In this document: positions 1 through 64,000 of the stretch, piece by piece
How positions within the stretch are numbered: position 1 is the first letter of the stretch
How the letters are laid out: the number at the start of each line of letters is the position of its first letter
Assembly (NCBI GenBank): GCA_019454835.1
Contig: JACFNP010000008.1
Location: 3,778 to 67,777, forward strand
Direction of reading: 5' to 3'
DNA length: 64,000 nt
DNA from: Rubellimicrobium sp.
GTDB taxonomy: Bacteria; Pseudomonadota; Alphaproteobacteria; Rhodobacterales; Rhodobacteraceae
Notes under the pieces: generated by a model
Database searches by the model: none
Seen by the model: only the letters and a program-made list of their open reading frames with translations
What the model was told of the DNA's origin: nothing
Program-made: the position numbers and the translations under genes

Positions 1-1
1 G

Positions 2-217
2 TTCGAGCAGCATATCCGCGCGGTCTGCGGCTGGCCCCTGGGCGACGGCACGCGCCATTCGGATGTCGAGATGGAGAACCTGATCGGACACGACATCGAC
101 CGGCTGCCCGCACTGGCCGCCTCGGGCGCGGCGCTGCATCTCTACGGCAAGGCCGAGGTGCGACCGGGGCGCAAGATGGGCCACGTGAACCGCATCACCG
201 GCCCGGCAGCGCGCTGA
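2..217 (+). CDS. purK: N5-carboxyaminoimidazole ribonucleotide synthase, C-terminal fragment (5' end outside window)
   Basis: Frame-2 translation FEQHIRAVCGWPLGDG...GRKMGHVNRITGPAAR ends at TGA 215-217. The GRKMGHV tail is typical of PurK. Confidence 0.6.
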   Translation, partial: FEQHIRAVCGWPLGDGTRHSDVEMENLIGHDIDRLPALAASGAALHLYGKAEVRPGRKMGHVNRITGPAAR

Positions 218-249
218 GCATAGGGGCAGCGGGGCGAACGGCATGTTCC

Positions 250-327
250 GTCATTGCGAGGGGAAGCCGAAGCATGCCCGATGTTGTGCGCGAGCGGTCG
301 AGGTTGCTTCACTTCGTTCGCAATGAC
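250..327 (-). repeat. nested-palindrome element copy 1 (A loop, R orientation, degenerate)
   Basis: GTCATTGCGAGG...TTCGCAATGAC, 78 bp; loop reads CGATGTTGTGCGCGAGCGGTCG. Confidence 0.8.
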
Positions 328-337
328 GAGAACTGCC

Positions 338-423
338 GTCATTGCGAGGAGCCGCAGGCGACGAAGCAACCTCGATGTTGTGTGAGAGCGGTCGGGGTTG
401 CTTCGGCTTCGCCTCGCAATGAC
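338..423 (-). repeat. element copy 2 (A loop, R)
   Basis: GTCATTGCGAGGAGCCGCAGGCGACGAAGCAACC...GCTTCGGCTTCGCCTCGCAATGAC, 86 bp. Confidence 0.9.
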
Positions 424-465
424 GGGATATGCGGGCGCCAAATGCGCCACCAGCCCGCAAGACGC

Positions 466-1212
466 TCAGCCGAAGATCGCGTGTTCCAGCGTCAGGTCGG
501 GGTCGAAACGGCCCTTGCCCAGAAACAGCAGCACCTGGGCGATGACCAGCGGGTTGTTCATCATGAAGGTATGCGTCACCGGCAGCGTGATGTGATCGGT
601 CTCGCCCGCCATATGGGTCGATTCCACCGACACCTTGCCGTCGTTCGGCCCCTCGATCAGCGCCGAGGTCAGCGGGTTCACCGTGGCGCTGCCCGCGATG
701 ATGCCGATCTCGCAGGGCGCCAGCGGTGTCTCGGGCAGGGCCTGCGGGGTGTCGTCCTCGCCGGTGCCCAGCGCCAGCCCGGCGGGGCCGTTGATCCAGC
801 GGAACGGCGCGAAGTCACCGAAGATGTCGACCAGTTCCGACCCCTTGTTGGGCGGCGCGAGCATCACCACCCGGCCCATGTTCGCAGGCCGCGCCCGCGT
901 CAGCCAGGCCCGCACGAGGATGCCGCCCATCGAATGGGTGACGAAATGCACCCGCCGCGCGCCACATTCGGCGACCATTTGCGGGAGCCAGTCGCTTACC
1001 AGTTCGGGGATCGAATGTTCGGTCGAGGGATAGCCGGAATTGACGCAGAAATAGCCCGCGCGTTCGAGCACCAGTTGCAAGGGCAGCAGCGAGGTCGCCG
1101 AGCGCGCCAGCCCGTGAATGAGCACCACCGCCTCGTCGGCGGCGCCATCTTCGGGTTTGCGCGCGCGCAGCAGTTGCAGCAGGCCGGGATGCGACAGCGG
1201 GTCCATGGCCAT
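466..1212 (-). CDS. alpha/beta-fold hydrolase (lipase/esterase-like)
   Basis: 248-aa ORF with nucleophile elbow HSMGG and an N-terminal VVLIHGL oxyanion-type motif. Confidence 0.7.
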
Positions 1213-1258
1213 ACAATAGCGGCATATCGGCGCGCGAACAGGGGGGGTGTTGCGCGCT

Positions 1259-2815
1259 TTACCCCGCCGCGATCCGGGCCAGTGCCTGCGGCACGAGGTC
1301 GGGCAGGTCGCTGGCGATCAGGCCGGGGCCGAAGGCGCGGGCGGCCTCGACATGCACGAAGGCCGCCAGCGCGGCGGCCTCCGGCGGCGCCACCCCGCGC
1401 GCCAGCAGCCCGGCGATCAGCCCCGCCAGCACGTCGCCCGCCCCCGCCGTGGCCAGCCAGGGCGCCGCGCGATCATAGGCGGCGGCGTGCAGACGCACCC
1501 GGCCCTGCGGCTCGGCGATCACGCTCGCGCGGCCCTTCAGCAGCACGCTCACCCCCAGACGCCGCGCCAGCGCCCGCGCCGCATCGGCCCGCGAGGGCAG
1601 CGGCGCGCGTTCGCCGGGGCGGCTTGCGGCGACCAGATCGGGGGCGAGGCGGGCGAATTCGCCCTCATGCGGGGTCAGCACGCAGGCCGGATGCAGCAGC
1701 GCGCGCAATCCGGGCTGCCGCGCCAGCAGCGTCAGCGCATCGGCGTCCAGCACCACCGGACGCCGCGCGCGCAGCGCCGCCGCGACCAGCCCGGCCTCGC
1801 GCGGGCCGGTGCCCAGTCCGGGGCCGATGCACAGAGCGGTGATCCTCGGGTCGGCCTCCAGCCACGCCGCCAGCGCCGCGCCGTCCTCCAGCCCGCGCAG
1901 CATCACCGCCTCGAGCGCCGGGGCGAGCGTGGCAAGGTCGCCGGGCGCCGCACCCAGCGTCACCAGCCCCGCGCCGATGCGCAGCGCCGCGCGCGCCGCC
2001 AGCCGCGCCGCCCCCGATCCCTGGGCCGGACCCGAGACGACCAGCACCGCGCCATGGCTGAACTTGTGCCCCTGCCCCTTGTCCAGCGCCGCCGCCCCGG
2101 CGCTGCCCGGCGCGACCGCGACCCGCCGCATCGCATCCTCGGGGGCGCCCGTCAGGCCGATGTCGGCGACATGCAGCCGCCCGCAGACATCCGGGCCGTG
2201 GCCGAGATACTGGCCGGGCCGGGCGCGGTGGAAGGTCACGGTCAGGTCGGCGCGCAGCGCGGTGTCTGGCAAGGCCGCGCGCGGGCAGCCGGGATAGAAG
2301 CCCGAATCGAGGCACAGGCCCGAGGGCGCATCGACCGCGACCACCTTTCCCGCCGCGTCCCGGCGGCGCGCCAGCAGCGCGAAGGCCCCCGCCGGATCGC
2401 CGGTCATCTCGCGCACCGCCCCGGCACCGAACACCGCGTCCACCACCAGATCGACCGGCAGCGCCGCCGCGACCGCTTCGGCGTCCAGCGGGCCGGTGTC
2501 GCCGATGGCCGCCCAGCGCCGACGCATCAGGGTGGCATCGGCGCCCTGCCGGGCCGGGTCGCCATGGGCCAGCAGCCGCACCCGCCAGCCCGCCTGCACC
2601 AGAAGCCGCGCGATCACATGGCCGTCGCCGCCGTTGTTGCCCGGCCCACACAGCACCAGCGCCGATCCGGGGCGCAGTCCGGGCCAGGCTTCGGCCAGCG
2701 CGCCGACCACGGCGGCACCGGCGCGCTCCATCAGACCGGCGCCGCCTGCGGCCCCCGAGGCGATGGCGGCGTCCTCGCAGGCCCGCATCTGCGCCATGGT
2801 GAGCAGTTCGTCCAT
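1259..2815 (-). CDS. nnr: bifunctional NAD(P)H-hydrate repair enzyme (epimerase/ADP-dependent dehydratase)
   Basis: 518-aa ORF. N-terminal YjeF-N motif [13 protein letters not shown] and C-terminal kinase-like GAGDVLAG. Confidence 0.85.
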
Positions 2816-2817
2816 GA

Positions 2818-3246
<429 letters not shown>

Positions 3247-3247
3247 G

Positions 3248-3425
3248 AGGGCAATCGGGCGAACGGCTCTGCGCGGGTTGGCAGGGCGTCCCTGCTCGCG
3301 AAATCCGTGATTGCGAGAAGCCGAAGGCGACGAAGCAACCTCGATGTTGTGCGCGAGCGGTCGAGGTTGCTTCGGCTTCGCCTCGCAATGACGAAAATAC
3401 GCCGTGCGCCCGATTGCCGTGGGCA
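3248..3425 (-). mobile_element. full-length MITE-like form around copy 3, inserted at the glnB stop codon
   Basis: Outer inverted arms GGCAATCGGGCGAACGGC (3250-3267) and GCCGTGCGCCCGATTGCC (3401-3418) match 17/18. A 10-bp direct repeat CTCTGAGAGG lies at 3241-3250 and 3426-3435; the right one is offset by 7 nt. Confidence 0.55.
3307..3392 (-). repeat. element copy 3 (A loop, R)
   Basis: GTGATTGCGAG...CCTCGCAATGAC, 60 nt downstream of the glnB stop. Confidence 0.9.
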
Positions 3426-3559
3426 CTCTGAGAGGCGCACAGAGAGGCGCACCAGAGAAACACTCCGGGGCTGCCGCCACAGGATTTCCGCAATTCCTCC
3501 CCTGTCATGCCGCGATCAACAGTCTGTTTCTGATCGTGAGCCAATAACAGGAGAGCGAA

Positions 3560-3769
3560 ATGCTCCGTGTCGTTTCCGGTTCCGGGATGTTCCCCCGGCC
3601 CCCCGCCGCCGCACACCTGCCGGTCACCCGGCTGCGGATCACTGTCCGCCGCGCCCGCCTGAACGTCACCCTCGGCCCCGGCCGCCGTGCCCACCGCAAC
3701 GGCCCGCAGCCGCGCGCAGGCGAACCGGCGGCCATCCTGCGCCGGGTGCTGGGCGAGGCTTTGGGATGA
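3560..3769 (+). CDS. hypothetical small Arg-rich protein (69 aa)
   Basis: AGGAG lies 7 nt upstream of the ATG. Hand-counted GC3 is about 85% with GC3>GC1>GC2. I recognise no family. Confidence 0.3.
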   Translation: MLRVVSGSGMFPRPPAAAHLPVTRLRITVRRARLNVTLGPGRRAHRNGPQPRAGEPAAILRRVLGEALG

Positions 3770-3782
3770 CCCCGCAGGCCCG

Positions 3783-5321
3783 TCAGGCCGGACCCTGCCC
3801 CCCCGGCAACCGGATGCCACGCGCGTCGAAATAGCGCGCGATGGCCTGCGGGTCGCCCGATGGGTCGGCCAGCGCCACCCAGCCATCGGGCCGCAGCAGG
3901 TAGGTCGCATCACGCGCGATCCCCGCCGCCCCGTGTTCGGGCCGCCACGCCGGAACCTGAAGCGCCACGCCCTGCGCGCGGCACCAGTCCGCCAGCCCGT
4001 CGCCAGCGCTGCCGTGGACCCGCACCTGCCAGCCGACAGGCGCAGGCGGCGCGGGGCTTTCGCCCGCGTCCGGCGCCACCCATGGCAGCCGGTCGCCTCC
4101 GGCCACGGCGCCCGCCCGCCCGGCGCTCAGCGCGCTGTCGCGGTAGTCGAGCGCGATCTGCGACACCGTGCGAAACAGGAACCGGCGCAGCGCGCCTGAC
4201 CGCAGCGCGCGCGACAGCACCGCAGGCGCGAGCCGCGCGCGGACCACCCCCGCCGCCCGGCCCCGCGCCGTGACGATGCCGAAGATGCGGTCGGTCGTGG
4301 CCACCAGCCGCCGCGCAAAGCCGATCCGTTCGGCCTCGTAGCTGTCGAGCAGGTCGTCGCCCGCGCGGCCCGCGATGACCTCGGCCAGCTTCCACGCCAG
4401 GTTGATCGCATCGAGAATCCCGGTGTTCATGCCCTGCCCGCCCACCGGGCTGTGGATATGACCCGCATCGCCCAGCAGGAACGCCCGCCCCTTGCGGAAA
4501 TGCGCGGCGACGCGGTGGTGGACGCGGTAGGTCGAGAACCAGTTCACCCGCCCCACCGTCACCTGCATCTGCGCGACGACACGGGCGCCGGCATCCTCGA
4601 AACGCGGCGCGCGGCCCCCCGGCGGGCCGCCCGCGCCAATGGTGCCGACCAGGCGGACATGGCCGGGCGCGGCCAGCGGGAAGATTCCCAGGAAATCGGC
4701 CTCGTCGAGGTCGATATGCAGATCGCCGTCGATGGCCGGGCCGCGCGCCGCGATGTCGGCGACATAGTAGTGGCCTTCATAGGTGCTGCCGCCGAAGCCG
4801 ATGCCCAGCGCCTTGCGCACGGTCGATCCGGCGCCGTCGCAACCGGCGATGTAGCGCGCGGTGCAGGTTTCTCCGCTGCCGTCGCCATGGCGAAGGTCGG
4901 CGGTGATCCGGCTGCCGTCATCGGCAAGGCGCAGCAGTTCCGTGCCGCGCTCGACCTCGATGCCCGCATCGCGCAGCCGCGACTCGAGCAGGGCCTCGTG
5001 TTCGTCCTGGGGAAAGATGGTCACGAAAGGATAGGGCGTCAGCCCCGCGCCCAGCGCGCCGAAGTCGATATGCGCCGCCCGCCGCCCCCGCGCCCAGAGG
5101 TTCACCCCCTCGACCCGGTGCCCGCGCGCCACGACGGCATCGGCAAGATCGAGCTGGCGATAGAGTTCGAGCGTCCGCGCCTGGACCGCCAGCGCCCGCG
5201 ATCCCGTGCCCGCCACCGCATTGCGCTCGATGATCCGCACCCCGACCCCCTGCCGGTGCAGCCAGAGTGCCAGCACCAGCCCGGTCGGCCCCGCGCCGAC
5301 GATCAGGACATCCGCTTCCAT
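3783..5321 (-). CDS. FAD-dependent aromatic-ring monooxygenase (PheA/TfdB-like)
   Basis: 512 aa. N-terminal VGAGPTGL dinucleotide fold and GDAGHIHSPVGGQGMNTG motif. Confidence 0.85.
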   Translation of the reverse strand: MEADVLIVGAGPTGLVLALWLHRQGVGVRIIERNAVAGTGSRALAVQARTLELYRQLDLADAVVARGHRVEGVNLWARGRRAAHIDFGALGAGLTPYPFVTIFPQDEHEALLESRLRDAGIEVERGTELLRLADDGSRITADLRHGDGSGETCTARYIAGCDGAGSTVRKALGIGFGGSTYEGHYYVADIAARGPAIDGDLHIDLDEADFLGIFPLAAPGHVRLVGTIGAGGPPGGRAPRFEDAGARVVAQMQVTVGRVNWFSTYRVHHRVAAHFRKGRAFLLGDAGHIHSPVGGQGMNTGILDAINLAWKLAEVIAGRAGDDLLDSYEAERIGFARRLVATTDRIFGIVTARGRAAGVVRARLAPAVLSRALRSGALRRFLFRTVSQIALDYRDSALSAGRAGAVAGGDRLPWVAPDAGESPAPPAPVGWQVRVHGSAGDGLADWCRAQGVALQVPAWRPEHGAAGIARDATYLLRPDGWVALADPSGDPQAIARYFDARGIRLPGGQGPA

Positions 5322-5649
5322 CCGTGCCTCCGTCAGGGCAACGGTCCCGCCGGATCGCCTGCGGGATCGGACTCACCGCGACAGGCTGCGCCCCGCGCGG
5401 GCAACGGGCAAGCCCCTTGGGGGCAGGCGGCATGGCTATCGCATTTGACCTGCGCAGCAACCCGCGTGGTGCAACGGTGGGGCAGCATGACCGGCGCCCG
5501 CACCGAGGGGGGCGCGGATGCGCCCGCCACAGAAACGTTCTTGGGGGGGCGGGGCGGGCGCCGGTCGTGCTGCGCACGCCCGAAGGGGGAAATTCTCTGG
5601 CCGCGCGCCGCAGGTTCGGCATATGCGATTGCCCAGCCTTCTCCCCACC

Positions 5650-5737
5650 GTCATTGCGAGGCGCAAGCCGAAGCAACCCCGACCGCTTGCGCGATGTCCT
5701 CGGGGTTGCTTCGTCGGCTGCGCCTCCTCGCAATGAC
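5650..5737 (+). repeat. element copy 4 (A loop, F)
   Basis: GTCATTGCGAGGCGCAAGCCGAAGCAACCCCGACCGCT...CCTCCTCGCAATGAC. Confidence 0.9.
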
Positions 5738-5813
5738 GGAACATGGCGTGCGCGCTTGCTCCGACAAGCGCGTTCACACGCTTGCGCCCTCCCGCAGAAT
5801 ACCTTACCGATTT

Positions 5814-5827
5814 AGTCACGATTGACT
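5814..5827. promoter_or_regulatory. candidate operator dyad AGTCA-N4-TGACT upstream of the iron cluster
   Basis: AGTCACGATTGACT, 31 nt upstream of the imelysin-like ATG. Confidence 0.25.
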
Positions 5828-5857
5828 CACCCCCGCTGCAGCCCCGAGGAACCGCCG

Positions 5858-6919
5858 ATGCGCGCCTTGCCGACCCTGTTGATTCCGGCCCTGCTGGCCG
5901 CCCCCGCCGCCACGTTCGCCGATGCCCCGGCGCCGACCGCCGCCGAGACCGAGGGCCTTGCGTCGGTGCGGGCGTTCACGCTTGAACACAGCACCGCGCT
6001 GGCAACCGAAGCCGCCGCCCTGCGCGACAGGGTTGCGGCCTATGCCGGGATCATCGCGGCCCATGACGGCGACTATCAATCCGCCTGGGACGCCGACGGC
6101 GCCACGCTGGCGCAGGCGATCCGCGACATCCGCGCCAACTGGCTGGCCACCCACAACGAATACGAGACCATCGAGGGCATCGTCGCGGGCCTGCCGCGCA
6201 CGGCGGATTACGACCTGATCCTCGACGCGGGCAATCCCGGCACCGAGGACGACGATGTCGCCGACTACGACCTGACCCTGCCCGACGGCACCGAACTGCA
6301 CCAGCCCGGCAACCTGTTCCACACCCTCAGCGAGCCGGTCCTCTGGGGGACGAACCCCGATGCGGTGCGCCTTGCGGTCGATCTGGACGGCGACGGCGCC
6401 ATCGGCGCGGGCGAGATGCTGTTCGACCCGAACCTCGCGCTCGGCGCCGCCGAGGGGTTGGCGTTCTGGACCGCCGACCTGCAGGCGCAGGTCGAATCGT
6501 GGGAGCCGACCCGCGACGACGCCTTCACGGCGGTCGTCACCATGACGCCGACCATCGGCGACTACTTCGGCGAATGGAAGGATTCGCAATACCTGGGCGG
6601 GGTCGGCGAATCCTTCGTGGCGCAAAGCCGCCTCGTCGATGTCGCGGGCATCATGAACGGCTGCCAGCTCATGTATGAAAGCGCGATCTCGCCGGTTCTG
6701 GCCGAAGCGGGCGACAGCGGTCTCGACGCGGTGATCCGCAGCTCGTTCGGGCAGATGCTCGATCTGGTCTCGGACACCCACGCGCGCGAACAGGCGGGCG
6801 AGAGCTTTTCCGCCGAGGAAGCCGACGCGCTGGCCGCCGAAAGCCAGGACATCGCCGACCGCATCGTGGCGCAGGTGCTGCAGGCTGCGGCGCGCTATGA
6901 TGTGACGATCGAGGACTGA
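5858..6919 (+). CDS. putative periplasmic imelysin-like (M75/EfeM-like) iron-system protein
   Basis: Signal peptide MRALPTLLIPALLAAPAATFA, acidic mature protein, possible H-x-x-E type motif (THNEYE). The call rests mostly on context next to the FTR1 cluster. Confidence 0.45.
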   Translation: MRALPTLLIPALLAAPAATFADAPAPTAAETEGLASVRAFTLEHSTALATEAAALRDRVAAYAGIIAAHDGDYQSAWDADGATLAQAIRDIRANWLATHNEYETIEGIVAGLPRTADYDLILDAGNPGTEDDDVADYDLTLPDGTELHQPGNLFHTLSEPVLWGTNPDAVRLAVDLDGDGAIGAGEMLFDPNLALGAAEGLAFWTADLQAQVESWEPTRDDAFTAVVTMTPTIGDYFGEWKDSQYLGGVGESFVAQSRLVDVAGIMNGCQLMYESAISPVLAEAGDSGLDAVIRSSFGQMLDLVSDTHAREQAGESFSAEEADALAAESQDIADRIVAQVLQAAARYDVTIED

Positions 6920-6974
6920 GCGTCAGGCGTCGCGGGGGCCGCCGCTCGGGGTGATCGGGTGCGCGGCATGTTCC

Positions 6975-7060
6975 GTCATTGCGAGGAGGCAAAGCCGACG
7001 AAGCAACCCCGATGTCGTGTGTAAGCAGTCGGGGTTGCTTCGGCTTCGCCTCGCAATGAC
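6975..7060 (-). repeat. element copy 5 (A loop, R)
   Basis: Full termini; loop CGATGTCGTGTGTAAGCAGTCG. Confidence 0.9.
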
Positions 7061-7074
7061 GGAGGGGAGATGTC

Positions 7075-7164
7075 GTCATTGCGAGGAGCCGCAGGCGACG
7101 CGGCAATCCATGGGCCGGGCGCGGCGCCCGGCATGGGTTGCTTCGGCTTCACCTCGCGGGTGAC
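7075..7164 (-). repeat. element copy 6 (B loop, R-type arms)
   Basis: The A loop is replaced by CAATCCATGGGCCGGGCGCGGCGCCCGGCATGGGTTG. Right terminus variant CTCGCGGGTGAC. Confidence 0.9.
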
Positions 7165-7260
7165 GGAATATGCCCGATCGCCCCGCGCCACGCTTGCCAC
7201 ACTTGAGCGCATCAGTCAGGAAATGTAAGCCCGCCCGCAACCCGCCCGGTCGCGGGTCGT

Positions 7261-7782
7261 ATGTCCGGTGAAGCGATGGATGTGCCGTCCCGAACCATCC
7301 CGGCGCCCGCCCGCGCCGCCGCGCCGCCGCAGCGGCCGCGCGGCGGGACGCTGTTTTCGGGGCTGCTGACCGCCGCCTTCGCCGGGCTGTTCGTCTCGGG
7401 CCTGTTCCTGTGGCTCTGGCCGGGGGCGGAACCGGTGATCCTTGCGCATGTCATTGCCGGTCTCGCGGCCAGCGTCGCGCTGGTGCCGTGGCTGTGGCGC
7501 CATGTGCCGCGCGCGATCTGCCATGCGCAGCGCCCCGGCTTTGCCGCCGGAAGCTGGGCGCTGCTGGCGGTCTGGGTGCTGCTGCTGTTGTCGGGCGTGG
7601 CGATGGCGCTGCCGATGCTGGTCTGGCTGGCCGGGCCGGTCTGGTTCCCGGCCCGCGAGGTAACCGAGGCGCTGAGCCTGGTGCATTTCTGGGCCTCATG
7701 GGTGGCGATGGCCGGGCTGCTCCTGCATCTGGCCCTGCGCCACTGGCGCATCCCGGCCCGGTCCACGGGGGCGCAGGCGTGA
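7261..7782 (+). CDS. small integral membrane protein with conserved His in TM helices (DUF4405/cytochrome-b-like)
   Basis: 173 aa with about 4 hydrophobic helices. Its stop overlaps the GTG start of the next gene (GTGA). Confidence 0.5.
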   Translation: MSGEAMDVPSRTIPAPARAAAPPQRPRGGTLFSGLLTAAFAGLFVSGLFLWLWPGAEPVILAHVIAGLAASVALVPWLWRHVPRAICHAQRPGFAAGSWALLAVWVLLLLSGVAMALPMLVWLAGPVWFPAREVTEALSLVHFWASWVAMAGLLLHLALRHWRIPARSTGAQA

Positions 7783-9332
7783 AGCTGAAATCGCAGTTGC
7801 GCTTTCACCTGCGCTGGCTGGCACTGGCGGCGGCGGGCGTGGCGCTGGGGCTGGGGATCGGCGCGCTGGTGACGCCGGTGCCCGCGCCGGTCGGCACGGC
7901 CTTCGACGCCGTGCCCTTCTACCGGCTGCCCTTCGGCCCCGATGACGCGGGCGCCCCGCGCCCCTTCTGGCCCTCGCGGATGCAGGCGGCCAGCGCAGGC
8001 TTTGCCGACGGCGCGGCGCTGCCGTCGTCGGCGACCTGCGCCGCCTGCCACCGCCGCGAATTCGACGAATGGGCCGGGTCGCTGCACGCGGTGGCGGGTA
8101 ATGAACGGGTCTACGAGGCCACCGAGGATGCCAATGCCGAGGTCGGTCGCAACGGTGCCGAGCAGGTGCGCTTCTGCGAGGGCTGTCATTCGCCGGGCAC
8201 CCTGCTGACCGGCCGCGCGAACCGCTTTGCCTCGGTCATGCCGCACGAGGCCGAACTGGAAGGGGTAAGCTGCATCTCCTGTCACACCGCCATCCATGCC
8301 GACCCCGAAACGGGCAACGGCGCGCTCACCCTCGCCTTCGATCGCGCGGAAATCGAGGCGCGCGGGCCGCAGGGCGCCGCGCTGCTGGCCGACCCGCGCG
8401 CGCATCTGGCGGCCTTCGGCGCCCCCGATACCACCGCGCTGCTGAAGACCGGCGATTTCTGCGGCGCCTGCCACAACGAGACGCTTGATTCGTCGATGTC
8501 GCTGGTCCCCGATCCGGGGGTCGCGGTGCAGGCGACCCATGCCGAATGGCGCGAAAGCTGGTATGCCGACAACGGCATCACCTGCCAGACCTGCCACATG
8601 GCCCCAGACCCCGCCGCGCAGGTCATGCGCATCCGCGACGGCGACCTGCGCGCGCCCGCCACGGTCTCGCACCGCTTCATCGGCAGCAACTGGCTGCTGA
8701 CCGACACCGCGCTGGGCGACAGCCTGATGATCCTGCGCGGCGGCTTCCTGCCGGGCGTCGATGCGGCGCTGGGCAATATGACCGCCGGGGCGCAGCTTGA
8801 GCAGACCCGCGCCTTCCTGCGCACCGCCGCCGGGCTGGAGCTGCGCGAAAGTCGGCTGGATGCGGCGGGCCTGCATCTGCACATCGCGGTGCAGAACCTC
8901 GGCGCCGGGCACAACCTGCCGACCGGGGTGGGCGATCAGAAATACATGGAACTCGAGGTGGTGCTGCGCGATGCGGCGGGCCGCGAAATCTTCCGCTCGG
9001 GTGGCGACGAACAGGGGCCCGAAGGCAGCGCGGCGGTGCGCTGGATGGAGGAATTCGTCGATTCGCGCGGTCGGGTGATCCCCGATCACATCACCTTCCG
9101 CACCGCCGCTGTGCGCTGGACCCGCCACGGCATCCCGCCGCGCGGCGAGGAGGTCGTCCCCTACGACATCGCCCTGCCCGATGACACCGCCGGGCCGTTC
9201 ACGCTGGAGGTGCGGCTGCTCTACCGGCTGGCGCGGCCCGAGCTGATCCTGTCGAACCTGCACATGCGCGTCGATGTGCCGTTCTTCGCGCTGGCCGAAC
9301 TGACCGCCACCATTGCGGGTGACGGCGCATGA
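7779..9332 (+). CDS. periplasmic pentaheme c-type cytochrome
   Basis: Five CxxCH motifs (CAACH at 8037-8051, then CEGCH, CISCH, CGACH, CQTCH). N-terminal TM/signal segment LALAAAGVALGLGIGALV. GTG start inferred from overlap with the upstream stop. Confidence 0.8.
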   Translation: MKLKSQLRFHLRWLALAAAGVALGLGIGALVTPVPAPVGTAFDAVPFYRLPFGPDDAGAPRPFWPSRMQAASAGFADGAALPSSATCAACHRREFDEWAGSLHAVAGNERVYEATEDANAEVGRNGAEQVRFCEGCHSPGTLLTGRANRFASVMPHEAELEGVSCISCHTAIHADPETGNGALTLAFDRAEIEARGPQGAALLADPRAHLAAFGAPDTTALLKTGDFCGACHNETLDSSMSLVPDPGVAVQATHAEWRESWYADNGITCQTCHMAPDPAAQVMRIRDGDLRAPATVSHRFIGSNWLLTDTALGDSLMILRGGFLPGVDAALGNMTAGAQLEQTRAFLRTAAGLELRESRLDAAGLHLHIAVQNLGAGHNLPTGVGDQKYMELEVVLRDAAGREIFRSGGDEQGPEGSAAVRWMEEFVDSRGRVIPDHITFRTAAVRWTRHGIPPRGEEVVPYDIALPDDTAGPFTLEVRLLYRLARPELILSNLHMRVDVPFFALAELTATIAGDGA

Positions 9333-11605
9333 GGCCGGTCCTGCGCCTGTTCGCGCTGCTCTTGTGGCTGCTGCCGCAGGCGCTGGCGGCGCAGGGCGCC
9401 CCCTGGGCCGAGGCCGAGGTGATCCGCAGCGAGGGCGCCCGGATCGAGCGCCTGATGCTGCGCCCGCCCACCGAGGCGCTGCGCGACGAGATCGCCGCCC
9501 GGCTTGCCGATGTCGGCGCCGCCTGGGATACCGCCCGCGCGGGCTATGGCGCGGGCGCCGCGACCGATGCCATCGACGCCGCGCTGGCCGCCTATGCGCA
9601 GGCCGTCCGCGCCGGTGCCGCGCCCGAGGCCGCGCGTGCCCGGCAACGGCTCTGGGCCGGGCTGATCGGGGCGGCGGGCGACCATGCGCTGGCCGCGCTG
9701 GCGGCGGGTGACGCCGATGCCGCCGGGTCCTGGCTGAATATCCGCGACTATGCGCGCAACTCGGGCGCGACCGGCGCCACCCGCGCCGTCGCGGCGCTGA
9801 AGGCGGGCACGATGACCCCCGAGACCGCCCGCGCCGAGGTCGAGGGCGAGCTTCTCACCATCGCCGCAGGCGCGTTGCGCGAGGCGGTGACGGCGGCGCG
9901 CGCCGATCTGGCGGCGGGCAACGCGGTGCTGCTGGCCGGTGATCTGGGCCGCGCCGAGGGGATGCTGGCGATCCTGTCCGACAATCTTGCCGCGCGGCTG
10001 GGGGCGCCCGCGCGCGATGCCTTGGCCGAGGCGCTTGCGCAGGTGCCGCAGACGGGCGCGGCGGCGCTCGATGCGCTGGACGAAGGCTTGCGCGGCTATG
10101 CGCCGGTCGCGCTCTCGCCCGAGGAAACCCTGCGCCGCGCCCGGCTCATGCGACGCTTCACGGCGCTGGTGCTGTTCGACTACCGCATCGGGGTGCGCGA
10201 CGGCGAGATCGCGATTCCGCTGGACTATCACGAGGCGATCACCTTCCGCACACGCGCCGCCATGCTGCTGCCCGAAGTGGCGCCGGGCATGGCCGACGCC
10301 GCAGGCGCCGCGCGGCTGCACGACATCTATGCGCAGATGGAGCCGATGATCGCCGACCGGGTCGATCCCGACCTGCTGCAACCTCTGGGCGACGAGGCGC
10401 TGGCGATCATCGACCGCAGCTTCGGCGCCGAGGTCGCGCAGGGCGGCTACGATCTGGCCGTGGCCTCGATCCCCGAGGTGCTGGACCGGCTTGCCGCCGC
10501 CGCAAGCGCGGGCGACCGCGAAGGCGCCGAGGCCGCGCGGCTCGAAGCCTACGCCTGGTTCGATCCCGACATCGAACAGCGCCTGATGCCCCGCGCACCC
10601 ACCCTTGCGCTGCGCCTTGAGGCCCTGTTCTGGGAAGGCAGCGCCAGCGCGCCCGGTCTGGCGCGGCTGATCGCCACGCAGGCCCCCGAGGCGCAGGTCG
10701 CGGGCGGCATCGCCGCGCTGACGGCGGCGCTCGATCAGGCCCGCGCGGTGATCGAGACGCCGCTTTCGCCGGTGACGGCGGCGCTGCAATCGGGCGGGAT
10801 CATCTTCCGCGAGGGGCTGGAGGCGGTGCTGATCCTTGCCGCTCTGGTCGCCGCCCTGCGCGCCGAGGGTGTCGCGCCGCGCCGCTACCGGCTGCCGCTG
10901 GCGGCGGGCGTGGCGGCGGCGCTGGTGTTCAGCGTCGCGCTCTGGGCGGCGGCGCGCTGGGTCATCACGGTCTCGACACTGGCGCGCGAGGCGCTGGAAG
11001 GCGGCACGGCGCTGCTGGCGGCCATCGTCCTGATCTGGCTGACGCTGGGGCTGACGGCCAGGGGCGGCCATGTCGCCACGCTGCGGCGCAGGGTCGCCGC
11101 CGGGGTGTCGGGCACGGGTCTGGGGGTGCTCGCCTTCTTCGTCGTGTTCCGCGAGGGATTCGAGACGATCCTGTTTTACGAGGCGATGCTGGTCGATGCC
11201 CCCCCGGCGGGCGTGCTGGCCGGGCTGACGGCGGGGATCGTCGCCGTCCTCTTCATCGGCCGCGCCGTGCTGCTCGCGGGCCGCAGGCTGCCGCTGCGGC
11301 TGCTGTTCCGGGTGACCGGGGCGTTGCTGGCCGTGCTGGCGGTGATGCTGACCGGCGCCGGGGTCCGGGGCCTGCAGACCGCCGCCCTGATCGGCGCGAC
11401 GCCGGTGGCGTGGTTCCCCGAAAGCTACACGCTGCAACTCTGGCTCGGCCTCTACCCGGTCGCCGAAACGCTGGCCGCGCAGGGGGCGGTCGTGGCATTG
11501 TTCCTTGTCGCCTGGCTGGTGCGGCGGCGCGCGGCGCGCAAGGTCGCGGTCGGCCGAGGGGCCGGGCGGCGGACAAGGGCAGGACAACCGGGGGAGGAGA
11601 CATGA
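9329..11605 (+). CDS. FTR1-family iron permease with ~460-aa N-terminal periplasmic helical domain (FetM-like architecture)
   Basis: Two RExxE motifs: REGLE at 10808-10822 and REGFE at 11150-11164. Signal peptide present. ATGA overlap with the cytochrome gene. Confidence 0.85.
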   Translation: MRPVLRLFALLLWLLPQALAAQGAPWAEAEVIRSEGARIERLMLRPPTEALRDEIAARLADVGAAWDTARAGYGAGAATDAIDAALAAYAQAVRAGAAPEAARARQRLWAGLIGAAGDHALAALAAGDADAAGSWLNIRDYARNSGATGATRAVAALKAGTMTPETARAEVEGELLTIAAGALREAVTAARADLAAGNAVLLAGDLGRAEGMLAILSDNLAARLGAPARDALAEALAQVPQTGAAALDALDEGLRGYAPVALSPEETLRRARLMRRFTALVLFDYRIGVRDGEIAIPLDYHEAITFRTRAAMLLPEVAPGMADAAGAARLHDIYAQMEPMIADRVDPDLLQPLGDEALAIIDRSFGAEVAQGGYDLAVASIPEVLDRLAAAASAGDREGAEAARLEAYAWFDPDIEQRLMPRAPTLALRLEALFWEGSASAPGLARLIATQAPEAQVAGGIAALTAALDQARAVIETPLSPVTAALQSGGIIFREGLEAVLILAALVAALRAEGVAPRRYRLPLAAGVAAALVFSVALWAAARWVITVSTLAREALEGGTALLAAIVLIWLTLGLTARGGHVATLRRRVAAGVSGTGLGVLAFFVVFREGFETILFYEAMLVDAPPAGVLAGLTAGIVAVLFIGRAVLLAGRRLPLRLLFRVTGALLAVLAVMLTGAGVRGLQTAALIGATPVAWFPESYTLQLWLGLYPVAETLAAQGAVVALFLVAWLVRRRAARKVAVGRGAGRRTRAGQPGEET

Positions 11606-12012
11606 CCACGGACGAGTCACCATCGGCGCGCATCGACGCCCGGCTGGCCGGTCTTGCAGACTGGCGCGGTGCGGCCCTGTCACGGATGCGCGACCTGATC
11701 CGCGAGGCCGATCCGGCGGTGGTCGAGACCGTCAAATGGGTGAAGCCCTCGAACCCCCATGGGGTGCCGGTCTGGGAACATGCCGGGATCATCTGCACCG
11801 GCGAGATCTACAAGGGCTACGTCAAGCTGACCTTCGCACGCGGCGCAGCGCTGGACGACCCGGCGGGGCTGTTCAACGCAGGCTTCGGCGGCGGCACCCG
11901 CCGGGCCATCGACATCCGCGAGGGCGAGACCCCCGACGCCGCCGCGTTCCGGGCGCTGGTGCAGGCAGCGGTCCGCCTGAACGAGGCGCGGCAGAAGCCC
12001 GCCCGGACCTGA
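11602..12012 (+). CDS. DUF1801 (YdhG-like) domain protein
   Basis: 136 aa, MTTDESPSARIDARL...VKWVKPSNPHGVPVW. ATGA overlap with the FTR1 stop. Confidence 0.55.
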   Translation: MTTDESPSARIDARLAGLADWRGAALSRMRDLIREADPAVVETVKWVKPSNPHGVPVWEHAGIICTGEIYKGYVKLTFARGAALDDPAGLFNAGFGGGTRRAIDIREGETPDAAAFRALVQAAVRLNEARQKPART

Positions 12013-12036
12013 CGACCCCCGCCCTGCAAGGCCCCC

Positions 12037-12123
12037 GTCATTGCGAGGAGGCGCAGCCGACGAAGCAACCCCGATGTCGTATGTGAGCGGTCGGGGTTGC
12101 TTCGGCTTGCGCCTCGCAATGAC
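12037..12123 (-). repeat. element copy 7 (A loop, R)
   Basis: Full termini; lies between the convergent DUF1801 and emrB genes. Confidence 0.9.
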
Positions 12124-12170
12124 GGGATTTGCTCGCGGGTGGCGGGGTTTGCTCGCGGGTGACGGGATTT
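12124..12170. repeat. tandem 20-bp units carrying solo variant termini
   Basis: GGGATTTGCTCGCGGGTGGC / GGGGTTTGCTCGCGGGTGAC / GGGATTT. Each unit contains the CTCGCGGGTGAC-type terminus. Confidence 0.7.
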
Positions 12171-12200
12171 CCGGGCGGTGGTGCCGCGCGCGCCCCGGCG

Positions 12201-13739
12201 TCAGTGTTCCGCCATCGCGCGCGGCGCCGGGGCATCCGTTGACGGGTTGCGCAGCAGCAGGACGATGGGGAACGCCACCAGCGTCAGCACCATCATCATC
12301 AGGAAGTTGTCGATATAGGCCAGCATCGCCGCCTGCTGCGACACCAGCCCGTCGGCCACGGCAGCCATCGCCGGGTCTCCGGACAGCAGCGCGGGGAACT
12401 GCATCGCAACCTGCGGCGAATCGAGGGGCAGCCTGCTTGCCAGTTCCGCGTGATTGACGCCCAGCATCCGGGTCAGCACCGTGGTGACCAGCGAAATCCC
12501 GATCCCCGACCCCATGTTGCGCACGAGGCTGAAGACCGAGGTGCCGTCGCCGCGCAGCGCGGGCGAGAGCGTCGCAAAGGCCAGCGTCGTCAGCGGCACG
12601 AAGACGAAACCCATGCCGAAGCCCTGCACGACACCCGACAGAATGACCAGCCGGTCGTCCATCCCGGTCTCGAAGCCGGTCATCATCCACAGCGAGACGC
12701 AGCTCAGCGACAGCCCGGCAAAGACCAGCAGGCGCGGCCCGAGCCGGTCGACGAGGCGGCCGACCACGACCATCGACAGCATGGTGCCGATGCCGCGCGG
12801 CGCCATCACGATGCCGGTGGTGATGACCGGATAGCCCATGAGGTTCTGCAACAGCGGTGGCAGCAGCGCGAGGCCCGAGAACAGCGTCAGGCCGATGACG
12901 AACATGAAGACGTTGCCCATGACGAAGTTGCGGTCGCGGAAGATGCGCAGGTCGATGAACGGCTCTCCGGCCGTCAGGGCGTGGATGACGAACACCCAGA
13001 AGCCGCTGATCGTGAGACCGAGATAGATCCAGATCTCGGGCGACTCGAACCAGTCCACTGCCTCGCCCCGGTCGAGCAGCAGTTGCAGCCCGCCCACCGC
13101 CAGCGCCAGCATGGCAAAGCCGAAGATGTCGAAGCGCCGGGCGCGGGTCATGCCGTGCGGCATGAAGAAGGCGATGCCGACCAGCGCCAGCCCGCCCACC
13201 GGCAGATTGATGAAGAAGACCCAGCGCCAGTCGAAGCTCTCGGTCAGCCAGCCGCCCAGCGTCGGCCCGATGATCGGCCCGACCATGATGCCCGCGCCGT
13301 AGATCGCCATGGCCTGGCCCAGCTTCTCGCGCGGGTTGATGTCCATGATGACCGATTGCGCCATCGGCGCGATGACCGCGCCGAAGATGCCCTGCATGAT
13401 GCGCCAGAGCACCATGTCGCCGATCCCCTGCGCAAGGCCGCACAGCATCGAACTGGCCACGAAACCGGCAATGGCGCCGATGAACACCCGCTTGCGGCCC
13501 ATGCGGTCGACGATCCAGCCCGACATCGGCGTCATGATCGCGGCAGCGACGATATACGAGGTCAGCACCCAGGTGATCTCGCCCTGGCTGGCGCCAAGGC
13601 TGGCCGCCATATGCGGCAGCGCCACGTTGGCGATGGTCGTATCAAGCACCTGCATGATGGTGGCGAGCATGATCGCCCCCGTCAGCCAGCCGCGATTGGC
13701 GACCTCGAGGGCCGGGCGCGAGGTCACCGGAGCGGCCAT
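12201..13739 (-). CDS. emrB: DHA2-family MFS multidrug efflux transporter (EmrB/QacA type)
   Basis: 512 aa, 14-TMS-type hydrophobic profile, immediately downstream of the HlyD-family gene. Confidence 0.85.
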   Translation of the reverse strand: MAAPVTSRPALEVANRGWLTGAIMLATIMQVLDTTIANVALPHMAASLGASQGEITWVLTSYIVAAAIMTPMSGWIVDRMGRKRVFIGAIAGFVASSMLCGLAQGIGDMVLWRIMQGIFGAVIAPMAQSVIMDINPREKLGQAMAIYGAGIMVGPIIGPTLGGWLTESFDWRWVFFINLPVGGLALVGIAFFMPHGMTRARRFDIFGFAMLALAVGGLQLLLDRGEAVDWFESPEIWIYLGLTISGFWVFVIHALTAGEPFIDLRIFRDRNFVMGNVFMFVIGLTLFSGLALLPPLLQNLMGYPVITTGIVMAPRGIGTMLSMVVVGRLVDRLGPRLLVFAGLSLSCVSLWMMTGFETGMDDRLVILSGVVQGFGMGFVFVPLTTLAFATLSPALRGDGTSVFSLVRNMGSGIGISLVTTVLTRMLGVNHAELASRLPLDSPQVAMQFPALLSGDPAMAAVADGLVSQQAAMLAYIDNFLMMMVLTLVAFPIVLLLRNPSTDAPAPRAMAEH

Positions 13740-13740
13740 C

Positions 13741-14907
13741 TCAGCGCAGCCGGTCCATCCGGCTGGCGCCCGTGTCGACCGAGACGGTCACGCTCATCCC
13801 GCCGCGCAGCGGCAGGTCGGGGTCGGGGGTGATGCCGATGCGCACCGGCAGGCGCTGAACGACCTTCACCCAGTTGCCGGTCGCGTTCTGCGCCGGGATG
13901 AGCGAGAACTGCGCCCCGGTGGCGCCCGAGAAACTTTCGACCCGCCCGGCAAGCGGATGGCCGGGATAGGCATCGACGCTGACCTCGACCGGCTGGCCGG
14001 TGCGCAGCCCGGCAAGCTGCGATTCCTTGAAATTGGCCTCGACCCAGGTGTCGCCGGTCTCGACAAGGCTGGCGACCGGCGATCCGGCGGCGACGAACTG
14101 GCCGATGTTCAGGTTGCCGGTCTGGGCCATCTGCCCGTCCGCCGGGGCGCGGACCGTCGCATGATCGAGATCGCGGACCGCCGCCGCCTCGGCGGCCAGC
14201 GCGGCGCGCACCGACGGCACGTCGTCCGTCGCCACATCGGGATCGCCGCCCAGCGCCGCAGCGGCCTGCACGACCTGCTGGCGGGCCAGCGCGACCTGGT
14301 TCTCGGCGGCGCGCAGCGTCAGCAGCGCCTCGTCGAGCGCGGCAGGCGTCGCCACGCCGCGCGCCTGCAGGCCCTGCTGGCGGTCATATTCGGACTGGCG
14401 GATTTCCAGCACGCTTTCGGCGGCGGCAAGCTGCGCCGTGGCGACGCCATGCGCGGCGCGCAACCCCTCGACGGCCAGACGTGCCTGATCGACCGCCGCC
14501 GAGGCGCGGTCGAGCGCGATCCGGTAGGGTTCGGGGTCCAGCTCGAACAGCGTGTCGCCCGCCGCGACCTGCCCGTTTTCGGTGACGGCGACGGCGACGA
14601 TCCGGCCCGAGATGTCGGCGGACAGCGGCACCAGCGGCTGGTGCACATAGGCGTTGTCGGTCGCCACATAGCGCCCGCCGGTCAGCCAGGCCCAGCCGCC
14701 GCCGCCCGCCAGCGCCAGCGGCAGCACGATCATCAGCAGCCGCGCCTTCCAGCTCCGGCGCCGCTTTGGCGCGGGCGGGGCAGCGTTCGCGGCTTCGGGC
14801 ACCGCTGCCGGTGCCTCGGCCACCACCGCCAGTTGTGCGGGGCCGGGTGCCGGATCGGGTGTCGGATCGTCAGCGCGCGCGGCGGCGCCGGATGCGGAGG
14901 GAGTCAT
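13741..14907 (-). CDS. emrA: HlyD-family membrane fusion protein (EmrA type)
   Basis: 388 aa with one N-terminal TM helix and a coiled-coil middle region. Sits between marR and emrB. Confidence 0.85.
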   Translation of the reverse strand: MTPSASGAAARADDPTPDPAPGPAQLAVVAEAPAAVPEAANAAPPAPKRRRSWKARLLMIVLPLALAGGGGWAWLTGGRYVATDNAYVHQPLVPLSADISGRIVAVAVTENGQVAAGDTLFELDPEPYRIALDRASAAVDQARLAVEGLRAAHGVATAQLAAAESVLEIRQSEYDRQQGLQARGVATPAALDEALLTLRAAENQVALARQQVVQAAAALGGDPDVATDDVPSVRAALAAEAAAVRDLDHATVRAPADGQMAQTGNLNIGQFVAAGSPVASLVETGDTWVEANFKESQLAGLRTGQPVEVSVDAYPGHPLAGRVESFSGATGAQFSLIPAQNATGNWVKVVQRLPVRIGITPDPDLPLRGGMSVTVSVDTGASRMDRLR

Positions 14908-15368
14908 CTGGTCAGGGTATCCGTCATGTCACCGGGACCGTCCGGCGTGGCGGCGGCGGTGAGGTTGTCGATGATTGTCTGCAACATGCGGTCAAGCGCC
15001 GCGATGTCGTCGTCGTCCAGCCCGGCAAGCGCCTGCGCATAGACCGACTCGACCACCGGGCGCATCCCTAGCGCCAGCGCACGCCCCTCGGGTAGCAGCC
15101 GCACCCGCTTGGCGCGGGCATCGTCGGGATCGTTTTCGCGCTGGACACAGCCCATCGCCTCGAGCCGGTCGATCTGGTCGCTGATCGTCATGGGGGCGAT
15201 CTCGAGGTGATCGGCCAGCGCCCGCTGCGTCGGCGCATCCTCGCGCAGCAGAACCCCGAGCGTGCGCCACTGGGTCAGCGTGAGTCGGCTGCCCTGCACG
15301 CGCCGCTCGAACTCGGCCTTCAGCAGGCGCGAGATGCGGTGGATGTGGATGCCGGTATCAGAGTGCAT
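14904..15368 (-). CDS. MarR-family transcriptional regulator
   Basis: 154 aa with a winged-HTH region (LTLTQWRTLGVLL...PTQRALADHLEIAPMTISDQIDRLE). Overlaps the emrA start. Confidence 0.85.
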   Translation of the reverse strand: MHSDTGIHIHRISRLLKAEFERRVQGSRLTLTQWRTLGVLLREDAPTQRALADHLEIAPMTISDQIDRLEAMGCVQRENDPDDARAKRVRLLPEGRALALGMRPVVESVYAQALAGLDDDDIAALDRMLQTIIDNLTAAATPDGPGDMTDTLTR

Positions 15369-15426
15369 CGGACGGCCTTCGATACCCCCGCCGTTTGCGG
15401 CGCGGGGGTCGGGGAATCGTATGCGG

Positions 15427-15439
15427 GCAGATAATATGC
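15427..15439 (-). promoter_or_regulatory. AT-rich pseudo-dyad / possible -10 region upstream of marR-emrAB
   Basis: GCAGATAATATGC, 59 bp upstream of the marR ATG. The minus strand reads TATTAT with TTGAAA further upstream at suboptimal spacing. Confidence 0.3.
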
Positions 15440-15536
15440 AGGCTTACGGCTTTCAATGGGCAAAATGATGGCGCCGCCGCGAACTGCCGCGCCGTTTTCG
15501 GCCTGTCGCATGATGAAAGGTGCCCTGCCCCGCCCT

Positions 15537-16469
15537 TCAGGCGGGCGCGCCCGCCATCGCGCCCGTCGCTGCCCCCTCGTGCCCGACCAGCAGGTCGCGG
15601 CGCAGCATCTCGATGAAGCGGCGTCCGTAGCCCGGCAGCGGCTGGCTGCGCAGCCAGATCGCCGACATCTCGAAGGCCAGAGGCACGCCGTCGACCAGAA
15701 TATCATGCGCCGCCAGCCCGGTATTCGCCTGCAATCCCAGATCGGGCACCACCGCCACGCCGCCGCCGTTCGCGGCGATGGCTGTCAGCGTATGCGGCGA
15801 CCCGGCCTCGAGCGCGGGGCGCAGCAGGCATTGCATCGCGCGCGCGGCGTCCTCCATCACGGCGCGGGTGAAATGGCGGCAGTTCAGCAGCAGAAGCGGC
15901 TGCTCGCACAGGTCGGCAAAGGCGATGGCGGTGCCGTTGGTCGCAAAGGTTCCCGGCCGGCTGAAGGCGCGCACCCGCATCGCGCCGATATCAAGCCGCT
16001 CGAAGCGGTCGGGGCTGGCGAAATGGCTGGCGGTGATGGCGATGGACACCTCGTCCGCCGCCAGCCTGCGCGACAGTTCGGCGCCGCCGCCTTCTTCAAG
16101 GCGGATATCGACGTTGGGGTTTTCGCACCGCCAGCGCGGCAGGATCTGCGTCATGTGCCACTCGATCACCTGCGAGCAGGCGCCGACGCGCAGCACGCCG
16201 CATTCGCCCCTGCGCAGTTCGGCGACGCTGTCGTGCAGGCGGCGGCCAGCGGCCAGCACCTCCTGCGCGTCGGCCAGCAGCCGCTCGCCCTGCGGCGACA
16301 GGCGCAGGCTGCGACCCTCGCGCGAAAACAGCGGCAGGCCGAGATCGCGTTCGAGCCGCTGGATCTGCCGTGACAGGGCGGGCTGGGTCAGGTTCAGCCG
16401 ACCCGCAGCCAGCGTGACGCTGCCCAGCCGGGCCGTGGTGACGAAGCTCCGCAACAGTCTCTCGTCCAT
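15537..16469 (-). CDS. LysR-family transcriptional regulator
   Basis: 310 aa with N-terminal HTH LNLTQPALSRQIQRLERDLG. Divergent from the 16585-25695 operon. Confidence 0.85.
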   Translation of the reverse strand: MDERLLRSFVTTARLGSVTLAAGRLNLTQPALSRQIQRLERDLGLPLFSREGRSLRLSPQGERLLADAQEVLAAGRRLHDSVAELRRGECGVLRVGACSQVIEWHMTQILPRWRCENPNVDIRLEEGGGAELSRRLAADEVSIAITASHFASPDRFERLDIGAMRVRAFSRPGTFATNGTAIAFADLCEQPLLLLNCRHFTRAVMEDAARAMQCLLRPALEAGSPHTLTAIAANGGGVAVVPDLGLQANTGLAAHDILVDGVPLAFEMSAIWLRSQPLPGYGRRFIEMLRRDLLVGHEGAATGAMAGAPA

Positions 16470-16493
16470 ATGGCCCCCGACTCATGCACATCC

Positions 16494-16510
16494 GGTATGA
16501 ACGGGATACC
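16494..16510. promoter_or_regulatory. candidate LysR-type binding site (T-N11-A within GGTAT-N7-ATACC dyad)
   Basis: GGTATGAACGGGATACC in the 115-bp divergent region between the LysR gene and the aminotransferase operon. Confidence 0.45.
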
Positions 16511-16584
16511 GATATTTGCATTGGACGCATCCTGCAAGCTGTGGCTTGGTGGCGCGCGAACCAAGATGATGCCCGGAGGCCGCG

Positions 16585-17439
16585 ATGACTCATACTCCTT
16601 CCGTCTGGACATGGTATCGGGGCGACTGGCACGCGGGCGACCTGCGGATTCTGGGCGCCGGATCACATGCGACATGGCTCGGCTCGCTGGTCTTCGACGG
16701 CGCGCGCCGCTTTGAGGGCGTGACGCCCGACCTCGACCTGCATTGCGCGCGTCTCGACGCCTCGGCGCGCACGCTGGGGCTGGAGCCGACGCTGTCGACC
16801 GAACGGGTCATCGCGCTGACGCACGAGGGGATGGCGAAATTCGCCCCCGAGGCGGCGATCTACATTCGCCCGATGTACTGGGCCGAGGACGGCGGCCCGT
16901 CGGTCGTGGCGCCCGATCCGGCCTCGACCGATTTCGCGCTTTGCCTCGAAGAGCGCCCGATGCCCGAACCCGGCGGCTTCACCATCACCACGACGCGCTT
17001 CCGCCGCCCGACGCTGGACGTGATGCCGGTGAACGCCAAGGCGGCCTGCCTCTATCCCAACAACGCAAGGATGCTGGCCGAGGCCAGGGCCAAAGGCCAC
17101 GGCAACGCGCTGGTCTGCGACATGCTGGGCAATGTCGCCGAACTGGCGACGGCCAATGTCTTCATGGCGAAGGACGGCGTCGTTTTCACACCGGTGACGA
17201 ACGGCACCTTCCTTGACGGGATCACCCGCCAGCGCGTCATCGCCCTGCTGCGCGACGCGGGCGTGGCGGTGGTGGAAAAGACCCTCTCGGTCGACGATTT
17301 CCGCGCGGCGGATGAAATCTTCTCGACCGGCAACATCTCGAAGGTGATGCCGGTGCTGGGCTTCGACGAGCGCAGGCTGGACTACGGCCCCTTCGCCCGC
17401 AAGGCGCGGCAGCTTTACTGGGACTGGGCAAAGGGCTGA
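16585..17439 (+). CDS. class IV (branched-chain/D-amino-acid type) aminotransferase
   Basis: 284-aa ORF whose overall sequence resembles fold-type IV PLP enzymes. GGAGG RBS upstream. Confidence 0.8.
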   Translation: MTHTPSVWTWYRGDWHAGDLRILGAGSHATWLGSLVFDGARRFEGVTPDLDLHCARLDASARTLGLEPTLSTERVIALTHEGMAKFAPEAAIYIRPMYWAEDGGPSVVAPDPASTDFALCLEERPMPEPGGFTITTTRFRRPTLDVMPVNAKAACLYPNNARMLAEARAKGHGNALVCDMLGNVAELATANVFMAKDGVVFTPVTNGTFLDGITRQRVIALLRDAGVAVVEKTLSVDDFRAADEIFSTGNISKVMPVLGFDERRLDYGPFARKARQLYWDWAKG

Positions 17440-17454
17440 GGAAAGGTCACGCAG

Positions 17455-17865
17455 ATGAGCACCGTTCGACTCTGGACCGACGCCGAGGCCGAGGCCGCAC
17501 CCCGCGTCAAGGCGGTCTTCGACGACATCCGCGCCACCCGCAAATCGGATTTCGTGAACAATTTCTGGCGGGCGCTGGCCAATGATCCGGCCTCGCTCGA
17601 ACGCATCTGGGCCGGGCTGAAGGAGATCATGGTCGCTCCCGGCGCGCTGGACCCGCTGGTCAAGGAGATGATCTACGTCGCGGTTTCGGCGGCCAACGGC
17701 TGCACCTACTGCGCCCATTCCCACACCGCCGCCGCGCGCGCCAAGGGCATGAGCGAAGCGCAATACGGCGAATTGCTGGCCGTGATCGGCATGGCCAGCC
17801 AGACCAACGCGCTGGCCTCGGCGTTGCAGGTGCCGGTCGATCCGCAGTTTCTCGTCGGGGAATGA
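17455..17865 (+). CDS. carboxymuconolactone decarboxylase / AhpD-like family protein
   Basis: 136 aa with CxxC-containing motif CTYCAHSH. Confidence 0.8.
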   Translation: MSTVRLWTDAEAEAAPRVKAVFDDIRATRKSDFVNNFWRALANDPASLERIWAGLKEIMVAPGALDPLVKEMIYVAVSAANGCTYCAHSHTAAARAKGMSEAQYGELLAVIGMASQTNALASALQVPVDPQFLVGE

Positions 17866-17869
17866 GTCC

Positions 17870-18865
17870 ATGGCAGGGATGACGACAGGCGCGATGGTCG
17901 CGCGGCGCACGGGCGGGCCGGAGGTGCTGGAATGGGCCGAGGTGCCGCTGGCCGATCCCGGCCCCGGCGAGGTGCTGATCGCGCATGAGGCCGCCGGGCT
18001 GAACTTCATCGACACTTATTATCGTTCCGGCCTGTATTCCTGGCCCGCCGACGTGCTGATCCCCGGCGCCGAGGCCGCGGGCGTGGTGCTGGCCACAGGC
18101 GCGGGCGTGAGAGATTTCGCCCCCGGCGACCGGGTGGCCTGGCTGGGCCGCACCGGCGGCTATGCGGCGCGCCGGGTGATCGCTGCCGACCGGCTGGTAA
18201 AGCTGCCGCCGGGCATGTCGGCGGAACTGGCGGCCTCGGTGCTGCTCAAGGGGCTGACGGTGCAGGCGCTGGTCACCACCACCGCGCCGGTGCACAGGGG
18301 GCAGACCGTGCTGGTCCATGCCGCCGCAGGCGGGGTCGGGCTGCTGCTGGGCCAGTGGATCGCCGCGCTGGGCGCGCGGGCCATCGGCACCGCCGGTTCG
18401 CCGGACAAGGCCCGGCTGGCACTGGCCCATGGCTACAGCGATGTCATCGAATACCGCCACGAGGATTTCGTCGCGCGCGTGGCCGACCTGACAGGCGGCG
18501 CACTGTGCGACACCGTGTTCGATGCGGTCGGGCGCGATACCTGGCGCGGCTCGCTGGCCTGCCTGCGCCCGCACGGGAAATTCGTGAACTTCGGGCAGGC
18601 GTCGGGGCCGATCGAGGGCTTCGGGCTGCCGGACCTTGCCGCCGGGTCGAAATACGCAGTGCGCCCGGTGGTGTTCGACTATGTGGCAACGCCCGCAGAG
18701 CTGCGCGCGCGGGCGGCGGACCTGTTCGCCCGCCTGCAGGACGGCACGCTGAAGGCGGGCGCGGTGGCCCGCCACCCGTTGCGCGACGCCGCCGCCGCGC
18801 ATCTCGCGCTCGAGTCGCGGGCGACGACCGGCGCCACGGTGTTCACGCTGGAGGGCGATCCGTGA
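17870..18865 (+). CDS. qor: NADPH:quinone oxidoreductase (MDR superfamily)
   Basis: 331 aa with nucleotide motif AAAGGVG and MDR/GroES-like N-terminal region. Confidence 0.85.
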   Translation: MAGMTTGAMVARRTGGPEVLEWAEVPLADPGPGEVLIAHEAAGLNFIDTYYRSGLYSWPADVLIPGAEAAGVVLATGAGVRDFAPGDRVAWLGRTGGYAARRVIAADRLVKLPPGMSAELAASVLLKGLTVQALVTTTAPVHRGQTVLVHAAAGGVGLLLGQWIAALGARAIGTAGSPDKARLALAHGYSDVIEYRHEDFVARVADLTGGALCDTVFDAVGRDTWRGSLACLRPHGKFVNFGQASGPIEGFGLPDLAAGSKYAVRPVVFDYVATPAELRARAADLFARLQDGTLKAGAVARHPLRDAAAAHLALESRATTGATVFTLEGDP

Positions 18866-19848
18866 CGACGACGCAGCGCCTCAGGCCCAGGGCCACGCAG
18901 GAGGGCATCGTCCTTCTGATGGCGCTGCTGCTGTTCGCGGGCTTCACGGTCACGCTCGACGGATTCCTGTCGGCGGCCAACCTGCTGAACATTGTGCGCA
19001 GCGTCTCGGTTCTGGGCGTGCTGGCGGCGGGCATGGCCATCGTGGTCATCGGGCGCGGGATCGACCTGTCGATGATCTCGATCATGGTCGTGACGGTGGC
19101 GATCCAGTTGCAGGTCATGCACGGCGGCTGGTCCACCGGGGCGGCGATGGCGCTGGCGGTCGCCATCGCGCTGGGGCTGGGGGCGATGAACGGCTATATG
19201 GTCGCCTATGCCGGGGTCTCGGCGCTGTTCGCCACGCTGGCCTCGGGGGCCTTCATCTTCGGCTTCGTACGCTCGCAGATCCTGCGGCAGGATTCGATCA
19301 CCCTGCCCGACGACGCGACCACGCTGCTCGCGCTGGGGTCGGCGCGGGTGCTGGGGCTGCCGCTGGACGTGCTGGCCTTCGCCTTCGTGGTGGTGCTTGG
19401 CTGGGCGGCGCTGCGCTGGACGCGGCAGGGGCGGTTTCTCTACCTGATGGGCGACAACTTCCAGGCCGCGCGCACCACGGGGATTCCGGTGCGCCCGCTG
19501 ATCGTGGTCTCGTTCATGGCCTCAGCGGTGCTGGCATGGGCGGCGGGGCTGACCTCGGCGATCAGCCTGCAAAGCGTGAACACCCGCATCGTCAACTCGA
19601 CGCTGCTTTACGACGTGATCCTCGTCGTCGTGATCGGCGGGATCGGACTGTCGGGCGGCAAGGGCGGGATGCGCAACGTCGTGGTGGGCGCGTTTCTCAT
19701 CGGGGTGCTGCTGAACGGCATGACGATCCTGAACCTGCCCAACATCCACCAGAACCTCATCCGTTCGGTGATCCTGCTGGCCGCGATCATTCTCGACGGC
19801 CAGCTCAACCCGCGTGACGAACAGACAAGCCAGCAAGGCGACATCTGA
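18862..19848 (+). CDS. sugar-type (RbsC/AraH-like) ABC transporter permease
   Basis: GTG at 18862 overlaps the qor stop. About 10 hydrophobic helices. The track ORF 18355..19848 carries the same frame. Confidence 0.8.
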   Translation: MTTTQRLRPRATQEGIVLLMALLLFAGFTVTLDGFLSAANLLNIVRSVSVLGVLAAGMAIVVIGRGIDLSMISIMVVTVAIQLQVMHGGWSTGAAMALAVAIALGLGAMNGYMVAYAGVSALFATLASGAFIFGFVRSQILRQDSITLPDDATTLLALGSARVLGLPLDVLAFAFVVVLGWAALRWTRQGRFLYLMGDNFQAARTTGIPVRPLIVVSFMASAVLAWAAGLTSAISLQSVNTRIVNSTLLYDVILVVVIGGIGLSGGKGGMRNVVVGAFLIGVLLNGMTILNLPNIHQNLIRSVILLAAIILDGQLNPRDEQTSQQGDI

Positions 19849-19925
19849 CCGGGGCCGGCATAACGCCGGTCCTTCCGAGAAGCCGCCGCACCCGGACCAG
19901 CGGGTCGGCAAAGAGGAGGAGAGAC

Positions 19926-20966
19926 ATGAAGACATCCATTAAGGCATCCCTCAAGACGGGCCTGCTTGCGGCAGCCTGCACGATGGCGGGCACGCTGGCG
20001 CTGACCGCGCAGGAGGCCGCGTTCGACAACCCCGGCCCCGAAGCCTATGCCAACGCCCTCGAGGGGCGGCGCGTGGTGCTGATCCCGATGACCATGGGCT
20101 TCGACCTTGCCCAGGGCTGGAACTACTTCATCGGCGAGGAAGTGCGCCAGTTCGGCGGCATCTGGGAAACCCGCGACCCGAACTGGAGCGTCGATGCCGG
20201 GGCGCAGGCGATCACCGACCTCATCGCCTCGGCGGACAAGCCCGATGTCATCATCGTGCAGTCGCCCGACCTCAATTCCTATTCGCGGCTTTACCGGCGC
20301 GCGCAGGAGGCGGGGATTTTCGTCATCCAGCTCGACAACCCGTCGAACTATGCGTCCGACGTGTTCGCCGGGTCCAACTGGCAGACCCTGGGCGAACTGG
20401 AGACCCAGGCCGTCATCGACCATTGCGGCGAGGATTCGTCGAAGAAGATCGGCGTCATCCAGGGCGACCAGGTGAATTCGTCCTCGGTCGACCAGTGGGC
20501 GGGCGTGCAGGCGGTGCTCGAACGCAACCCCGGCTGGACGGTCGCGGGCACCGGCGATTCCAACTGGGATCCGACCACCGCGCGCAACGTGGCCGCGACG
20601 ATCCTGCAACAGAACCCCGACATCTGCGGCATCGTCGATTTCTGGGACGCGACCGCCCAGGGCACCGCCGCCGCCGTGCGTGACGCGGGCCTGCAGGACC
20701 AGGTGTTCATCGCCACCACCGGCTCGGGCGAGACCATCGACTGCAAGCTGCTTGAAAACGGCACCTTCGGCGCCGTGGTGATGAGCGAGCTGCCCCGCCA
20801 GTCGCAGGATACCGTGGCCGCGATCAAGCTGCTCTTGCAAAGCGGCGCGGCGCCGGGCGATGCGTCGATGTATCTCTACACCGCCGAGCGGGCGCGCACC
20901 GCCGCCGACCTGACGCCCACGACCTGCTGGGACCAGGCCGCCATCGAGGCCCGCGCGGCCGACTGA
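19926..20966 (+). CDS. periplasmic sugar-type (type I PBP) substrate-binding protein
   Basis: 346 aa with signal peptide and a GAGGAGGAG RBS upstream. Confidence 0.8.
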   Translation: MKTSIKASLKTGLLAAACTMAGTLALTAQEAAFDNPGPEAYANALEGRRVVLIPMTMGFDLAQGWNYFIGEEVRQFGGIWETRDPNWSVDAGAQAITDLIASADKPDVIIVQSPDLNSYSRLYRRAQEAGIFVIQLDNPSNYASDVFAGSNWQTLGELETQAVIDHCGEDSSKKIGVIQGDQVNSSSVDQWAGVQAVLERNPGWTVAGTGDSNWDPTTARNVAATILQQNPDICGIVDFWDATAQGTAAAVRDAGLQDQVFIATTGSGETIDCKLLENGTFGAVVMSELPRQSQDTVAAIKLLLQSGAAPGDASMYLYTAERARTAADLTPTTCWDQAAIEARAAD

Positions 20967-20984
20967 CGACAACGCGAAACGCGA

Positions 20985-21013
20985 CCGGGTCCGGGGTCCG
21001 CCCCCGGACCCGG
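20985..21013 (+). promoter_or_regulatory. intercistronic GC-rich stem-loop (12-bp perfect stem, 5-nt loop)
   Basis: CCGGGTCCGGGG-TCCGC-CCCCGGACCCGG between the binding-protein gene and the next permease gene, with no U-run after it. Confidence 0.5.
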
Positions 21014-21020
21014 CGCCGTC

Positions 21021-23159
21021 ATGGACGGGAACTGCATGACACTTGCCGAACGCCTGACCCGGCTGCGCTACAACCGCGTGCCCGATCACCTGCTGGGCGA
21101 GATTCTCGCCAAGAACTGGACCGACAACCTCGTTCCCTTCGCCTTCCTGATCGTTGTCGTCGCAACCTTCGGCACCCTGCTGCCGGGCTTCTTCTCGACT
21201 GCAAGCGTCATCGACACCACCCGCCAGCTCGGCGAGTTCCTGATCGTCGTCATCGGCCTGACCGTGGTCATCATCGGCGGCGGCATCGACCTCTCGGTGG
21301 GGTCGATCTTCGCGCTGTCGGCGTTCTCGACGCTGATGACGATCTATGTCGGCGGCGCCTCGCCGGGCGTGGCGCTGGCGGCGGCGCTGGGCAGCGGCGC
21401 GCTGTTCGGCGCCTTCAACGGCTTTCTCGTGGGCTACCTGCGCCTGCGCGCCTTCCTGACCACGCTGGTCACGCTCATCATCGGGCGCTCGCTCTACGAC
21501 ATCCTCATCACCACCTGGGGCACCAGGCTCCAGAGTTCGCCGATCTTCAACGACAGCTTCGACGCCATCGGCATGAACAGCGTGGCCGGCCTGCCGATCA
21601 GCGCCTGGATCGCGGTCGCCTTCACCATCCTCGCCCATCTGATGATGAGCAGGTCGCGCATGGGCTGGCATTTCACCGCCGTGGGCGGCGCGCGGCGCTC
21701 GGCCTACAATGTCGGCATCGACGTGCGCCGCGCGGTGTTCCTGACCTATGTGATCTCGGGGGTATCAAGCGGGCTTGCGGGCTATCTTTTCGCCGCGCGC
21801 CTGTCGGGCGTCGGCCCCGGCACCGGCTGGGGGCTGGAACTGTCGGCGCTGACGGCGGCGGTCGTCGGCGGCAACAGCCTGGGCGGCGGGCGCGGCTCGA
21901 TCCCCAAGGGGCTGATGGGCGCGCTGGCGGTGCTGCTGACCACCAACGGCCTGATCCGCATGGGCGCGGGCACCGGCACCAGCCAGATGGTCGTCGGCCT
22001 GATGCTGGCGGCGGCGATCATCCTTGACGTGCGCTGGCTGAAGAACCGCCACAAGGTGCTGTCCGAAGTCTATGTCGCGCCGCTGCACCACGCGATGCAG
22101 CCCGCCGTGTCGGCACAGCCCGGATCGGGCACGTCCTACGCGCTGAACGACGCGCTCGCCTCGGCCGAACCCATCGCGCTGGGCACGGTCGAAGGCCCCG
22201 AGGACGTGATCCTCGATGCCGACGACAACCTTTACGCAGGCACCCGCCACGGCGAGATCGTGCGCTGGTTCGCCCCCGACTACACCCGCTCGGAGGTCTT
22301 TTCGCATATCGGCGGCTTCCCGCTGGGGCTGGCGATGGACCGCGCCGGGCAAATCGTCACCTGCGTGGGGGCGATGGGGCTGTATGGCGTCTCGAAGGCC
22401 GGAGAGGTGACCGAGCTTGCCACCGAGACCCGCCGCTCGCTGCTGTCGGTCGTGGACGACGCGCGGCTGCGCGACCCCAACGACTGCGACATCGGCCCCG
22501 ACGGGCGCATCTGGTTCACCGATTCCACCACGCGCTACGACGCCCACGACTGGGCGCTCGATTCCATCGAGAGCCGCCCGACCGGGCGCCTGCTGGTCCA
22601 TGACCCGAAAACCGGCAAGACCCGCACCGTGCTGAAGAAGCTGCGCTACGCCAACGGCGTCTGCCTGTCGCATGACGGCCAGTCGCTGCTGATCGCCGAA
22701 AGCTGGGCCTGCACCGTGCACCGCTACTGGATCGCGGGGCCGAAGGAAGGGCAGCTTGAAACCGTGATCCGCGACATGCCGGGTTATCCCGACAACATCA
22801 ACCGGGCTTCGGACGGCACCTACTGGATGGCCTGGCTGGGGATGCGCACCCCGAGCTTCGATCTGGCGCTGCGCCATCCGGCGATGCGGCGGCGCATGAC
22901 CCGCAACCTGCCGCAGGACGAATGGCTGTTCCCGAACATCAACACCGGCGGCGTGGTGAAGTTCGACGACACCGGGCGGATCATCGCCACGATGGGCGAT
23001 CTGGGCGGCGCCGCGCATCCGATGGTAACCTCGATCCGCGAGCACAAGGGCTGGCTTTATATCGGCGGCATCCTCAACAACCGCATCGGCCGCATCCGCC
23101 TGCCCGGCGCCGATCCCGACTGGACGAGCTGGGAGTCCTACTGGGGGGCGCGGCCATGA
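21021..23159 (+). CDS. fusion protein: ABC transporter permease (N-terminal ~340 aa) + strictosidine-synthase-like/SMP-30-type beta-propeller (C-terminal ~350 aa)
   Basis: Uninterrupted 712-aa ORF. The C-terminal half carries TGRLLVHDPKTGKTRTVLKKLRYANGVCLSHDG...YWIAGPKEG...MPGYPDNINRASDGTYWMA, typical of Str_synth-like domains. Confidence 0.8.
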   Translation: MDGNCMTLAERLTRLRYNRVPDHLLGEILAKNWTDNLVPFAFLIVVVATFGTLLPGFFSTASVIDTTRQLGEFLIVVIGLTVVIIGGGIDLSVGSIFALSAFSTLMTIYVGGASPGVALAAALGSGALFGAFNGFLVGYLRLRAFLTTLVTLIIGRSLYDILITTWGTRLQSSPIFNDSFDAIGMNSVAGLPISAWIAVAFTILAHLMMSRSRMGWHFTAVGGARRSAYNVGIDVRRAVFLTYVISGVSSGLAGYLFAARLSGVGPGTGWGLELSALTAAVVGGNSLGGGRGSIPKGLMGALAVLLTTNGLIRMGAGTGTSQMVVGLMLAAAIILDVRWLKNRHKVLSEVYVAPLHHAMQPAVSAQPGSGTSYALNDALASAEPIALGTVEGPEDVILDADDNLYAGTRHGEIVRWFAPDYTRSEVFSHIGGFPLGLAMDRAGQIVTCVGAMGLYGVSKAGEVTELATETRRSLLSVVDDARLRDPNDCDIGPDGRIWFTDSTTRYDAHDWALDSIESRPTGRLLVHDPKTGKTRTVLKKLRYANGVCLSHDGQSLLIAESWACTVHRYWIAGPKEGQLETVIRDMPGYPDNINRASDGTYWMAWLGMRTPSFDLALRHPAMRRRMTRNLPQDEWLFPNINTGGVVKFDDTGRIIATMGDLGGAAHPMVTSIREHKGWLYIGGILNNRIGRIRLPGADPDWTSWESYWGARP

Positions 23160-24211
23160 ACCTGCTCGACCGCATCCTCGACCCGTTCCGGGGCCGGGCG
23201 ATCACGATCCCGCCCTATGACGGCGCGTGGCGACCGAACACCGCGCTGGACACGGCCCGCCCGGTGGCCGCGCTGCCCGGCGCCGACAACCTGTGCGCGG
23301 ACGGCGCCGGGGTGGTCTGGCTGTCCGCCGGGCCGGAGCTGCTGCGGCTGGAAGGCGACGCGCCGGTGGCGGTGGCGCGCTACGGCGCCGAAATCACCGC
23401 GCTTTGCGCCGGGGCAGACGGCGCGCTGCTGGTGGCGCTGGACGACGGCGGGCTGTTCCTGCGGCGCGGCGACGCGCAGGAGGATGTGCGCGGGCTGCTG
23501 CCGCGCCGCGTGTCGGTGACGGCGGCGATGGCCGATGGCGCGGGCTTCCTGCTGGCCGAAGGCTCCGCCAGCCACGCGGCGAGCGACTGGCCGCGGGCGC
23601 TGATGGCCAGGGCTGGCGACGGCGCGCTGTGGCACATCGACCCCGGCGCCGGGCGGGCGGAACGGGTCGCGGGCGGCCTTGCCTTTCCCGCCGGGCTGGC
23701 CCGCACGGCACAGGGCGCGCCGGTGGTGGCCGAAGCCTTTGCCCACCGCATCGCCACGCCGGACGGCAGCCGCCCGCTGCTGGAGCGCATCCCCGGCTAT
23801 CCGGGCCGCCTGTCGCCCGCGGCGGGCGACGGCTGGTGGCTGGCGGTCTTTGCGCCGCGCAACCGGCTGATCGAACTGGTGCTGCGAGAGGACCGCTACC
23901 GGGCCGACATGGTGGCGCAGGTGCCACCCGAATACTGGATCGCCCCGGCGCTGCATTCGGGGGCGAGCTTCCTTGAGCCGCTGCAACGCGGCGGCGTGCG
24001 CACGATGGGGGTGCGCAAGCCATGGGCGCCGTCGCGGTCCTACGGGCTGGTCGCGCTTCTCGACGCCGGTTTGCGCCCGCAGGCAAGTTTCCACTCGCGC
24101 GCCGACGGACAGCGCCACGGGGCGACCGCCGTGCTGGACCACGCAGGCCGCCGCCTGATTGCGCTGAAGGGCGCGGGCGAGGTGATCGAGTTGACCGGAG
24201 ACCTGCCATGA
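23156..24211 (+). CDS. stand-alone paralog of the SSL beta-propeller domain (hypothetical enzyme)
   Basis: ATGA overlap with the previous gene. IPGYPGRLSPAAGDGWWLAVFAPRNRLIELVL parallels MPGYPDNINRASDGTYWMAWLGMRTPSFDLAL in the fusion protein. Confidence 0.55.
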   Translation: MNLLDRILDPFRGRAITIPPYDGAWRPNTALDTARPVAALPGADNLCADGAGVVWLSAGPELLRLEGDAPVAVARYGAEITALCAGADGALLVALDDGGLFLRRGDAQEDVRGLLPRRVSVTAAMADGAGFLLAEGSASHAASDWPRALMARAGDGALWHIDPGAGRAERVAGGLAFPAGLARTAQGAPVVAEAFAHRIATPDGSRPLLERIPGYPGRLSPAAGDGWWLAVFAPRNRLIELVLREDRYRADMVAQVPPEYWIAPALHSGASFLEPLQRGGVRTMGVRKPWAPSRSYGLVALLDAGLRPQASFHSRADGQRHGATAVLDHAGRRLIALKGAGEVIELTGDLP

Positions 24212-25695
24212 CCGCGCTTCTGCAGGCCCGTGGCCTGACCAAGACCTTCCACGGCAACATCGCGGTGTCGGCGGTCGATTTCGATCTGACCGAGGGCGAG
24301 GTCCACGCGCTGCTCGGTGAAAACGGCGCGGGCAAGTCGACCTTCAGCAAGCTCTTGGCCGGAGTCTACCCGCCCGACGCGGGCACGATCACGCTGGCGG
24401 GCGCGCCCTTCGCCCCCGCTGGCCCCGCCGACGCTTTGCGCCACGGCATCGCCATGGTCTATCAGGAGACCAGCCTCGTTCCCTCGATGACCGTGGCGCA
24501 GAACCTGTTTCTGGGCAGCGAACGCGCCTTCAACCGCCTGCGCGGCATCACCATCGCCGCGCAGCAGTTCCTGCAATCGCTGAACTTCACCGTCGATCCC
24601 ACCGCACAGGTGGCCAGCCTTGGTGCCGCGAAACGCCAGATGGTCGAGATCGCCCGCGCGGTGCGGCTGAACGCCCGCGTCATCATCTTCGACGAACCGA
24701 CCGCGACCCTGACCCCGGAAGAACGCCGCCATTTCTTTGCCCTCATCAACCGGCTGCGCAGGCGCGGCGTGGCGATCATCTTCATCACCCACGCGCTGGA
24801 GGAAGCGTTGCAGATGGCCGACCGCATCACGGTGATGCGCGACGGCGCCCGCGTGCTGTGTGCGCCCGCCGCCGAACTGACCCAGGCCGACATCGTGCAC
24901 GCCATGGTCGGGCGCGAACTGGCCATCGAGACCGTCTCGCGCGACGGCCACCGGCCCGCCGGGGCGCAGGTGCTGTCGGTCGAGGATGTCTCGATGGGCG
25001 CGCTGGTGCGCAATACCTCGTTCTCGGTCTTTGCCGGGCAGGTGACGGGGATCTTCGGCCTTGTCGGATCAGGCCGGACCGAGACCGCCAAGATCATCGC
25101 GGGCGTGCTGAAGCGCGACTTCCTGCGCGGCGGCGCCATCGAATACGAAGGCCGCCCGGTGCGCTATGCCACCCCCGGCCCCGCCGTGGCCGATGGCATC
25201 GTCTATGTGACCGAGGACCGCAAGCTCGAGGGTTTCTTCGAGAACATGTCGATTGCCGAGAACCTGCACGCCGGGCGGCTGAGCGTGGCGGGGGGCCGGT
25301 CGCCCTTCGTGTCGATGGCCGAGATGCGTGCGCTGGCGGCGGAATGGACCGAAAGGCTGTCGATCCGCGCGGGCAGCCCGGATGCGCGGCTGGTGGAACT
25401 GTCGGGCGGCAACCAGCAGAAGGTCGTCATCGGCAAGGCGCTGATCCAGAAGCCGCGCCTCATCATCTTTGACGAACCCACGCGCGGCGTCGATGTCGGC
25501 GCGGTGGCCGAGATTCACGCGCTGATCGAACACCTGGCCGACGACGGCATGGCGGTCATGGTGATCTCGTCCTACCTGCCGGAAATCCGCGCGCTGTCGG
25601 ACCGCATCCTCGTCTATCGCCAGGGCCGCGTGGTCGAGGAATTCTCGCCCGCCGACGCGACCGACGAAGGCATCATGTATGCGGCGGTGCACTGA
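24208..25695 (+). CDS. sugar ABC transporter ATP-binding protein (duplicated ABC cassette)
   Basis: Walker A GENGAGKST, second cassette GLVGSGRTE, signature LSGGNQQK. ATGA overlap upstream. Confidence 0.9.
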   Translation: MTALLQARGLTKTFHGNIAVSAVDFDLTEGEVHALLGENGAGKSTFSKLLAGVYPPDAGTITLAGAPFAPAGPADALRHGIAMVYQETSLVPSMTVAQNLFLGSERAFNRLRGITIAAQQFLQSLNFTVDPTAQVASLGAAKRQMVEIARAVRLNARVIIFDEPTATLTPEERRHFFALINRLRRRGVAIIFITHALEEALQMADRITVMRDGARVLCAPAAELTQADIVHAMVGRELAIETVSRDGHRPAGAQVLSVEDVSMGALVRNTSFSVFAGQVTGIFGLVGSGRTETAKIIAGVLKRDFLRGGAIEYEGRPVRYATPGPAVADGIVYVTEDRKLEGFFENMSIAENLHAGRLSVAGGRSPFVSMAEMRALAAEWTERLSIRAGSPDARLVELSGGNQQKVVIGKALIQKPRLIIFDEPTRGVDVGAVAEIHALIEHLADDGMAVMVISSYLPEIRALSDRILVYRQGRVVEEFSPADATDEGIMYAAVH

Positions 25696-25745
25696 CGGGG
25701 CAGCGACCGGGACAATCGGGCGAGCCGCAAAGCCCGTCATTTTCC

Positions 25746-25831
25746 GTCATTGCGAGGAGGCAAAGCCGACGAAGCAACCCCGATGTCATGTCTGAGCGGT
25801 CGGGGTTGCTTCGGCTTCGCCTCGCAATGAT
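25746..25831 (-). repeat. element copy 8 (A loop, R)
   Basis: Ends CTCGCAATGAT, 6 nt from the dppF-like stop. A partial extra terminus CGTCATT lies at 25735-25741. Confidence 0.9.
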
Positions 25832-25837
25832 GGCGGC

Positions 25838-26553
<716 letters not shown>

Positions 26554-26569
<16 letters not shown>

Positions 26570-27390
26570 GCCGGATCGCGGTTCAGCACCGGCAGCCGCG
26601 CGGCGGTGCCGTCGATATCGGGCAGGCAGGCCAGCAGGCCGCGCGTGTAGGGATGCACGGCCCCGGCCAGATTCGCCGCCGGAAGGGTTTCGACGATCCG
26701 CCCCGAATACATGATGACGACCCGGTCGCAGAAGCGGCTGACGAGGTGCAGGTCATGGCTGATGAGAACAAGGCCCATGCCCCGGCTGCGCACCGCATCG
26801 TCGAGAATCGACATCACCTGTTCCTGCACCGTGACATCCAGCGCCGAAGTCGGTTCGTCCGCGATCAGCAGGTCGGGCTGGCGCACCACCATCATGGCGA
26901 TCATCACCCTTTGCCCCATGCCGCCCGACAGTTCGTGCGGATAGAGGTCGAACACGCGGTCGGGCGCGCGGATATGGACCGCCTCGAGCGTTTCCAGCGC
27001 CCGCGCCCGCGCCGCCGCGCGCGACAGGCTGCGGTCACCGATGCGGATGCTTTCCACGATCTGCGCCCCCACCCGCATCACCGGGTTGAGCGAGAATTTC
27101 GGGTCCTGAAGGATCATGCCCATCCGCCCGCCGCGCAGCCTGCGGCGCTGGCGCGGGCCGGCGCGGGTCAGGTCGATGCCGTCGAACTCCATCCGGTCCA
27201 CGTCCAGCCGCGCATGTTCCGGCAGCACCCCCATCAGCGCGCGGCCGGTCAGGCTCTTGCCGGAACCGCTTTCGCCGACGATCCCCAGCCTCTCGCGGCC
27301 CAGCGACAGCGACACCCCGCGCACCGCCTGCACCGGGCCCGTGTCCGAGGGGAAGGTGATGCGGAGGTTCTCGATTTCGACCAGGCTCAT
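26554..27390 (-). CDS. peptide/nickel ABC transporter ATP-binding protein (DppD/OppD-like)
   Basis: Start MSLVEIENL at 27390 inside the longer track ORF. Walker A GESGSGKSL and signature LSGGMGQRV. Confidence 0.85.
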
Positions 27391-28277
27391 CGGCGTTGCC
27401 TCAGATGCGGGTCGAGCAGGTCGCGCAGGGCGTCGCCCAGCAGGTTGAAGCCGAGGCTGACGATGAAGATCGCAAAGCCCGGCGCGGTGGCGATCCACCA
27501 CTGGTCGAAGATGAACTTGCGCCCGGTCGAGATCATCGCCCCCCATTCGGGCAGCGGCGGCTGCGCGCCGAGACCGATGAAGCCCAGGCCCGCCGCCGTC
27601 AGGATGATGCCCGCCATGTCGAAGGTCATGCGCACGATGACCGAACTCATGCACATCGGCACGATATGCAGCACCATGATGCGCCACTCGGACGCGCCCG
27701 CCAGCCGCACGGCATTGACATAATCGGCGTTGCGGATCAGCAGGGTCTCGGCGCGGGCAAGCCGCGCATAGGGCGGCCAGGCGGTCAGCGTGATCGCCAG
27801 CGCCGCGTTGACGATGCCGGGGCCAAGCGCGGCGACGAAGGCCAGCGCCAGCAGCAGCTTGGGGATGGCAAGGAACACATCCGTCACCCGCATGAAGATG
27901 CGGTCGATCCAGCCGCCGTAATTGCCCGCCACCACGCCGACGATCAGCCCGATGGGCGCCGAGGTCACCACCACCAGCGCCACGATCAGCAGCGTCAGCC
28001 GCGAGCCGTAGATGATGCGCGAATAGATGTCGCGGCCCAGCTCGTCCGCGCCCAGCCAGTAGGCCGCCGAGGGCGCCGACAGCCGGTCGGGCAGCGAGGT
28101 CTGGTAGGGGTTGTGCGTCGCCAGCCACGGTGCGAACAGCGCGCACAGCAGCAGCGCCACGATGATGAGCAGCCCGATGACGCCCAGCGGGTTGCGCAGG
28201 AACCGGCGCGCGAAGCTGCGCCATTCGCGCAGCCGCGCCGAACGCAGGTCCGGGGCAACGGCAGGTGTCGCGGTCAT
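27387..28277 (-). CDS. peptide ABC transporter permease (DppC-like)
   Basis: Start MTATPAVAP at 28277. ATGA overlaps at both ends. Confidence 0.85.
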   Translation of the reverse strand: MTATPAVAPDLRSARLREWRSFARRFLRNPLGVIGLLIIVALLLCALFAPWLATHNPYQTSLPDRLSAPSAAYWLGADELGRDIYSRIIYGSRLTLLIVALVVVTSAPIGLIVGVVAGNYGGWIDRIFMRVTDVFLAIPKLLLALAFVAALGPGIVNAALAITLTAWPPYARLARAETLLIRNADYVNAVRLAGASEWRIMVLHIVPMCMSSVIVRMTFDMAGIILTAAGLGFIGLGAQPPLPEWGAMISTGRKFIFDQWWIATAPGFAIFIVSLGFNLLGDALRDLLDPHLRQRR

Positions 28278-29308
28278 GCGCCGAACCCCCTGGAACGCGG
28301 GTCGAGCACCCGGTAGAGCACATCGGAGAAGGTATTGAGCAGCACGAACACCGTGCCGACCAGAATCGTGCCGCCCAGAACGGCGTTCATGTCGCCCGCC
28401 AGCAGCGACGAGAAGATGTAGTTGCCGATGCCGGGCCACGAGAAGATCGTCTCGATCAGCACCGAGCCTTCGAGCAACCCGCCGTAGCTGAGCGCGATCA
28501 CGGTGATGAGCTGGATGCCCGCGTTGCGCAGCGCATGGTTCATCACCACCGAGAACTCGGACGCGCCCTTCAGCCGGGCGGTGAGGATGTATTCCTGGCC
28601 AAGCTGCTCGAGCATGACCGAGCGCGTCATGCGCGAGATATAGGCAAGGCTGTAGTAGCCCAGCAGCAACGCGGGCAGCGTCATGTGGCTGACGGCATTG
28701 CGGAACACCTGCATGTCGCCCGCCAGCAGGCTGTCGATCAGGATCGCGCCGGTCACGTTCGGCACGACGCCCTGGAAGAACACGTCGACCCGCCCCGGCC
28801 CCGAGACCCAGTTCAGCTTGTAGTAGAACACGAACAGCGCCACGAGGCCGAGCCAGAAGATCGGCACCGAATAGCCCACCAGCCCGACGACGCGCAGCAC
28901 ATGGTCGGGCCATTTCTCGCGCCAGTAGGCGGCGGCCACACCCATCGGCACGCCGAGGACGATGCCGATCAGCACGCCGATGGTGGCCAGTTCCAGCGTG
29001 GCCGGGAAGAAATCCAGCAGGTCGGTCCAGACCGGCCGCGCCGTCGAGAACGAGATGCCGAAATCGCCGCGCAACAGGCTGGTGACATAGTTCCAGAACT
29101 GCACGACCAGCGGCTTGTCGAGGCCCAATTCCAGAAAGACCCGGTCATAGACCTCTTGCGAGGCCTTGTCGCCGACGATCTTCAGCACCGGGTCGATGGG
29201 CACGACCCGGCCGATGAAGAAGGTCAGCATCGCCAGCCCCAGCAGGGTGACGGCGGTACTTGACACAAAGGTGGCGACGCCACCCAGCCTTTGCCGCAGG
29301 GATGTCAC
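28274..29308 (-). CDS. peptide ABC transporter permease (DppB-like)
   Basis: 344-aa ORF with a typical BPD-transport permease profile. Confidence 0.85.
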   Translation of the reverse strand: MTSLRQRLGGVATFVSSTAVTLLGLAMLTFFIGRVVPIDPVLKIVGDKASQEVYDRVFLELGLDKPLVVQFWNYVTSLLRGDFGISFSTARPVWTDLLDFFPATLELATIGVLIGIVLGVPMGVAAAYWREKWPDHVLRVVGLVGYSVPIFWLGLVALFVFYYKLNWVSGPGRVDVFFQGVVPNVTGAILIDSLLAGDMQVFRNAVSHMTLPALLLGYYSLAYISRMTRSVMLEQLGQEYILTARLKGASEFSVVMNHALRNAGIQLITVIALSYGGLLEGSVLIETIFSWPGIGNYIFSSLLAGDMNAVLGGTILVGTVFVLLNTFSDVLYRVLDPRSRGFGA

Positions 29309-29370
29309 TTGTCTCGGTCACCCGTCCTTGGGTGGCGGACCGGCATCCCGGCCCGCCTGCAGGTCGCGCG

Positions 29371-30954
29371 TCAGTCCTTGGTCACGCCGCCATAGCGGTC
29401 GTCCGAGAAGGTGAGGCCCAGCACCAGCCCCTGCACGTCGGCGCGGGTCGCCACGCGGCGGACCTCCTGGAACATGTAGAGGAAGGGCGAGGTGTCGGTA
29501 TGCACCCGCTGGATGTCCTCGTACATCTGGCGGCGGGTGTCGGTGTCCTGCTCGCGCACCGCCTCCATGGCCAGCGGCGACAGCGGCCCGGCGTCCCAGC
29601 CGAAGCGGTCGGCAAGGCTGTCCGAACCGTCCGGCGCATCCTGGCGGTTCACGCTGAACGCCTTGGCGTTGGAATGGGGATCGGGGTAGTCCGGCCCCCA
29701 GAGACCCATCCAGACATCGAGCGTGTGGTTGCGGTAGCGGTCGAGCCACTGCCCGCCGTCCACGACCTCGAGGTTCAGCGTCACGCCCGCCTCGGCCATG
29801 GTGGCCTGGATGGCCTGGGCGAAATCGGTATAGGGCGGGACGTTCCAGACCACGGTATCCAGCGTGAACGGGCCGACGCCCGCCTCGTCGAGCAGTTGCC
29901 GGGCGCGCTCGACATCCAGCGAATAGGGCGTGTAGTCCAGCGCCCCGAGGAACCCGTCGGGCACCAGCGTCTGGTGCACGGCCAGCGTGCCGCGACCGAT
30001 GTTGTCGGCGATGCCCTCGTAGTCGACCAGATATTTCAGCGCCTCGACCACCTCGGGATGCGCGAGGTTCTCGTTACGCACGTTCAGGCCCATGTAGTAG
30101 ATCGTCGCCGAGCGCCCTTCGAGGATCGCGATATCCTCGTTGTTCTCGATGGCGTCGAAATCATCGGGGCCGAGCTTGTTGGCGATGTCGATGTCGCCCC
30201 GCTCCAGCGCCAGCCGCTGGGTGGCGCTTTCGGGCATCTGCTGGATGAACAGCCGCTCGACGCCCGGCGCCTCGCCCCAGTAGTTGTCGTTGCGGGTCAG
30301 CAGGATCGACTGCTTGGGGTCCCAGCGGGTCAGGACATAGGGGCCGGACCCGGCCGAGTTGTCCTGCTTCAGCCAGGCGTTGCCGAAGTCGCCGTCGACC
30401 TCGTGTTCCTGCACCAGCTTGCTGTCGACGATCCCCGCCGCATACGAGGACAGGCAGTAGAGCAGGAAGCTCGGCGCGTAGGTGTCGCCGGCGGTGATGA
30501 CCAGCGTGTTGGCATCGGTCGCCCGGATCGCCTCTTCGACATTGTCGGTGTCGATGCCGAACTGGGTGATGATGAAGGCCGTCCGCGACCCCATCTGCAC
30601 CACGCGGCGCAGCGAATATTCGGCGTCGTAGGCCGTGACCGGATTGCCGCTGGCAAAGACCGCGTTCGGGTTCATGGTGAAGGTCAGCGTGCGGCCATCC
30701 TCCGAGACGGTCCAGCTTTCGGCCAGGACGCCGACGATGTCGGACGGGTCTTCGGGGTTGAAGTTGACCAGCGGCTGGTAGATCTGCTGCGAGACCAGCA
30801 CGCCCGCGACCTCGCCCACCTCACCGGGGTCGAGGGTGATGATGTCGTCGATGGCATCGGCGATCACCAGCGTGTTCGACGGCGTCTCGGCCAGCGCCGG
30901 CACGGCTGCCGTGAGTGCCAGGGCCGAGACGGCAAGGGCTTTGAGGAAGGACAT
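29371..30954 (-). CDS. family-5 (peptide/opine/nickel) ABC substrate-binding protein
   Basis: 527 aa with signal peptide MSFLKALAVSALALTAAVPALA. Confidence 0.85.
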   Translation of the reverse strand: MSFLKALAVSALALTAAVPALAETPSNTLVIADAIDDIITLDPGEVGEVAGVLVSQQIYQPLVNFNPEDPSDIVGVLAESWTVSEDGRTLTFTMNPNAVFASGNPVTAYDAEYSLRRVVQMGSRTAFIITQFGIDTDNVEEAIRATDANTLVITAGDTYAPSFLLYCLSSYAAGIVDSKLVQEHEVDGDFGNAWLKQDNSAGSGPYVLTRWDPKQSILLTRNDNYWGEAPGVERLFIQQMPESATQRLALERGDIDIANKLGPDDFDAIENNEDIAILEGRSATIYYMGLNVRNENLAHPEVVEALKYLVDYEGIADNIGRGTLAVHQTLVPDGFLGALDYTPYSLDVERARQLLDEAGVGPFTLDTVVWNVPPYTDFAQAIQATMAEAGVTLNLEVVDGGQWLDRYRNHTLDVWMGLWGPDYPDPHSNAKAFSVNRQDAPDGSDSLADRFGWDAGPLSPLAMEAVREQDTDTRRQMYEDIQRVHTDTSPFLYMFQEVRRVATRADVQGLVLGLTFSDDRYGGVTKD

Positions 30955-31039
30955 CGGTTGCTCCCGGTTGGTGGCCTGCGCAGGCAGGGCGCGACGACCC
31001 GCCGCCAGCCCCGCCCCGCGTCAGCGGTGGATCGGTGCG

Positions 31040-31067
31040 ACACTAAAGCGCGAGTGTTCGTTGTCAA
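31040..31067 (-). promoter_or_regulatory. candidate sigma70-type promoter of the dpp-like operon
   Basis: Minus strand reads TTGACA-N16-TAGTGT. It overlaps the inverted repeat ACACT-N8-AGTGT. Confidence 0.35.
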
Positions 31068-31111
31068 CGCGCTATCCGGGGACTGTCAGGGGGAGCGGGC
31101 GGCATATTTTC

Positions 31112-31197
31112 GTCATTGCGAGGCGCAGCCGAAGCAACCTCGACCGCTCACACACAGCATCGGGGTTGCTTCGTCGGCTGCAGCTCCTCGCAATGAC
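31112..31197 (+). repeat. element copy 9 (A loop, F)
   Basis: Full termini; loop CGACCGCTCACACACAGCATCG. Confidence 0.9.
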
Positions 31198-31214
31198 GGT
31201 GCTCATATCCCTCC

Positions 31215-31304
31215 GTCATTGCGAGGAGCCGCAGGCGACGCGGCAATCCACAAGGCCGGGCGTTGCACCCGGCATGGGTTGCTTCGGCTTCGCCTCGCAA
31301 CGAC
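31215..31304 (-). repeat. element copy 10 (B loop, R-type arms)
   Basis: CAATCCACAAGGCCGGGCGTTGCACCCGGCATGGGTTG loop; right terminus CTCGCAACGAC. Confidence 0.9.
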
Positions 31305-31343
31305 GGGGTTCACACCGCCGCGCGATTTACCACGATACACGTC

Positions 31344-31574
31344 ATGCTTGCATTTGAACGGCAACATCCTACATTCGACCACGGCAATGCCAACCGGAGC
31401 AGGTCCATGCTGGCCGAGGCTGCAAGAAAAATCCACGACCGCGTCGCACAGGCCGAACGGGAACAGCTCGACTCCCTGCGCGCCGCGATTCAGGCCGGGC
31501 TGGACAGCGGCCCCGGTCGCCCCGCCGACGAGGTGTTTGCCGAACTGCGCGCGCGATTCTCTGACAAGGCGTGA
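31344..31574 (+). CDS. parD: ParD-family type II antitoxin (N-terminus atypical, possibly decayed)
   Basis: C-terminal half EQLDSLRAAIQAGLDSGPGRPADEVFAELRARF matches the ParD/COG3609 pattern. Lower-GC patch; the upstream part of the track ORF lies inside a repeat. Confidence 0.5.
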   Translation: MLAFERQHPTFDHGNANRSRSMLAEAARKIHDRVAQAEREQLDSLRAAIQAGLDSGPGRPADEVFAELRARFSDKA

Positions 31575-31575
31575 C

Positions 31576-31724
31576 ATGCCGCGACTGGTCGTCCTGCACG
31601 GTGCAGAGGCAGACCTCGTCGAAATCGGCATCTACATCGCCCGCGACAACCCAACACGCGCATCGTCCTTCATCGACGAGATCGAGGCGCGGATGGCCGA
31701 AATCGCGCGCCGCCCGCACCCCCC
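31576..31724 (+). pseudogene. parE: ParE/RelE-family toxin, N-terminal ~50 codons only, truncated by repeat copy at 31725
   Basis: MPRLVVLHGAEADLVEIGIYIARDNPTRASSFIDEIEARMAEIARRPH then runs straight into GTCATTGCGAGG. Starts 1 nt after the parD stop. Confidence 0.5.
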
Positions 31725-31810
31725 GTCATTGCGAGGCGAAGCCGAAGCAACCCCGACCGCTCACACACGACATCGGGGTTGCGTCGTCGCCTGCGGCTCC
31801 TCGCAATGAC
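31725..31810 (+). repeat. element copy 11 (A loop, F), truncating parE
   Basis: Full termini directly abutting the parE reading frame. Confidence 0.9.
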
Positions 31811-31870
31811 GGGGGGTCCGGGGGGCAGTGCCTTGGCCCGCGCAGCCGCAGGTCGCCCGGTTGTCCCGGC

Positions 31871-31925
31871 TAGAGCGGGTCGCGTTTTCACGGATTCGGC
31901 GGACCCGCTCTAACACTTTGTTTTT
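31871..31925 (+). terminator. hairpin (11-bp stem, 20-nt loop) followed by TTTGTTTTT
   Basis: TAGAGCGGGTC...GACCCGCTCTA, then ACAC TTTGTTTTT. Confidence 0.4.
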
Positions 31926-31942
31926 GCGCATTGTCGCGGGCG
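31917..31942 (-). other. conserved 26-nt motif, copy A
   Basis: Minus strand reads CGCCCGCGACAATGCGCAAAAACAAA, 25/26 identical to 60322-60347. Confidence 0.8.
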
Positions 31943-31961
31943 TCAAATGTTACCATTTGAC
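31942..31961. other. perfect AT-rich 20-bp palindrome GTCAAATG-TTAC-CATTTGAC
   Basis: 8-bp perfect arms, 12 nt downstream of the epimerase stop; overlaps the end of motif copy A. Confidence 0.6.
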
Positions 31962-31972
31962 TGCGAAATGCT

Positions 31973-32929
31973 CTATCCTGCCACCACGGCCGCAAGGGTC
32001 CGGGCAAGGGCCTCGTCGGGGGTCAGAGCCTCGGCATAGCCCAGTTCGCGGCGGATGCGGGTCGAATCGAGGGTCAGCGGATAGCGCAGGTCCATCGCCT
32101 CGGCGCGGCCTGCCTGCAGGCCGTTCGCATCCGGCGCAACCTCGGTCACGGCGGCGTCGGACCCCAGATGGCGCAGGATCGCCTGCAACCACCAGCGCTG
32201 CGGGTGCTGGTCGGGCAAGGCGACGTTGTAGGTCCGTCCCTCGGCCCCCGGATGCAGCGCCAGAAGGGCAAGCGCGGCGGCGACATCGTCGACGAAGGCA
32301 TACGAGTTCAGCCAGCCCGCCGCCCGCGCATCGAGCGCGACAGGCCCGCCCGCCCGCGCGGCCTCGATAGCCCAGCCGAAGCGGTTCTGCGGATCGCCGG
32401 GGCCGAAGATCATCGGCGGGCGCAGGATCGCATGGGGCAGCCGGGTATCGGCGCGCAGGGCCTCTTCCACCGGCAGCTTGTCGTAATCGTCGAACAGGTC
32501 GGCGCCGACGCCCTGCGGCCGGTTCGGATTGCCGCGATAGGGGTAGCGCATCACGCGCAGGGGCGACTCCTCGGTCGCGGGGGCGTGCCGCACCGGGGGC
32601 GTGCCCTTGCGCAGCAGCCCCTCGTAATTGGCATAGACATCGGTTGAGCTGACGAGGACATATCTTGCCCCCTGATGCGCTGCCGCCTCGATCACCGGCG
32701 CGGCGTTGCGCAGGCCCAGCGCGTAGATGTCCACCACCGCCGTCACCCGGCGGGCGCGGAAGATGGCGCGCAGGGCGTCGGTGTCCATGCGGTCGGCACG
32801 CGCGAAGGGCACGCCTGCGGGCGTGGTGACGCCCCGCGCGATGGCGACGGCGGGCACCTGCATCCCGGCCAGATGCCGCATGACGGCACGGCCCAGAAAG
32901 CCGGTGCCCGAGACGACGGCGACGCTCAT
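31973..32929 (-). CDS. NAD-dependent epimerase/dehydratase (SDR) family protein
   Basis: 318 aa with N-terminal Rossmann motif VVSGTGFLG. Confidence 0.75.
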   Translation of the reverse strand: MSVAVVSGTGFLGRAVMRHLAGMQVPAVAIARGVTTPAGVPFARADRMDTDALRAIFRARRVTAVVDIYALGLRNAAPVIEAAAHQGARYVLVSSTDVYANYEGLLRKGTPPVRHAPATEESPLRVMRYPYRGNPNRPQGVGADLFDDYDKLPVEEALRADTRLPHAILRPPMIFGPGDPQNRFGWAIEAARAGGPVALDARAAGWLNSYAFVDDVAAALALLALHPGAEGRTYNVALPDQHPQRWWLQAILRHLGSDAAVTEVAPDANGLQAGRAEAMDLRYPLTLDSTRIRRELGYAEALTPDEALARTLAAVVAG

Positions 32930-34698
32930 GCCGTGACCCCCTCCAGCCAGGTGCGGGCGGCATCACCCAGATGGGGCGCCAGCCGTGCGGCGACCTCGCG
33001 GTTGTATGCGACCAGCCAGGCGCGTTCGGCATCGGAGAGCCGCTCGGCGATCAGCATGTCGGTCTGGATCGGCGCCCAGGTCAGGTTACGGAATTCCATG
33101 AAACCGTCCTCGCAGGCGACGATCTCGAACAGGTTCTCGATGCGGATGCCGAAACGGTCGGCCTCGTAACAGCCCGGCTCGATGGACATGACCATGCCGG
33201 GCTTCAGGTCCACCGGGTTGACGGGTCTGCCGATGCGCTGCGGGTGTTCGTGCACCGACAGCCGGTGGCCGATGCCGTGGCCGGTGCCGTGGTCGTAGTC
33301 GAGACCCAGATCCCACAGCGGCCTGCGGCAGATCGCGTCGATATGGTGCCCCTGCGTGCCGGGCGGAAAGCGCAGGGTGGCCAGCGCGTGGAACGCCTTG
33401 AAAACGGCGGTATAGGCCCGGTCATAGCCCGGCGGGCGCTTGCCGAAGCTGTAGCTGCGGGTGGCGTCGGTGGTCCCGGTTTCATACTGGCCGCCGCTGT
33501 CGAGCAGATAGGGGTTCTCGGGCAGGATGGCGGCATTGCGGCCGGGCGCGGTGGCGTAATGGCACATCGAGGCATTGCCTGCGGCCGCCGAGATCGAATT
33601 GAAGCTCTCGCTCAGGAAACCGGGCCGGGCGCGGCGCAGGTGCAGGACGTGGTCCTCGGCCTCGCGCTCGGTCAGCGGATCACCGGCGGCGGCGCGGGCG
33701 GGCACCTCGCGGGCCAGCCAGGCGGCGAATTCGGTCAGCGCGATGCCGTCCTGCAGATGGCAGGCGCGCAGCCCCTCCAGTTCCACGGGGTTCTTCACCG
33801 CCTTGGTCAGGGTGATCCAGCCCGGTGCTGCGACCGGCACCGCCCCGGCGGCAAGGATCGCCCGGCGCACCGCGACCGGCGAGAAGGCCGGGTCGAACAG
33901 CACCCGCCGCCCTGCGGCCAGAAAGCCGTCAGGGGCGGAAAGAAAGGCCGATGGCGGCTGCATCCCGACCCCTTCGGGCGCCACACCGGCATCCACCTTG
34001 GCGGGATCAACATACCAGACGACCCGGCCCTGCCGGTCGGCCATCAGGAACGAGTGCGGCATCGGGTTGAAGGCCACGTCGCTGCCGCGCAGGTTGAGGA
34101 ACCAGGCGATGTTGTCGGGCTGGGTCTCGACCAGCACATCGGCGCCCGTGGCCTGCAGATGCGCGACCAGCGCCGCGCGCTTTGCGGCATGGCCCTGCCC
34201 GGCAAGCTGCTCGGGAAAGCGCGTCACGGCGCCTGCGGGCGGTGGCGGCTGGTCGGGCCAGACCGCATCGACCGGATTGCCGTCGACCGCCACCAGCTCG
34301 GCCCCGGCGGCGGTGCATGCCGCCTCGAAACGGTCGAACCACAACGGCGGCAGGTGCCAGGGGTCGCAGCCGACGCGCCAGCCCGACCGCGCCGCGCCGC
34401 GCAGCCAGCCATCGGGCGGGGTGGCGGTCAGGCTGTGATGCGAGAACAGCGCGCCCGCACATTCATGCGCCGCCTGCACCGTGTAGCGCCCGTCCACGAA
34501 CAGCGCCACGTCATCCGCCGTCACGATAGCCATGCCCGCCGACCCCGAAAACCCGGTGACATGACGCAGCCGTTCGTCATGGGGCGCAATGTATTCGCCC
34601 TGATGCGCGTCGTAGCGCGGCAGGATGAAGGCGTTCAGGCCGCGCCGGGCAAGCTCGGCGCGCAGGATGGCAACGCGGACGGGGGCGGTCGCTGGCAT
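32926..34698 (-). CDS. pepP: Xaa-Pro aminopeptidase (M24B, aminopeptidase P family)
   Basis: 590 aa with metal-ligand motifs DYDHGTGHGIG and SIEPG. Confidence 0.85.
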   Translation of the reverse strand: MPATAPVRVAILRAELARRGLNAFILPRYDAHQGEYIAPHDERLRHVTGFSGSAGMAIVTADDVALFVDGRYTVQAAHECAGALFSHHSLTATPPDGWLRGAARSGWRVGCDPWHLPPLWFDRFEAACTAAGAELVAVDGNPVDAVWPDQPPPPAGAVTRFPEQLAGQGHAAKRAALVAHLQATGADVLVETQPDNIAWFLNLRGSDVAFNPMPHSFLMADRQGRVVWYVDPAKVDAGVAPEGVGMQPPSAFLSAPDGFLAAGRRVLFDPAFSPVAVRRAILAAGAVPVAAPGWITLTKAVKNPVELEGLRACHLQDGIALTEFAAWLAREVPARAAAGDPLTEREAEDHVLHLRRARPGFLSESFNSISAAAGNASMCHYATAPGRNAAILPENPYLLDSGGQYETGTTDATRSYSFGKRPPGYDRAYTAVFKAFHALATLRFPPGTQGHHIDAICRRPLWDLGLDYDHGTGHGIGHRLSVHEHPQRIGRPVNPVDLKPGMVMSIEPGCYEADRFGIRIENLFEIVACEDGFMEFRNLTWAPIQTDMLIAERLSDAERAWLVAYNREVAARLAPHLGDAARTWLEGVTA

Positions 34699-34777
34699 GG
34701 CTGGGGTCCATCATGGTCACGGGGGCCTCATGCCGCCGACGCGCCCGCTCCGCAAGGCGCCGCCGCCCGCAGATTCC

Positions 34778-34797
34778 GTCATGGCGAGGCGCAAGCC
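34778..34797 (+). repeat. solo left-terminus fragment
   Basis: GTCATGGCGAGGCGCAAGCC with no matching right half. Confidence 0.6.
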
Positions 34798-34810
34798 ACC
34801 CCCAAACCCC

Positions 34811-34897
34811 GTCATTGCGAGCCGCAAGGCGAAGCAACCCCGACCGCTCACACACGACATCGGGGTTGCTTCGTCGGCTGCGCCTTCTCGCAATGAC
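34811..34897 (+). repeat. element copy 12 (A loop, F)
   Basis: Full termini. Confidence 0.9.
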
Positions 34898-34907
34898 TGG
34901 GGGATTC

Positions 34908-34995
34908 GTCATTGCGAACGAAGTGAAGCAATCCATGCCGGGCGCAGCGCCCGGCCCTGTGGATTGCCGCGTCGCCTTCGGCTCCTCGCAATGAC
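34908..34995 (+). repeat. element copy 13 (B loop, F-type arms)
   Basis: Its reverse complement aligns with copies 6 and 10. Confidence 0.9.
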
Positions 34996-35008
34996 GAGAT
35001 GAGCAACC

Positions 35009-35095
35009 GTCATTGCGAGCCGCAAGGCGAAGCAACCCCGACCGCTCACACACGACATCGGGGTTGCTTCGTCGGCTGCGCCTCCTCGCAATGAC
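35009..35095 (+). repeat. element copy 14 (A loop, F)
   Basis: Near-identical to copy 12. Confidence 0.9.
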
Positions 35096-35129
35096 GAAAT
35101 CCCGTCACACCGCCGCCCCGACCCGGCGT

Positions 35130-37265
35130 TCAGTTGCCCCGCTCGCCCCGGATCAGGCGCAGCACCTCGCGGGCGGCTTCGGGGATGTTGGTGCCGGGGC
35201 CGAAGATGGCCCGCACCCCGGCGCGGCGCAGGAAATCGTGGTCCTGTTCGGGGATCACCCCGCCGCAGACGACGAGGATGTTCCCCGCGCCGCGTGCCTT
35301 CAGCGCCGCGATCAGTTGCGGCGCCAGCGTCTTGTGTCCGGCGGCCAGCGTCGAGACGCCGATCACGTCCGCGCCCTGCGCGATGGCGGCGGCGGCGACC
35401 TCGTCGGGCATCTGGAACAAAGGCTCGCTGTCCACGGCAAAGCCCATGTCGGTGAAGGCGGTGGCGATCACCCGCGCGCCGCGATCATGGCCGTCCTGGC
35501 CCATCTTGGCGACCAGCAGGCGCGGCGGGCGGCCTTCGGCGGCGGCGAAGGCCGCGACCTCGGCCCGAAGGGCGGCAAATTCGGGATCGTCGCCCCATTC
35601 GGCGCCGTAAACCCCGACCAGCGTGCGCACTTCGGCGCTGTGGCGACCGAAGGCATCCTCCATGGCCTGCGTGATCTCGCCCACCGTCGCGCGCGCCCGC
35701 GCCGCCGCGACCGCCAGTTCCAGAAGGTTGCCCTGCCCCAAACGCGCGCCATCGGCCAGCGCCGCCAGCGTCGCCGCACAGGCCGCGCCGTCGCGCTGGC
35801 GGCGCAGGGTGGCCAGCCTTTCCACCTGCGCACGGCGCACGGCGGCATTGTCGATCTCGCGCAGATCGACGGGGTCGTCACGGTCGGGGCGGAAACGGGT
35901 CACGCCGACGATGACCGTCTCGCCCCGGTCGATGGCGGCCTGCCTGCGCGCGGCGGCCTCTTCGATGCGCAGCTTGGGCATCCCCGAGATGACCGCCCGC
36001 GTCATGCCGCCCAGGGCCTCGACCTCGTCGATCAGCGCCTGCGCCTCTTCGATCAGGGCGCCGGTCAGGGATTCGACGTAGTAGCTGCCCGCCAGCGGGT
36101 CGGCCACGCGGGTCACGCCGGTCTCGTGCTGGAGGATCAGTTGCGTGTTGCGGGCGATGCGGGCGGAAAATTCGGTGGGCAGCGCCAGCGCCTCGTCGAA
36201 GGAATTGGTGTGCAGCGACTGGGTACCGCCCAGCACCGCCGCAAGCGCCTCGTAGGCGGTGCGCACGATGTTGTTCCACGGGTCCTGCGCCTGCAGGCTG
36301 ACCCCCGAGGTCTGGCAATGGGTGCGCAGCATCAGGCTGCGCGGGTCTTTCGCGCCGAAGCCCGCCATGATCCGGTGCCACAGGAAACGCGCGGCGCGCA
36401 GCTTGGCGGCCTCCATGAAGAAATCCTGCCCGATGGCGAAGAAGAACGACAGCCGCCCGGCGAAATCATCGACATTCATGCCGCGCGCCAGCGCCGCCTG
36501 AACGTATTCGCGGCCGTCGGCCAGGGTGAAGGCCAGTTCCTGCACCAGCGTCGCCCCGGCCTCGTGCATGTGGTAGCCGGAAATCGAGACCGAGTTGAAC
36601 TTCGGCATCTCGCGCGCGGTGAAGTCGATGATGTCGGCCACGATCCGCATCGAGGGTTCGGGCGGGAAGATATAGGTGTTGCGGACCATGAACTCCTTGA
36701 GGATGTCGTTCTGGATCGTCCCGGACAGTGCGGCGCGCGCGACGCCCTGCTCCTCGCCCGCGACGATGAAGGCGGCCAGCACCGGGATCACCGCGCCGTT
36801 CATGGTCATCGAGACCGACACCCGGTCCAGCGGGATGCCGTCGAACAGGGTCTTCATGTCCTCGACGGAATCGATGGCCACGCCCGCCTTGCCGACATCG
36901 CCCTCGACGCGGGGGTGGTCGCTGTCATAGCCGCGATGGGTGGCCAGATCGAAGGCGACCGACACGCCCTGCTGCCCCGCCGCCAGCGCCTGCCGGTAGA
37001 AGGCATTGCTTTCCCCGGCGGTGGAAAACCCTGCATACTGGCGGATGGTCCAGGGCCGCCCGGCATACATCGTCGCGCGCGGGCCGCGGGTAAAGGGCGG
37101 CAGGCCGGGCCAGCCGCCCGGATGCGGCAGCCCGTCCAGATCGGCGGGACCGTAGACCGGGCGGGTGGTGATCCCCTCGGGCGTGCGGCTCTCCAGCGCC
37201 GCCGGATCGCGGTCGCCCAGCTCGCGGCGGGCCAGGGCGCGCCAGTCGTCGATGTCGCTCATCAT
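35130..37265 (-). CDS. mcm: methylmalonyl-CoA mutase (single large subunit with B12-binding domain)
   Basis: [20 protein letters not shown] motif and C-terminal DxHxxG-type GQDGHDRG. Start is MMSDID at 37265, or the second Met at 37262. Confidence 0.9.
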
Positions 37266-37297
37266 ATTCTCCTGCCCATGGCGCCCGTGATGCGGGA

Positions 37298-39304
37298 TCA
37301 CTCCGCCCCGAACTCGAGGATAACCTCGTCCACCGCCAGCGTCTGCCCGAGTGTGGCCGCCAGCCGGGCAATGCGGGCCGGGCGTTCGGCGCGCAGCACG
37401 TTCTCCATCTTCATCGCCGCGACCGTGGCCAGCGCCTGCCCGGCCTCGACCCGGTCGCCCTCGGCCACATGCAGATCGACCAGCAGGCCGGGCATCGGGC
37501 ATCGAAGCTGCCGCGAGGCGTCGGGCGGCGCCTTCACCGGCATCAGCCGCGCCAGTTCCGCCTGCCGGGGCGTATATAGCCGGATCGCCAGATCGGCGCC
37601 GCGCCAGCGCAGCCGGAAGCCGCCGGTGAGCGGCTCGACCTTCACCACCAGAGGCACCCCGCCCACCACCAGCCGCGCCAGCGTCCGGCCCGGCTGCCAT
37701 TCGCCCTCGACCCGCAGGACATCACCCCCCGCGATGTGCACATCGGTGCCGTCCGGGTCGGCCTTCAGCACCAGCGGATATTCCGCCCGCCCGATGACCG
37801 CCACCCAGTCGCAGCCGACATGGCGTTCGTGATGGTCGATCCGCCCGGAAATGCGGGCGCGGCGGATTTCAGCGATCCGGTGCAGGACCGCCGCCGCCGC
37901 GACAAGCCGGTGCAGCGCGTCCCCGGCCGGATCGGTGCCGTGAAAGCCGTCGGGCCATTCTTCGGCGATGAAGGCGGTCGTCAGCCGCCCCGCGCGAAAG
38001 CGCGGATGCTCCATCAGCGCCGACAGGAACGGCAGGTTGTGGCCGATCCCCTCGATCTCGAACCCGTCAAGCGCGTCGGCCATCGCCTCGATGGCCCCGG
38101 CGCGGTCGGGCGCCCAGGTGCAGAGCTTGGCGATCATCGGATCGTAGAAACGGCTGATCTCGCCGCCCTCGAAGGCGCCGGTATCGTTGCGCACCTTCCG
38201 CCCGTCATGTGACCCTTCGGGCGGCGGGCGATAGCGCGACAGCCGCCCGGTCGAGGGCAGGAAGCCGCGCAACGGGTCTTCGGCGTAGACACGCGATTCC
38301 ATGGCCCAGCCGTCGAGGCGGATGTCGTCCTGCGCGAAGGCCAGCCTCTCGCCCGCCGCGATGCGGATCATCTGCTCGACCAGATCGAGTCCGGTGACGA
38401 GTTCGGTCACCGGATGTTCGACCTGCAAGCGGGTGTTCATCTCGAGGAAATAGAAGTTGCGCGCGTCATCGACGATGAATTCCACCGTCCCCGCGCTGGC
38501 GTAGCCCACGGCACGGGCCAGCGCCACCGCCTGCGCGCCCATCGCGCGGCGGGTGTCGTCGTCAAGAAAGGGCGACGGCGCCTCCTCGACGACCTTCTGG
38601 TTGCGGCGCTGGATCGAACATTCGCGTTCGCCCAGATGGATGCAGTTGCCGTGCATGTCGGCCAGCACCTGGATTTCGATATGGCGGGGCCGGGTGACGT
38701 ATTTCTCGATGAAGATGCGGTCGTCGCCGAAACTTGCCGCCGCCTCGCGCCCGGCGGCGGCAAAGCCCGCGCGCGCCTCGTCGTCGTTCCAGGCAATGCG
38801 CATCCCCTTGCCACCGCCGCCCGCGCTGGCCTTGAGCATGACCGGATAGCCGATCCCGGCGGCGATGCGCGCGGCCTTGTCGGCATCGGTGATCGGCCCC
38901 GTGTGGCCGGGCACGGTGGACACGCCCGCAGCGGCGGCGATCCGCTTCGAGGTGATCTTGTCGCCCATCACCCGGATGGCAGCGGCGGGCGGGCCGACGA
39001 AGGCCACGCCTTCGGCGGCCAGCGCCTCGGCGAAGGCGGGGTTTTCCGACAGGAAGCCGTAACCCGGATGCACGGCATCGGCGCCGCTTGCGCGCACCGC
39101 CGCCATGACGCGCGCGAGGTCGATGTAGCTTTCGGCGGCAGGCGAGGGGCCGACATGCAGGGCCTCGTCGGCCTCGCGCACATGCAGCGCGCGGCGGTCG
39201 GCGTCGGAATGGATCGCCACCGTGGCGATCCCCAGCCGCCGCGCGGTGCGGATGATGCGGCAGGCGATCTCGCCGCGATTGGCGATCAGGAGCTTGCGGA
39301 ACAT
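37298..39304 (-). CDS. pccA: propionyl-CoA carboxylase alpha (biotin carboxylase + BCCP) subunit
   Basis: [21 protein letters not shown]... and C-terminal biotinylation motif AMKME. Confidence 0.9.
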
Positions 39305-39311
39305 CGGCACC

Positions 39312-40841
<1,530 letters not shown>

Positions 40842-40913
40842 GCCGCATCTCCCCTGCGCCCCGCACGATTGTGCATCATTCACCGGGCAGGCCAAGCGGG
40901 AAACCCGAAATGC

Positions 40914-41054
40914 AGGGCGAACGGGTGAACCGCATGTTCCGTCATTGCGAGGCGAAGCCGAAGCAACCCCGACCGCTTGCGCACAACATCGGGGTTGCTT
41001 CGTCGGCTGCGCCGCCTCGCAATGACGGCATATGCCGCGCGCCCGGTTGCCCTG
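40914..41054 (+). mobile_element. full-length MITE-like form of the element (core + outer inverted arms) with target-site-duplication-like flanks
   Basis: Outer arms AGGGCGAACGGGTGAACCGCATGTTCC and GGCATATGCCGCGCGCCCGGTTGCCCTG form an imperfect inverted repeat (about 19/27 by hand). They are flanked flush by the exact 11-bp direct repeat ACCCGAAATGC at 40903-40913 and 41055-41065. Confidence 0.7.
40941..41026 (+). repeat. element copy 15 core (A loop, F)
   Basis: Full termini; sits inside the longer element 40914-41054. Confidence 0.9.
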
Positions 41055-41083
41055 ACCCGAAATGCCGCGCGACCCGGCGGCCC

Positions 41084-42118
41084 CTACCCGCGCGGGATGG
41101 CCAGTTCGGTTGCCGGGTCGAACAGGTGGACCTTGTCCACCGGCGCTGCGGCACGGACCGTCTGCCCGGCCTCGAAACGGTCGTGGGCGCCTGCGCTGGC
41201 GGTCACCGGCACCGGCCCGGCCATGAAATGCACCAGCGTCTCGGGGCCGAGCGGCTCCATCGCCGTCACCTGCCCTTCCAGCCGCAGCCCGGTGCCGTCG
41301 CCGCCGACGATCAGGTCGTGCGGGCGCACCCCGGCCAGCACCCGGCCCGCGCCCTGTGCGGGGACATAGGCGCCGCCCTCGGCCTGCGCGGCAAGGATGT
41401 TCATCGAGGGCGTGCCGATGAAGCGGGCGGTGAACACGTCGCCGGGGTGGTCGTAGATTTCCATCGGCGTCGCCGCCTGAAGGATGCGGCCGTCCTTCAT
41501 CACCACGATGCGGTCGGCCATGGTCATGGCCTCGACCTGATCGTGGGTGACATAGGCGATGGTGGTGCCAAGCCGCGCGTGCAATGCCTTGATTTCAATA
41601 CGCATCTGGGCGCGCAACTGGGCATCGAGGTTGGACAGGGGTTCGTCGAACAGGAACGCCGCCGGGCTGCGCACCATGGCGCGACCGATGGCGACCCGCT
41701 GCCTCTGCCCGCCCGACAGCGCCGAAGGCCGCCGGTCCAGCAGCGGCGTCAGGCCAAGGATCGCGGCGGCGTCCTCGACCTGTTTCCTCTTTTCGGCCTT
41801 CGACAACCTCGCGGTATAAAGGCCGAAGGCGATGTTCTGGCGCACCGTAAGGTGCGGATAGATCGCGTAGTTCTGGAACACCATGGCGATGTCGCGCGCC
41901 TTGGGATCAAGCTCGTTCACCACCCGCCCGCCGATGCGGATTTCGCCCGAGGTCACTTCGTCCAGCCCGGCCAGCATCCGCAATGTGGTCGATTTCCCGC
42001 AGCCCGAGGGGCCGACGAACACGACGAATTCGCCATCGGCAATGTCGAGGTCGATGCCGTGGATCACGGTGTTCCTGCCGTAGCTTTTCACCAGCTTGCG
42101 AAGTTCGATCTGCGCCAT
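41084..42118 (-). CDS. sugar/glycerol-3-P type ABC transporter ATP-binding protein (UgpC/MalK-like)
   Basis: Walker [10 protein letters not shown], signature [15 protein letters not shown]-terminal TOBE-like region. Confidence 0.85.
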
Positions 42119-43611
42119 CAGTTGGTCTCCAGCAGGGCGGCGAAGGCGGCGGTCAGGTCGGCCTCGGCCCGCGCCTCGCGCGTGGCGATGTCTTGTGCGC
42201 GCGTGGCAAAGCGGGCGGCGGCGGCGCGGTAGCTGGCCAGCGCCTCGGCCAGCGCCTCGGGCGCGGGGCCGCCGAAGCGGTTGCGCACCGCGACGAAATG
42301 CTCGGGCGAGACGATCTCGCGGAACCGCTCCGGGGTGATGGTGCTTTCCGCTCCCGTGGCCTGCGCGAAGGCCGCGCGAAACGGCGCGTAACCGCCCGAG
42401 GCCAGACTTTCGCCCGCCGCCACCACCGCGCGGGCGGTTGCGGCGGCGATCTCATGCGCCTGCCGGAAGGACAGGCCCGCGTCGCGCACCAGCGAATCCG
42501 CCAGTTCGGTGATGGTGATGCAGGCGCGGTCGATGTTGCGCGCCACCTGCGCCGCGTTGACCTGCAGCGATGGCACGAAGGCCGCGAGCAGCCGCAGCAC
42601 CCGCGATCCGCTGGCGAATGCCTGATGACCGGCGGCCTGACTTTCGCCCTCGCTGTCGTTCATGTCGGTAAAAGGCGTGTTGTGCATGATGGTCAGCATC
42701 ATCTGCGCCCGGCCCACGGTCTGGCTGGCCAGATGGCGCATGTGCTCGATCGGCACCGGATTGCGTTTCTGCGGCATGATCGAGGAAATCTGCACGAAGG
42801 CATCGGGGACGTGAATCTGCGCGACCTCGAAACTGGACCAGACCTGCAGATCCTGAATCAGCCGCCCCAGATGCAGGAACAGCAGTTCCAGCGCCGCATA
42901 GCTGCCGGTGATGTAATCGACCGCCGCGATACAGGAATAGGAATTGCGCTGCGGGGCGGCAAAGCCCAGCAGATCGGCGACCCGCGCCCGGTCGACCGGA
43001 AAGCCGGTGGTGGTGATCGCCGCCGCCCCCATGGAACACAGGTCACAGGTGGCGCGCGCGGATTCCAGCCGTTCCATGTCGCGGATCAGCACCTCGATGG
43101 CCGCAGACAGGTAATGCCCGAAGGTGGTCGGCTGCGCGGGCTGGCCGTGGGTATAGGCGACGATCAGGGTCTGCGCCTCGCGTTCCCCGGTGTCGATCAG
43201 CGCCGCCAGCAGCGACCGGCAATCGGCCAGCGCGCCGTCGATGCGGGCCTTCAGCGCGATCTTGAACAAGGTGTGGTCGATGTCGTTGCGCGAACGCGCG
43301 GTGTGCAGCCGCCCGCCAATGTCGGGGCCGGTGCGGGCCTTCAATTCGGCCTCGCGCAGGAAGAAGTAATCCTCGACCTCGCCGGTATAGGTCAGGCTCG
43401 CGGGGTCGATCTGCGTGTCGATTTCAACCAGCGCGCGGGCGATGGTGGCGGCCACACCGGGCGGCAGGATGCCGGTCTCGGCCAGCATCACCAGATGCGC
43501 GCGGTCGATGCGGCGGAAGCCCTCGGCATGGTCGTCGCGGGCGTTGTCGAACAAGGGCGCCAGCACGGTGTCGCGATAGACCGGGTCGGGAAAGCGGCTG
43601 TAATCGGTCAT
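42118..43611 (-). CDS. argininosuccinate-lyase-like fumarate-lyase superfamily enzyme
   Basis: Superfamily signature [10 protein letters not shown] plus TARSRND and YTHGQPAQP. Embedded between ABC genes with a 1-nt stop/start overlap. Confidence 0.8.
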
Positions 43612-43612
43612 C

Positions 43613-44464
43613 TTACCCTTTCAGCCCGGCCAGCATGACGCCGCGCACGATGAACTTCTGCAGCGCGAGGAACACCACCAAAGTCGGGATCGTCGCCAGC
43701 GCCGCGCCGGTCATGATCATTTCCCACTGGATCGACTGTTCGACCGCGAAACTCGTCAGGCCCACCGGCAATGTGTAAAGCTCTTTCGACGTGGTCACGA
43801 TCAGCGGCCAGAAGAACGCGGTCCAGTTGCCCAGGAAGGCAAAGATCGCCAGCGCCGAAATGGCGGGCGTCACCAGCGGCATCGCCACCTTCCACCAGAT
43901 CGTGAACTCGTTGAGCCCGTCGATCCGCGCGGCTTCGAGGAAGTCGTCGGGCACCGTCTCGAAGAACTGCTTCATCAGGAAGGTGCCGAAGGCGGTCATC
44001 ATGCCGGGAAACGCGATGCCCCAGTAACTGTCGAGCCAGCCGAAATTGGCGCTCATGAGATACCAGGGGATCACCAGCATCTCGGTCGGGATCATCAGCG
44101 TGGACAGGATCGCCAGGAACACGAACATCCGCCCGCGAAAGCGGAACTTGGCCAGCGTGTAGCCGACGAGGCTGTCGAAAAACACGCTCGACACCGTGAC
44201 CGCCACCGCAACGATCATCGAGTTGACGAACCAGCGCAGAAACCGTCCGTCGGCCAGCACCTTGATGTAATTGTCCAGCGTCGGCCGCGCCGGGATCAGG
44301 CGCAGGTCGTAGATCTGCCCCGATGTCTTCAGCGAGGTCGAGAACATGAACAGGATCGGCGTGACCATGATGACGCCGCCGATGAAAACCAGCGTCCAGG
44401 TCAGGATGCGACCGGGGCGGATGCGGCCCTTGGGCAGCGGCGGGGCGATGTCGGCTGCACTCAT
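43613..44464 (-). CDS. carbohydrate ABC transporter permease (UgpE/MalG-like)
   Basis: Start MSAADIAPP at 44464; ATGA overlap with the upstream permease. Confidence 0.85.
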   Translation of the reverse strand: MSAADIAPPLPKGRIRPGRILTWTLVFIGGVIMVTPILFMFSTSLKTSGQIYDLRLIPARPTLDNYIKVLADGRFLRWFVNSMIVAVAVTVSSVFFDSLVGYTLAKFRFRGRMFVFLAILSTLMIPTEMLVIPWYLMSANFGWLDSYWGIAFPGMMTAFGTFLMKQFFETVPDDFLEAARIDGLNEFTIWWKVAMPLVTPAISALAIFAFLGNWTAFFWPLIVTTSKELYTLPVGLTSFAVEQSIQWEMIMTGAALATIPTLVVFLALQKFIVRGVMLAGLKG

Positions 44465-45387
44465 CCGCGGTCTCGCAAAATCCAGAGTTGCAGGAGCGAG
44501 ATCACCAGCAGCACCGTGAACAGCACCACTGTCATCGCCGAGGCATAGCCCATCTGATAGGACTGGAACGCGGTCTGGTAGATCAGCAGCACCAGCGGCT
44601 TGGTCGACCCCAGCGGCCCGCCGGGGTCGTTGGTGGTCATGTTGTAGACCTGATCGAAGATGCGCAGGAAGCCGATCGACGAGAACACCACCAGAAACAC
44701 CGTCGTCGGTTTCAGCAGCGGCAGGGTGATCCTCCGCAGGATCGCGCCTGCGCCCAGCCCGTCGATATGGGCGGCCTCGTAGTAGCTTTGCGGAATCGCG
44801 CGCAGCCCGGCCATGAAGATGATGATCTGGAAGCCCAGCCCCGCCCAGATCGCCGTCACCATGATCGAGGGCAGCGCCCAGGTGGTCGAGCGCAGGAAAT
44901 CGAGACCCGGTATCCCCATCGCGCCCAGCGCCGAATTGATGATGCCGGTGGGCGCGGGCTGGTAGAACCAGCGCCAGACCCAGCCCATGGCCGAAGCCGT
45001 GGTCAGGAACGGCAGGAAATAGAGCGCGCGCAGGAAGGTATGCCCGAAGCGCAGCTTGTCGAGGTAATAGGCGATGACGAACGACAGGACCAGGCTGATC
45101 GGCGTGCCGAGGATCAGGTAGGCGAAGGTATTGCGGAACACCTGCCAGAAATCGCGCGAGGTGAAGAGCCGCAGGTAATTGTCGAACCAGATGAACTCCG
45201 GCCCGCGTCGCAGGTTGCCGGGGTTGGCGTTGGTCAGCGACAGCCAGAACGCATCGAGCGTGGGGTAGAAGCGGATCACCCCGTAGAACAGCAGGGGCAG
45301 GGCCAGAAAGCCCCACACCCACAGCGCACGCCTCGTGCGCATGGACAGGCGCGGCGCGCCGGTGTCGGCAGTAGTCGTCATCTGCAC
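44461..45387 (-). CDS. carbohydrate ABC transporter permease (UgpA/MalF-like)
   Basis: 308-aa ORF with a BPD-transport permease profile. Confidence 0.85.
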   Translation of the reverse strand: MQMTTTADTGAPRLSMRTRRALWVWGFLALPLLFYGVIRFYPTLDAFWLSLTNANPGNLRRGPEFIWFDNYLRLFTSRDFWQVFRNTFAYLILGTPISLVLSFVIAYYLDKLRFGHTFLRALYFLPFLTTASAMGWVWRWFYQPAPTGIINSALGAMGIPGLDFLRSTTWALPSIMVTAIWAGLGFQIIIFMAGLRAIPQSYYEAAHIDGLGAGAILRRITLPLLKPTTVFLVVFSSIGFLRIFDQVYNMTTNDPGGPLGSTKPLVLLIYQTAFQSYQMGYASAMTVVLFTVLLVISLLQLWILRDRG

Positions 45388-45413
45388 GCCGTCCTGTCCC
45401 CTGCCCTCGGGCC

Positions 45414-46655
45414 TCAGTTGGCCTGATCGAGGATCGCCTGCTCCTGCGCGGCGGCCTCGGCGACCGAATCCTCGGGCGACTGGCCTTGCAGCAGGATGCG
45501 GTTCACCATGTCGATGGCGACCTGCCGCTGACCCGCCTCGTCAAGGAACTGGGTCGTATGGGCATATTCCAGCCCCTTGAGGAACGGCCCGTAGATCGGG
45601 TCCGAAGCGTTCGCTTCGGTCAGCGCGGCCGCGCGGCGGGCCGGAAGCTCGCCCACGACTTCAAGCCAGACCTGCATCGCCTCGGGGGTGGTGACGAAGG
45701 CGAGGAACTTCTCGGCCGCCTCCAGCTCCTCACCCTCGGCACCGGCACCGATGCCGTTGGCGAAGTAGGATGCGTAGTTGGAGCGCATCCCGTCGTTGTT
45801 GGCCGGAAGCTCGGTCACGCCCCATTCGAAATCCTCGATGCCGCCGAAGGCGCCCAGACGGAAGGTGCCGTCGATGGTCATGGCGGCGCGACCGGCGCGG
45901 AAAGCCGCCTGGCCTTCGTCCATGAAGCCCGAGGTGCCGACGTGATGCACGGTCTCGAGGTCGGTATACCACCGCGTCGCCGCAACGCCCGCCTCGCTGT
46001 TGTAGGTGACGGTGCGGTTGTCGTCGCTGTAGGGGGCGCCGCCGAACTGGCGCACCAGCGCCTCGCGCCACCACTGGTGATCCTGCCCGGCCATGTCGAG
46101 GGTAATGCCCTCGGTGGTGATGTTGCCACCGGCGTCACGCTCGGTCAGGGCGATGGCGTCGGCGACCAGCTCGTCGAGCGTCTCGGGCGGGTTGTCGATG
46201 CCCGCCGCCGCGAACAGGTTCTTGTTGTAGAACAACGCCAGCGAGCGCACCGCCGTCGGCAGCCCGTAATATTCGCCGTCGCGCACCATGGCGCCGACGA
46301 TGGGGAAGAACTCCGATTCGATCATCTCGTGCGGGAAGGCGTCCTGCGAAAGCGGCTGCAGCACACCGGCATCGACGAACGTGTCGGTCCAGCCATAGAA
46401 CAGTTGCAGCACGTCCGGCCCGTTGCCCGCCAGATTCGCGGCGATCACGCGGGTCTGGTAGTCGGCATAGGGGAAGGTCACCTGCTTCACGGTGATGTCG
46501 GGGTTCTCGGCCTCGAACATCTCGATCAGGCGGTCCATCGCCTCGACGCGGGTGTCGAAGATATACTGCCAGTATTCGATCTCGACCGCGCCCGCCGATT
46601 GCGCCGCGAACATGGCCGAACCGGCCAGAAGCATCGCCTTGAGCGTTCTCGTCAT
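45414..46655 (-). CDS. extracellular solute-binding protein family 1 (sugar type)
   Basis: Start MTRTLKAMLLAGSAMFAAQSAGA at 46655, preceded by AAGGAGAA. Confidence 0.85.
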   Translation of the reverse strand: MTRTLKAMLLAGSAMFAAQSAGAVEIEYWQYIFDTRVEAMDRLIEMFEAENPDITVKQVTFPYADYQTRVIAANLAGNGPDVLQLFYGWTDTFVDAGVLQPLSQDAFPHEMIESEFFPIVGAMVRDGEYYGLPTAVRSLALFYNKNLFAAAGIDNPPETLDELVADAIALTERDAGGNITTEGITLDMAGQDHQWWREALVRQFGGAPYSDDNRTVTYNSEAGVAATRWYTDLETVHHVGTSGFMDEGQAAFRAGRAAMTIDGTFRLGAFGGIEDFEWGVTELPANNDGMRSNYASYFANGIGAGAEGEELEAAEKFLAFVTTPEAMQVWLEVVGELPARRAAALTEANASDPIYGPFLKGLEYAHTTQFLDEAGQRQVAIDMVNRILLQGQSPEDSVAEAAAQEQAILDQAN

Positions 46656-46916
46656 CTTCTCGTTCTCCTTGCCTGCGGCATGATGCCGCTTGTGTTTGTT
46701 GCGCCTGCGGACCCGATCCCGCGCTCGGGACCGGAAGGCACCGGCCGGTCGAGGCTGAACCCAGCCTGCGGAAACCGTCAACGCGATAACCCGCTTGAGT
46801 TCCGGCGGCCATGGTGGCAGGCCAAGCACAGATCTAGCGCAGCCTGCAACCGGCCACCAGCCACCCGCCGGGCGGGCCGGTCCGCCTGCGCGCAACCGCC
46901 GGAAAGGACACGCCTC

Positions 46917-49373
46917 ATGCCCGCCATCCATGCGCCCGCCCGTCTTGCCGCGCGCGAGGCCGCCCCCGCGCTGCTGCGCCTGCACCGGGCGCTGTCGCGG
47001 CTGTCGGGGGTGCTCACGGTGATGAACAGCGGCGCCCACCCCGACGACGAACAGAGCGGGCTTCTGGCCTGGCTGCGCTTTGGCCTGGGTCACCGGGTGG
47101 TGATCGCCTGCTCGACACGCGGCGAGGGCGGGCAGAACGCGCTGGGTCCGGCGCGCGGCGGGCTTCTGGGCCTGATCCGCACCCGCGAGATGGAGGAAGC
47201 CGCGCGGGTGCTGGATTGCGATGTCGCCTGGCTGGGATTCGGCCCGAACGATCCGGTGCATGACTTCGGCTTTTCCAAGGACGGCGACGCCACCTTCGCC
47301 CGCTGGGGCGAGGCGCGCGTGGTCGAGCGGCTGGCGCGCGCCTTTCGCCAGTATCGCCCCGATGTGGTGATCCCGACATTTCTGGACGTGCCCGGCCAGC
47401 ACGGCCACCACCGCGCCATGACCCGCGCGGCGCTGGCGGCCATCGCGCCCGCCGCCGATCCGTCCGCCGACCCCGGCGACGATCTGCCGCCTTGGCAGGT
47501 CACCCATCTCTACCTGCCCGCCTGGAGCGGCGGCGGTGGCACCTACGACGACACCGAGCCGCCGCCCGAGGCGACACTGACCGTGACGGCCGGGGCGCTC
47601 GATCCGGCGACCGGCACCAGCTATGCGGAGATCGGCGAATGGTCGCGCAGGCGCCATGCGACTCAGGGCATGGGCACCTGGCACGACACCCCGCAGCGCG
47701 AATGGCGGCTGCATCTGGCAGGCGGCGCGCCCGAGACGCGGCTTGCGCAGTCCCTGCCCGCGACCCTCGCCGAACTTGCCCCGCTCTGCGGCCCCGCGAC
47801 CGCCGACCTGGCCGAGGCGGCGGCAGCCATCACCGAGGCACAGGCCGCCTTCCCGGCGCAGGGGCCGATCATCGCGCGGCTGGCCGATGCCGACCGGGCG
47901 CTTGAGCGCGCGCAGGCGCTGCTGCCGCCCGAGACCGCCGCCGCCCATGGCCACCGCCTGACCCGCAAGCGCCGCGAGGTCGGCGCCGCGCTGGCCGAGG
48001 CCGCCGGTCTGGCGCCGGTCGCCAGCGCCACGATCCTGCCGAAACACGGGCGCTCGGAGATTTCCGTGACCCTGCACCAGCCCGACCCGCATCAGGCGCA
48101 GGAGGCCCGCGCCCGGTTGCAGGTCGAGGGTGCGCCCGCAGGCGCCGAGGTCGCGCTTGCCGGTCCGGCCACCGACTGCGGCAGCGTCATTGCCGATGAC
48201 CTTGCGCTGGCCTCGCAGTTTCGCGCGGGCTTCGATCCGCTGGGCGGCAACGGCCCGGTTCACGTCACGCTGACGGCGCGGATCGCCGGGCGTCCGGTCA
48301 GCATCGGGATCGACCCCGAACCCGGCCCCCTGCCCGGCCCGGCCGCAGAGATCACCCTGCGCCCCTCGGTGCTGATCCGCCGCAGGGGCGATACCGGGGT
48401 GCTGGCGGCGATGATCGGCGGCGGTGCCGCGACGATCACGCCGCCGCCGGGCTGGCAGGTGACGCAGCAGGACGCGCGGCTTTCGATCATCGCGCCCGAG
48501 GACAGCCCGGCGGGCCGCGTGGACCTGATCCCGAGGATCGGCGGCAGGCAGGCGGTCACCGTGACGCGCGCCAGCCATCCCCACACCGGCACCGTCATGC
48601 TCTGCACGCCTGCGGTGCTGCCGGTGCTGACGCTGGACGTGAACCTGCCCGAGGGCGCACGCATCGCCTATGTCGGCGCGGGCGATTCGGTCGGGCTGTG
48701 GCTGAAGCGGATCGGCCTGCAGGTGACGATTCTGGACCAGATCGCCCCGGACGAGGATTTCGCCCGCTTCACGACCGTGGTTGCGGGCGTAGTCGCCTTC
48801 GGTGCCCGCCCCGATCTGGCCGCCGCGACCGAAAGGCTTCATGCGTTCACGCAAGGCGGCGGCCACCTGGTCACGCTCTACCAGCGCCCCGATCAGGGCT
48901 GGGACGCGGTGCGCACCCCGCCGCTGCCGCTGACCGTCGGGACGCCCTCGCTGCGCTGGCGCGTCACCGACCCTGCGGCGCCGGTGACGATCCTCGCCCC
49001 CGATCATCCGCTGCTGGCCGGTCCCAACCGCATCACCGCCGCCGACTTCGACGGCTGGGACAAGGAGCGCGGCCTCTATTTCGCTGCCGCCCACGACCCG
49101 GCATATGTCGAACTGCTGGCAATGTCGGACGCGGGCGAGGCGCCGCTGACCGGCAGCCTCGTCAGCGCCGGGGTGGGGGCGGGGCGGCACACGCATACGG
49201 GACTGGTGCTGCATCACCAGCTCGACCGGCTGGTGCCCGGCGCGTTCCGGCTGATGGCGAATCTGGTGCAAGCGGCACCCGTCATTGCGAGCGAAGCGAA
49301 GCAACCCCGACCGCTCACACACAACATCGGGGTTGCCGCGTCGCCTTCGGCTCCTCGCAATGACGGGGGGTAA
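46917..49373 (+). CDS. PIG-L/LmbE-family deacetylase with long C-terminal extension
   Basis: AHPDDE motif near the N-terminus. The last ~30 codons and the stop lie inside repeat copy 16. Confidence 0.75.
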   Translation: MPAIHAPARLAAREAAPALLRLHRALSRLSGVLTVMNSGAHPDDEQSGLLAWLRFGLGHRVVIACSTRGEGGQNALGPARGGLLGLIRTREMEEAARVLDCDVAWLGFGPNDPVHDFGFSKDGDATFARWGEARVVERLARAFRQYRPDVVIPTFLDVPGQHGHHRAMTRAALAAIAPAADPSADPGDDLPPWQVTHLYLPAWSGGGGTYDDTEPPPEATLTVTAGALDPATGTSYAEIGEWSRRRHATQGMGTWHDTPQREWRLHLAGGAPETRLAQSLPATLAELAPLCGPATADLAEAAAAITEAQAAFPAQGPIIARLADADRALERAQALLPPETAAAHGHRLTRKRREVGAALAEAAGLAPVASATILPKHGRSEISVTLHQPDPHQAQEARARLQVEGAPAGAEVALAGPATDCGSVIADDLALASQFRAGFDPLGGNGPVHVTLTARIAGRPVSIGIDPEPGPLPGPAAEITLRPSVLIRRRGDTGVLAAMIGGGAATITPPPGWQVTQQDARLSIIAPEDSPAGRVDLIPRIGGRQAVTVTRASHPHTGTVMLCTPAVLPVLTLDVNLPEGARIAYVGAGDSVGLWLKRIGLQVTILDQIAPDEDFARFTTVVAGVVAFGARPDLAAATERLHAFTQGGGHLVTLYQRPDQGWDAVRTPPLPLTVGTPSLRWRVTDPAAPVTILAPDHPLLAGPNRITAADFDGWDKERGLYFAAAHDPAYVELLAMSDAGEAPLTGSLVSAGVGAGRHTHTGLVLHHQLDRLVPGAFRLMANLVQAAPVIASEAKQPRPLTHNIGVAASPSAPRNDGG
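49281..49363 (+). repeat. element copy 16 (A loop, F, B-type right arm)
   Basis: Supplies the last codons and the stop of the PIG-L gene. Confidence 0.9.
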
Positions 49374-49375
49374 TC

Positions 49376-49462
49376 GTCATTGCGAGCCGCAAGGCGAAGC
49401 AACCTCGACCGCTCACACATAACATCGAGGTTGCCGCGTCGCCTTCGGCTCCTCGCAATGAC
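49376..49462 (+). repeat. element copy 17 (A loop, F)
   Basis: 12-nt spacer GGGGGGTAATC-type before it. Confidence 0.9.
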
Positions 49463-49473
49463 GGGGAATAATC

Positions 49474-49559
49474 GTCATTGCGAGCCGCAGGCGAAGCAAC
49501 CCCGACCTCTCGCGCACAAGATCGAGGTTGCTTCGTCGGCTGCGCCTCCTCGCAATGAC
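49474..49559 (+). repeat. element copy 18 (A loop, F)
   Basis: 11-nt spacer GGGGAATAATC before it. Confidence 0.9.
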
Positions 49560-49649
49560 GACGCGCCTGCTCGCGCCGCCGAACGCCCTTGCGCCCGCAG
49601 GGGGGCTGGCCCATAGCTCGGGCGAATTTCCGCTTTTCCGGTCAGGCAG

Positions 49650-50537
49650 ATGAACAACGCACCGAGGGGCATCACCCTGATGGTCCTGTCGATGGCCGGG
49701 TTCGCCGTCGAGGACACATTCATCAAGCTCGCCTCGGCGGGAATGCCGCTGGGCGAGATCATCGCGATTCTCGGCCTCGGCGGCACGATCTTCTTTGCCA
49801 CGCTGGCGCGGCTGACCGGACGGCCGGGGCTGCTGTCGCGCGGGTTCTTCACGCCTGCGGTCGTCGCGCGCAACCTGGGCGAGATGGTGGGGACGGCGGG
49901 CTATCTGCTGGGCATCACGCTTGCCGCGCTCACCACCTCGACCGCCGTGTTCCAGGCGCTGCCGCTGGCGGTGACGCTGGGGGCGGCGCTGTTTCTGGGC
50001 GAGAGCATCGGCTGGCGGCGCACCCTTGCGATCACGGCGGGCTTTGTCGGCGTCATCGTCATCATCCGCCCCGGCGCCGCCGGGTTCGAGCCTGCGCTGC
50101 TATGGACGGTGCTCGGCGTCGCGGGCCTGACGGTGCGCGATCTGGCCACGCGGCGCACGCCTGCCCATGTCGACACGGTGCAGCTTGCCGCCTGGGGCAT
50201 GGCCGTCAGCTTCGTTCTGGGCCTCGGGATGCTGGCCGTCACCGGCGGCGCGGTGATCCCCGACCGGCATCTGGCGCTGCTGGTGCTGGGCAGCATGGTC
50301 GCCGACTTCGGCGCCTATCTGGCCCTGACCGAGGCGACGCGGGTGGCCGAGGCCGGGGTGACGACGCCCTTCCGCTATTCGCGGCTTGTGTTCGCGCTTG
50401 TCCCCGGCTGGTTCGTCTTCGGCGAACGCCCCGACGCCTGGACCTGGGCGGGGGCGGTGCTGATCGTCGGTTCGGGCCTCTACGCGCTGGCCCGCGAACG
50501 GCGGCGCAGGCTTTCCCCGGCGCCCGCCGCGCGGTAA
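49650..50537 (+). CDS. DMT-superfamily (EamA-type) transporter
   Basis: 295 aa, 10-TMS-type profile. Confidence 0.8.
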   Translation: MNNAPRGITLMVLSMAGFAVEDTFIKLASAGMPLGEIIAILGLGGTIFFATLARLTGRPGLLSRGFFTPAVVARNLGEMVGTAGYLLGITLAALTTSTAVFQALPLAVTLGAALFLGESIGWRRTLAITAGFVGVIVIIRPGAAGFEPALLWTVLGVAGLTVRDLATRRTPAHVDTVQLAAWGMAVSFVLGLGMLAVTGGAVIPDRHLALLVLGSMVADFGAYLALTEATRVAEAGVTTPFRYSRLVFALVPGWFVFGERPDAWTWAGAVLIVGSGLYALARERRRRLSPAPAAR

Positions 50538-51854
<1,317 letters not shown>

Positions 51855-51856
51855 CG

Positions 51857-52114
51857 ATGCACGCGGGCGGGACCGTCGAGGTCGATGCCCGTGACCTGCT
51901 GTGTCCGCTGCCGGTGCTGCGGGCGCGCAAGGTGCTGCTGGGCCTCCCCGAAGGCACGCTGGTGCGCGTGCTGGCCACCGACGCCATGGCGCGCATCGAC
52001 CTGCCGCATTTCTGCGCGCAATCGGGGCACACGCATCTGTCGCTGACCGACGAGGACGGCGCACAGGTGCATGTCATCCGGCGCGGCCCGGACCGCCCCG
52101 AGGCGGACGCATGA
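51857..52114 (+). CDS. TusA/SirA-family sulfurtransferase-like protein
   Basis: 85 aa with DARDLLCPLPVLRARK (the CPxP active-site motif). Confidence 0.7.
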   Translation: MHAGGTVEVDARDLLCPLPVLRARKVLLGLPEGTLVRVLATDAMARIDLPHFCAQSGHTHLSLTDEDGAQVHVIRRGPDRPEADA

Positions 52115-53277
52115 CCGACACCGCCGCCCCGCGCGGGGTCATGCCTGCGTCGATGATCTCGGCCGCCGTGGTCGCGGCCTTCGTGGGCTACGGCTCCACC
52201 ATCGCGCTGGTGCTGGCCGCCGCGCAGGCGGTGGGGGCAAGCGCCGCGCAGACCGCAAGCTGGGTGCTGGCGGTCTGCTTCGCCAAGGCCATCGGCACCA
52301 TCGGCCTCAGCCTCTGGGCGCGCATCCCCGTGATCCTGGCCTGGTCCACCCCCGGCGCGGCGCTAATCGCGGCGACGACCGGCATTCGCATGGAGGAAGC
52401 GGTCGGCGCCTTCATCCTTGCCGCCGCGCTGATCGTGCTGACCGGGCTGATCCGCCCGCTTGCCCGGCTGATCGCCCGCATCCCCGACGGGGTGGCGGCG
52501 GGGATGCTGGCCGGGGTGCTGCTGCCCTTCGTGCTGGCGCTGGCCCCGGCGGCACTGGCGCAACCGGCCTCGGTGCTGCCGATGGTGCTGGTGTTTCTGG
52601 CCTTGCGCCGGGTGAACCCGTCCTATGCGGTGCTGGCGGCGCTGGCGCTGGGCGTGGCGCTGGCGTTCCTGACCGGCGCCGCCGCCCCCGTCGAGGGCGC
52701 CTTCGCCGCGCCACATCCGGTCTTCATCCGGCCCGAGTTTTCGGCCAGCGCGCTGATCGGGCTGGGCGTGCCGCTCTATCTCGTCACCATGGCCTCGCAG
52801 AACCTGCCCGGCTTTGCCACCCTGCGCGCCGCAGGCTACACGCCGCCGGTGGCGCCCGCGCTGACCGTCAGCGGTGCGCTGTCCGCCGTGGCGGCGTTTT
52901 TCGGCGCGCATACCGTGAACATGGCCGCGATCACGGCGGCGATCTGCCTGGGCGACGACGTGCACCCCGACCGCGCGCAGCGCTGGCGGGTGGGCTTTGC
53001 CTATGGCGCCACCTGGATCGCGCTGGGCCTGTCGGGGCCGCTGGTCGTGGCGCTGATGGCGGCGCTGCCGGGGTCGCTGATGGATGCGCTGGTCGGTATC
53101 GCGCTGCTGGGGCCGATCACCGGCGCATTGACCGCGACGATGGGGCACACCGGGTCGCGCTTTGCCGCCATCGTCACGATGATCGTCACCGCCTCGGGCG
53201 TGACGGTGCTGGGCATCGGCGCGGCCTTCTGGGGGCTGGTGGCGGGGCTGGCGACGCTGGCGTTCGAGCGGCGCTAA
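52111..53277 (+). CDS. benE: BenE-family (benzoate/H+ symporter type) membrane transporter
   Basis: ATGA overlap with the tusA-like gene. VGYGSTIALVLAAAQAVGAS...AWSTPGAALIAAT is typical of BenE. Confidence 0.8.
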   Translation: MTDTAAPRGVMPASMISAAVVAAFVGYGSTIALVLAAAQAVGASAAQTASWVLAVCFAKAIGTIGLSLWARIPVILAWSTPGAALIAATTGIRMEEAVGAFILAAALIVLTGLIRPLARLIARIPDGVAAGMLAGVLLPFVLALAPAALAQPASVLPMVLVFLALRRVNPSYAVLAALALGVALAFLTGAAAPVEGAFAAPHPVFIRPEFSASALIGLGVPLYLVTMASQNLPGFATLRAAGYTPPVAPALTVSGALSAVAAFFGAHTVNMAAITAAICLGDDVHPDRAQRWRVGFAYGATWIALGLSGPLVVALMAALPGSLMDALVGIALLGPITGALTATMGHTGSRFAAIVTMIVTASGVTVLGIGAAFWGLVAGLATLAFERR

Positions 53278-55583
53278 AAGGGCACGTCCCCCGCCTGCGC
53301 GCCCGCGACCAGATAGGTTGCGATCACCTTCTTCTCGCCCGCATGGTCGAAGGTGACATCGCATTTGTTGCCCTCAACCGCGCCGACGGTGCCGTAGCCG
53401 TATTTCTGGTGGAACACCCGCGCGCCCGTGGCGAAGGCAGGTTCCTCGTCGCGCTTTGCGGGCCGCACCGGCGCCTGCGGATGGATGCCGCGCGATTGCA
53501 GCCGCTTCCAGCCGGGCGAGTTGTAGACATCGGCACCGGCGGCGCGTTCCTCGACCACCGAGGCCGAGGGCGCGGCAGACGCCGCTGCCCGTCCGCCATA
53601 AAGGCCCGGCGGGGTCAGCACCTCGACATGCTCGGGCGGCAGCTCGTCGATGAAGCGCGACGGCAGCGCCGCCTGCCACTGGCCCCAGATGCGGCGGTTG
53701 CCTGCAAAGGAAATGACGCAGAACCGTTCGGCCCGCGTGATGCCGACATAGGCGAGCCGCCGCTCTTCCTCGAGACCGCCCGCATCCATGCTGCGCTGCG
53801 AGGGAAACAGCCCGTCCTCCCAGCCCGGCAGGAACACGGCGGGAAATTCGAGGCCCTTGGCCGCATGCAGCGTCATCAGCGTGACCCGTTCGCCGCCCTG
53901 CCCCGAATCGTTGTCCATGATCAGCGCGACATGTTCGAGAAAGCCCTGCAGGTTGTCGAATTCCTCGAGCGCCTTCACCAGTTCCTTGAGGTTCTCCAGC
54001 CGCCCCTCGGCCTCGGGCGAGCGGTCGGCCTGCCACATCGCCGTGTAGCCCGAGTCGTCGAGGATCACCTGCGCCAGTTCGACATGATTCGCGCCCGCCA
54101 GCACCGCATCATGCCAGCGCGCGATGCCGTCCAGAAACGCCCGCAGCCCCGCAGCGCCCTTGCCCGCGACCTTGCGCCCGGCCAGCGCCGCCTCGGCCCC
54201 GCCCGCCAGCGACAGCCCGTGCGCGCGGGCGGTGGACTGGATCGTCTGCAACGCCTTTTCGCCCAAGCCCCGGCGCGGCAGGTTCACCACCCGCTCGAAG
54301 GCCAGATCGTCGCCGGGGCTGACCGCAAGCCGGAAATAGGCCATGGCGTCGCGGATTTCCTGCCGCTCGTAAAAGCGCGGCCCGCCGATGACGCGATAGG
54401 GCAGGCCGATGGCCAGAAAGCGGTCCTCGAAGGCGCGCATCTGGTGGCCCGCGCGCACCAGAATCGCGATCTGGTCCAGCCCGAAGGGGTCCATCCCCCG
54501 CGTGCCGCGTTGCAGCGACTCGATCTCCTCGCCGATCCAGCGGGCTTCTTCCTCGCCGTCCCAGTGGCCGATGAGGCGGACCTTCTCGCCCTCCTCCAGC
54601 TCGGTCCACAGCGTCTTGCCCAGCCGCCCCCGGTTGGCCGCGATCACCCCCGAGGCGGCGGCAAGGATATGCGGGGTCGAGCGGTAGTTCTGTTCGAGGC
54701 GGATCACCCTGGCGCCGGGAAAATCCTTCTCGAACCGCAGGATGTTGCCGACCTCGGCGCCGCGCCAGCCATAGATCGACTGATCGTCGTCGCCCACGCA
54801 GCAGATGTTGTGATGCGCCTGCGCCAGCAGCCGCAGCCACAGATACTGCGCAACATTGGTGTCCTGATATTCATCGACAAGGATGTAGCGGAACCGCCGC
54901 TGCCATTCGGCCAGCACGTCCTCATGCGTGCGGAAGATCGTCAGGCAATGCAGCAGCAGGTCGCCGAAATCGCAGCAGTTCAGTTCCCGGAGCCGCTGTT
55001 GATACGCCGCATAAAGTGCGGGCGCCCGGCCCTCGAATTCGGCACCCTCGGCGCCGGGCACCCGGTCGGGGGTCAGCGCGCGGTTCTTCCAGCCGTCGAT
55101 GATCTGCGCCAGCAGCCGCGCGGGCAGGCGCTTTTCGTCGATACCTGCGGCGATGATGACCTGCTTCATCAGGCGAAGCTGGTCGTCGGTATCGAGGATC
55201 GTGAAGCCCGATTTCAGCCCGGCCAGTTCGGCATGGCGGCGCAGGATCTTGACGCCGATGGCATGGAAGGTGCCCAGCCACGGCATCCCCTCGCCCACCT
55301 CGCCCAGAAGGCGGGCCACCCGGTCGCGCATCTCGCGGGCGGCCCTGTTGGTGAAGGTGACGGCCAGAATTTCATGCGGCCGCGCCCGGCCCAGCGCGAT
55401 GATCTGCGCGATCCGCGCGGTCAGCGCCCGCGTCTTGCCGGTGCCCGCGCCCGCGAGCATCAGCACCGGCCCCTCGACAGCCTCGACCGCCTGGCGCTGC
55501 GCGGGGTTGAGATCGGCAAGCCACGGCGCCGCCACGGGGCGGGCGGCGGCACGGGTCGAAAGCGGGATGGCGGTATCGGTCAT
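53274..55583 (-). CDS. uvrD: ATP-dependent DNA helicase, UvrD/Rep/PcrA family
   Basis: 769 aa with Walker A AGAGTGKT and SF1 helicase motifs. Confidence 0.9.
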   Translation of the reverse strand: MTDTAIPLSTRAAARPVAAPWLADLNPAQRQAVEAVEGPVLMLAGAGTGKTRALTARIAQIIALGRARPHEILAVTFTNRAAREMRDRVARLLGEVGEGMPWLGTFHAIGVKILRRHAELAGLKSGFTILDTDDQLRLMKQVIIAAGIDEKRLPARLLAQIIDGWKNRALTPDRVPGAEGAEFEGRAPALYAAYQQRLRELNCCDFGDLLLHCLTIFRTHEDVLAEWQRRFRYILVDEYQDTNVAQYLWLRLLAQAHHNICCVGDDDQSIYGWRGAEVGNILRFEKDFPGARVIRLEQNYRSTPHILAAASGVIAANRGRLGKTLWTELEEGEKVRLIGHWDGEEEARWIGEEIESLQRGTRGMDPFGLDQIAILVRAGHQMRAFEDRFLAIGLPYRVIGGPRFYERQEIRDAMAYFRLAVSPGDDLAFERVVNLPRRGLGEKALQTIQSTARAHGLSLAGGAEAALAGRKVAGKGAAGLRAFLDGIARWHDAVLAGANHVELAQVILDDSGYTAMWQADRSPEAEGRLENLKELVKALEEFDNLQGFLEHVALIMDNDSGQGGERVTLMTLHAAKGLEFPAVFLPGWEDGLFPSQRSMDAGGLEEERRLAYVGITRAERFCVISFAGNRRIWGQWQAALPSRFIDELPPEHVEVLTPPGLYGGRAAASAAPSASVVEERAAGADVYNSPGWKRLQSRGIHPQAPVRPAKRDEEPAFATGARVFHQKYGYGTVGAVEGNKCDVTFDHAGEKKVIATYLVAGAQAGDVPF

Positions 55584-55700
55584 GCGCCCAGACTAGCGGT
55601 TCGCGCCGGGGCGCGGAAGGGGCTGTTCTGCCATTGTTCGCATCAGGGTCAAACTTCGTTAACCTGTGGTGCCGCGCGTCGTGCCGGGGTGAGCGGGTTC

Positions 55701-55787
55701 GTCATTGCGAGCCGCAAGGCGAAGCAACCCCGACCGCTCGCACGCGACATCGCGGTTTCTTCGTCGCCTGCGCCGCCTCGCAATGAA
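55701..55787 (+). repeat. element copy 19 (A loop, F, degenerate right terminus CAATGAA)
   Basis: Nested within a perfect 16-bp outer inverted repeat (55685-55700 / 55788-55803). Confidence 0.85.
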
Positions 55788-55890
55788 GAACCCGCTCACC
55801 CCGCGCATCGTGCAAGACCATTGCCCCCGGCGCCAATCGCCCTATCTTCGCTGCATCTGCACGATACCGTCTTGCCCGGAAAGGCACCCG

Positions 55891-58449
<2,559 letters not shown>

Positions 58450-58465
58450 CCCGCACACAAACCCC

Positions 58466-58552
58466 GTCACCCGCGAGGCGAAGCCGAAGCAACCCCGACC
58501 GCTCATACACGACATCGGGGTTGCTTCGTCGGCTTCGCCTCCTCGCAATGAC
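58466..58552 (+). repeat. element copy 20 (A loop, F; left terminus variant GTCACCCGCGAGG)
   Basis: Read directly from the sequence. Confidence 0.9.
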
Positions 58553-58585
58553 GGAAGATGCCGCCGCGCCGCCCCCTTTTCCGCC

Positions 58586-58669
58586 GTCATTGCGAACGCA
58601 GTGAAGCAACCCCGACCGCTCGCTCAACACCCTCGGGTTGCTTCGTCGGCTGCGCCGCCTCGCAATGAC
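58586..58669 (+). repeat. element copy 21 (A-like loop, F)
   Basis: GTCATTGCGAACGCAGTGAAGCAACCCCGACCGCTCGCTCAACACCCTCGGG... Confidence 0.9.
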
Positions 58670-58785
58670 GGGATATGCCGCCCGCCCGATCACCCCGCCC
58701 CGCCACCGTGCCCCTTGAAACCGGCGCCGCGCTCGTCGACAGTTGTGCCAGCCTGCCGCCGCATCACCACAACGGACGGACCATC

Positions 58786-59523
58786 ATGCCGATCTACAAG
58801 GTCAGACCGCACGCCGAATCCTACGGCCACGACATCGGCATCCTGCTGATCGACTGCCGGACACCCTTCATCCCCGGCGATGTCGGCAACGCCACCTCCT
58901 ACCGCTATCCGGTCCTTTACCGGACGGTTCCCGACGTGACGCTCGACCGGCTCATCAACCGGGGCGACCTGTCGCTGACCGGGAACGTGCTGGCCACGGC
59001 GCGCGGACTGGAGGCCGTCGGGGTCCGCGCCATCACCAGCGACTGTGGCTACATGCTGCATTTCCAGAAGCAGGTCGCGGCGGCGGTGTCGATTCCGGTC
59101 ATGCTCTCGCCGCTGCTGCAACTGCCCTTCGTCGAATCCCTGCTGGGCGATGATGCGGCCATCGGGATCATCTGCGCCAACCGGCAGCGCCTGACGCCGG
59201 ACCTGCTGGCCATCGCGCTGCCGAACCCGCGCCTGCCGGTCCATGTCGCCGGGCTGGAAACCTGCCCGAACTTTCGCGGGCCGATCCTCGACGAAACCGA
59301 CACGCTCGACAGCGACGCCATCGAGGCCGAGGTCGTCGCCGCCGCAAGCCAACTGTGCGACGCCCACCCCGCCATCGGCGCCATCGTCATGGAATGCTCG
59401 AACCTGCCGCCCTACGCCCATGCGGTGCAGGCCGCGACCGGCAGGCCGGTGTTCGACTTCCTGACCATGATCGACCACGTCCGCGCCGCGACACGGCGCA
59501 GGCGCTATGCGGGGCATTACTGA
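58786..59523 (+). CDS. Asp/Glu/hydantoin-racemase-like family protein
   Basis: 245 aa from MPIYKVRPH. Two Cys-containing half-site motifs (ITSDCGYM, VMECSNLPPY) resemble this fold. Confidence 0.5.
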   Translation: MPIYKVRPHAESYGHDIGILLIDCRTPFIPGDVGNATSYRYPVLYRTVPDVTLDRLINRGDLSLTGNVLATARGLEAVGVRAITSDCGYMLHFQKQVAAAVSIPVMLSPLLQLPFVESLLGDDAAIGIICANRQRLTPDLLAIALPNPRLPVHVAGLETCPNFRGPILDETDTLDSDAIEAEVVAAASQLCDAHPAIGAIVMECSNLPPYAHAVQAATGRPVFDFLTMIDHVRAATRRRRYAGHY

Positions 59524-59537
59524 AGCCCGCAAATTCC

Positions 59538-59623
59538 GTCATTGCGAGGCGCAAGCCGAAGCAACCCCGACCACTCACATACAACATCGGGGTTGCTTCG
59601 TCGGCTTCGCCTCCTCGCAATGA
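59538..59623 (+). repeat. element copy 22 (A loop, F)
   Basis: Full termini. Confidence 0.9.
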
Positions 59624-59634
59624 CGGCAGTTCCC

Positions 59635-59721
59635 GTCATTGCGAGGCGGAGCCGAAGCAACCTCGACCGCTCGCGCAAAGCCTTCGGGGTTGCCGCGTCG
59701 GCTTCGGCTCCTCGCAATGAC
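59635..59721 (+). repeat. element copy 23 (A-like loop, F, B-type right arm)
   Basis: Full termini. Confidence 0.9.
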
Positions 59722-59774
59722 GGGATATGCCGCGCGCCCCGCCACACCACCTTGCGCGACGCGGCGCAGGTGTT

Positions 59775-60293
59775 ATGCCTGAGGCCATGCAACGGACTCG
59801 GGCCATAGCGGCCATTGCCAACCGCGACGGGCTGGATTCGCAGGCCCTTCTCGAAGCCGCCGCCGAAGGCTGGCATGCGGCGGGGCTGGTCGTGGCGGGG
59901 CTTGTGGCCGAAAACAACCTGACCGACGGCGAATGCAGCGCTTCCTTCCTGCGCGACATCACCTCAGGGCGGCGGTTCTCGATCCAGCTTGACGCCGCGC
60001 CCGAAGGCACCACCTGCCACCTCGACGCCGCCGGGCTGGACGTGGCCTGCGCCGACCTGCTGCCGCGCCTTGCGGGCGCCGATGTCGTGATCCTCAGCAA
60101 GTTCGGCAAGACCGAGGCCGCAGGCGGCGGGCTGCGCGCCGCCTTCGCGGGCGCCGTCGCCTCGGGCGTGCCGCTGCTGACGACGGTATCGCCCAAGCAT
60201 GTCGAGGCATGGGCGGCCTTCGCGCAGGGCACGACCTGGCTGGAACCCGACCTGCCGTCGATCCTGCGCTGGCGCGACAGCGCCACGGCCTGA
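59775..60293 (+). CDS. DUF2478 (THEP1-like NTPase-related) protein
   Basis: VVILSKFGKTEAAGGGLR...GVPLLTTV pattern. Start uncertain (59775 or 59787). Confidence 0.5.
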   Translation: MPEAMQRTRAIAAIANRDGLDSQALLEAAAEGWHAAGLVVAGLVAENNLTDGECSASFLRDITSGRRFSIQLDAAPEGTTCHLDAAGLDVACADLLPRLAGADVVILSKFGKTEAAGGGLRAAFAGAVASGVPLLTTVSPKHVEAWAAFAQGTTWLEPDLPSILRWRDSATA

Positions 60294-60321
60294 GCTTTTC
60301 GCGGCCAGACGGGACATTCAG

Positions 60322-60347
60322 CGCCCGCGACAATGCGAAAAAACAAA
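60322..60347 (+). other. conserved 26-nt motif, copy B
   Basis: CGCCCGCGACAATGCGAAAAAACAAA. Similarity extends to about 30/35 over 60314-60348. Confidence 0.8.
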
Positions 60348-60389
60348 AGGCTGCGGCACGACTTGCGACTCCGAAGGATCGCACCTGCG

Positions 60390-63026
60390 TCAGACTGGCT
60401 CGATCCGCGCCTCGATCCGCGCGCCGCCCAGCGCGGCAAAGGCCCGCTGGCGGCAGGTGAACACGATGATCTGCTGGTCCTGCGCGACGCGGTGCAGCGC
60501 GGTGAACATCGCCTCGATGCGGTCGTCGTCGCTGTGGACCAGCGCATCGTCAAGGATCACCGGCACCGGCCGCCCGGTGCGCGCGAACAGCCGGGCAAAG
60601 GCCAGCCGGGTCAGCACCGCGATCTGCTCGCGCGTGCCGCCCGACAGGATGTCGAGCGCCTCGTCCTGGCCGTCGCGGGTCAGCACCGAGGGCAGCAGGC
60701 TGGCATCGTCGATGCGCAGGCTCGCGCCGGGGTGGATGATCGACAGCAGCGGTTCCAGTTCATGCAGGACGGGGCCGAAATAGGCCTCGCGCGCCGCGTG
60801 GCGGGCCTGATCCAGCGCGTCGCGCAGCCGTGACAGCGCCGCGACCTCGCGTTCGTAGCGCGCGGCGCGCTCCAGCGCGGTCGCCTCGCGGCCGCGCAAT
60901 TCGTCCAGCGCCTCCTCGATCCCCTCGTCGGCCAGCCCGCCGATCAGGCCGTTCGCTTGTGCCAGCGCCATGCCAAGACGCTCGCGGTCGCGCGCGCGGC
61001 CATCGACCACCGCGCGCAGCCGTTGCGCGGCGGCGCGGGCGGTGGCGATGTCGGGGGCATTCGCCCTGAGCGCCTGCAAGGCGGTCTCGGCCCCGGCCAC
61101 GCCCGCATCGAGGCCGGGCTGCGCCTGCGCCAGCACCATGATCCGGGCGCGCAGATCGACCGGATCGCCCGCCTCGGCGCGCGCGGCATCGGCCGCCTGC
61201 CGCGCGGCCTGTGCGGCGGCCTGCCGGGCGGCATGGGTCTCGCGCAGGGTGGCATGGCGGCCCTCGGCCTCGCGCAGGGCGGCCATGGCCTGCGCCTCGG
61301 CCTCGCGCGCGGCGCGCAATGCCGCCTCAAGGCCGTCGATGTCCTCGGGCGGGGTGTCGGCGGCCTCGCCCGCCTCGGCCAGCGCGGCGGCATGACGGGC
61401 GCGCAGCGCATCCAGCCCGTCGGGCGCGAGTTCCTGCAACAGCGCCCCGGCCTGCGCGATGGCGGCGTCCAGACGCTGCGCCTCGGCCAGGGCGGCGCGG
61501 GCTGCCGGCAGGTCGCGCACCCCGCAGGCGGCAAGGGCGCGTTCGCGCACCGCCCGCGCCTTGGCAAGTCTGGCCTCGATGTCGTCGCCGCCGGTCACGC
61601 CCGGCTCGATGAACATCCGGCCGATGCCCGGCAGGTCCAGCCGGGTGGCGCCGCGCAGCCGCATCCCTTCGGCGCCGACGGCACGGCCGTCATGCAGCAC
61701 CCGCGCGGCGCCGTCATAGTCGATCCGCAGCGACACCAGCCGCGCCTCGGCGCGCATATTCAACTGGTCGCAGGCGGCCTGCGCCTTCTCGGCCTGCTCG
61801 ACGCGCTCGGGCGTCACCTGCAACACGGCGCGGGCGGCGCGGTGATCCTCGATCCGGTCGCGCTGGCGCGTGGCGCGGCCAAGTTCGCCCGCCAGCGACG
61901 CCGCACGATCACGCGCCGCAAGGGCAAGGCGCAGGCGCTGGGCAACCTCCAGCCGCCCGGCCAGAGCGGCGGCGGCATCGCGCGCGGCATCGTGGCGCGC
62001 GGCGGCCCCGGCCTCGGCCTGCGCGCTGTCGGCAAGCAGCGCGGCCACCTGCGCCAGGTCGGCGGCAGCGGCATCACGCGCGACCTCGGCTCCGGTCAGC
62101 CGTGACTGCAACCCGGTCAGGCGGTCGATGCCGTCCTTGCCCTGCGACGCGGTCAGCCGCGCAAGGCTCAGGCCCGCCTCGGCCTTGCGGATATCCTCGC
62201 CATGCGCCTCGCCGGCCTTCAGCGCGGCTTCGGCAGCCGCCAGCGCCGCCTCGTCGCGCGCGCTGGCCGCGACATCGGCCACCTGCGCAAGATCGCGCTG
62301 GATGCGCGCGCGTTCGGCAAGCTGGCCCGACAGCCGCGCGGCCTTGTCTTCAAGTTCGGCGCGTTTCGCCGCCAGCGCCGCCGCCTCGTCCACGGCCCGC
62401 GCCCATTCGCCGCCGGATTTCGGGCGCCCGGTGCCGGTGGCCAGCGCCACCAGCGCATCGCGGACGCGGGCGGCGATCTGGTCCATGCGCCGCCCGCCGG
62501 TCATCAGCTCGATCTCGCCCGCAACCGAGGACAGCAGGTCGCGCCGCGCCGCCAGCCCCTGTTCACGGTCGTTGCGGTCCGCAGCCCCGGCGCCTTCGGG
62601 TTCCATGCCGGTCAGGCCCTGCCGCACCCAGAGCAGCCCCGACGGCCCGGCCAGCCCCCGCCCCATGAGCCGCTCGATCCAGGCCTCGGCCTCGTCCTCC
62701 TGCGCGACGGGGCGGCCTGCGGCATCGAGCACCCGTGCAATGGCGCGCGACAGCCAGCGCTTTTCAAGACGGAAGCGGCCCTCGGGCAGGTCGATTTCCA
62801 CCGCCGCCTCGGGCGCACCGCCCGCCAGCGGCCGCAACGCCTTGATCTGCGCGGTCTGGCTGCGATGCGGCGCGAAGAACAGCGCGTGCAGCCCGTCGAA
62901 GAAGGTCGACTTGCCGTATTCGTTCGGCTGCGCAAGGACCGAGATGCCGTCGCCGATCCCCTCGATCCGGGCGCGCTGCCCGGCAAAGCGGCGCAGGTTG
63001 GTCAGCTCGACGGCGCGGATTCTCAT
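60390..63026 (-). CDS. SbcC/Rad50-like AAA ATPase with long coiled-coil
   Basis: N-terminal Walker A NEYGKST, about 600 aa of Ala/Glu/Arg-rich coiled-coil, C-terminal SGGT signature and Walker B VILDDAL. Confidence 0.75.
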   Translation of the reverse strand: MRIRAVELTNLRRFAGQRARIEGIGDGISVLAQPNEYGKSTFFDGLHALFFAPHRSQTAQIKALRPLAGGAPEAAVEIDLPEGRFRLEKRWLSRAIARVLDAAGRPVAQEDEAEAWIERLMGRGLAGPSGLLWVRQGLTGMEPEGAGAADRNDREQGLAARRDLLSSVAGEIELMTGGRRMDQIAARVRDALVALATGTGRPKSGGEWARAVDEAAALAAKRAELEDKAARLSGQLAERARIQRDLAQVADVAASARDEAALAAAEAALKAGEAHGEDIRKAEAGLSLARLTASQGKDGIDRLTGLQSRLTGAEVARDAAAADLAQVAALLADSAQAEAGAAARHDAARDAAAALAGRLEVAQRLRLALAARDRAASLAGELGRATRQRDRIEDHRAARAVLQVTPERVEQAEKAQAACDQLNMRAEARLVSLRIDYDGAARVLHDGRAVGAEGMRLRGATRLDLPGIGRMFIEPGVTGGDDIEARLAKARAVRERALAACGVRDLPAARAALAEAQRLDAAIAQAGALLQELAPDGLDALRARHAAALAEAGEAADTPPEDIDGLEAALRAAREAEAQAMAALREAEGRHATLRETHAARQAAAQAARQAADAARAEAGDPVDLRARIMVLAQAQPGLDAGVAGAETALQALRANAPDIATARAAAQRLRAVVDGRARDRERLGMALAQANGLIGGLADEGIEEALDELRGREATALERAARYEREVAALSRLRDALDQARHAAREAYFGPVLHELEPLLSIIHPGASLRIDDASLLPSVLTRDGQDEALDILSGGTREQIAVLTRLAFARLFARTGRPVPVILDDALVHSDDDRIEAMFTALHRVAQDQQIIVFTCRQRAFAALGGARIEARIEPV

Positions 63027-64000
63027 GCCTGCACCTCGAGGACGAAGGCATAGAGCCGCGCCAGCGCCATCTCGGCGACCGCGCGCGCGTCCGGCCCGAG
63101 CGTGTCGTCGGCCGCCTCGGCCAGCAGGCTGTCGGCAGCCTGCCGCAGGGCGCCGCCCCGGTCGATGAGATCGAGATCGCCGGTCTCGACCTCGACCCGC
63201 AGCCGCGCGAGATCGGCCTCGAACCAGCCGAAATCGGGCGCATGGGCCGCAAGCGCGGCCTCGAGCGCGGCGCGCCCGGCAAGATGCAGCCGCCCGTCGG
63301 CCTCGACGCGCAGAAGGGTGTCGCGGCGCCCGGCAGCAGGGGGCAGCAGCGCCGCCAGCCGGGCAGGTGCATCTTCGCCGGGCAGGAGCGGCAGGGACAG
63401 GCGCTGCCAGCGGAACTGGCCGGTTTCGGTCACCGTGACCTGCACGGGCGCACCCGGCGCGTCGATGCGCACCACCAGCGCGCCGGGCGCGTCGTCGTGC
63501 TTGAAGCCGTCGGCCTCGGGCGTGCCGGAATACCAGGTCGCGGGTCCGATCCGCCTGCGCCCGTGCCAGTCGCCGAGCGCCAGATAATCGAGGCCCGACA
63601 ACTGCGCCCGGTCGGGCGGCACGATCCCGGTGCCGCTGCCGTCCTCGCTGAAATCGGTCACCGCGCCGTGGCCGATGCCGATGCGGATCGCGCCGTCGGG
63701 GGTGGCGGCGGACATCGCCTCGGTCAGGTCGCGCCCCGGACGGCGCTGCGTGCAGGGTGCGGGCAGGAACCAGACACCGGGCGCGGGCGTATGCGGCGCG
63801 GGACTGTCCAGCACCACCAGATTGCCCGGCCCCTCGGCCCCGATCCGCCGCCAGAGTTCCGTCGCCGCGAGGCTGTCGTGATTGCCCGGCAGCAGGAACC
63901 AGCGCAGATCGCCCTCGGCCTCCATGGCGCGCAGGGCATGGCGCAGGGTCTCGGGCGCGGGGGTCTCGGCGTCGAACGTGTCGCCCGCGACCACCACATC
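63023..64000 (-). CDS. SbcD/Mre11-like metallophosphoesterase (N-terminus outside window)
   Basis: LLPGNHDS and IGIGHG phosphoesterase motifs. Its stop overlaps the start of the ATPase gene. Confidence 0.7.
   Translation of the reverse strand, partial: DVVVAGDTFDAETPAPETLRHALRAMEAEGDLRWFLLPGNHDSLAATELWRRIGAEGPGNLVVLDSPAPHTPAPGVWFLPAPCTQRRPGRDLTEAMSAATPDGAIRIGIGHGAVTDFSEDGSGTGIVPPDRAQLSGLDYLALGDWHGRRRIGPATWYSGTPEADGFKHDDAPGALVVRIDAPGAPVQVTVTETGQFRWQRLSLPLLPGEDAPARLAALLPPAAGRRDTLLRVEADGRLHLAGRAALEAALAAHAPDFGWFEADLARLRVEVETGDLDLIDRGGALRQAADSLLAEAADDTLGPDARAVAEMALARLYAFVLEVQA

Follow-up and report, generated by a model that had tools for sequence, protein, structure and literature searches.

We find that the iron permease of the window (the whole 64,000-nucleotide stretch of Rubellimicrobium sp. 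DNA analysed) belongs to a conserved and apparently undescribed four-gene module, in which a long FTR1-type permease is encoded together with an imelysin/EfeM-like protein, a pentahaem cytochrome c and a small membrane protein that is a candidate cytochrome b. The evidence supports a coherent, FTR1-centred module in which the multihaem cytochrome and the b-type-like protein replace a copper protein or peroxidase. That the module serves iron uptake of one kind or another is probable. The full reading, a four-component iron-uptake module of the cytoplasmic membrane working in the reductive Fe(III) direction, for which we infer haem b binding, complex formation, direction and iron species, we place at about 0.45. 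The original prediction, made from this DNA, had regarded the system as possibly uncharacterised, and a literature search found no description of the module.

Gene layout and conservation

All genes lie on the forward strand. The imelysin-like gene (5858-6919; 353 aa, secreted, EfeM-like of the Peptidase_M75-only type) is followed by an intergenic gap (6920-7260) with REP/MITE-like palindromic repeats (6974-7061 and from 7074 on) and a TGA-N9-TCA match (7204-7218, 56 nt 5' of the next gene); at 341 bp the gap contrasts with mostly 0-20 nt in relatives. Then come the genes for the His-rich small membrane protein with four transmembrane (TM) helices (7261-7782, 173 aa), the pentahaem cytochrome c (7779-9332, 517 aa), the FTR1 permease (9329-11605, 758 aa) and a DUF1801 protein (11602-12012, 136 aa). 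These four had been described as joined by overlapping stop and start codons, and all three junctions along 7261-12012, namely GTGA, which contains the GTG start of the cytochrome, ATGA and ATGA, were verified. In related loci a start codon giving the 4-nt overlap is available at 34 of 38 small-to-cytochrome and 36 of 37 cytochrome-to-FTR1 junctions, which is more than chance.

Gene content was compared by HMM search over 79 genomic loci that encode a relative of the cytochrome. Imelysin, small protein, cytochrome and long FTR1 occur together in 51 of them; five Bacillota loci also have the small protein, cytochrome and long FTR1, and both Bacillota loci tested carry a Pfam M75 lipoprotein upstream. 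The suggested check of gene-neighbourhood conservation thus came out positive over several phyla: the module is syntenic, with its gene order kept or permuted, in Alpha- and Gammaproteobacteria, Campylobacterota (Sulfurovum), Chloroflexota (Anaerolineales) and Bacillota. The small membrane protein and cytochrome are paired in nearly all loci and form one fused gene in L052 and L053. In Pseudomonas the cluster stands isolated amid housekeeping genes, ferritin lies close to it in Sulfurovum, and flavodoxin lies close in one Bacillota locus. Judged from their names, many hosts are denitrifiers or microaerophiles.

The DUF1801 gene, whose product matches its Pfam family at 68 bits, has no homologue in any of the 79 loci (0/79), where FTR1 is usually the last gene. 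It is coupled in the window and lies outside the conserved module; of its proposed role as the fourth linked gene, the reading frame and ATGA overlap stood and the membership did not.

Components of the module

The permease passes Pfam FTR1 (72.7 bits, cut-off 25.3, aa 490-688), and its two RExxE motifs, noted originally, are REGLE (aa 494-498; nt 10808-10822) and REGFE (aa 608-612; nt 11150-11164), each invariant across 52 homologues. The AF2 model (pLDDT 87.5) agrees with the predicted ~460-aa helical N-domain, placing an all-helical domain at aa 26-476 ahead of about seven TM helices. The N-terminal part (9329-10768) comprises a signal/anchor helix and a periplasmic all-helical domain of ~450 aa, and the membrane core (10769-11605) the ~7 TM helices. 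Alignment by hhalign to plasmid FetM (99.8% probability, 36% identity, aa 414-736) indicates that the core is FetM-like. Within the N-domain this alignment is limited to aa 414-480. The domain has no Pfam family, is not alike to imelysin when the two are compared, and gave nothing below E 0.05 by Foldseek against the PDB. Just 277 cluster representatives were found in 1.84 billion proteins, and the full-length ones, at ~750-830 aa, are by length compatible with being fused to an FTR1 core. Most of the N-domain thus appears to be without known relative.

In the 517-aa cytochrome the five predicted CxxCH motifs were confirmed (aa 87, 133, 165, 228 and 269), all invariant among homologues. The protein matches Pfam Cytochrome_C554. 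It has a TM helix at the N-terminus, a five-haem cap built of helices and, at the C-terminus, an Ig-like beta-sandwich whose N-x-G-A-G-H-x-L-P-T-G loop is invariant. Both a search of PDB profiles (5ZE8, E 5e-14) and Foldseek with the AF2 model (pLDDT 90.6; 5ZE8, E 6e-15, TM 0.67) indicate that its fold is that of Thermochromatium tepidum c552, the protein of entry 5ZE8, and of MccSep. Five additional conserved histidines (H103, H209, H298, H378 and H437) suggest that all five haems are probably bis-His ligated, and bis-His haems are usually low-potential.

The 173-aa protein, earlier called a small His-containing, b-type-like membrane protein, indeed has four TM helices and four conserved histidines: across 73 homologues, H63, H81, H142 and H156 are each retained in 92-100%. 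Its Pfam matches, DUF4405 and Ni_hydr_CYTB, are weak and sub-threshold. By the positive-inside rule H63 and H142 would lie near the periplasmic face and H81 and H156 near the cytoplasmic face, making the protein a candidate dihaem cytochrome b that may serve as a transmembrane electron wire.

The window imelysin copy itself has no Pfam match. Nine of ten homologues, one of them 86% identical to it, pass the threshold of Pfam Peptidase_M75/imelysin (PF09375), and NCBI names its homologues 'imelysin family' or 'EfeM/EfeO family lipoprotein'. Its alignment supplied the invariant residues; the protein has a conserved acidic cluster (E103-x-x-E106 ... D119 ... D123), an EF-hand-like DxDGDG loop and the motif F-H155-x-x-x-E159. 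The identity given to this secreted protein at first therefore holds; its status as a mere upstream neighbour does not, as its gene is syntenic with the module in at least 51 loci, and comparative sequence evidence makes it a core partner.

Relation to known systems

Closest in permease core are FetMP(-Fls) of uropathogenic E. coli F11 and Salmonella plasmid pUO-StVR2 and cFtr1-P19 of Campylobacter. FetM, like the window permease, has a large N-terminal periplasmic domain, yet aa 1-413 of the window permease show no detectable similarity to it. FetMP is Fur-regulated, and binding iron with a change in its redox state is the role proposed for a periplasmic partner (PMC7285068). Unlike FetMP, the module has no P19/FetP copper protein and no Fls/FetA-F accessory genes, its partners being an M75 protein and two cytochromes.

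With EfeUOB and EfeUOB-M (E. coli, B. subtilis, P. syringae) the module shares an FTR1-family permease, an M75 protein of EfeO/EfeM type and a haem redox partner, and the acidic ExxE...D...D cluster resembles EfeM Site IV. However, the DyP peroxidase EfeB and the cupredoxin domain are absent, the place of the haem partner is taken by a pentahaem c-type cytochrome that would be wired to a membrane cytochrome b, and the permease falls far under the EfeU equivalog cut-off (74 vs 255 bits). The canonical HxxE is altered to FHxxxE, and GEEDRY is replaced by GE..AFVAQSR, a majority consensus read from a weak hhalign alignment. It had been said that no copper protein or peroxidase accompanies the permease, which is correct, but given its imelysin/EfeM-like core partner the permease is not partner-less in the EfeUOB sense.

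A redox partner is likewise coupled to an FTR1 permease in FtrABCD (Bordetella, Brucella, Burkholderia) and yeast Fet3-Ftr1. In the former, FtrD, an electron-transfer protein of the membrane, is the proposed electron route. Unlike these systems (the FtrABCD operon is noted in PMC1698941), the module has cytochromes b and c in place of P19, cupredoxin, multicopper oxidase and polyferredoxin. Proteins that fuse a c-type haem domain to FTR1, mentioned in the original prediction as a database name, do exist (plasmid matches H2 and H30; an Idiomarina gene table), and we found no characterisation of them in the literature searched. They are single proteins, whereas in the window the pentahaem cytochrome is encoded apart from the permease and has a b-type partner besides.

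The five-haem cap, the Ig-like sandwich and, within the latter, a G-H-x-x-P-x-G loop are common to the module cytochrome, c552 and Geobacter MccSep/ExtKL. The module cytochrome differs in its low identity of 18%, its N-terminal membrane anchor and its iron-transport gene context; where MccSep has U325 it carries Val, and neither selenocysteine nor cysteine follows the loop. The FoxB/PepSY_TM siderophore reductase, MsrQ-Fre and eukaryotic Fre/NOX are inner-membrane dihaem enzymes that reduce periplasmic substrates with electrons from the cytoplasm or from quinol, moved along a two-haem transmembrane wire. The module resembles them in its candidate wire, and a sister clade also encodes a separate NADH flavoprotein; it differs in its smaller 4-TM b family, separate pentahaem relay and gene link to FTR1.

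Regulation

FNR-type boxes precede orthologous clusters in 13 of 73 loci (0.26 expected; positions -82 to -150) and Fur boxes, counted at a match of at least 14/19, in 11 of 73 (1.1 expected); both enrichments survive GC-matched controls. Where boxes are detectable, the clusters are predicted to be switched on when iron is scarce (Fur) and oxygen is low (Fnr/Anr-type). Lack of iron regulation had been named as an argument against the system, and the Fur boxes of orthologues, far above background, predict the opposite. Searches of the window's own upstream regions, including 5322-5857, found neither box, and its regulation is therefore read from orthologues only. A perfect palindrome, AGTCA-CGAT-TGACT (5814-5827), read from the sequence 31 nt 5' of the imelysin start codon, is a candidate operator.

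Direction of electron flow

We lean to Fe(III) reduction over Fe(II) oxidation. The dihaem b protein would take up electrons, supplied by quinol or by an NAD(P)H reductase in the cytoplasm, and carry them over the membrane to the pentahaem cytochrome, which would reduce Fe(III), chelated or bound by the imelysin protein or the permease N-domain, and the Fe(II) so produced would enter via the REXXE-lined FTR1 channel. This direction is favoured because, in the sister clade, the b and pentahaem pair adjoins a BenC/MmoC-class NADH-FAD-[2Fe-2S] reductase (L054, L056, L060, L065, L068) that has no signal peptide and is cytoplasmic. At four of these loci (L056, L060, L065, L068) neither FTR1 nor M75 is encoded within 8 kb, and L060, L065 and L068 are preceded by Fur and FNR boxes; an NADH-oxidising enzyme in such a setting is ill-suited to an Fe(II) oxidase. 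The haems are probably all bis-His and likely low-potential, and the module is also found in Bacillota, Anaerolineales and Sulfurovum, groups that rely on menaquinone, which accepts electrons from Fe(II) poorly. Finally, the core is FetM-like, and FetM is reported to be an Fe2+ transporter whose partner was proposed to reduce Fe3+ (PMC7285068).

These same points make it less likely that the cytochrome instead oxidises Fe(II) at the imelysin protein or N-domain, feeding Fe(III) to the FTR1 REXXE path, with the dihaem b protein delivering the electrons to the quinone pool, from which a terminal oxidase or denitrification enzymes would draw them. Such an oxidase-permease has arguments of its own: Fe(II) oxidation is the paradigm for FTR1 partners (Fet3, EfeB/EfeO, FtrB/FtrD), and an M75 partner beside an FTR1 permease is common to EfeUOB. 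The b protein weakly resembles Ni_hydr_CYTB, whose characterised members move electrons from the periplasm to quinone, and the imelysin cluster resembles the Site IV that published modelling predicted to favour Fe3+. FNR-type boxes suit a ferroxidase working without O2 or H2O2, and hosts are by name often denitrifiers or microaerophiles; with Fe(II) already at hand under anoxia, an oxidase-permease would fit no worse than a reductive system. No reductase is encoded in the window clade, and that of the sister clade could act on imported Fe(III) in the cytoplasm.

Quite unlikely is a role in another metal, in periplasmic redox or detoxification, or in a respiratory Fe(III)/Fe(II) path with an FTR1-like membrane partner. 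Lead, too, figures in the naming of the FTR1/ILT family, the N-domain is of no known function, the proteins closest in structure to the cytochrome belong to sulfur metabolism (MccSep) or are without an assigned role (c552), and its distant relatives (27-30% identity) occur without FTR1 or b protein; against this stand the Fur boxes enriched 5' of the clusters, the invariant REXXE motifs, the M75 iron-binding partner beside a FetM-like core and the ferritin or flavodoxin neighbours. Chance adjacency of an electron-transfer pair and a functionally unlinked permease operon is effectively refuted by synteny of the four genes, in the same or permuted order, across the phyla and classes named above, by the conserved 4-nt overlaps and by the b-c fusions of two loci.

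The electron path through cytochrome and b-type protein put forward originally is thus retained, whereas the sister-clade reductase, FetM-likeness and bis-His haems lean away from its Fe(II)-oxidising direction and toward reductive uptake. Should oxidation nevertheless prove true, the module would do the work of EfeUOB or Fet3-Ftr1 independently of O2 and H2O2.

Results

Organisation of the gene cluster

Five open reading frames lie on the + strand of the window (G+C ~72%): a secreted imelysin-like protein of 353 aa (5858-6919), a small membrane protein of 173 aa (7261-7782), a pentahaem cytochrome of 517 aa (7779-9332), an FTR1 permease of 758 aa (9329-11605) and a DUF1801 protein of 136 aa (11602-12012). 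The ORF list and the junctions read from the window sequence bear out the layout of the original prediction, including the overlapping stop and start codons, which in gene order are GTGA, ATGA and ATGA. Pfam assigns the permease to FTR1 (PF03239, aa 490-688, 72.7 bits vs a cut-off of 25.3), the cytochrome to Cytochrome_C554 and the last protein to DUF1801; beyond these, an NCBIfam scan of the cluster proteins yielded only sub-threshold EfeU and multihaem matches. A cytochrome of identical sequence is on record from a Rubellimicrobium sp. MAG. The DUF1801 gene had been counted as the fourth linked component. It is coupled in the window, but a homologue is found in 0 of 79 related loci, where FTR1 is normally the last cluster gene, and we therefore exclude it from the module; its 4-nt overlap with the FTR1 stop codon is confined to the window's lineage.

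The gap between the imelysin-like and small genes is 341 bp in the window and is filled with REP-like palindromes; in relatives it is mostly 0-20 nt. A ~90-bp REP/MITE-like palindromic element, with arms CGTCATTGCGAGG ... CCTCGCAATGACG ~75 bp apart, occurs in ~20 intergenic copies, some in tandem, across the window (249-424, 5649-5738, 6974-7086, 12036-12124, 25745-25832, 31111-31305, 31724-31811, 34777-35096, 40940-41027, 49280-49560, 55700-55788 and 59537-59722). Each of the three gaps bordering or dividing the iron cluster contains copies, and the element gives rise to spurious ORFs in the six-frame list. Judged by their translations, the flanking genes (2827-3246; 3783-5321 and 12201-15368, both on the - strand) look unrelated to iron, resembling a PII-like protein, an FAD-monooxygenase-like protein and an efflux trio of EmrB-like MFS, HlyD-like and MarR-like proteins.

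Conservation of the module

An alignment of 16 cytochromes, searched against genomes taken at one per species, confirmed 195 relatives, from which the best 79 loci were kept; their gene content was established by phmmer and jackhmmer searches of the window proteins against all locus ORFs. The imelysin-like protein, small protein, cytochrome and long FTR1 (N-domain plus core) occur together in 51 of the best 79 loci, in several phyla, so that the synteny of cytochrome and FTR1, whose conservation had been named as a check, is kept. Five further loci among the 79 are truncated by contig ends and consistent with the same four-gene set, and in five Bacillota loci FTR1 is accompanied by the cytochrome and the small protein. 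Alphaproteobacteria (including Paracoccus, Albidovulum, Hoeflea, Devosia, Rhizobiaceae, Dongia and Thalassospira), Gammaproteobacteria (including Halomonas/Billgrantia, Pseudomonas and Sedimenticola) and one Sulfurovum MAG have the genes in the order imelysin, small, cytochrome, FTR1; in Anaerolineales the order is FTR1, imelysin, small, cytochrome. Among loci L001-L038, a start codon for a 4-nt overlap is available at 34 of 38 small-to-cytochrome junctions and 36 of 37 cytochrome-to-FTR1 junctions. In one Pseudomonas genome the four module genes stand alone between a CoA-transferase gene and thrC.

In both Bacillota loci tested, L067 and L077, the lipoprotein encoded directly upstream of FTR1 is a Peptidase_M75 protein (Pfam). 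The Bacillota module, made up of M75 lipoprotein, FTR1, cytochrome and small protein, lies beside cytochrome c maturation (Ccm) genes in L067 (3705-13998) and L072 (1901-4029 and 4905-9852), and the CcmE and CcmF haem-maturation genes that follow the cluster in L067 (Pfam) argue that the cytochrome of these monoderm bacteria is really produced as a c-type cytochrome. CcmC-like and ABC-type ORFs were seen by eye near the module in both loci, and a flavodoxin gene (Pfam), a neighbour of iron-context type, lies upstream of the module in L067.

The permease

Both RExxE motifs, REGLE (aa 494-498) and REGFE (aa 608-612), are kept unchanged by all 52 sequences compared and fall within predicted transmembrane helices 481-512 and 595-623 of an AF2 model (pLDDT 87.5) whose N-domain is helical; Pfam, alignment and model agree on the predicted FTR1 permease with two RExxE motifs and a helical N-domain. 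Its score against the NCBIfam EfeU equivalog is 74 bits vs a cut-off of 255. Comparison of the permease alignment with plasmid FetM (hhalign) gave 99.8% probability, E 2e-28 and 36% identity over aa 414-736; by tblastn the permease matches E. coli plasmid FetM at aa 594-718 only. The alignable part consists of the membrane core and ~65 juxtamembrane residues. Since nothing of the N-domain aligns beyond these residues, it shows no relation to the N-domain of FetM, nor is it a fused imelysin, to judge from hhalign of the permease and imelysin-like alignments, which are unrelated. Foldseek against the PDB returned only generic helical bundles (vinculin, catenin) for it, at E 0.05 or worse. The N-domain is rare (among 1.84 billion proteins it has 277 cluster representatives), and its full-length representatives of ~750-830 aa have a length consistent with fusion to an FTR1 core.

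The imelysin-like protein

The window protein has no Pfam match, a profile of 16 of its homologues found no imelysin among PDB sequences, and hhalign against E. coli EfeO reached only 1.5% probability; the imelysin assignment therefore rests on the Pfam matches of close homologues. Homologues numbered 516, and nearly all of the 120 listed have a precomputed PF09375 match. Nine of ten that were rescanned, including one 86% identical to the window protein, score above the PF09375 cut-off and match the family over nearly its whole length, and NCBI names several 'imelysin family' or 'EfeM/EfeO family lipoprotein'. These matches and names support the prediction of an imelysin-like secreted protein upstream, and through its homologues we assign it as a putative M75 (EfeO/EfeM, imelysin) periplasmic partner. 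An E103-x-x-E106 ... D119 ... D123 cluster and an F-H155-x-x-x-E159 motif are invariant in the alignment. They resemble Site IV ('ExxE-//-D-//-E') and Site III (HxxE) of EfeM (PMC9174327), although the spacing differs and the alignment with EfeO is weak. An EF-hand/dockerin-like loop, D-L-D/N-G-D-G-x-I-x-x-G-E, is conserved mid-protein (window 6380-6415, aa 175-186) and may be a Ca2+ site; such a loop is not known from EfeM.

The pentahaem cytochrome

The sequence contains the five CxxCH motifs expected of the 517-aa protein. In its AF2 model (pLDDT 90.6) a TM helix at the N-terminus is joined by a helical cap, and the C-terminal part is a beta-sandwich; the only strong Foldseek match is 5ZE8, c552 of Thermochromatium tepidum (E 6e-15, TM 0.67, 479 columns), with which it shares five CxxCH, the helical cap, a C-terminal Ig-like domain and the overall fold. 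Likewise, a sequence profile searched against the PDB recovers 5ZE8 at E 5e-14, and also MccSep. In MccSep, the GHSIPDG-U325 loop of the Ig-like domain extends to the catalytic haem. The cytochrome has an invariant loop N-x-G-A-G-H-x-L-P-T-G, but where the sulfur-reducing selenoenzymes MccSep/ExtKL have Sec (or Cys), the window copy, GAGHNLPTG, continues with Val and the homologues with Val, Ala or Pro; the ExtKL equivalog score is 32.9 bits vs a cut-off of 250. With neither Sec nor Cys after the loop, an MccSep-like catalytic function is rejected. Outside the CxxCH motifs, H103, H209, H298, H378 and H437 are invariant or nearly so in the homologues, enough for probable bis-His ligation of all five haems, which points to a role in electron transfer and not to a haem enzyme that binds a substrate.

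The small membrane protein

A b-type-like membrane protein had been predicted. The profile matches remain below threshold (DUF4405, 21.6 vs 26.7 bits; Ni_hydr_CYTB, 19.7 vs 30.1 bits). The protein has four hydrophobic segments, and its paired histidines speak for the prediction: among 73 homologues, H63, H81, H142 and H156 are each shared by 92-100%. Given the positive charge at the N-terminus, the 82-94 loop and the C-terminus, the positive-inside rule would place H63/H142 close to the periplasmic face of the membrane and H81/H156 close to its cytoplasmic face. Pairs of histidines near both membrane faces are the classical arrangement for two membrane-spanning b haems, and the small protein is thus a candidate dihaem cytochrome b. 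In L052 (1407-3389) and L053 (480-2672) the small protein and the cytochrome form one ORF, which supports a physical b-c complex. These fusions come from a Thermaerobacter MAG and a Sneathiellales MAG.

A sister clade with a reductase

Loci with cytochromes of ~545 aa, 33-37% identical, form a sister clade in gammaproteobacterial MAGs, Motiliproteus, Litorilituus and Nitrospina (L060 7312-11128, L065 7237-10996, L068 7401-11183, L056 7260-10987, L054 6009-11177, L061 3636-9605). In L054, L056, L058, L060, L065 and L068 a GspG-like pseudopilin comes after the small protein and the cytochrome, and next, in all of these except L058, a protein of ~345-357 aa. In L060 this protein comprises Fer2, FAD_binding_6 and NAD_binding_1 domains without a signal peptide, and its best matches are BenC/MmoC-class NADH-FAD-[2Fe-2S] reductases, which hand electrons from NADH to a partner. 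Within 8 kb of L056, L060, L065 and L068 there is no FTR1 or M75 gene. A short FTR1 (~400 aa) and a DHOR dihaem protein occur in some sister loci (L061/L062, L054/L057), and L061 has no reductase ORF. Upstream of the clusters in L060, L065 and L068 there is a strong Fur box at ~-47 to -65, together with an FNR box at ~-82 to -100. Given the NADH-reductase class, the predicted iron-type control and the stand-alone gene set, reductase, putative transmembrane dihaem b protein and periplasmic pentahaem cytochrome would most simply be a periplasmic ferric reductase.

Regulatory sites

For each locus (n=73) the region examined was the 300 bp preceding the cluster. Here the strict FNR/ANR-type box TTGAY-N4-RTCAA occurs in 13 loci, at -82 to -150, vs 0.26 expected from same-locus windows (p ~1e-18) and 0.49 in a GC-matched control. 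A Fur consensus of at least 14/19 is found in 11 of the 73 vs 1.1 expected (p ~1e-8); with the GC-matched control the figures are 10 vs 1.6. Pseudomonas loci L026, L030 and L031 and the Thalassospira locus L033 have both sites, and B. subtilis-type Fur boxes, good by eye, precede the M75 gene in Bacillota L067, L072 and L077. In Rhizobiaceae loci L020-L028 the stretch ~60-130 nt before the imelysin gene has a shared FixK-like palindrome, TTGCGC-N4-GCGCAA, together with the conserved sequence GCA(A/G)(C/T)TGATA..CATTCGCAAC, which resembles a Fur/Mur box, not the RirA TGA-N9-TCA box. Iron regulation had been proposed as a test of the module; across the family the enrichment of Fur boxes predicts it, and with the FNR-type sites points to joint iron and oxygen control, but the regions upstream of the cluster genes in the window have neither a Fur nor an FNR box, the two consensuses scored. 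The only candidates there are a match to TGA-N9-TCA at 7204 and the palindrome at 5814, either of which may have arisen by chance. In Rhodobacteraceae, iron regulation runs through the Iron-Rhodo-box and IscR (PMC1698941, PMC4618611).

Discussion

FTR1-family permeases are widespread. With a probability of about 80%, we read the cluster as an iron-uptake module whose cytochrome b/c chain replaces the copper protein or peroxidase of the known FTR1 systems. The absence of such proteins, noted in the original prediction, holds, with no P19, cupredoxin or DyP match in the cluster. FetMP has a membrane core homologous to that of the window permease, but its N-terminal periplasmic domain is not, and its P19/FetP copper-protein partner is missing from the five cluster proteins (Pfam, NCBIfam) and from the Pseudomonas neighbourhood. 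EfeUOB and the module have an M75 partner in common; however, the permease falls short of the EfeU equivalog, and neither the DyP-type haem peroxidase EfeB nor a cupredoxin domain was found in the cluster (Pfam, NCBIfam) or the syntenic loci. Unlike FtrABCD, the cluster proteins include no FtrA (P19), FtrB (cupredoxin-like) or FtrD (polyferredoxin) by Pfam and NCBIfam. Databases label the parts separately, and no description of the gene set was found in the literature searched, many subscription papers lying outside its reach. As a combination of FTR1/FetM and M75 with a c552-like cytochrome and a putative dihaem b protein, the module does not represent a new kind of system; it is a separate and widespread variant that has apparently not been characterised.

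As to the direction of electron flow, we lean, tentatively, towards a reductive role, in which electrons moving outward would convert Fe(III) to Fe(II), the form that the FetM-like permease would import, because of the sister clade, the FetM precedent, the probable bis-His ligation of all haems and the use of menaquinone in some carrier lineages. FetM is reported to be an Fe2+ transporter, and its partner has been proposed as an Fe3+ reductase (PMC7285068). Oxidation of Fe(II) by the cytochrome chain during import, as originally proposed, is credible if less probable: it matches the Fet3/EfeUOB/FtrABCD paradigm, and the M75 partner, the weak likeness of the b protein to Ni_hydr_CYTB and the predicted control by low oxygen agree with it. 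Whichever way the electrons run, the module is probably an iron importer wired directly into the electron-transport system of the cell. With reduction, the form we prefer, it would be a bacterial split-subunit analogue, present in several phyla, of eukaryotic reductive iron assimilation, with a Fre-like transmembrane haem wire plus Ftr1. The reverse form would be a ferroxidase-permease independent of O2 and H2O2; the quinone pool would receive the electron taken from Fe(II), and anoxic iron uptake would thereby be tied to respiration.

If true, either form would add cytochrome b/c as a fifth partner type for FTR1 permeases and provide a tractable system for asking whether bacterial FTR1 transport requires a coupled redox step. 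At stake in EfeUOB, FetMP and FtrABCD is the link between transport and the redox chemistry of iron, together with the source or destination of the electron; the module, kept from Proteobacteria to Bacillota and Chloroflexota, offers an explicit and genetically compact electron path of putative dihaem b and pentahaem c. Confirmation would allow the present labels of four gene families ('hypothetical', 'imelysin family', 'multiheme c-type cytochrome' and 'FTR1 family') to give way to functional names, and purified parts would allow the direction of electron flow to be measured. It would also establish that FTR1 permeases can have partners of a type that needs neither copper nor peroxide, and account for iron acquisition by denitrifiers and microaerophiles at low oxygen.

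Follow-up and report, generated by a model that had tools for sequence, protein, structure and literature searches.

The intergenic DNA at positions 40913-41054 of the stretch analysed here (a window of 64 kb with a G+C content of 69.9%) is, judged by its sequence, a non-coding miniature transposon of 142 bp, with ends of the ISAs1 type and a 10-bp target duplication. The evidence for this assignment consists of the structure of the unit itself, a comparison of its outer arms with the ends of transposase-bearing insertion sequences (ISs), the register of the direct repeats that flank this and other armed units in the window, and the separate distribution of the hairpin that forms its interior.

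The unit is located between two genes encoded on the minus strand, with the gene for an ABC-transporter ATPase (41084..42118; ABC_tran and TOBE_2 domains) upstream of the insertion and pccB, encoding the propionyl-CoA carboxylase beta chain (39312..40841; Pfam Carboxyl_trans), downstream of it. The local order is gggaa ACCCGAAATGC / AGGGCGAACGGGTGAACCGCATGTTC / core 40940-41027 / GCATATGCCGCGCGCCCGGTTGCCCTG / ACCCGAAATGC cgcgcg, such that an 88-bp hairpin core and its 26-27-bp inverted arms are bracketed by two copies of an 11-mer, ACCCGAAATGC, at 40903-40913 and 41055-41065. A window-wide exact search found only these two copies of the 11-mer in the 64 kb, and the 141 bp from 40914 to 41054 are flush with it on either side. 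The left arm (40913..40939, plus strand), which was matched by both a terminal inverted repeat (TIR) pattern and an HMM, comprises the ISAs1-type TIR CAGGGCGAACGGGTGAAC followed by the inner arm CGCATGTTC; the core (40940..41027, plus strand) runs CGTCATTGCGAGG...CCTCGCAATGACG and is one of the 23 cores in the window; and the right arm (41028..41054, minus strand) has the minus-strand reading CAGGGCAACCGGGCGCGCGGCATATGC, again a TIR plus an inner arm. By eye, the two arms (AGGGCGAACGGGTGAACCGCATGTTC on the left and GCATATGCCGCGCGCCCGGTTGCCCTG on the right) are complementary at approximately 19 of 27 positions, and the whole unit folds into a single long hairpin (z = -6.3). We observed no coding capacity in this unit. 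A promoter and terminator scan of 40600-41300 gave no matches, curated RNA families (Rfam 15, gathering score) gave no covariance-model matches across the whole window, and the products of the two flanking genes had no exact database record.

ISAs1-family insertion sequences have CAGGG ends and generate duplications of 8-10 bp, and this provided a lead on the identity of the arms. We gathered ISAs1 elements by a tblastn search of plasmids with the E. coli ISAs1-like transposase YhhI, took the alphaproteobacterial elements and computed their ends. ISAzs15 of Azospirillum B510 (1263 bp, two copies) has the TIR CAGGGCAATCGCTTGA and the duplications GCCGGTCACG and ACGTTCCTGA; the Tistrella mobilis pTM2 element (1241 bp) has CAGGGCAATCGGGTGAAACAG as its left inverted repeat (IRL), CAGGGGAATCGGGTGAAAG as its right inverted repeat (IRR) and the duplication TATGCAGGGG; an element of Hoeflea sp. 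IMCC20628 has the TIR CAG[T/G]G[C/G]AATCG[G/A]GTGAA and the duplication GAGGTGGCTT; and ISOan1 of Octadecabacter has the TIR CA[A/G]GG[C/G]AATCGCATGA and a target duplication matching at 9/10 positions. Metagenome copies of the Tistrella-type element (IRL CAGGGCAATCGGGTGAACGAG) have 10/10 duplications at three sites and an 8-bp duplication at one. The target duplications of these autonomous ISAs1 copies are therefore mostly of 10 bp, including six exact 10/10 cases, with one of 8 bp. The Tistrella-type query transposase and its homologues carry PF13808 and PF01609, and these homologues are very common in metagenomes. Relatives at 79-100% identity were observed in many metagenome contigs, including genome bins (MAGs) labelled as Nitrospinae and Verrucomicrobiota, and in several of the contigs (L224-L227) the left and right flanks did not match, which would be expected of chimeric assemblies or of copies that had recombined. 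Similar features have been published for another member of the ISAs1 family, ISArsp11, with an IR of CAGGGCTGATGCAAAGTCG (CAGGGCTGATGC...) and a direct repeat of 10 bp (PMC6305408).

Direct comparison of the ends of the 40913 unit, CAGGGCGAACGGGTGAAC and CAGGGCAACCGGGCGCGC, showed a match to CAGGGCAATCGGGTGAAC, which is the TIR found in ISAs1 elements that carry a transposase gene, from Tistrella, Azospirillum, Hoeflea and metagenomes. Four arms in the window, namely CAGGGCGAACGGGTGAACC (left, 40913), CAGGGCAACCGGGCGCGCG (right, 41054, reverse complement), GAGGGCAATCGGGCGAACG (left, 3247) and CACGGCAATCGGGCGCACG (right, 3421, reverse complement), are identical to the Tistrella IRL at 13-16 of 19 positions, with 16/19 for the left TIR at 40913 and 13/19 for the right TIR at 41054. 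Only 11/19 positions of the TIR at 55685 agree with the external TIR, and pairing between the two TIRs within one element is imperfect. An a priori 17-mer pattern derived from the Tistrella IRL, allowing no more than three mismatches, had four matches in the window compared with 0.22 expected. Three of these four sit exactly at the boundaries of armed units (40913, 3247 and 3421), with two mismatches for the match at 40913-40929; the fourth, at 20460, is inside a coding region and was taken as a chance match. An HMM of the arms detected the left arm of the 40913 unit with E=8e-5 and the right arm, its best match, with E=3e-5, and nearly all matches to this profile adjoin cores. The consensus of the outer ~18 nt on each side is CAGGGCAAYCGGGYGAAC. 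The window units thus have the two features expected of the ISAs1 family, namely a 5'-CAGGG end with similarity to the TIRs and a duplication, here of 10 bp, within the range of 8-10 bp. On the basis of this comparison, we assign the outer arms of the 40913 unit to the ISAs1 insertion-sequence family, as its terminal inverted repeats.

Assignment of the arms defines where the duplication ends. An initial annotation of this DNA described an 11-bp target-site duplication. The 11-mer is exact at both boundaries, but the C at 40913 already belongs to the TIR (CAGGG), as its first base, and hence the duplication is of 10 bp, not 11, and the unit is of 142 bp (40913-41054). When the element is taken to start at CAGGG, the left copy of the duplication, ACCCGAAATG, occupies 40903-40912, 62 nt upstream of the pccB start codon, and is identical at 10/10 positions to the right copy at 41055-41064, 19 nt downstream of the ABC-ATPase stop codon. 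The same annotation considered a repeat of this type very unlikely to arise by chance, and whether this holds depends on how the test is posed. In a window of 70% G+C, an exact repeat of at least 11 nt is found anywhere in two 60-nt flanks at 1.3% of random positions, 100-nt flanks give a score of at least 12 at 3.3% of random positions, and scores of 10 or more arise at 0.5% of positions when two 25-nt windows are aligned locally. As 14 repeat clusters had been inspected, a chance of 1.3% means that the 11-mer on its own goes only as far as being suggestive. A properly posed test requires boundaries that are set independently, for which we used the external TIR pattern. In this register, the background chance per site is 3e-5 for 10/10 and 3.9e-4 for at least 9/10, and the observed 10-mers match at 10/10 positions for the unit at 40913, 9/10 for that at 3247 and 9/10 for that at 55685; the improbability claimed for the repeat is justified for these in-register comparisons. 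Three of the four units with both arms in the window therefore reach at least 9/10, such that a duplication of fixed length, flush with the TIRs, was directly observed at three sites and was absent from one two-core unit (5/10).

Duplications flanking other full-length copies had been named beforehand as the test of an outer-armed mobile unit with a target-site duplication. Their presence at 3247-3421 and 55685-55803, together with the similarity of the arms to ISAs1 TIRs, bears out this proposal. The second armed unit (3247-3421, 175 bp) contains a core at 3306-3393, has matches to the TIR pattern at 3247-3263 (+) and 3405-3421 (-), and is flanked by GGCGCTCTGA (3237-3246) and GGCACTCTGA (3422-3431). 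The left copy of this duplication holds the last codon and stop (CTC TGA) of a P-II nitrogen-regulatory gene (2827-3246), indicating that the insertion occurred exactly at the end of the gene and that the duplication kept the stop. In the third unit (55685-55803, 119 bp), the TIRs CGGGGTGAGCGGGTT and AACCCGCTCACCCCG directly abut the core, and the flanking 10-mers are CGCGTCGTGC (55675-55684) and CGCATCGTGC (55804-55813). The fourth (6947..7185) has cores 5 and 6 between its two arms and is the unit with no duplication. A further two-core armed unit at ~31087-31334 also has no duplication (1/10 for the 10-mers, read by eye), and thus the two-core armed units, at 5/10 and 1/10, differ from the single-core armed units at 9-10/10. 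These duplication-free two-core units may have arisen, for example, by recombination of copies from different sites.

These armed units have lengths of 119, 142, 175 and 239 bp, and the spacing between TIR and core varies from 0 nt (55685) to ~9 nt (40913) and, on one side of the 3247 unit, 38 extra nt. A mobile unit of about 140 bp, as had been suggested, is thus contradicted by the absence of any fixed length. In total, the 64 kb contain four units with both arms and approximately six that are partly armed, and arms were seen beside all of the copies for which they had been reported (3, 5+6, 21, 1, 2, 8, 9 and 23). One more armed copy was found in a metagenome contig (L110); its arms are the same and it is flanked by a 12-nt repeat, CGCCGGGCGGGG, which is 2 nt out of the TIR register unless two bases have been lost from the start of the left TIR. 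Window copy 11 and the L110 copy share a long-arm variant in which the 16-mer CGCCGCCCGCACCCCC abuts the core (window 31709-31723 and 31812-31866; L110 7662-7720) and the outer TIR module is located ~40 nt further out on one side.

The core hairpin has a wider distribution than this lineage and is itself a separate repeat. The 23 cores of the window fall into 14 clusters, many of them tandem with 8-31-nt spacers, and arms are absent or partial in more than half of these clusters. The hairpin termini are CGTCATTGCGAG / CTCGCAATGACG, giving a family with the form CGTCATTGCGAG...GAAGCAAYCC, and in an alignment of the 23 cores, those with arms did not group apart from those without. A scan of metagenome contigs for arm-core junctions detected the core hairpin in at least 120 unrelated contigs with G+C contents of 31-70% (loci L083-L202); arms were present in L110 only among the matches listed, and no flush direct repeat was found around the armless cores in 93 distinct units among these matches. 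Metagenome hairpins with the core termini often have the inner stem GAAGCAATCC/GGATTGCTTC, and the window's own cores have GAAGCAACCCC. There is also a second core subtype in the window, with the same termini and a different inner hairpin (GCAATCCATGGGCCGGGCG...CGCCCGGCATGGGTTGC), at 7074-7165, 31214-31305 and 34907-34996, always in tandem with a standard core. Searches of the literature with the core sequence or with peptide strings of spurious ORFs returned nothing relevant to the hairpin. The earlier view that the cores are merely the internal part of the element is not compatible with armless cores being common both in the window and in contigs that span 31-70% G+C. Given that armless cores are common and that the TIR-core spacing is variable, armed units are best seen as IS ends around one or two independent REP-like hairpins. 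The hairpin cores appear to have no transposase, duplication or known mechanism of their own.

Two other clusters are flanked by repeats of a different type. A 24-nt direct repeat (21/24 identical, p = 0.0016) flanks cores 22 and 23 at 59487-59510 and 59755-59778, on either side of the two-core cluster at 59537-59722, and has the sequence CGCGAC[A/G]CGGCGCAGG[C/T]G[C/T]TATGC followed, after a 9-nt indel, by CTGA[A/G]GCC. The left copy corresponds to the 3' end and stop codon of an ORF (58675-59523), and the repeat is far longer than 10 bp and outside the TIR register. Imperfect inverted arms of 35 nt (11986-12022 and 12155-12189), unrelated to the ISAs1 TIR, flank core 7 (12036-12124), which also has a 15/16 direct repeat, TTCCGGGCG[C/G]TGGTGC (with 11947-11962 as one site), for which p = 0.017 before multiple testing.

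We consider it probable that the 40913 unit is a non-coding MITE with ISAs1-type TIRs that is moved in trans by an ISAs1-family DDE transposase. Such a transposase (Pfam DDE_Tnp_1_assoc and DDE_Tnp_1), encoded elsewhere in the genome, would bind both TIRs and insert the unit into a target cut with an offset of 10 bp, and gap repair would then generate the 10-bp direct repeat ACCCGAAATG on either side. The insertion is presumably recent enough for the duplication to be intact. A tblastn search with the ISAzs15 transposase found no ISAs1 transposase in the window or in any fetched locus. Judged by pccB, the window belongs to the Rhodobacterales, with the nearest relatives of this gene being 84-85% identical, and the element was absent from all of the 82 pccB loci fetched from relatives; the gene order at this locus differs in Rubellimicrobium. 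The pre-insertion sequence is predicted to be ...GCGGGAAACCCGAAATGCCGCGCGACC..., and this empty-site string had no matches in metagenome contigs.

The alternative that survives best is possible, if on balance unlikely, and concerns the origin of the unit in a manner that is compatible with movement by an ISAs1 transposase. The mobile unit may consist of the ISAs1-type ends only, as a core-less mini-MITE, with one or more cores having entered the centre later by whatever process spreads the cores; the duplication would then be that of the arms, with the core as a later passenger. Such an origin would account for the widespread occurrence of armless, duplication-free cores, for variation among units in the sequence between TIR and core and for the presence of one or two cores per armed unit. 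However, there is no duplication around the core inside the arms, and searches of the window with the arm HMM and motif found no arms-only hairpin, with all matches away from cores being coding sequence. A BLAST search with the arms-only palindrome had as its sole match a chance G+C-rich hairpin on a Paracoccus plasmid, a plasmid BLAST of the whole unit returned only core-like matches in Novosphingobium, and a scan of viral contigs for the arm motif detected only a run of similar coding sequences that contain the motif by chance. A rather doubtful idea, which we put forward as speculation, is that the armed units arose as chimeras, by the capture between IS ends of a hairpin repeat that occurs over a very wide range of G+C contents.

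Part of the context of the 11-mer could instead be element-derived, if the 40913 copy had inserted into the relic of an older copy whose decayed ends are now at 41055-41086 on the right and 40888-40905 on the left. The right flank (ACCCGAAATGCCGCGCGACCCGGCGGCCCC) aligns to the right arm of the unit itself, scoring within the top 0.09% of the window, and the left flank (CAGGCCAAGCGGGAAACC) is identical to the TIR at 13/18 positions by eye, but the arm HMM matches neither flank, the left-side similarity has p = 0.07 and around the putative older copy itself there is no duplication (4/10 by eye), making this scenario improbable. A related candidate, in which the 11-mer would form the inner portion of another, nested pair of outer arms, was rejected; the right-flank similarity is real and the arm HMM does not support such arms.

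We regard as very improbable that the unit is a REP/REPIN-type palindrome moved by a RAYT (an IS200/IS605-like tyrosine transposase) or a product of replication slippage, with the flanking repeat arising as a by-product. The cores are dense, intergenic, hairpin-forming and often tandem, as are the BIMEs of E. coli, and they are widespread without duplications. The armed units, however, have both a target duplication and DDE-type TIRs, neither of which REP/RAYT systems or IS200/IS605 elements are known to have; the conserved GTAG head was not seen by eye in the core termini CGTCATTGCGAG; and a fixed 10-bp register is unexpected for slippage. Scarcely credible is the proposition that G+C-rich sequence produced the repeated 11-mer by chance, beside a hairpin stem that reaches into the flanks, with no transposition at all, since the frequency of loose 11-nt repeats and the number of clusters inspected, which would favour it, are outweighed by matches of 10/10, 9/10 and 9/10 in register at TIR-defined ends, at a chance of ~4e-4 each, and by the similarity of the arms to genuine IS ends.

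Comparison with known systems places these units close to the ISAs1 insertion sequences in their ends and apart from them in their interior. As in ISAzs15, ISArsp11, ISOan1 and the Tistrella and Hoeflea elements, the TIRs start with 5'-CAGGG and are identical at up to 16 of 18-19 nt (CAGGGCAATCGGGTGAAC), and the target duplication is of 10 bp (8 bp in one IS copy). In contrast to these insertion sequences, which are of 1.24-1.26 kb and encode a DDE_Tnp_1_assoc plus DDE_Tnp_1 transposase, the window units are of 119-239 bp and non-coding, with a hairpin repeat as their interior. REP, BIME and REPIN sequences resemble the window cores in being densely spaced palindromes between genes, often arranged in tandem with short spacers, and in having no target duplications, but differ from the armed unit, which has DDE-type TIRs and a 10-bp duplication; this duplication, and a GTAG not being seen in the core termini, place the unit outside the REP/REPIN-RAYT class. 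Features that define a MITE are present, with lengths (119-239 bp) below ~600 bp, no transposase gene, TIRs, a target duplication of fixed length flush with the TIRs at three units, and several copies at unrelated sites. A bacterial MITE with IS1182-type ends, MITEPye1, has been described in Paracoccus yeei (PMC11578231) and is likewise small, non-coding and intergenic, with IS-family-like TIRs, direct repeats and a long stem-loop (PMC11578231). The differences are that the ends of MITEPye1 derive from IS1182 and that the interior of the window unit is a separately distributed hairpin rather than an IS remnant. A review of prokaryotic MITEs mentions ISAs1 zero times (PMC10969869), and genome papers that report ISAs1 elements as well as MITEs draw no link between them. 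Overall, the 40913 unit is an ordinary kind of mobile element, a MITE in the usual sense from a family that is not known to have been described, and its novelty is modest.

Here we have settled the outer arms in this genome as IS ends. Under the proposed mechanism, some at least of these closely packed hairpins (23 cores in 64 kb) would lie in units that transpose by a standard cut-and-stagger mechanism. The combination of the TIR CAGGGCAAYCGGGYGAAC and a 10-bp duplication provides a rule for annotation, and an ISAs1-family transposase is predicted elsewhere in the genome. Insertions are located at gene boundaries, 19 nt after the ABC-ATPase stop, 62 nt before the pccB start and exactly at the P-II stop, and place a near-perfect hairpin of ~140 nt in transcripts, such that expression may be affected, as may be the case for the ABC-ATPase/pccB transcript. 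The element is also a neat case of a MITE for which the ends suffice to name the parent family. If IS ends have indeed captured the hairpins, these repeats would have been moved and amplified by hitch-hiking between DDE transposon ends, the armed units would represent the first described ISAs1-derived MITE family, and their structure would offer a clue to the spread of the CGTCATTGCGAG...GAAGCAAYCC hairpin.
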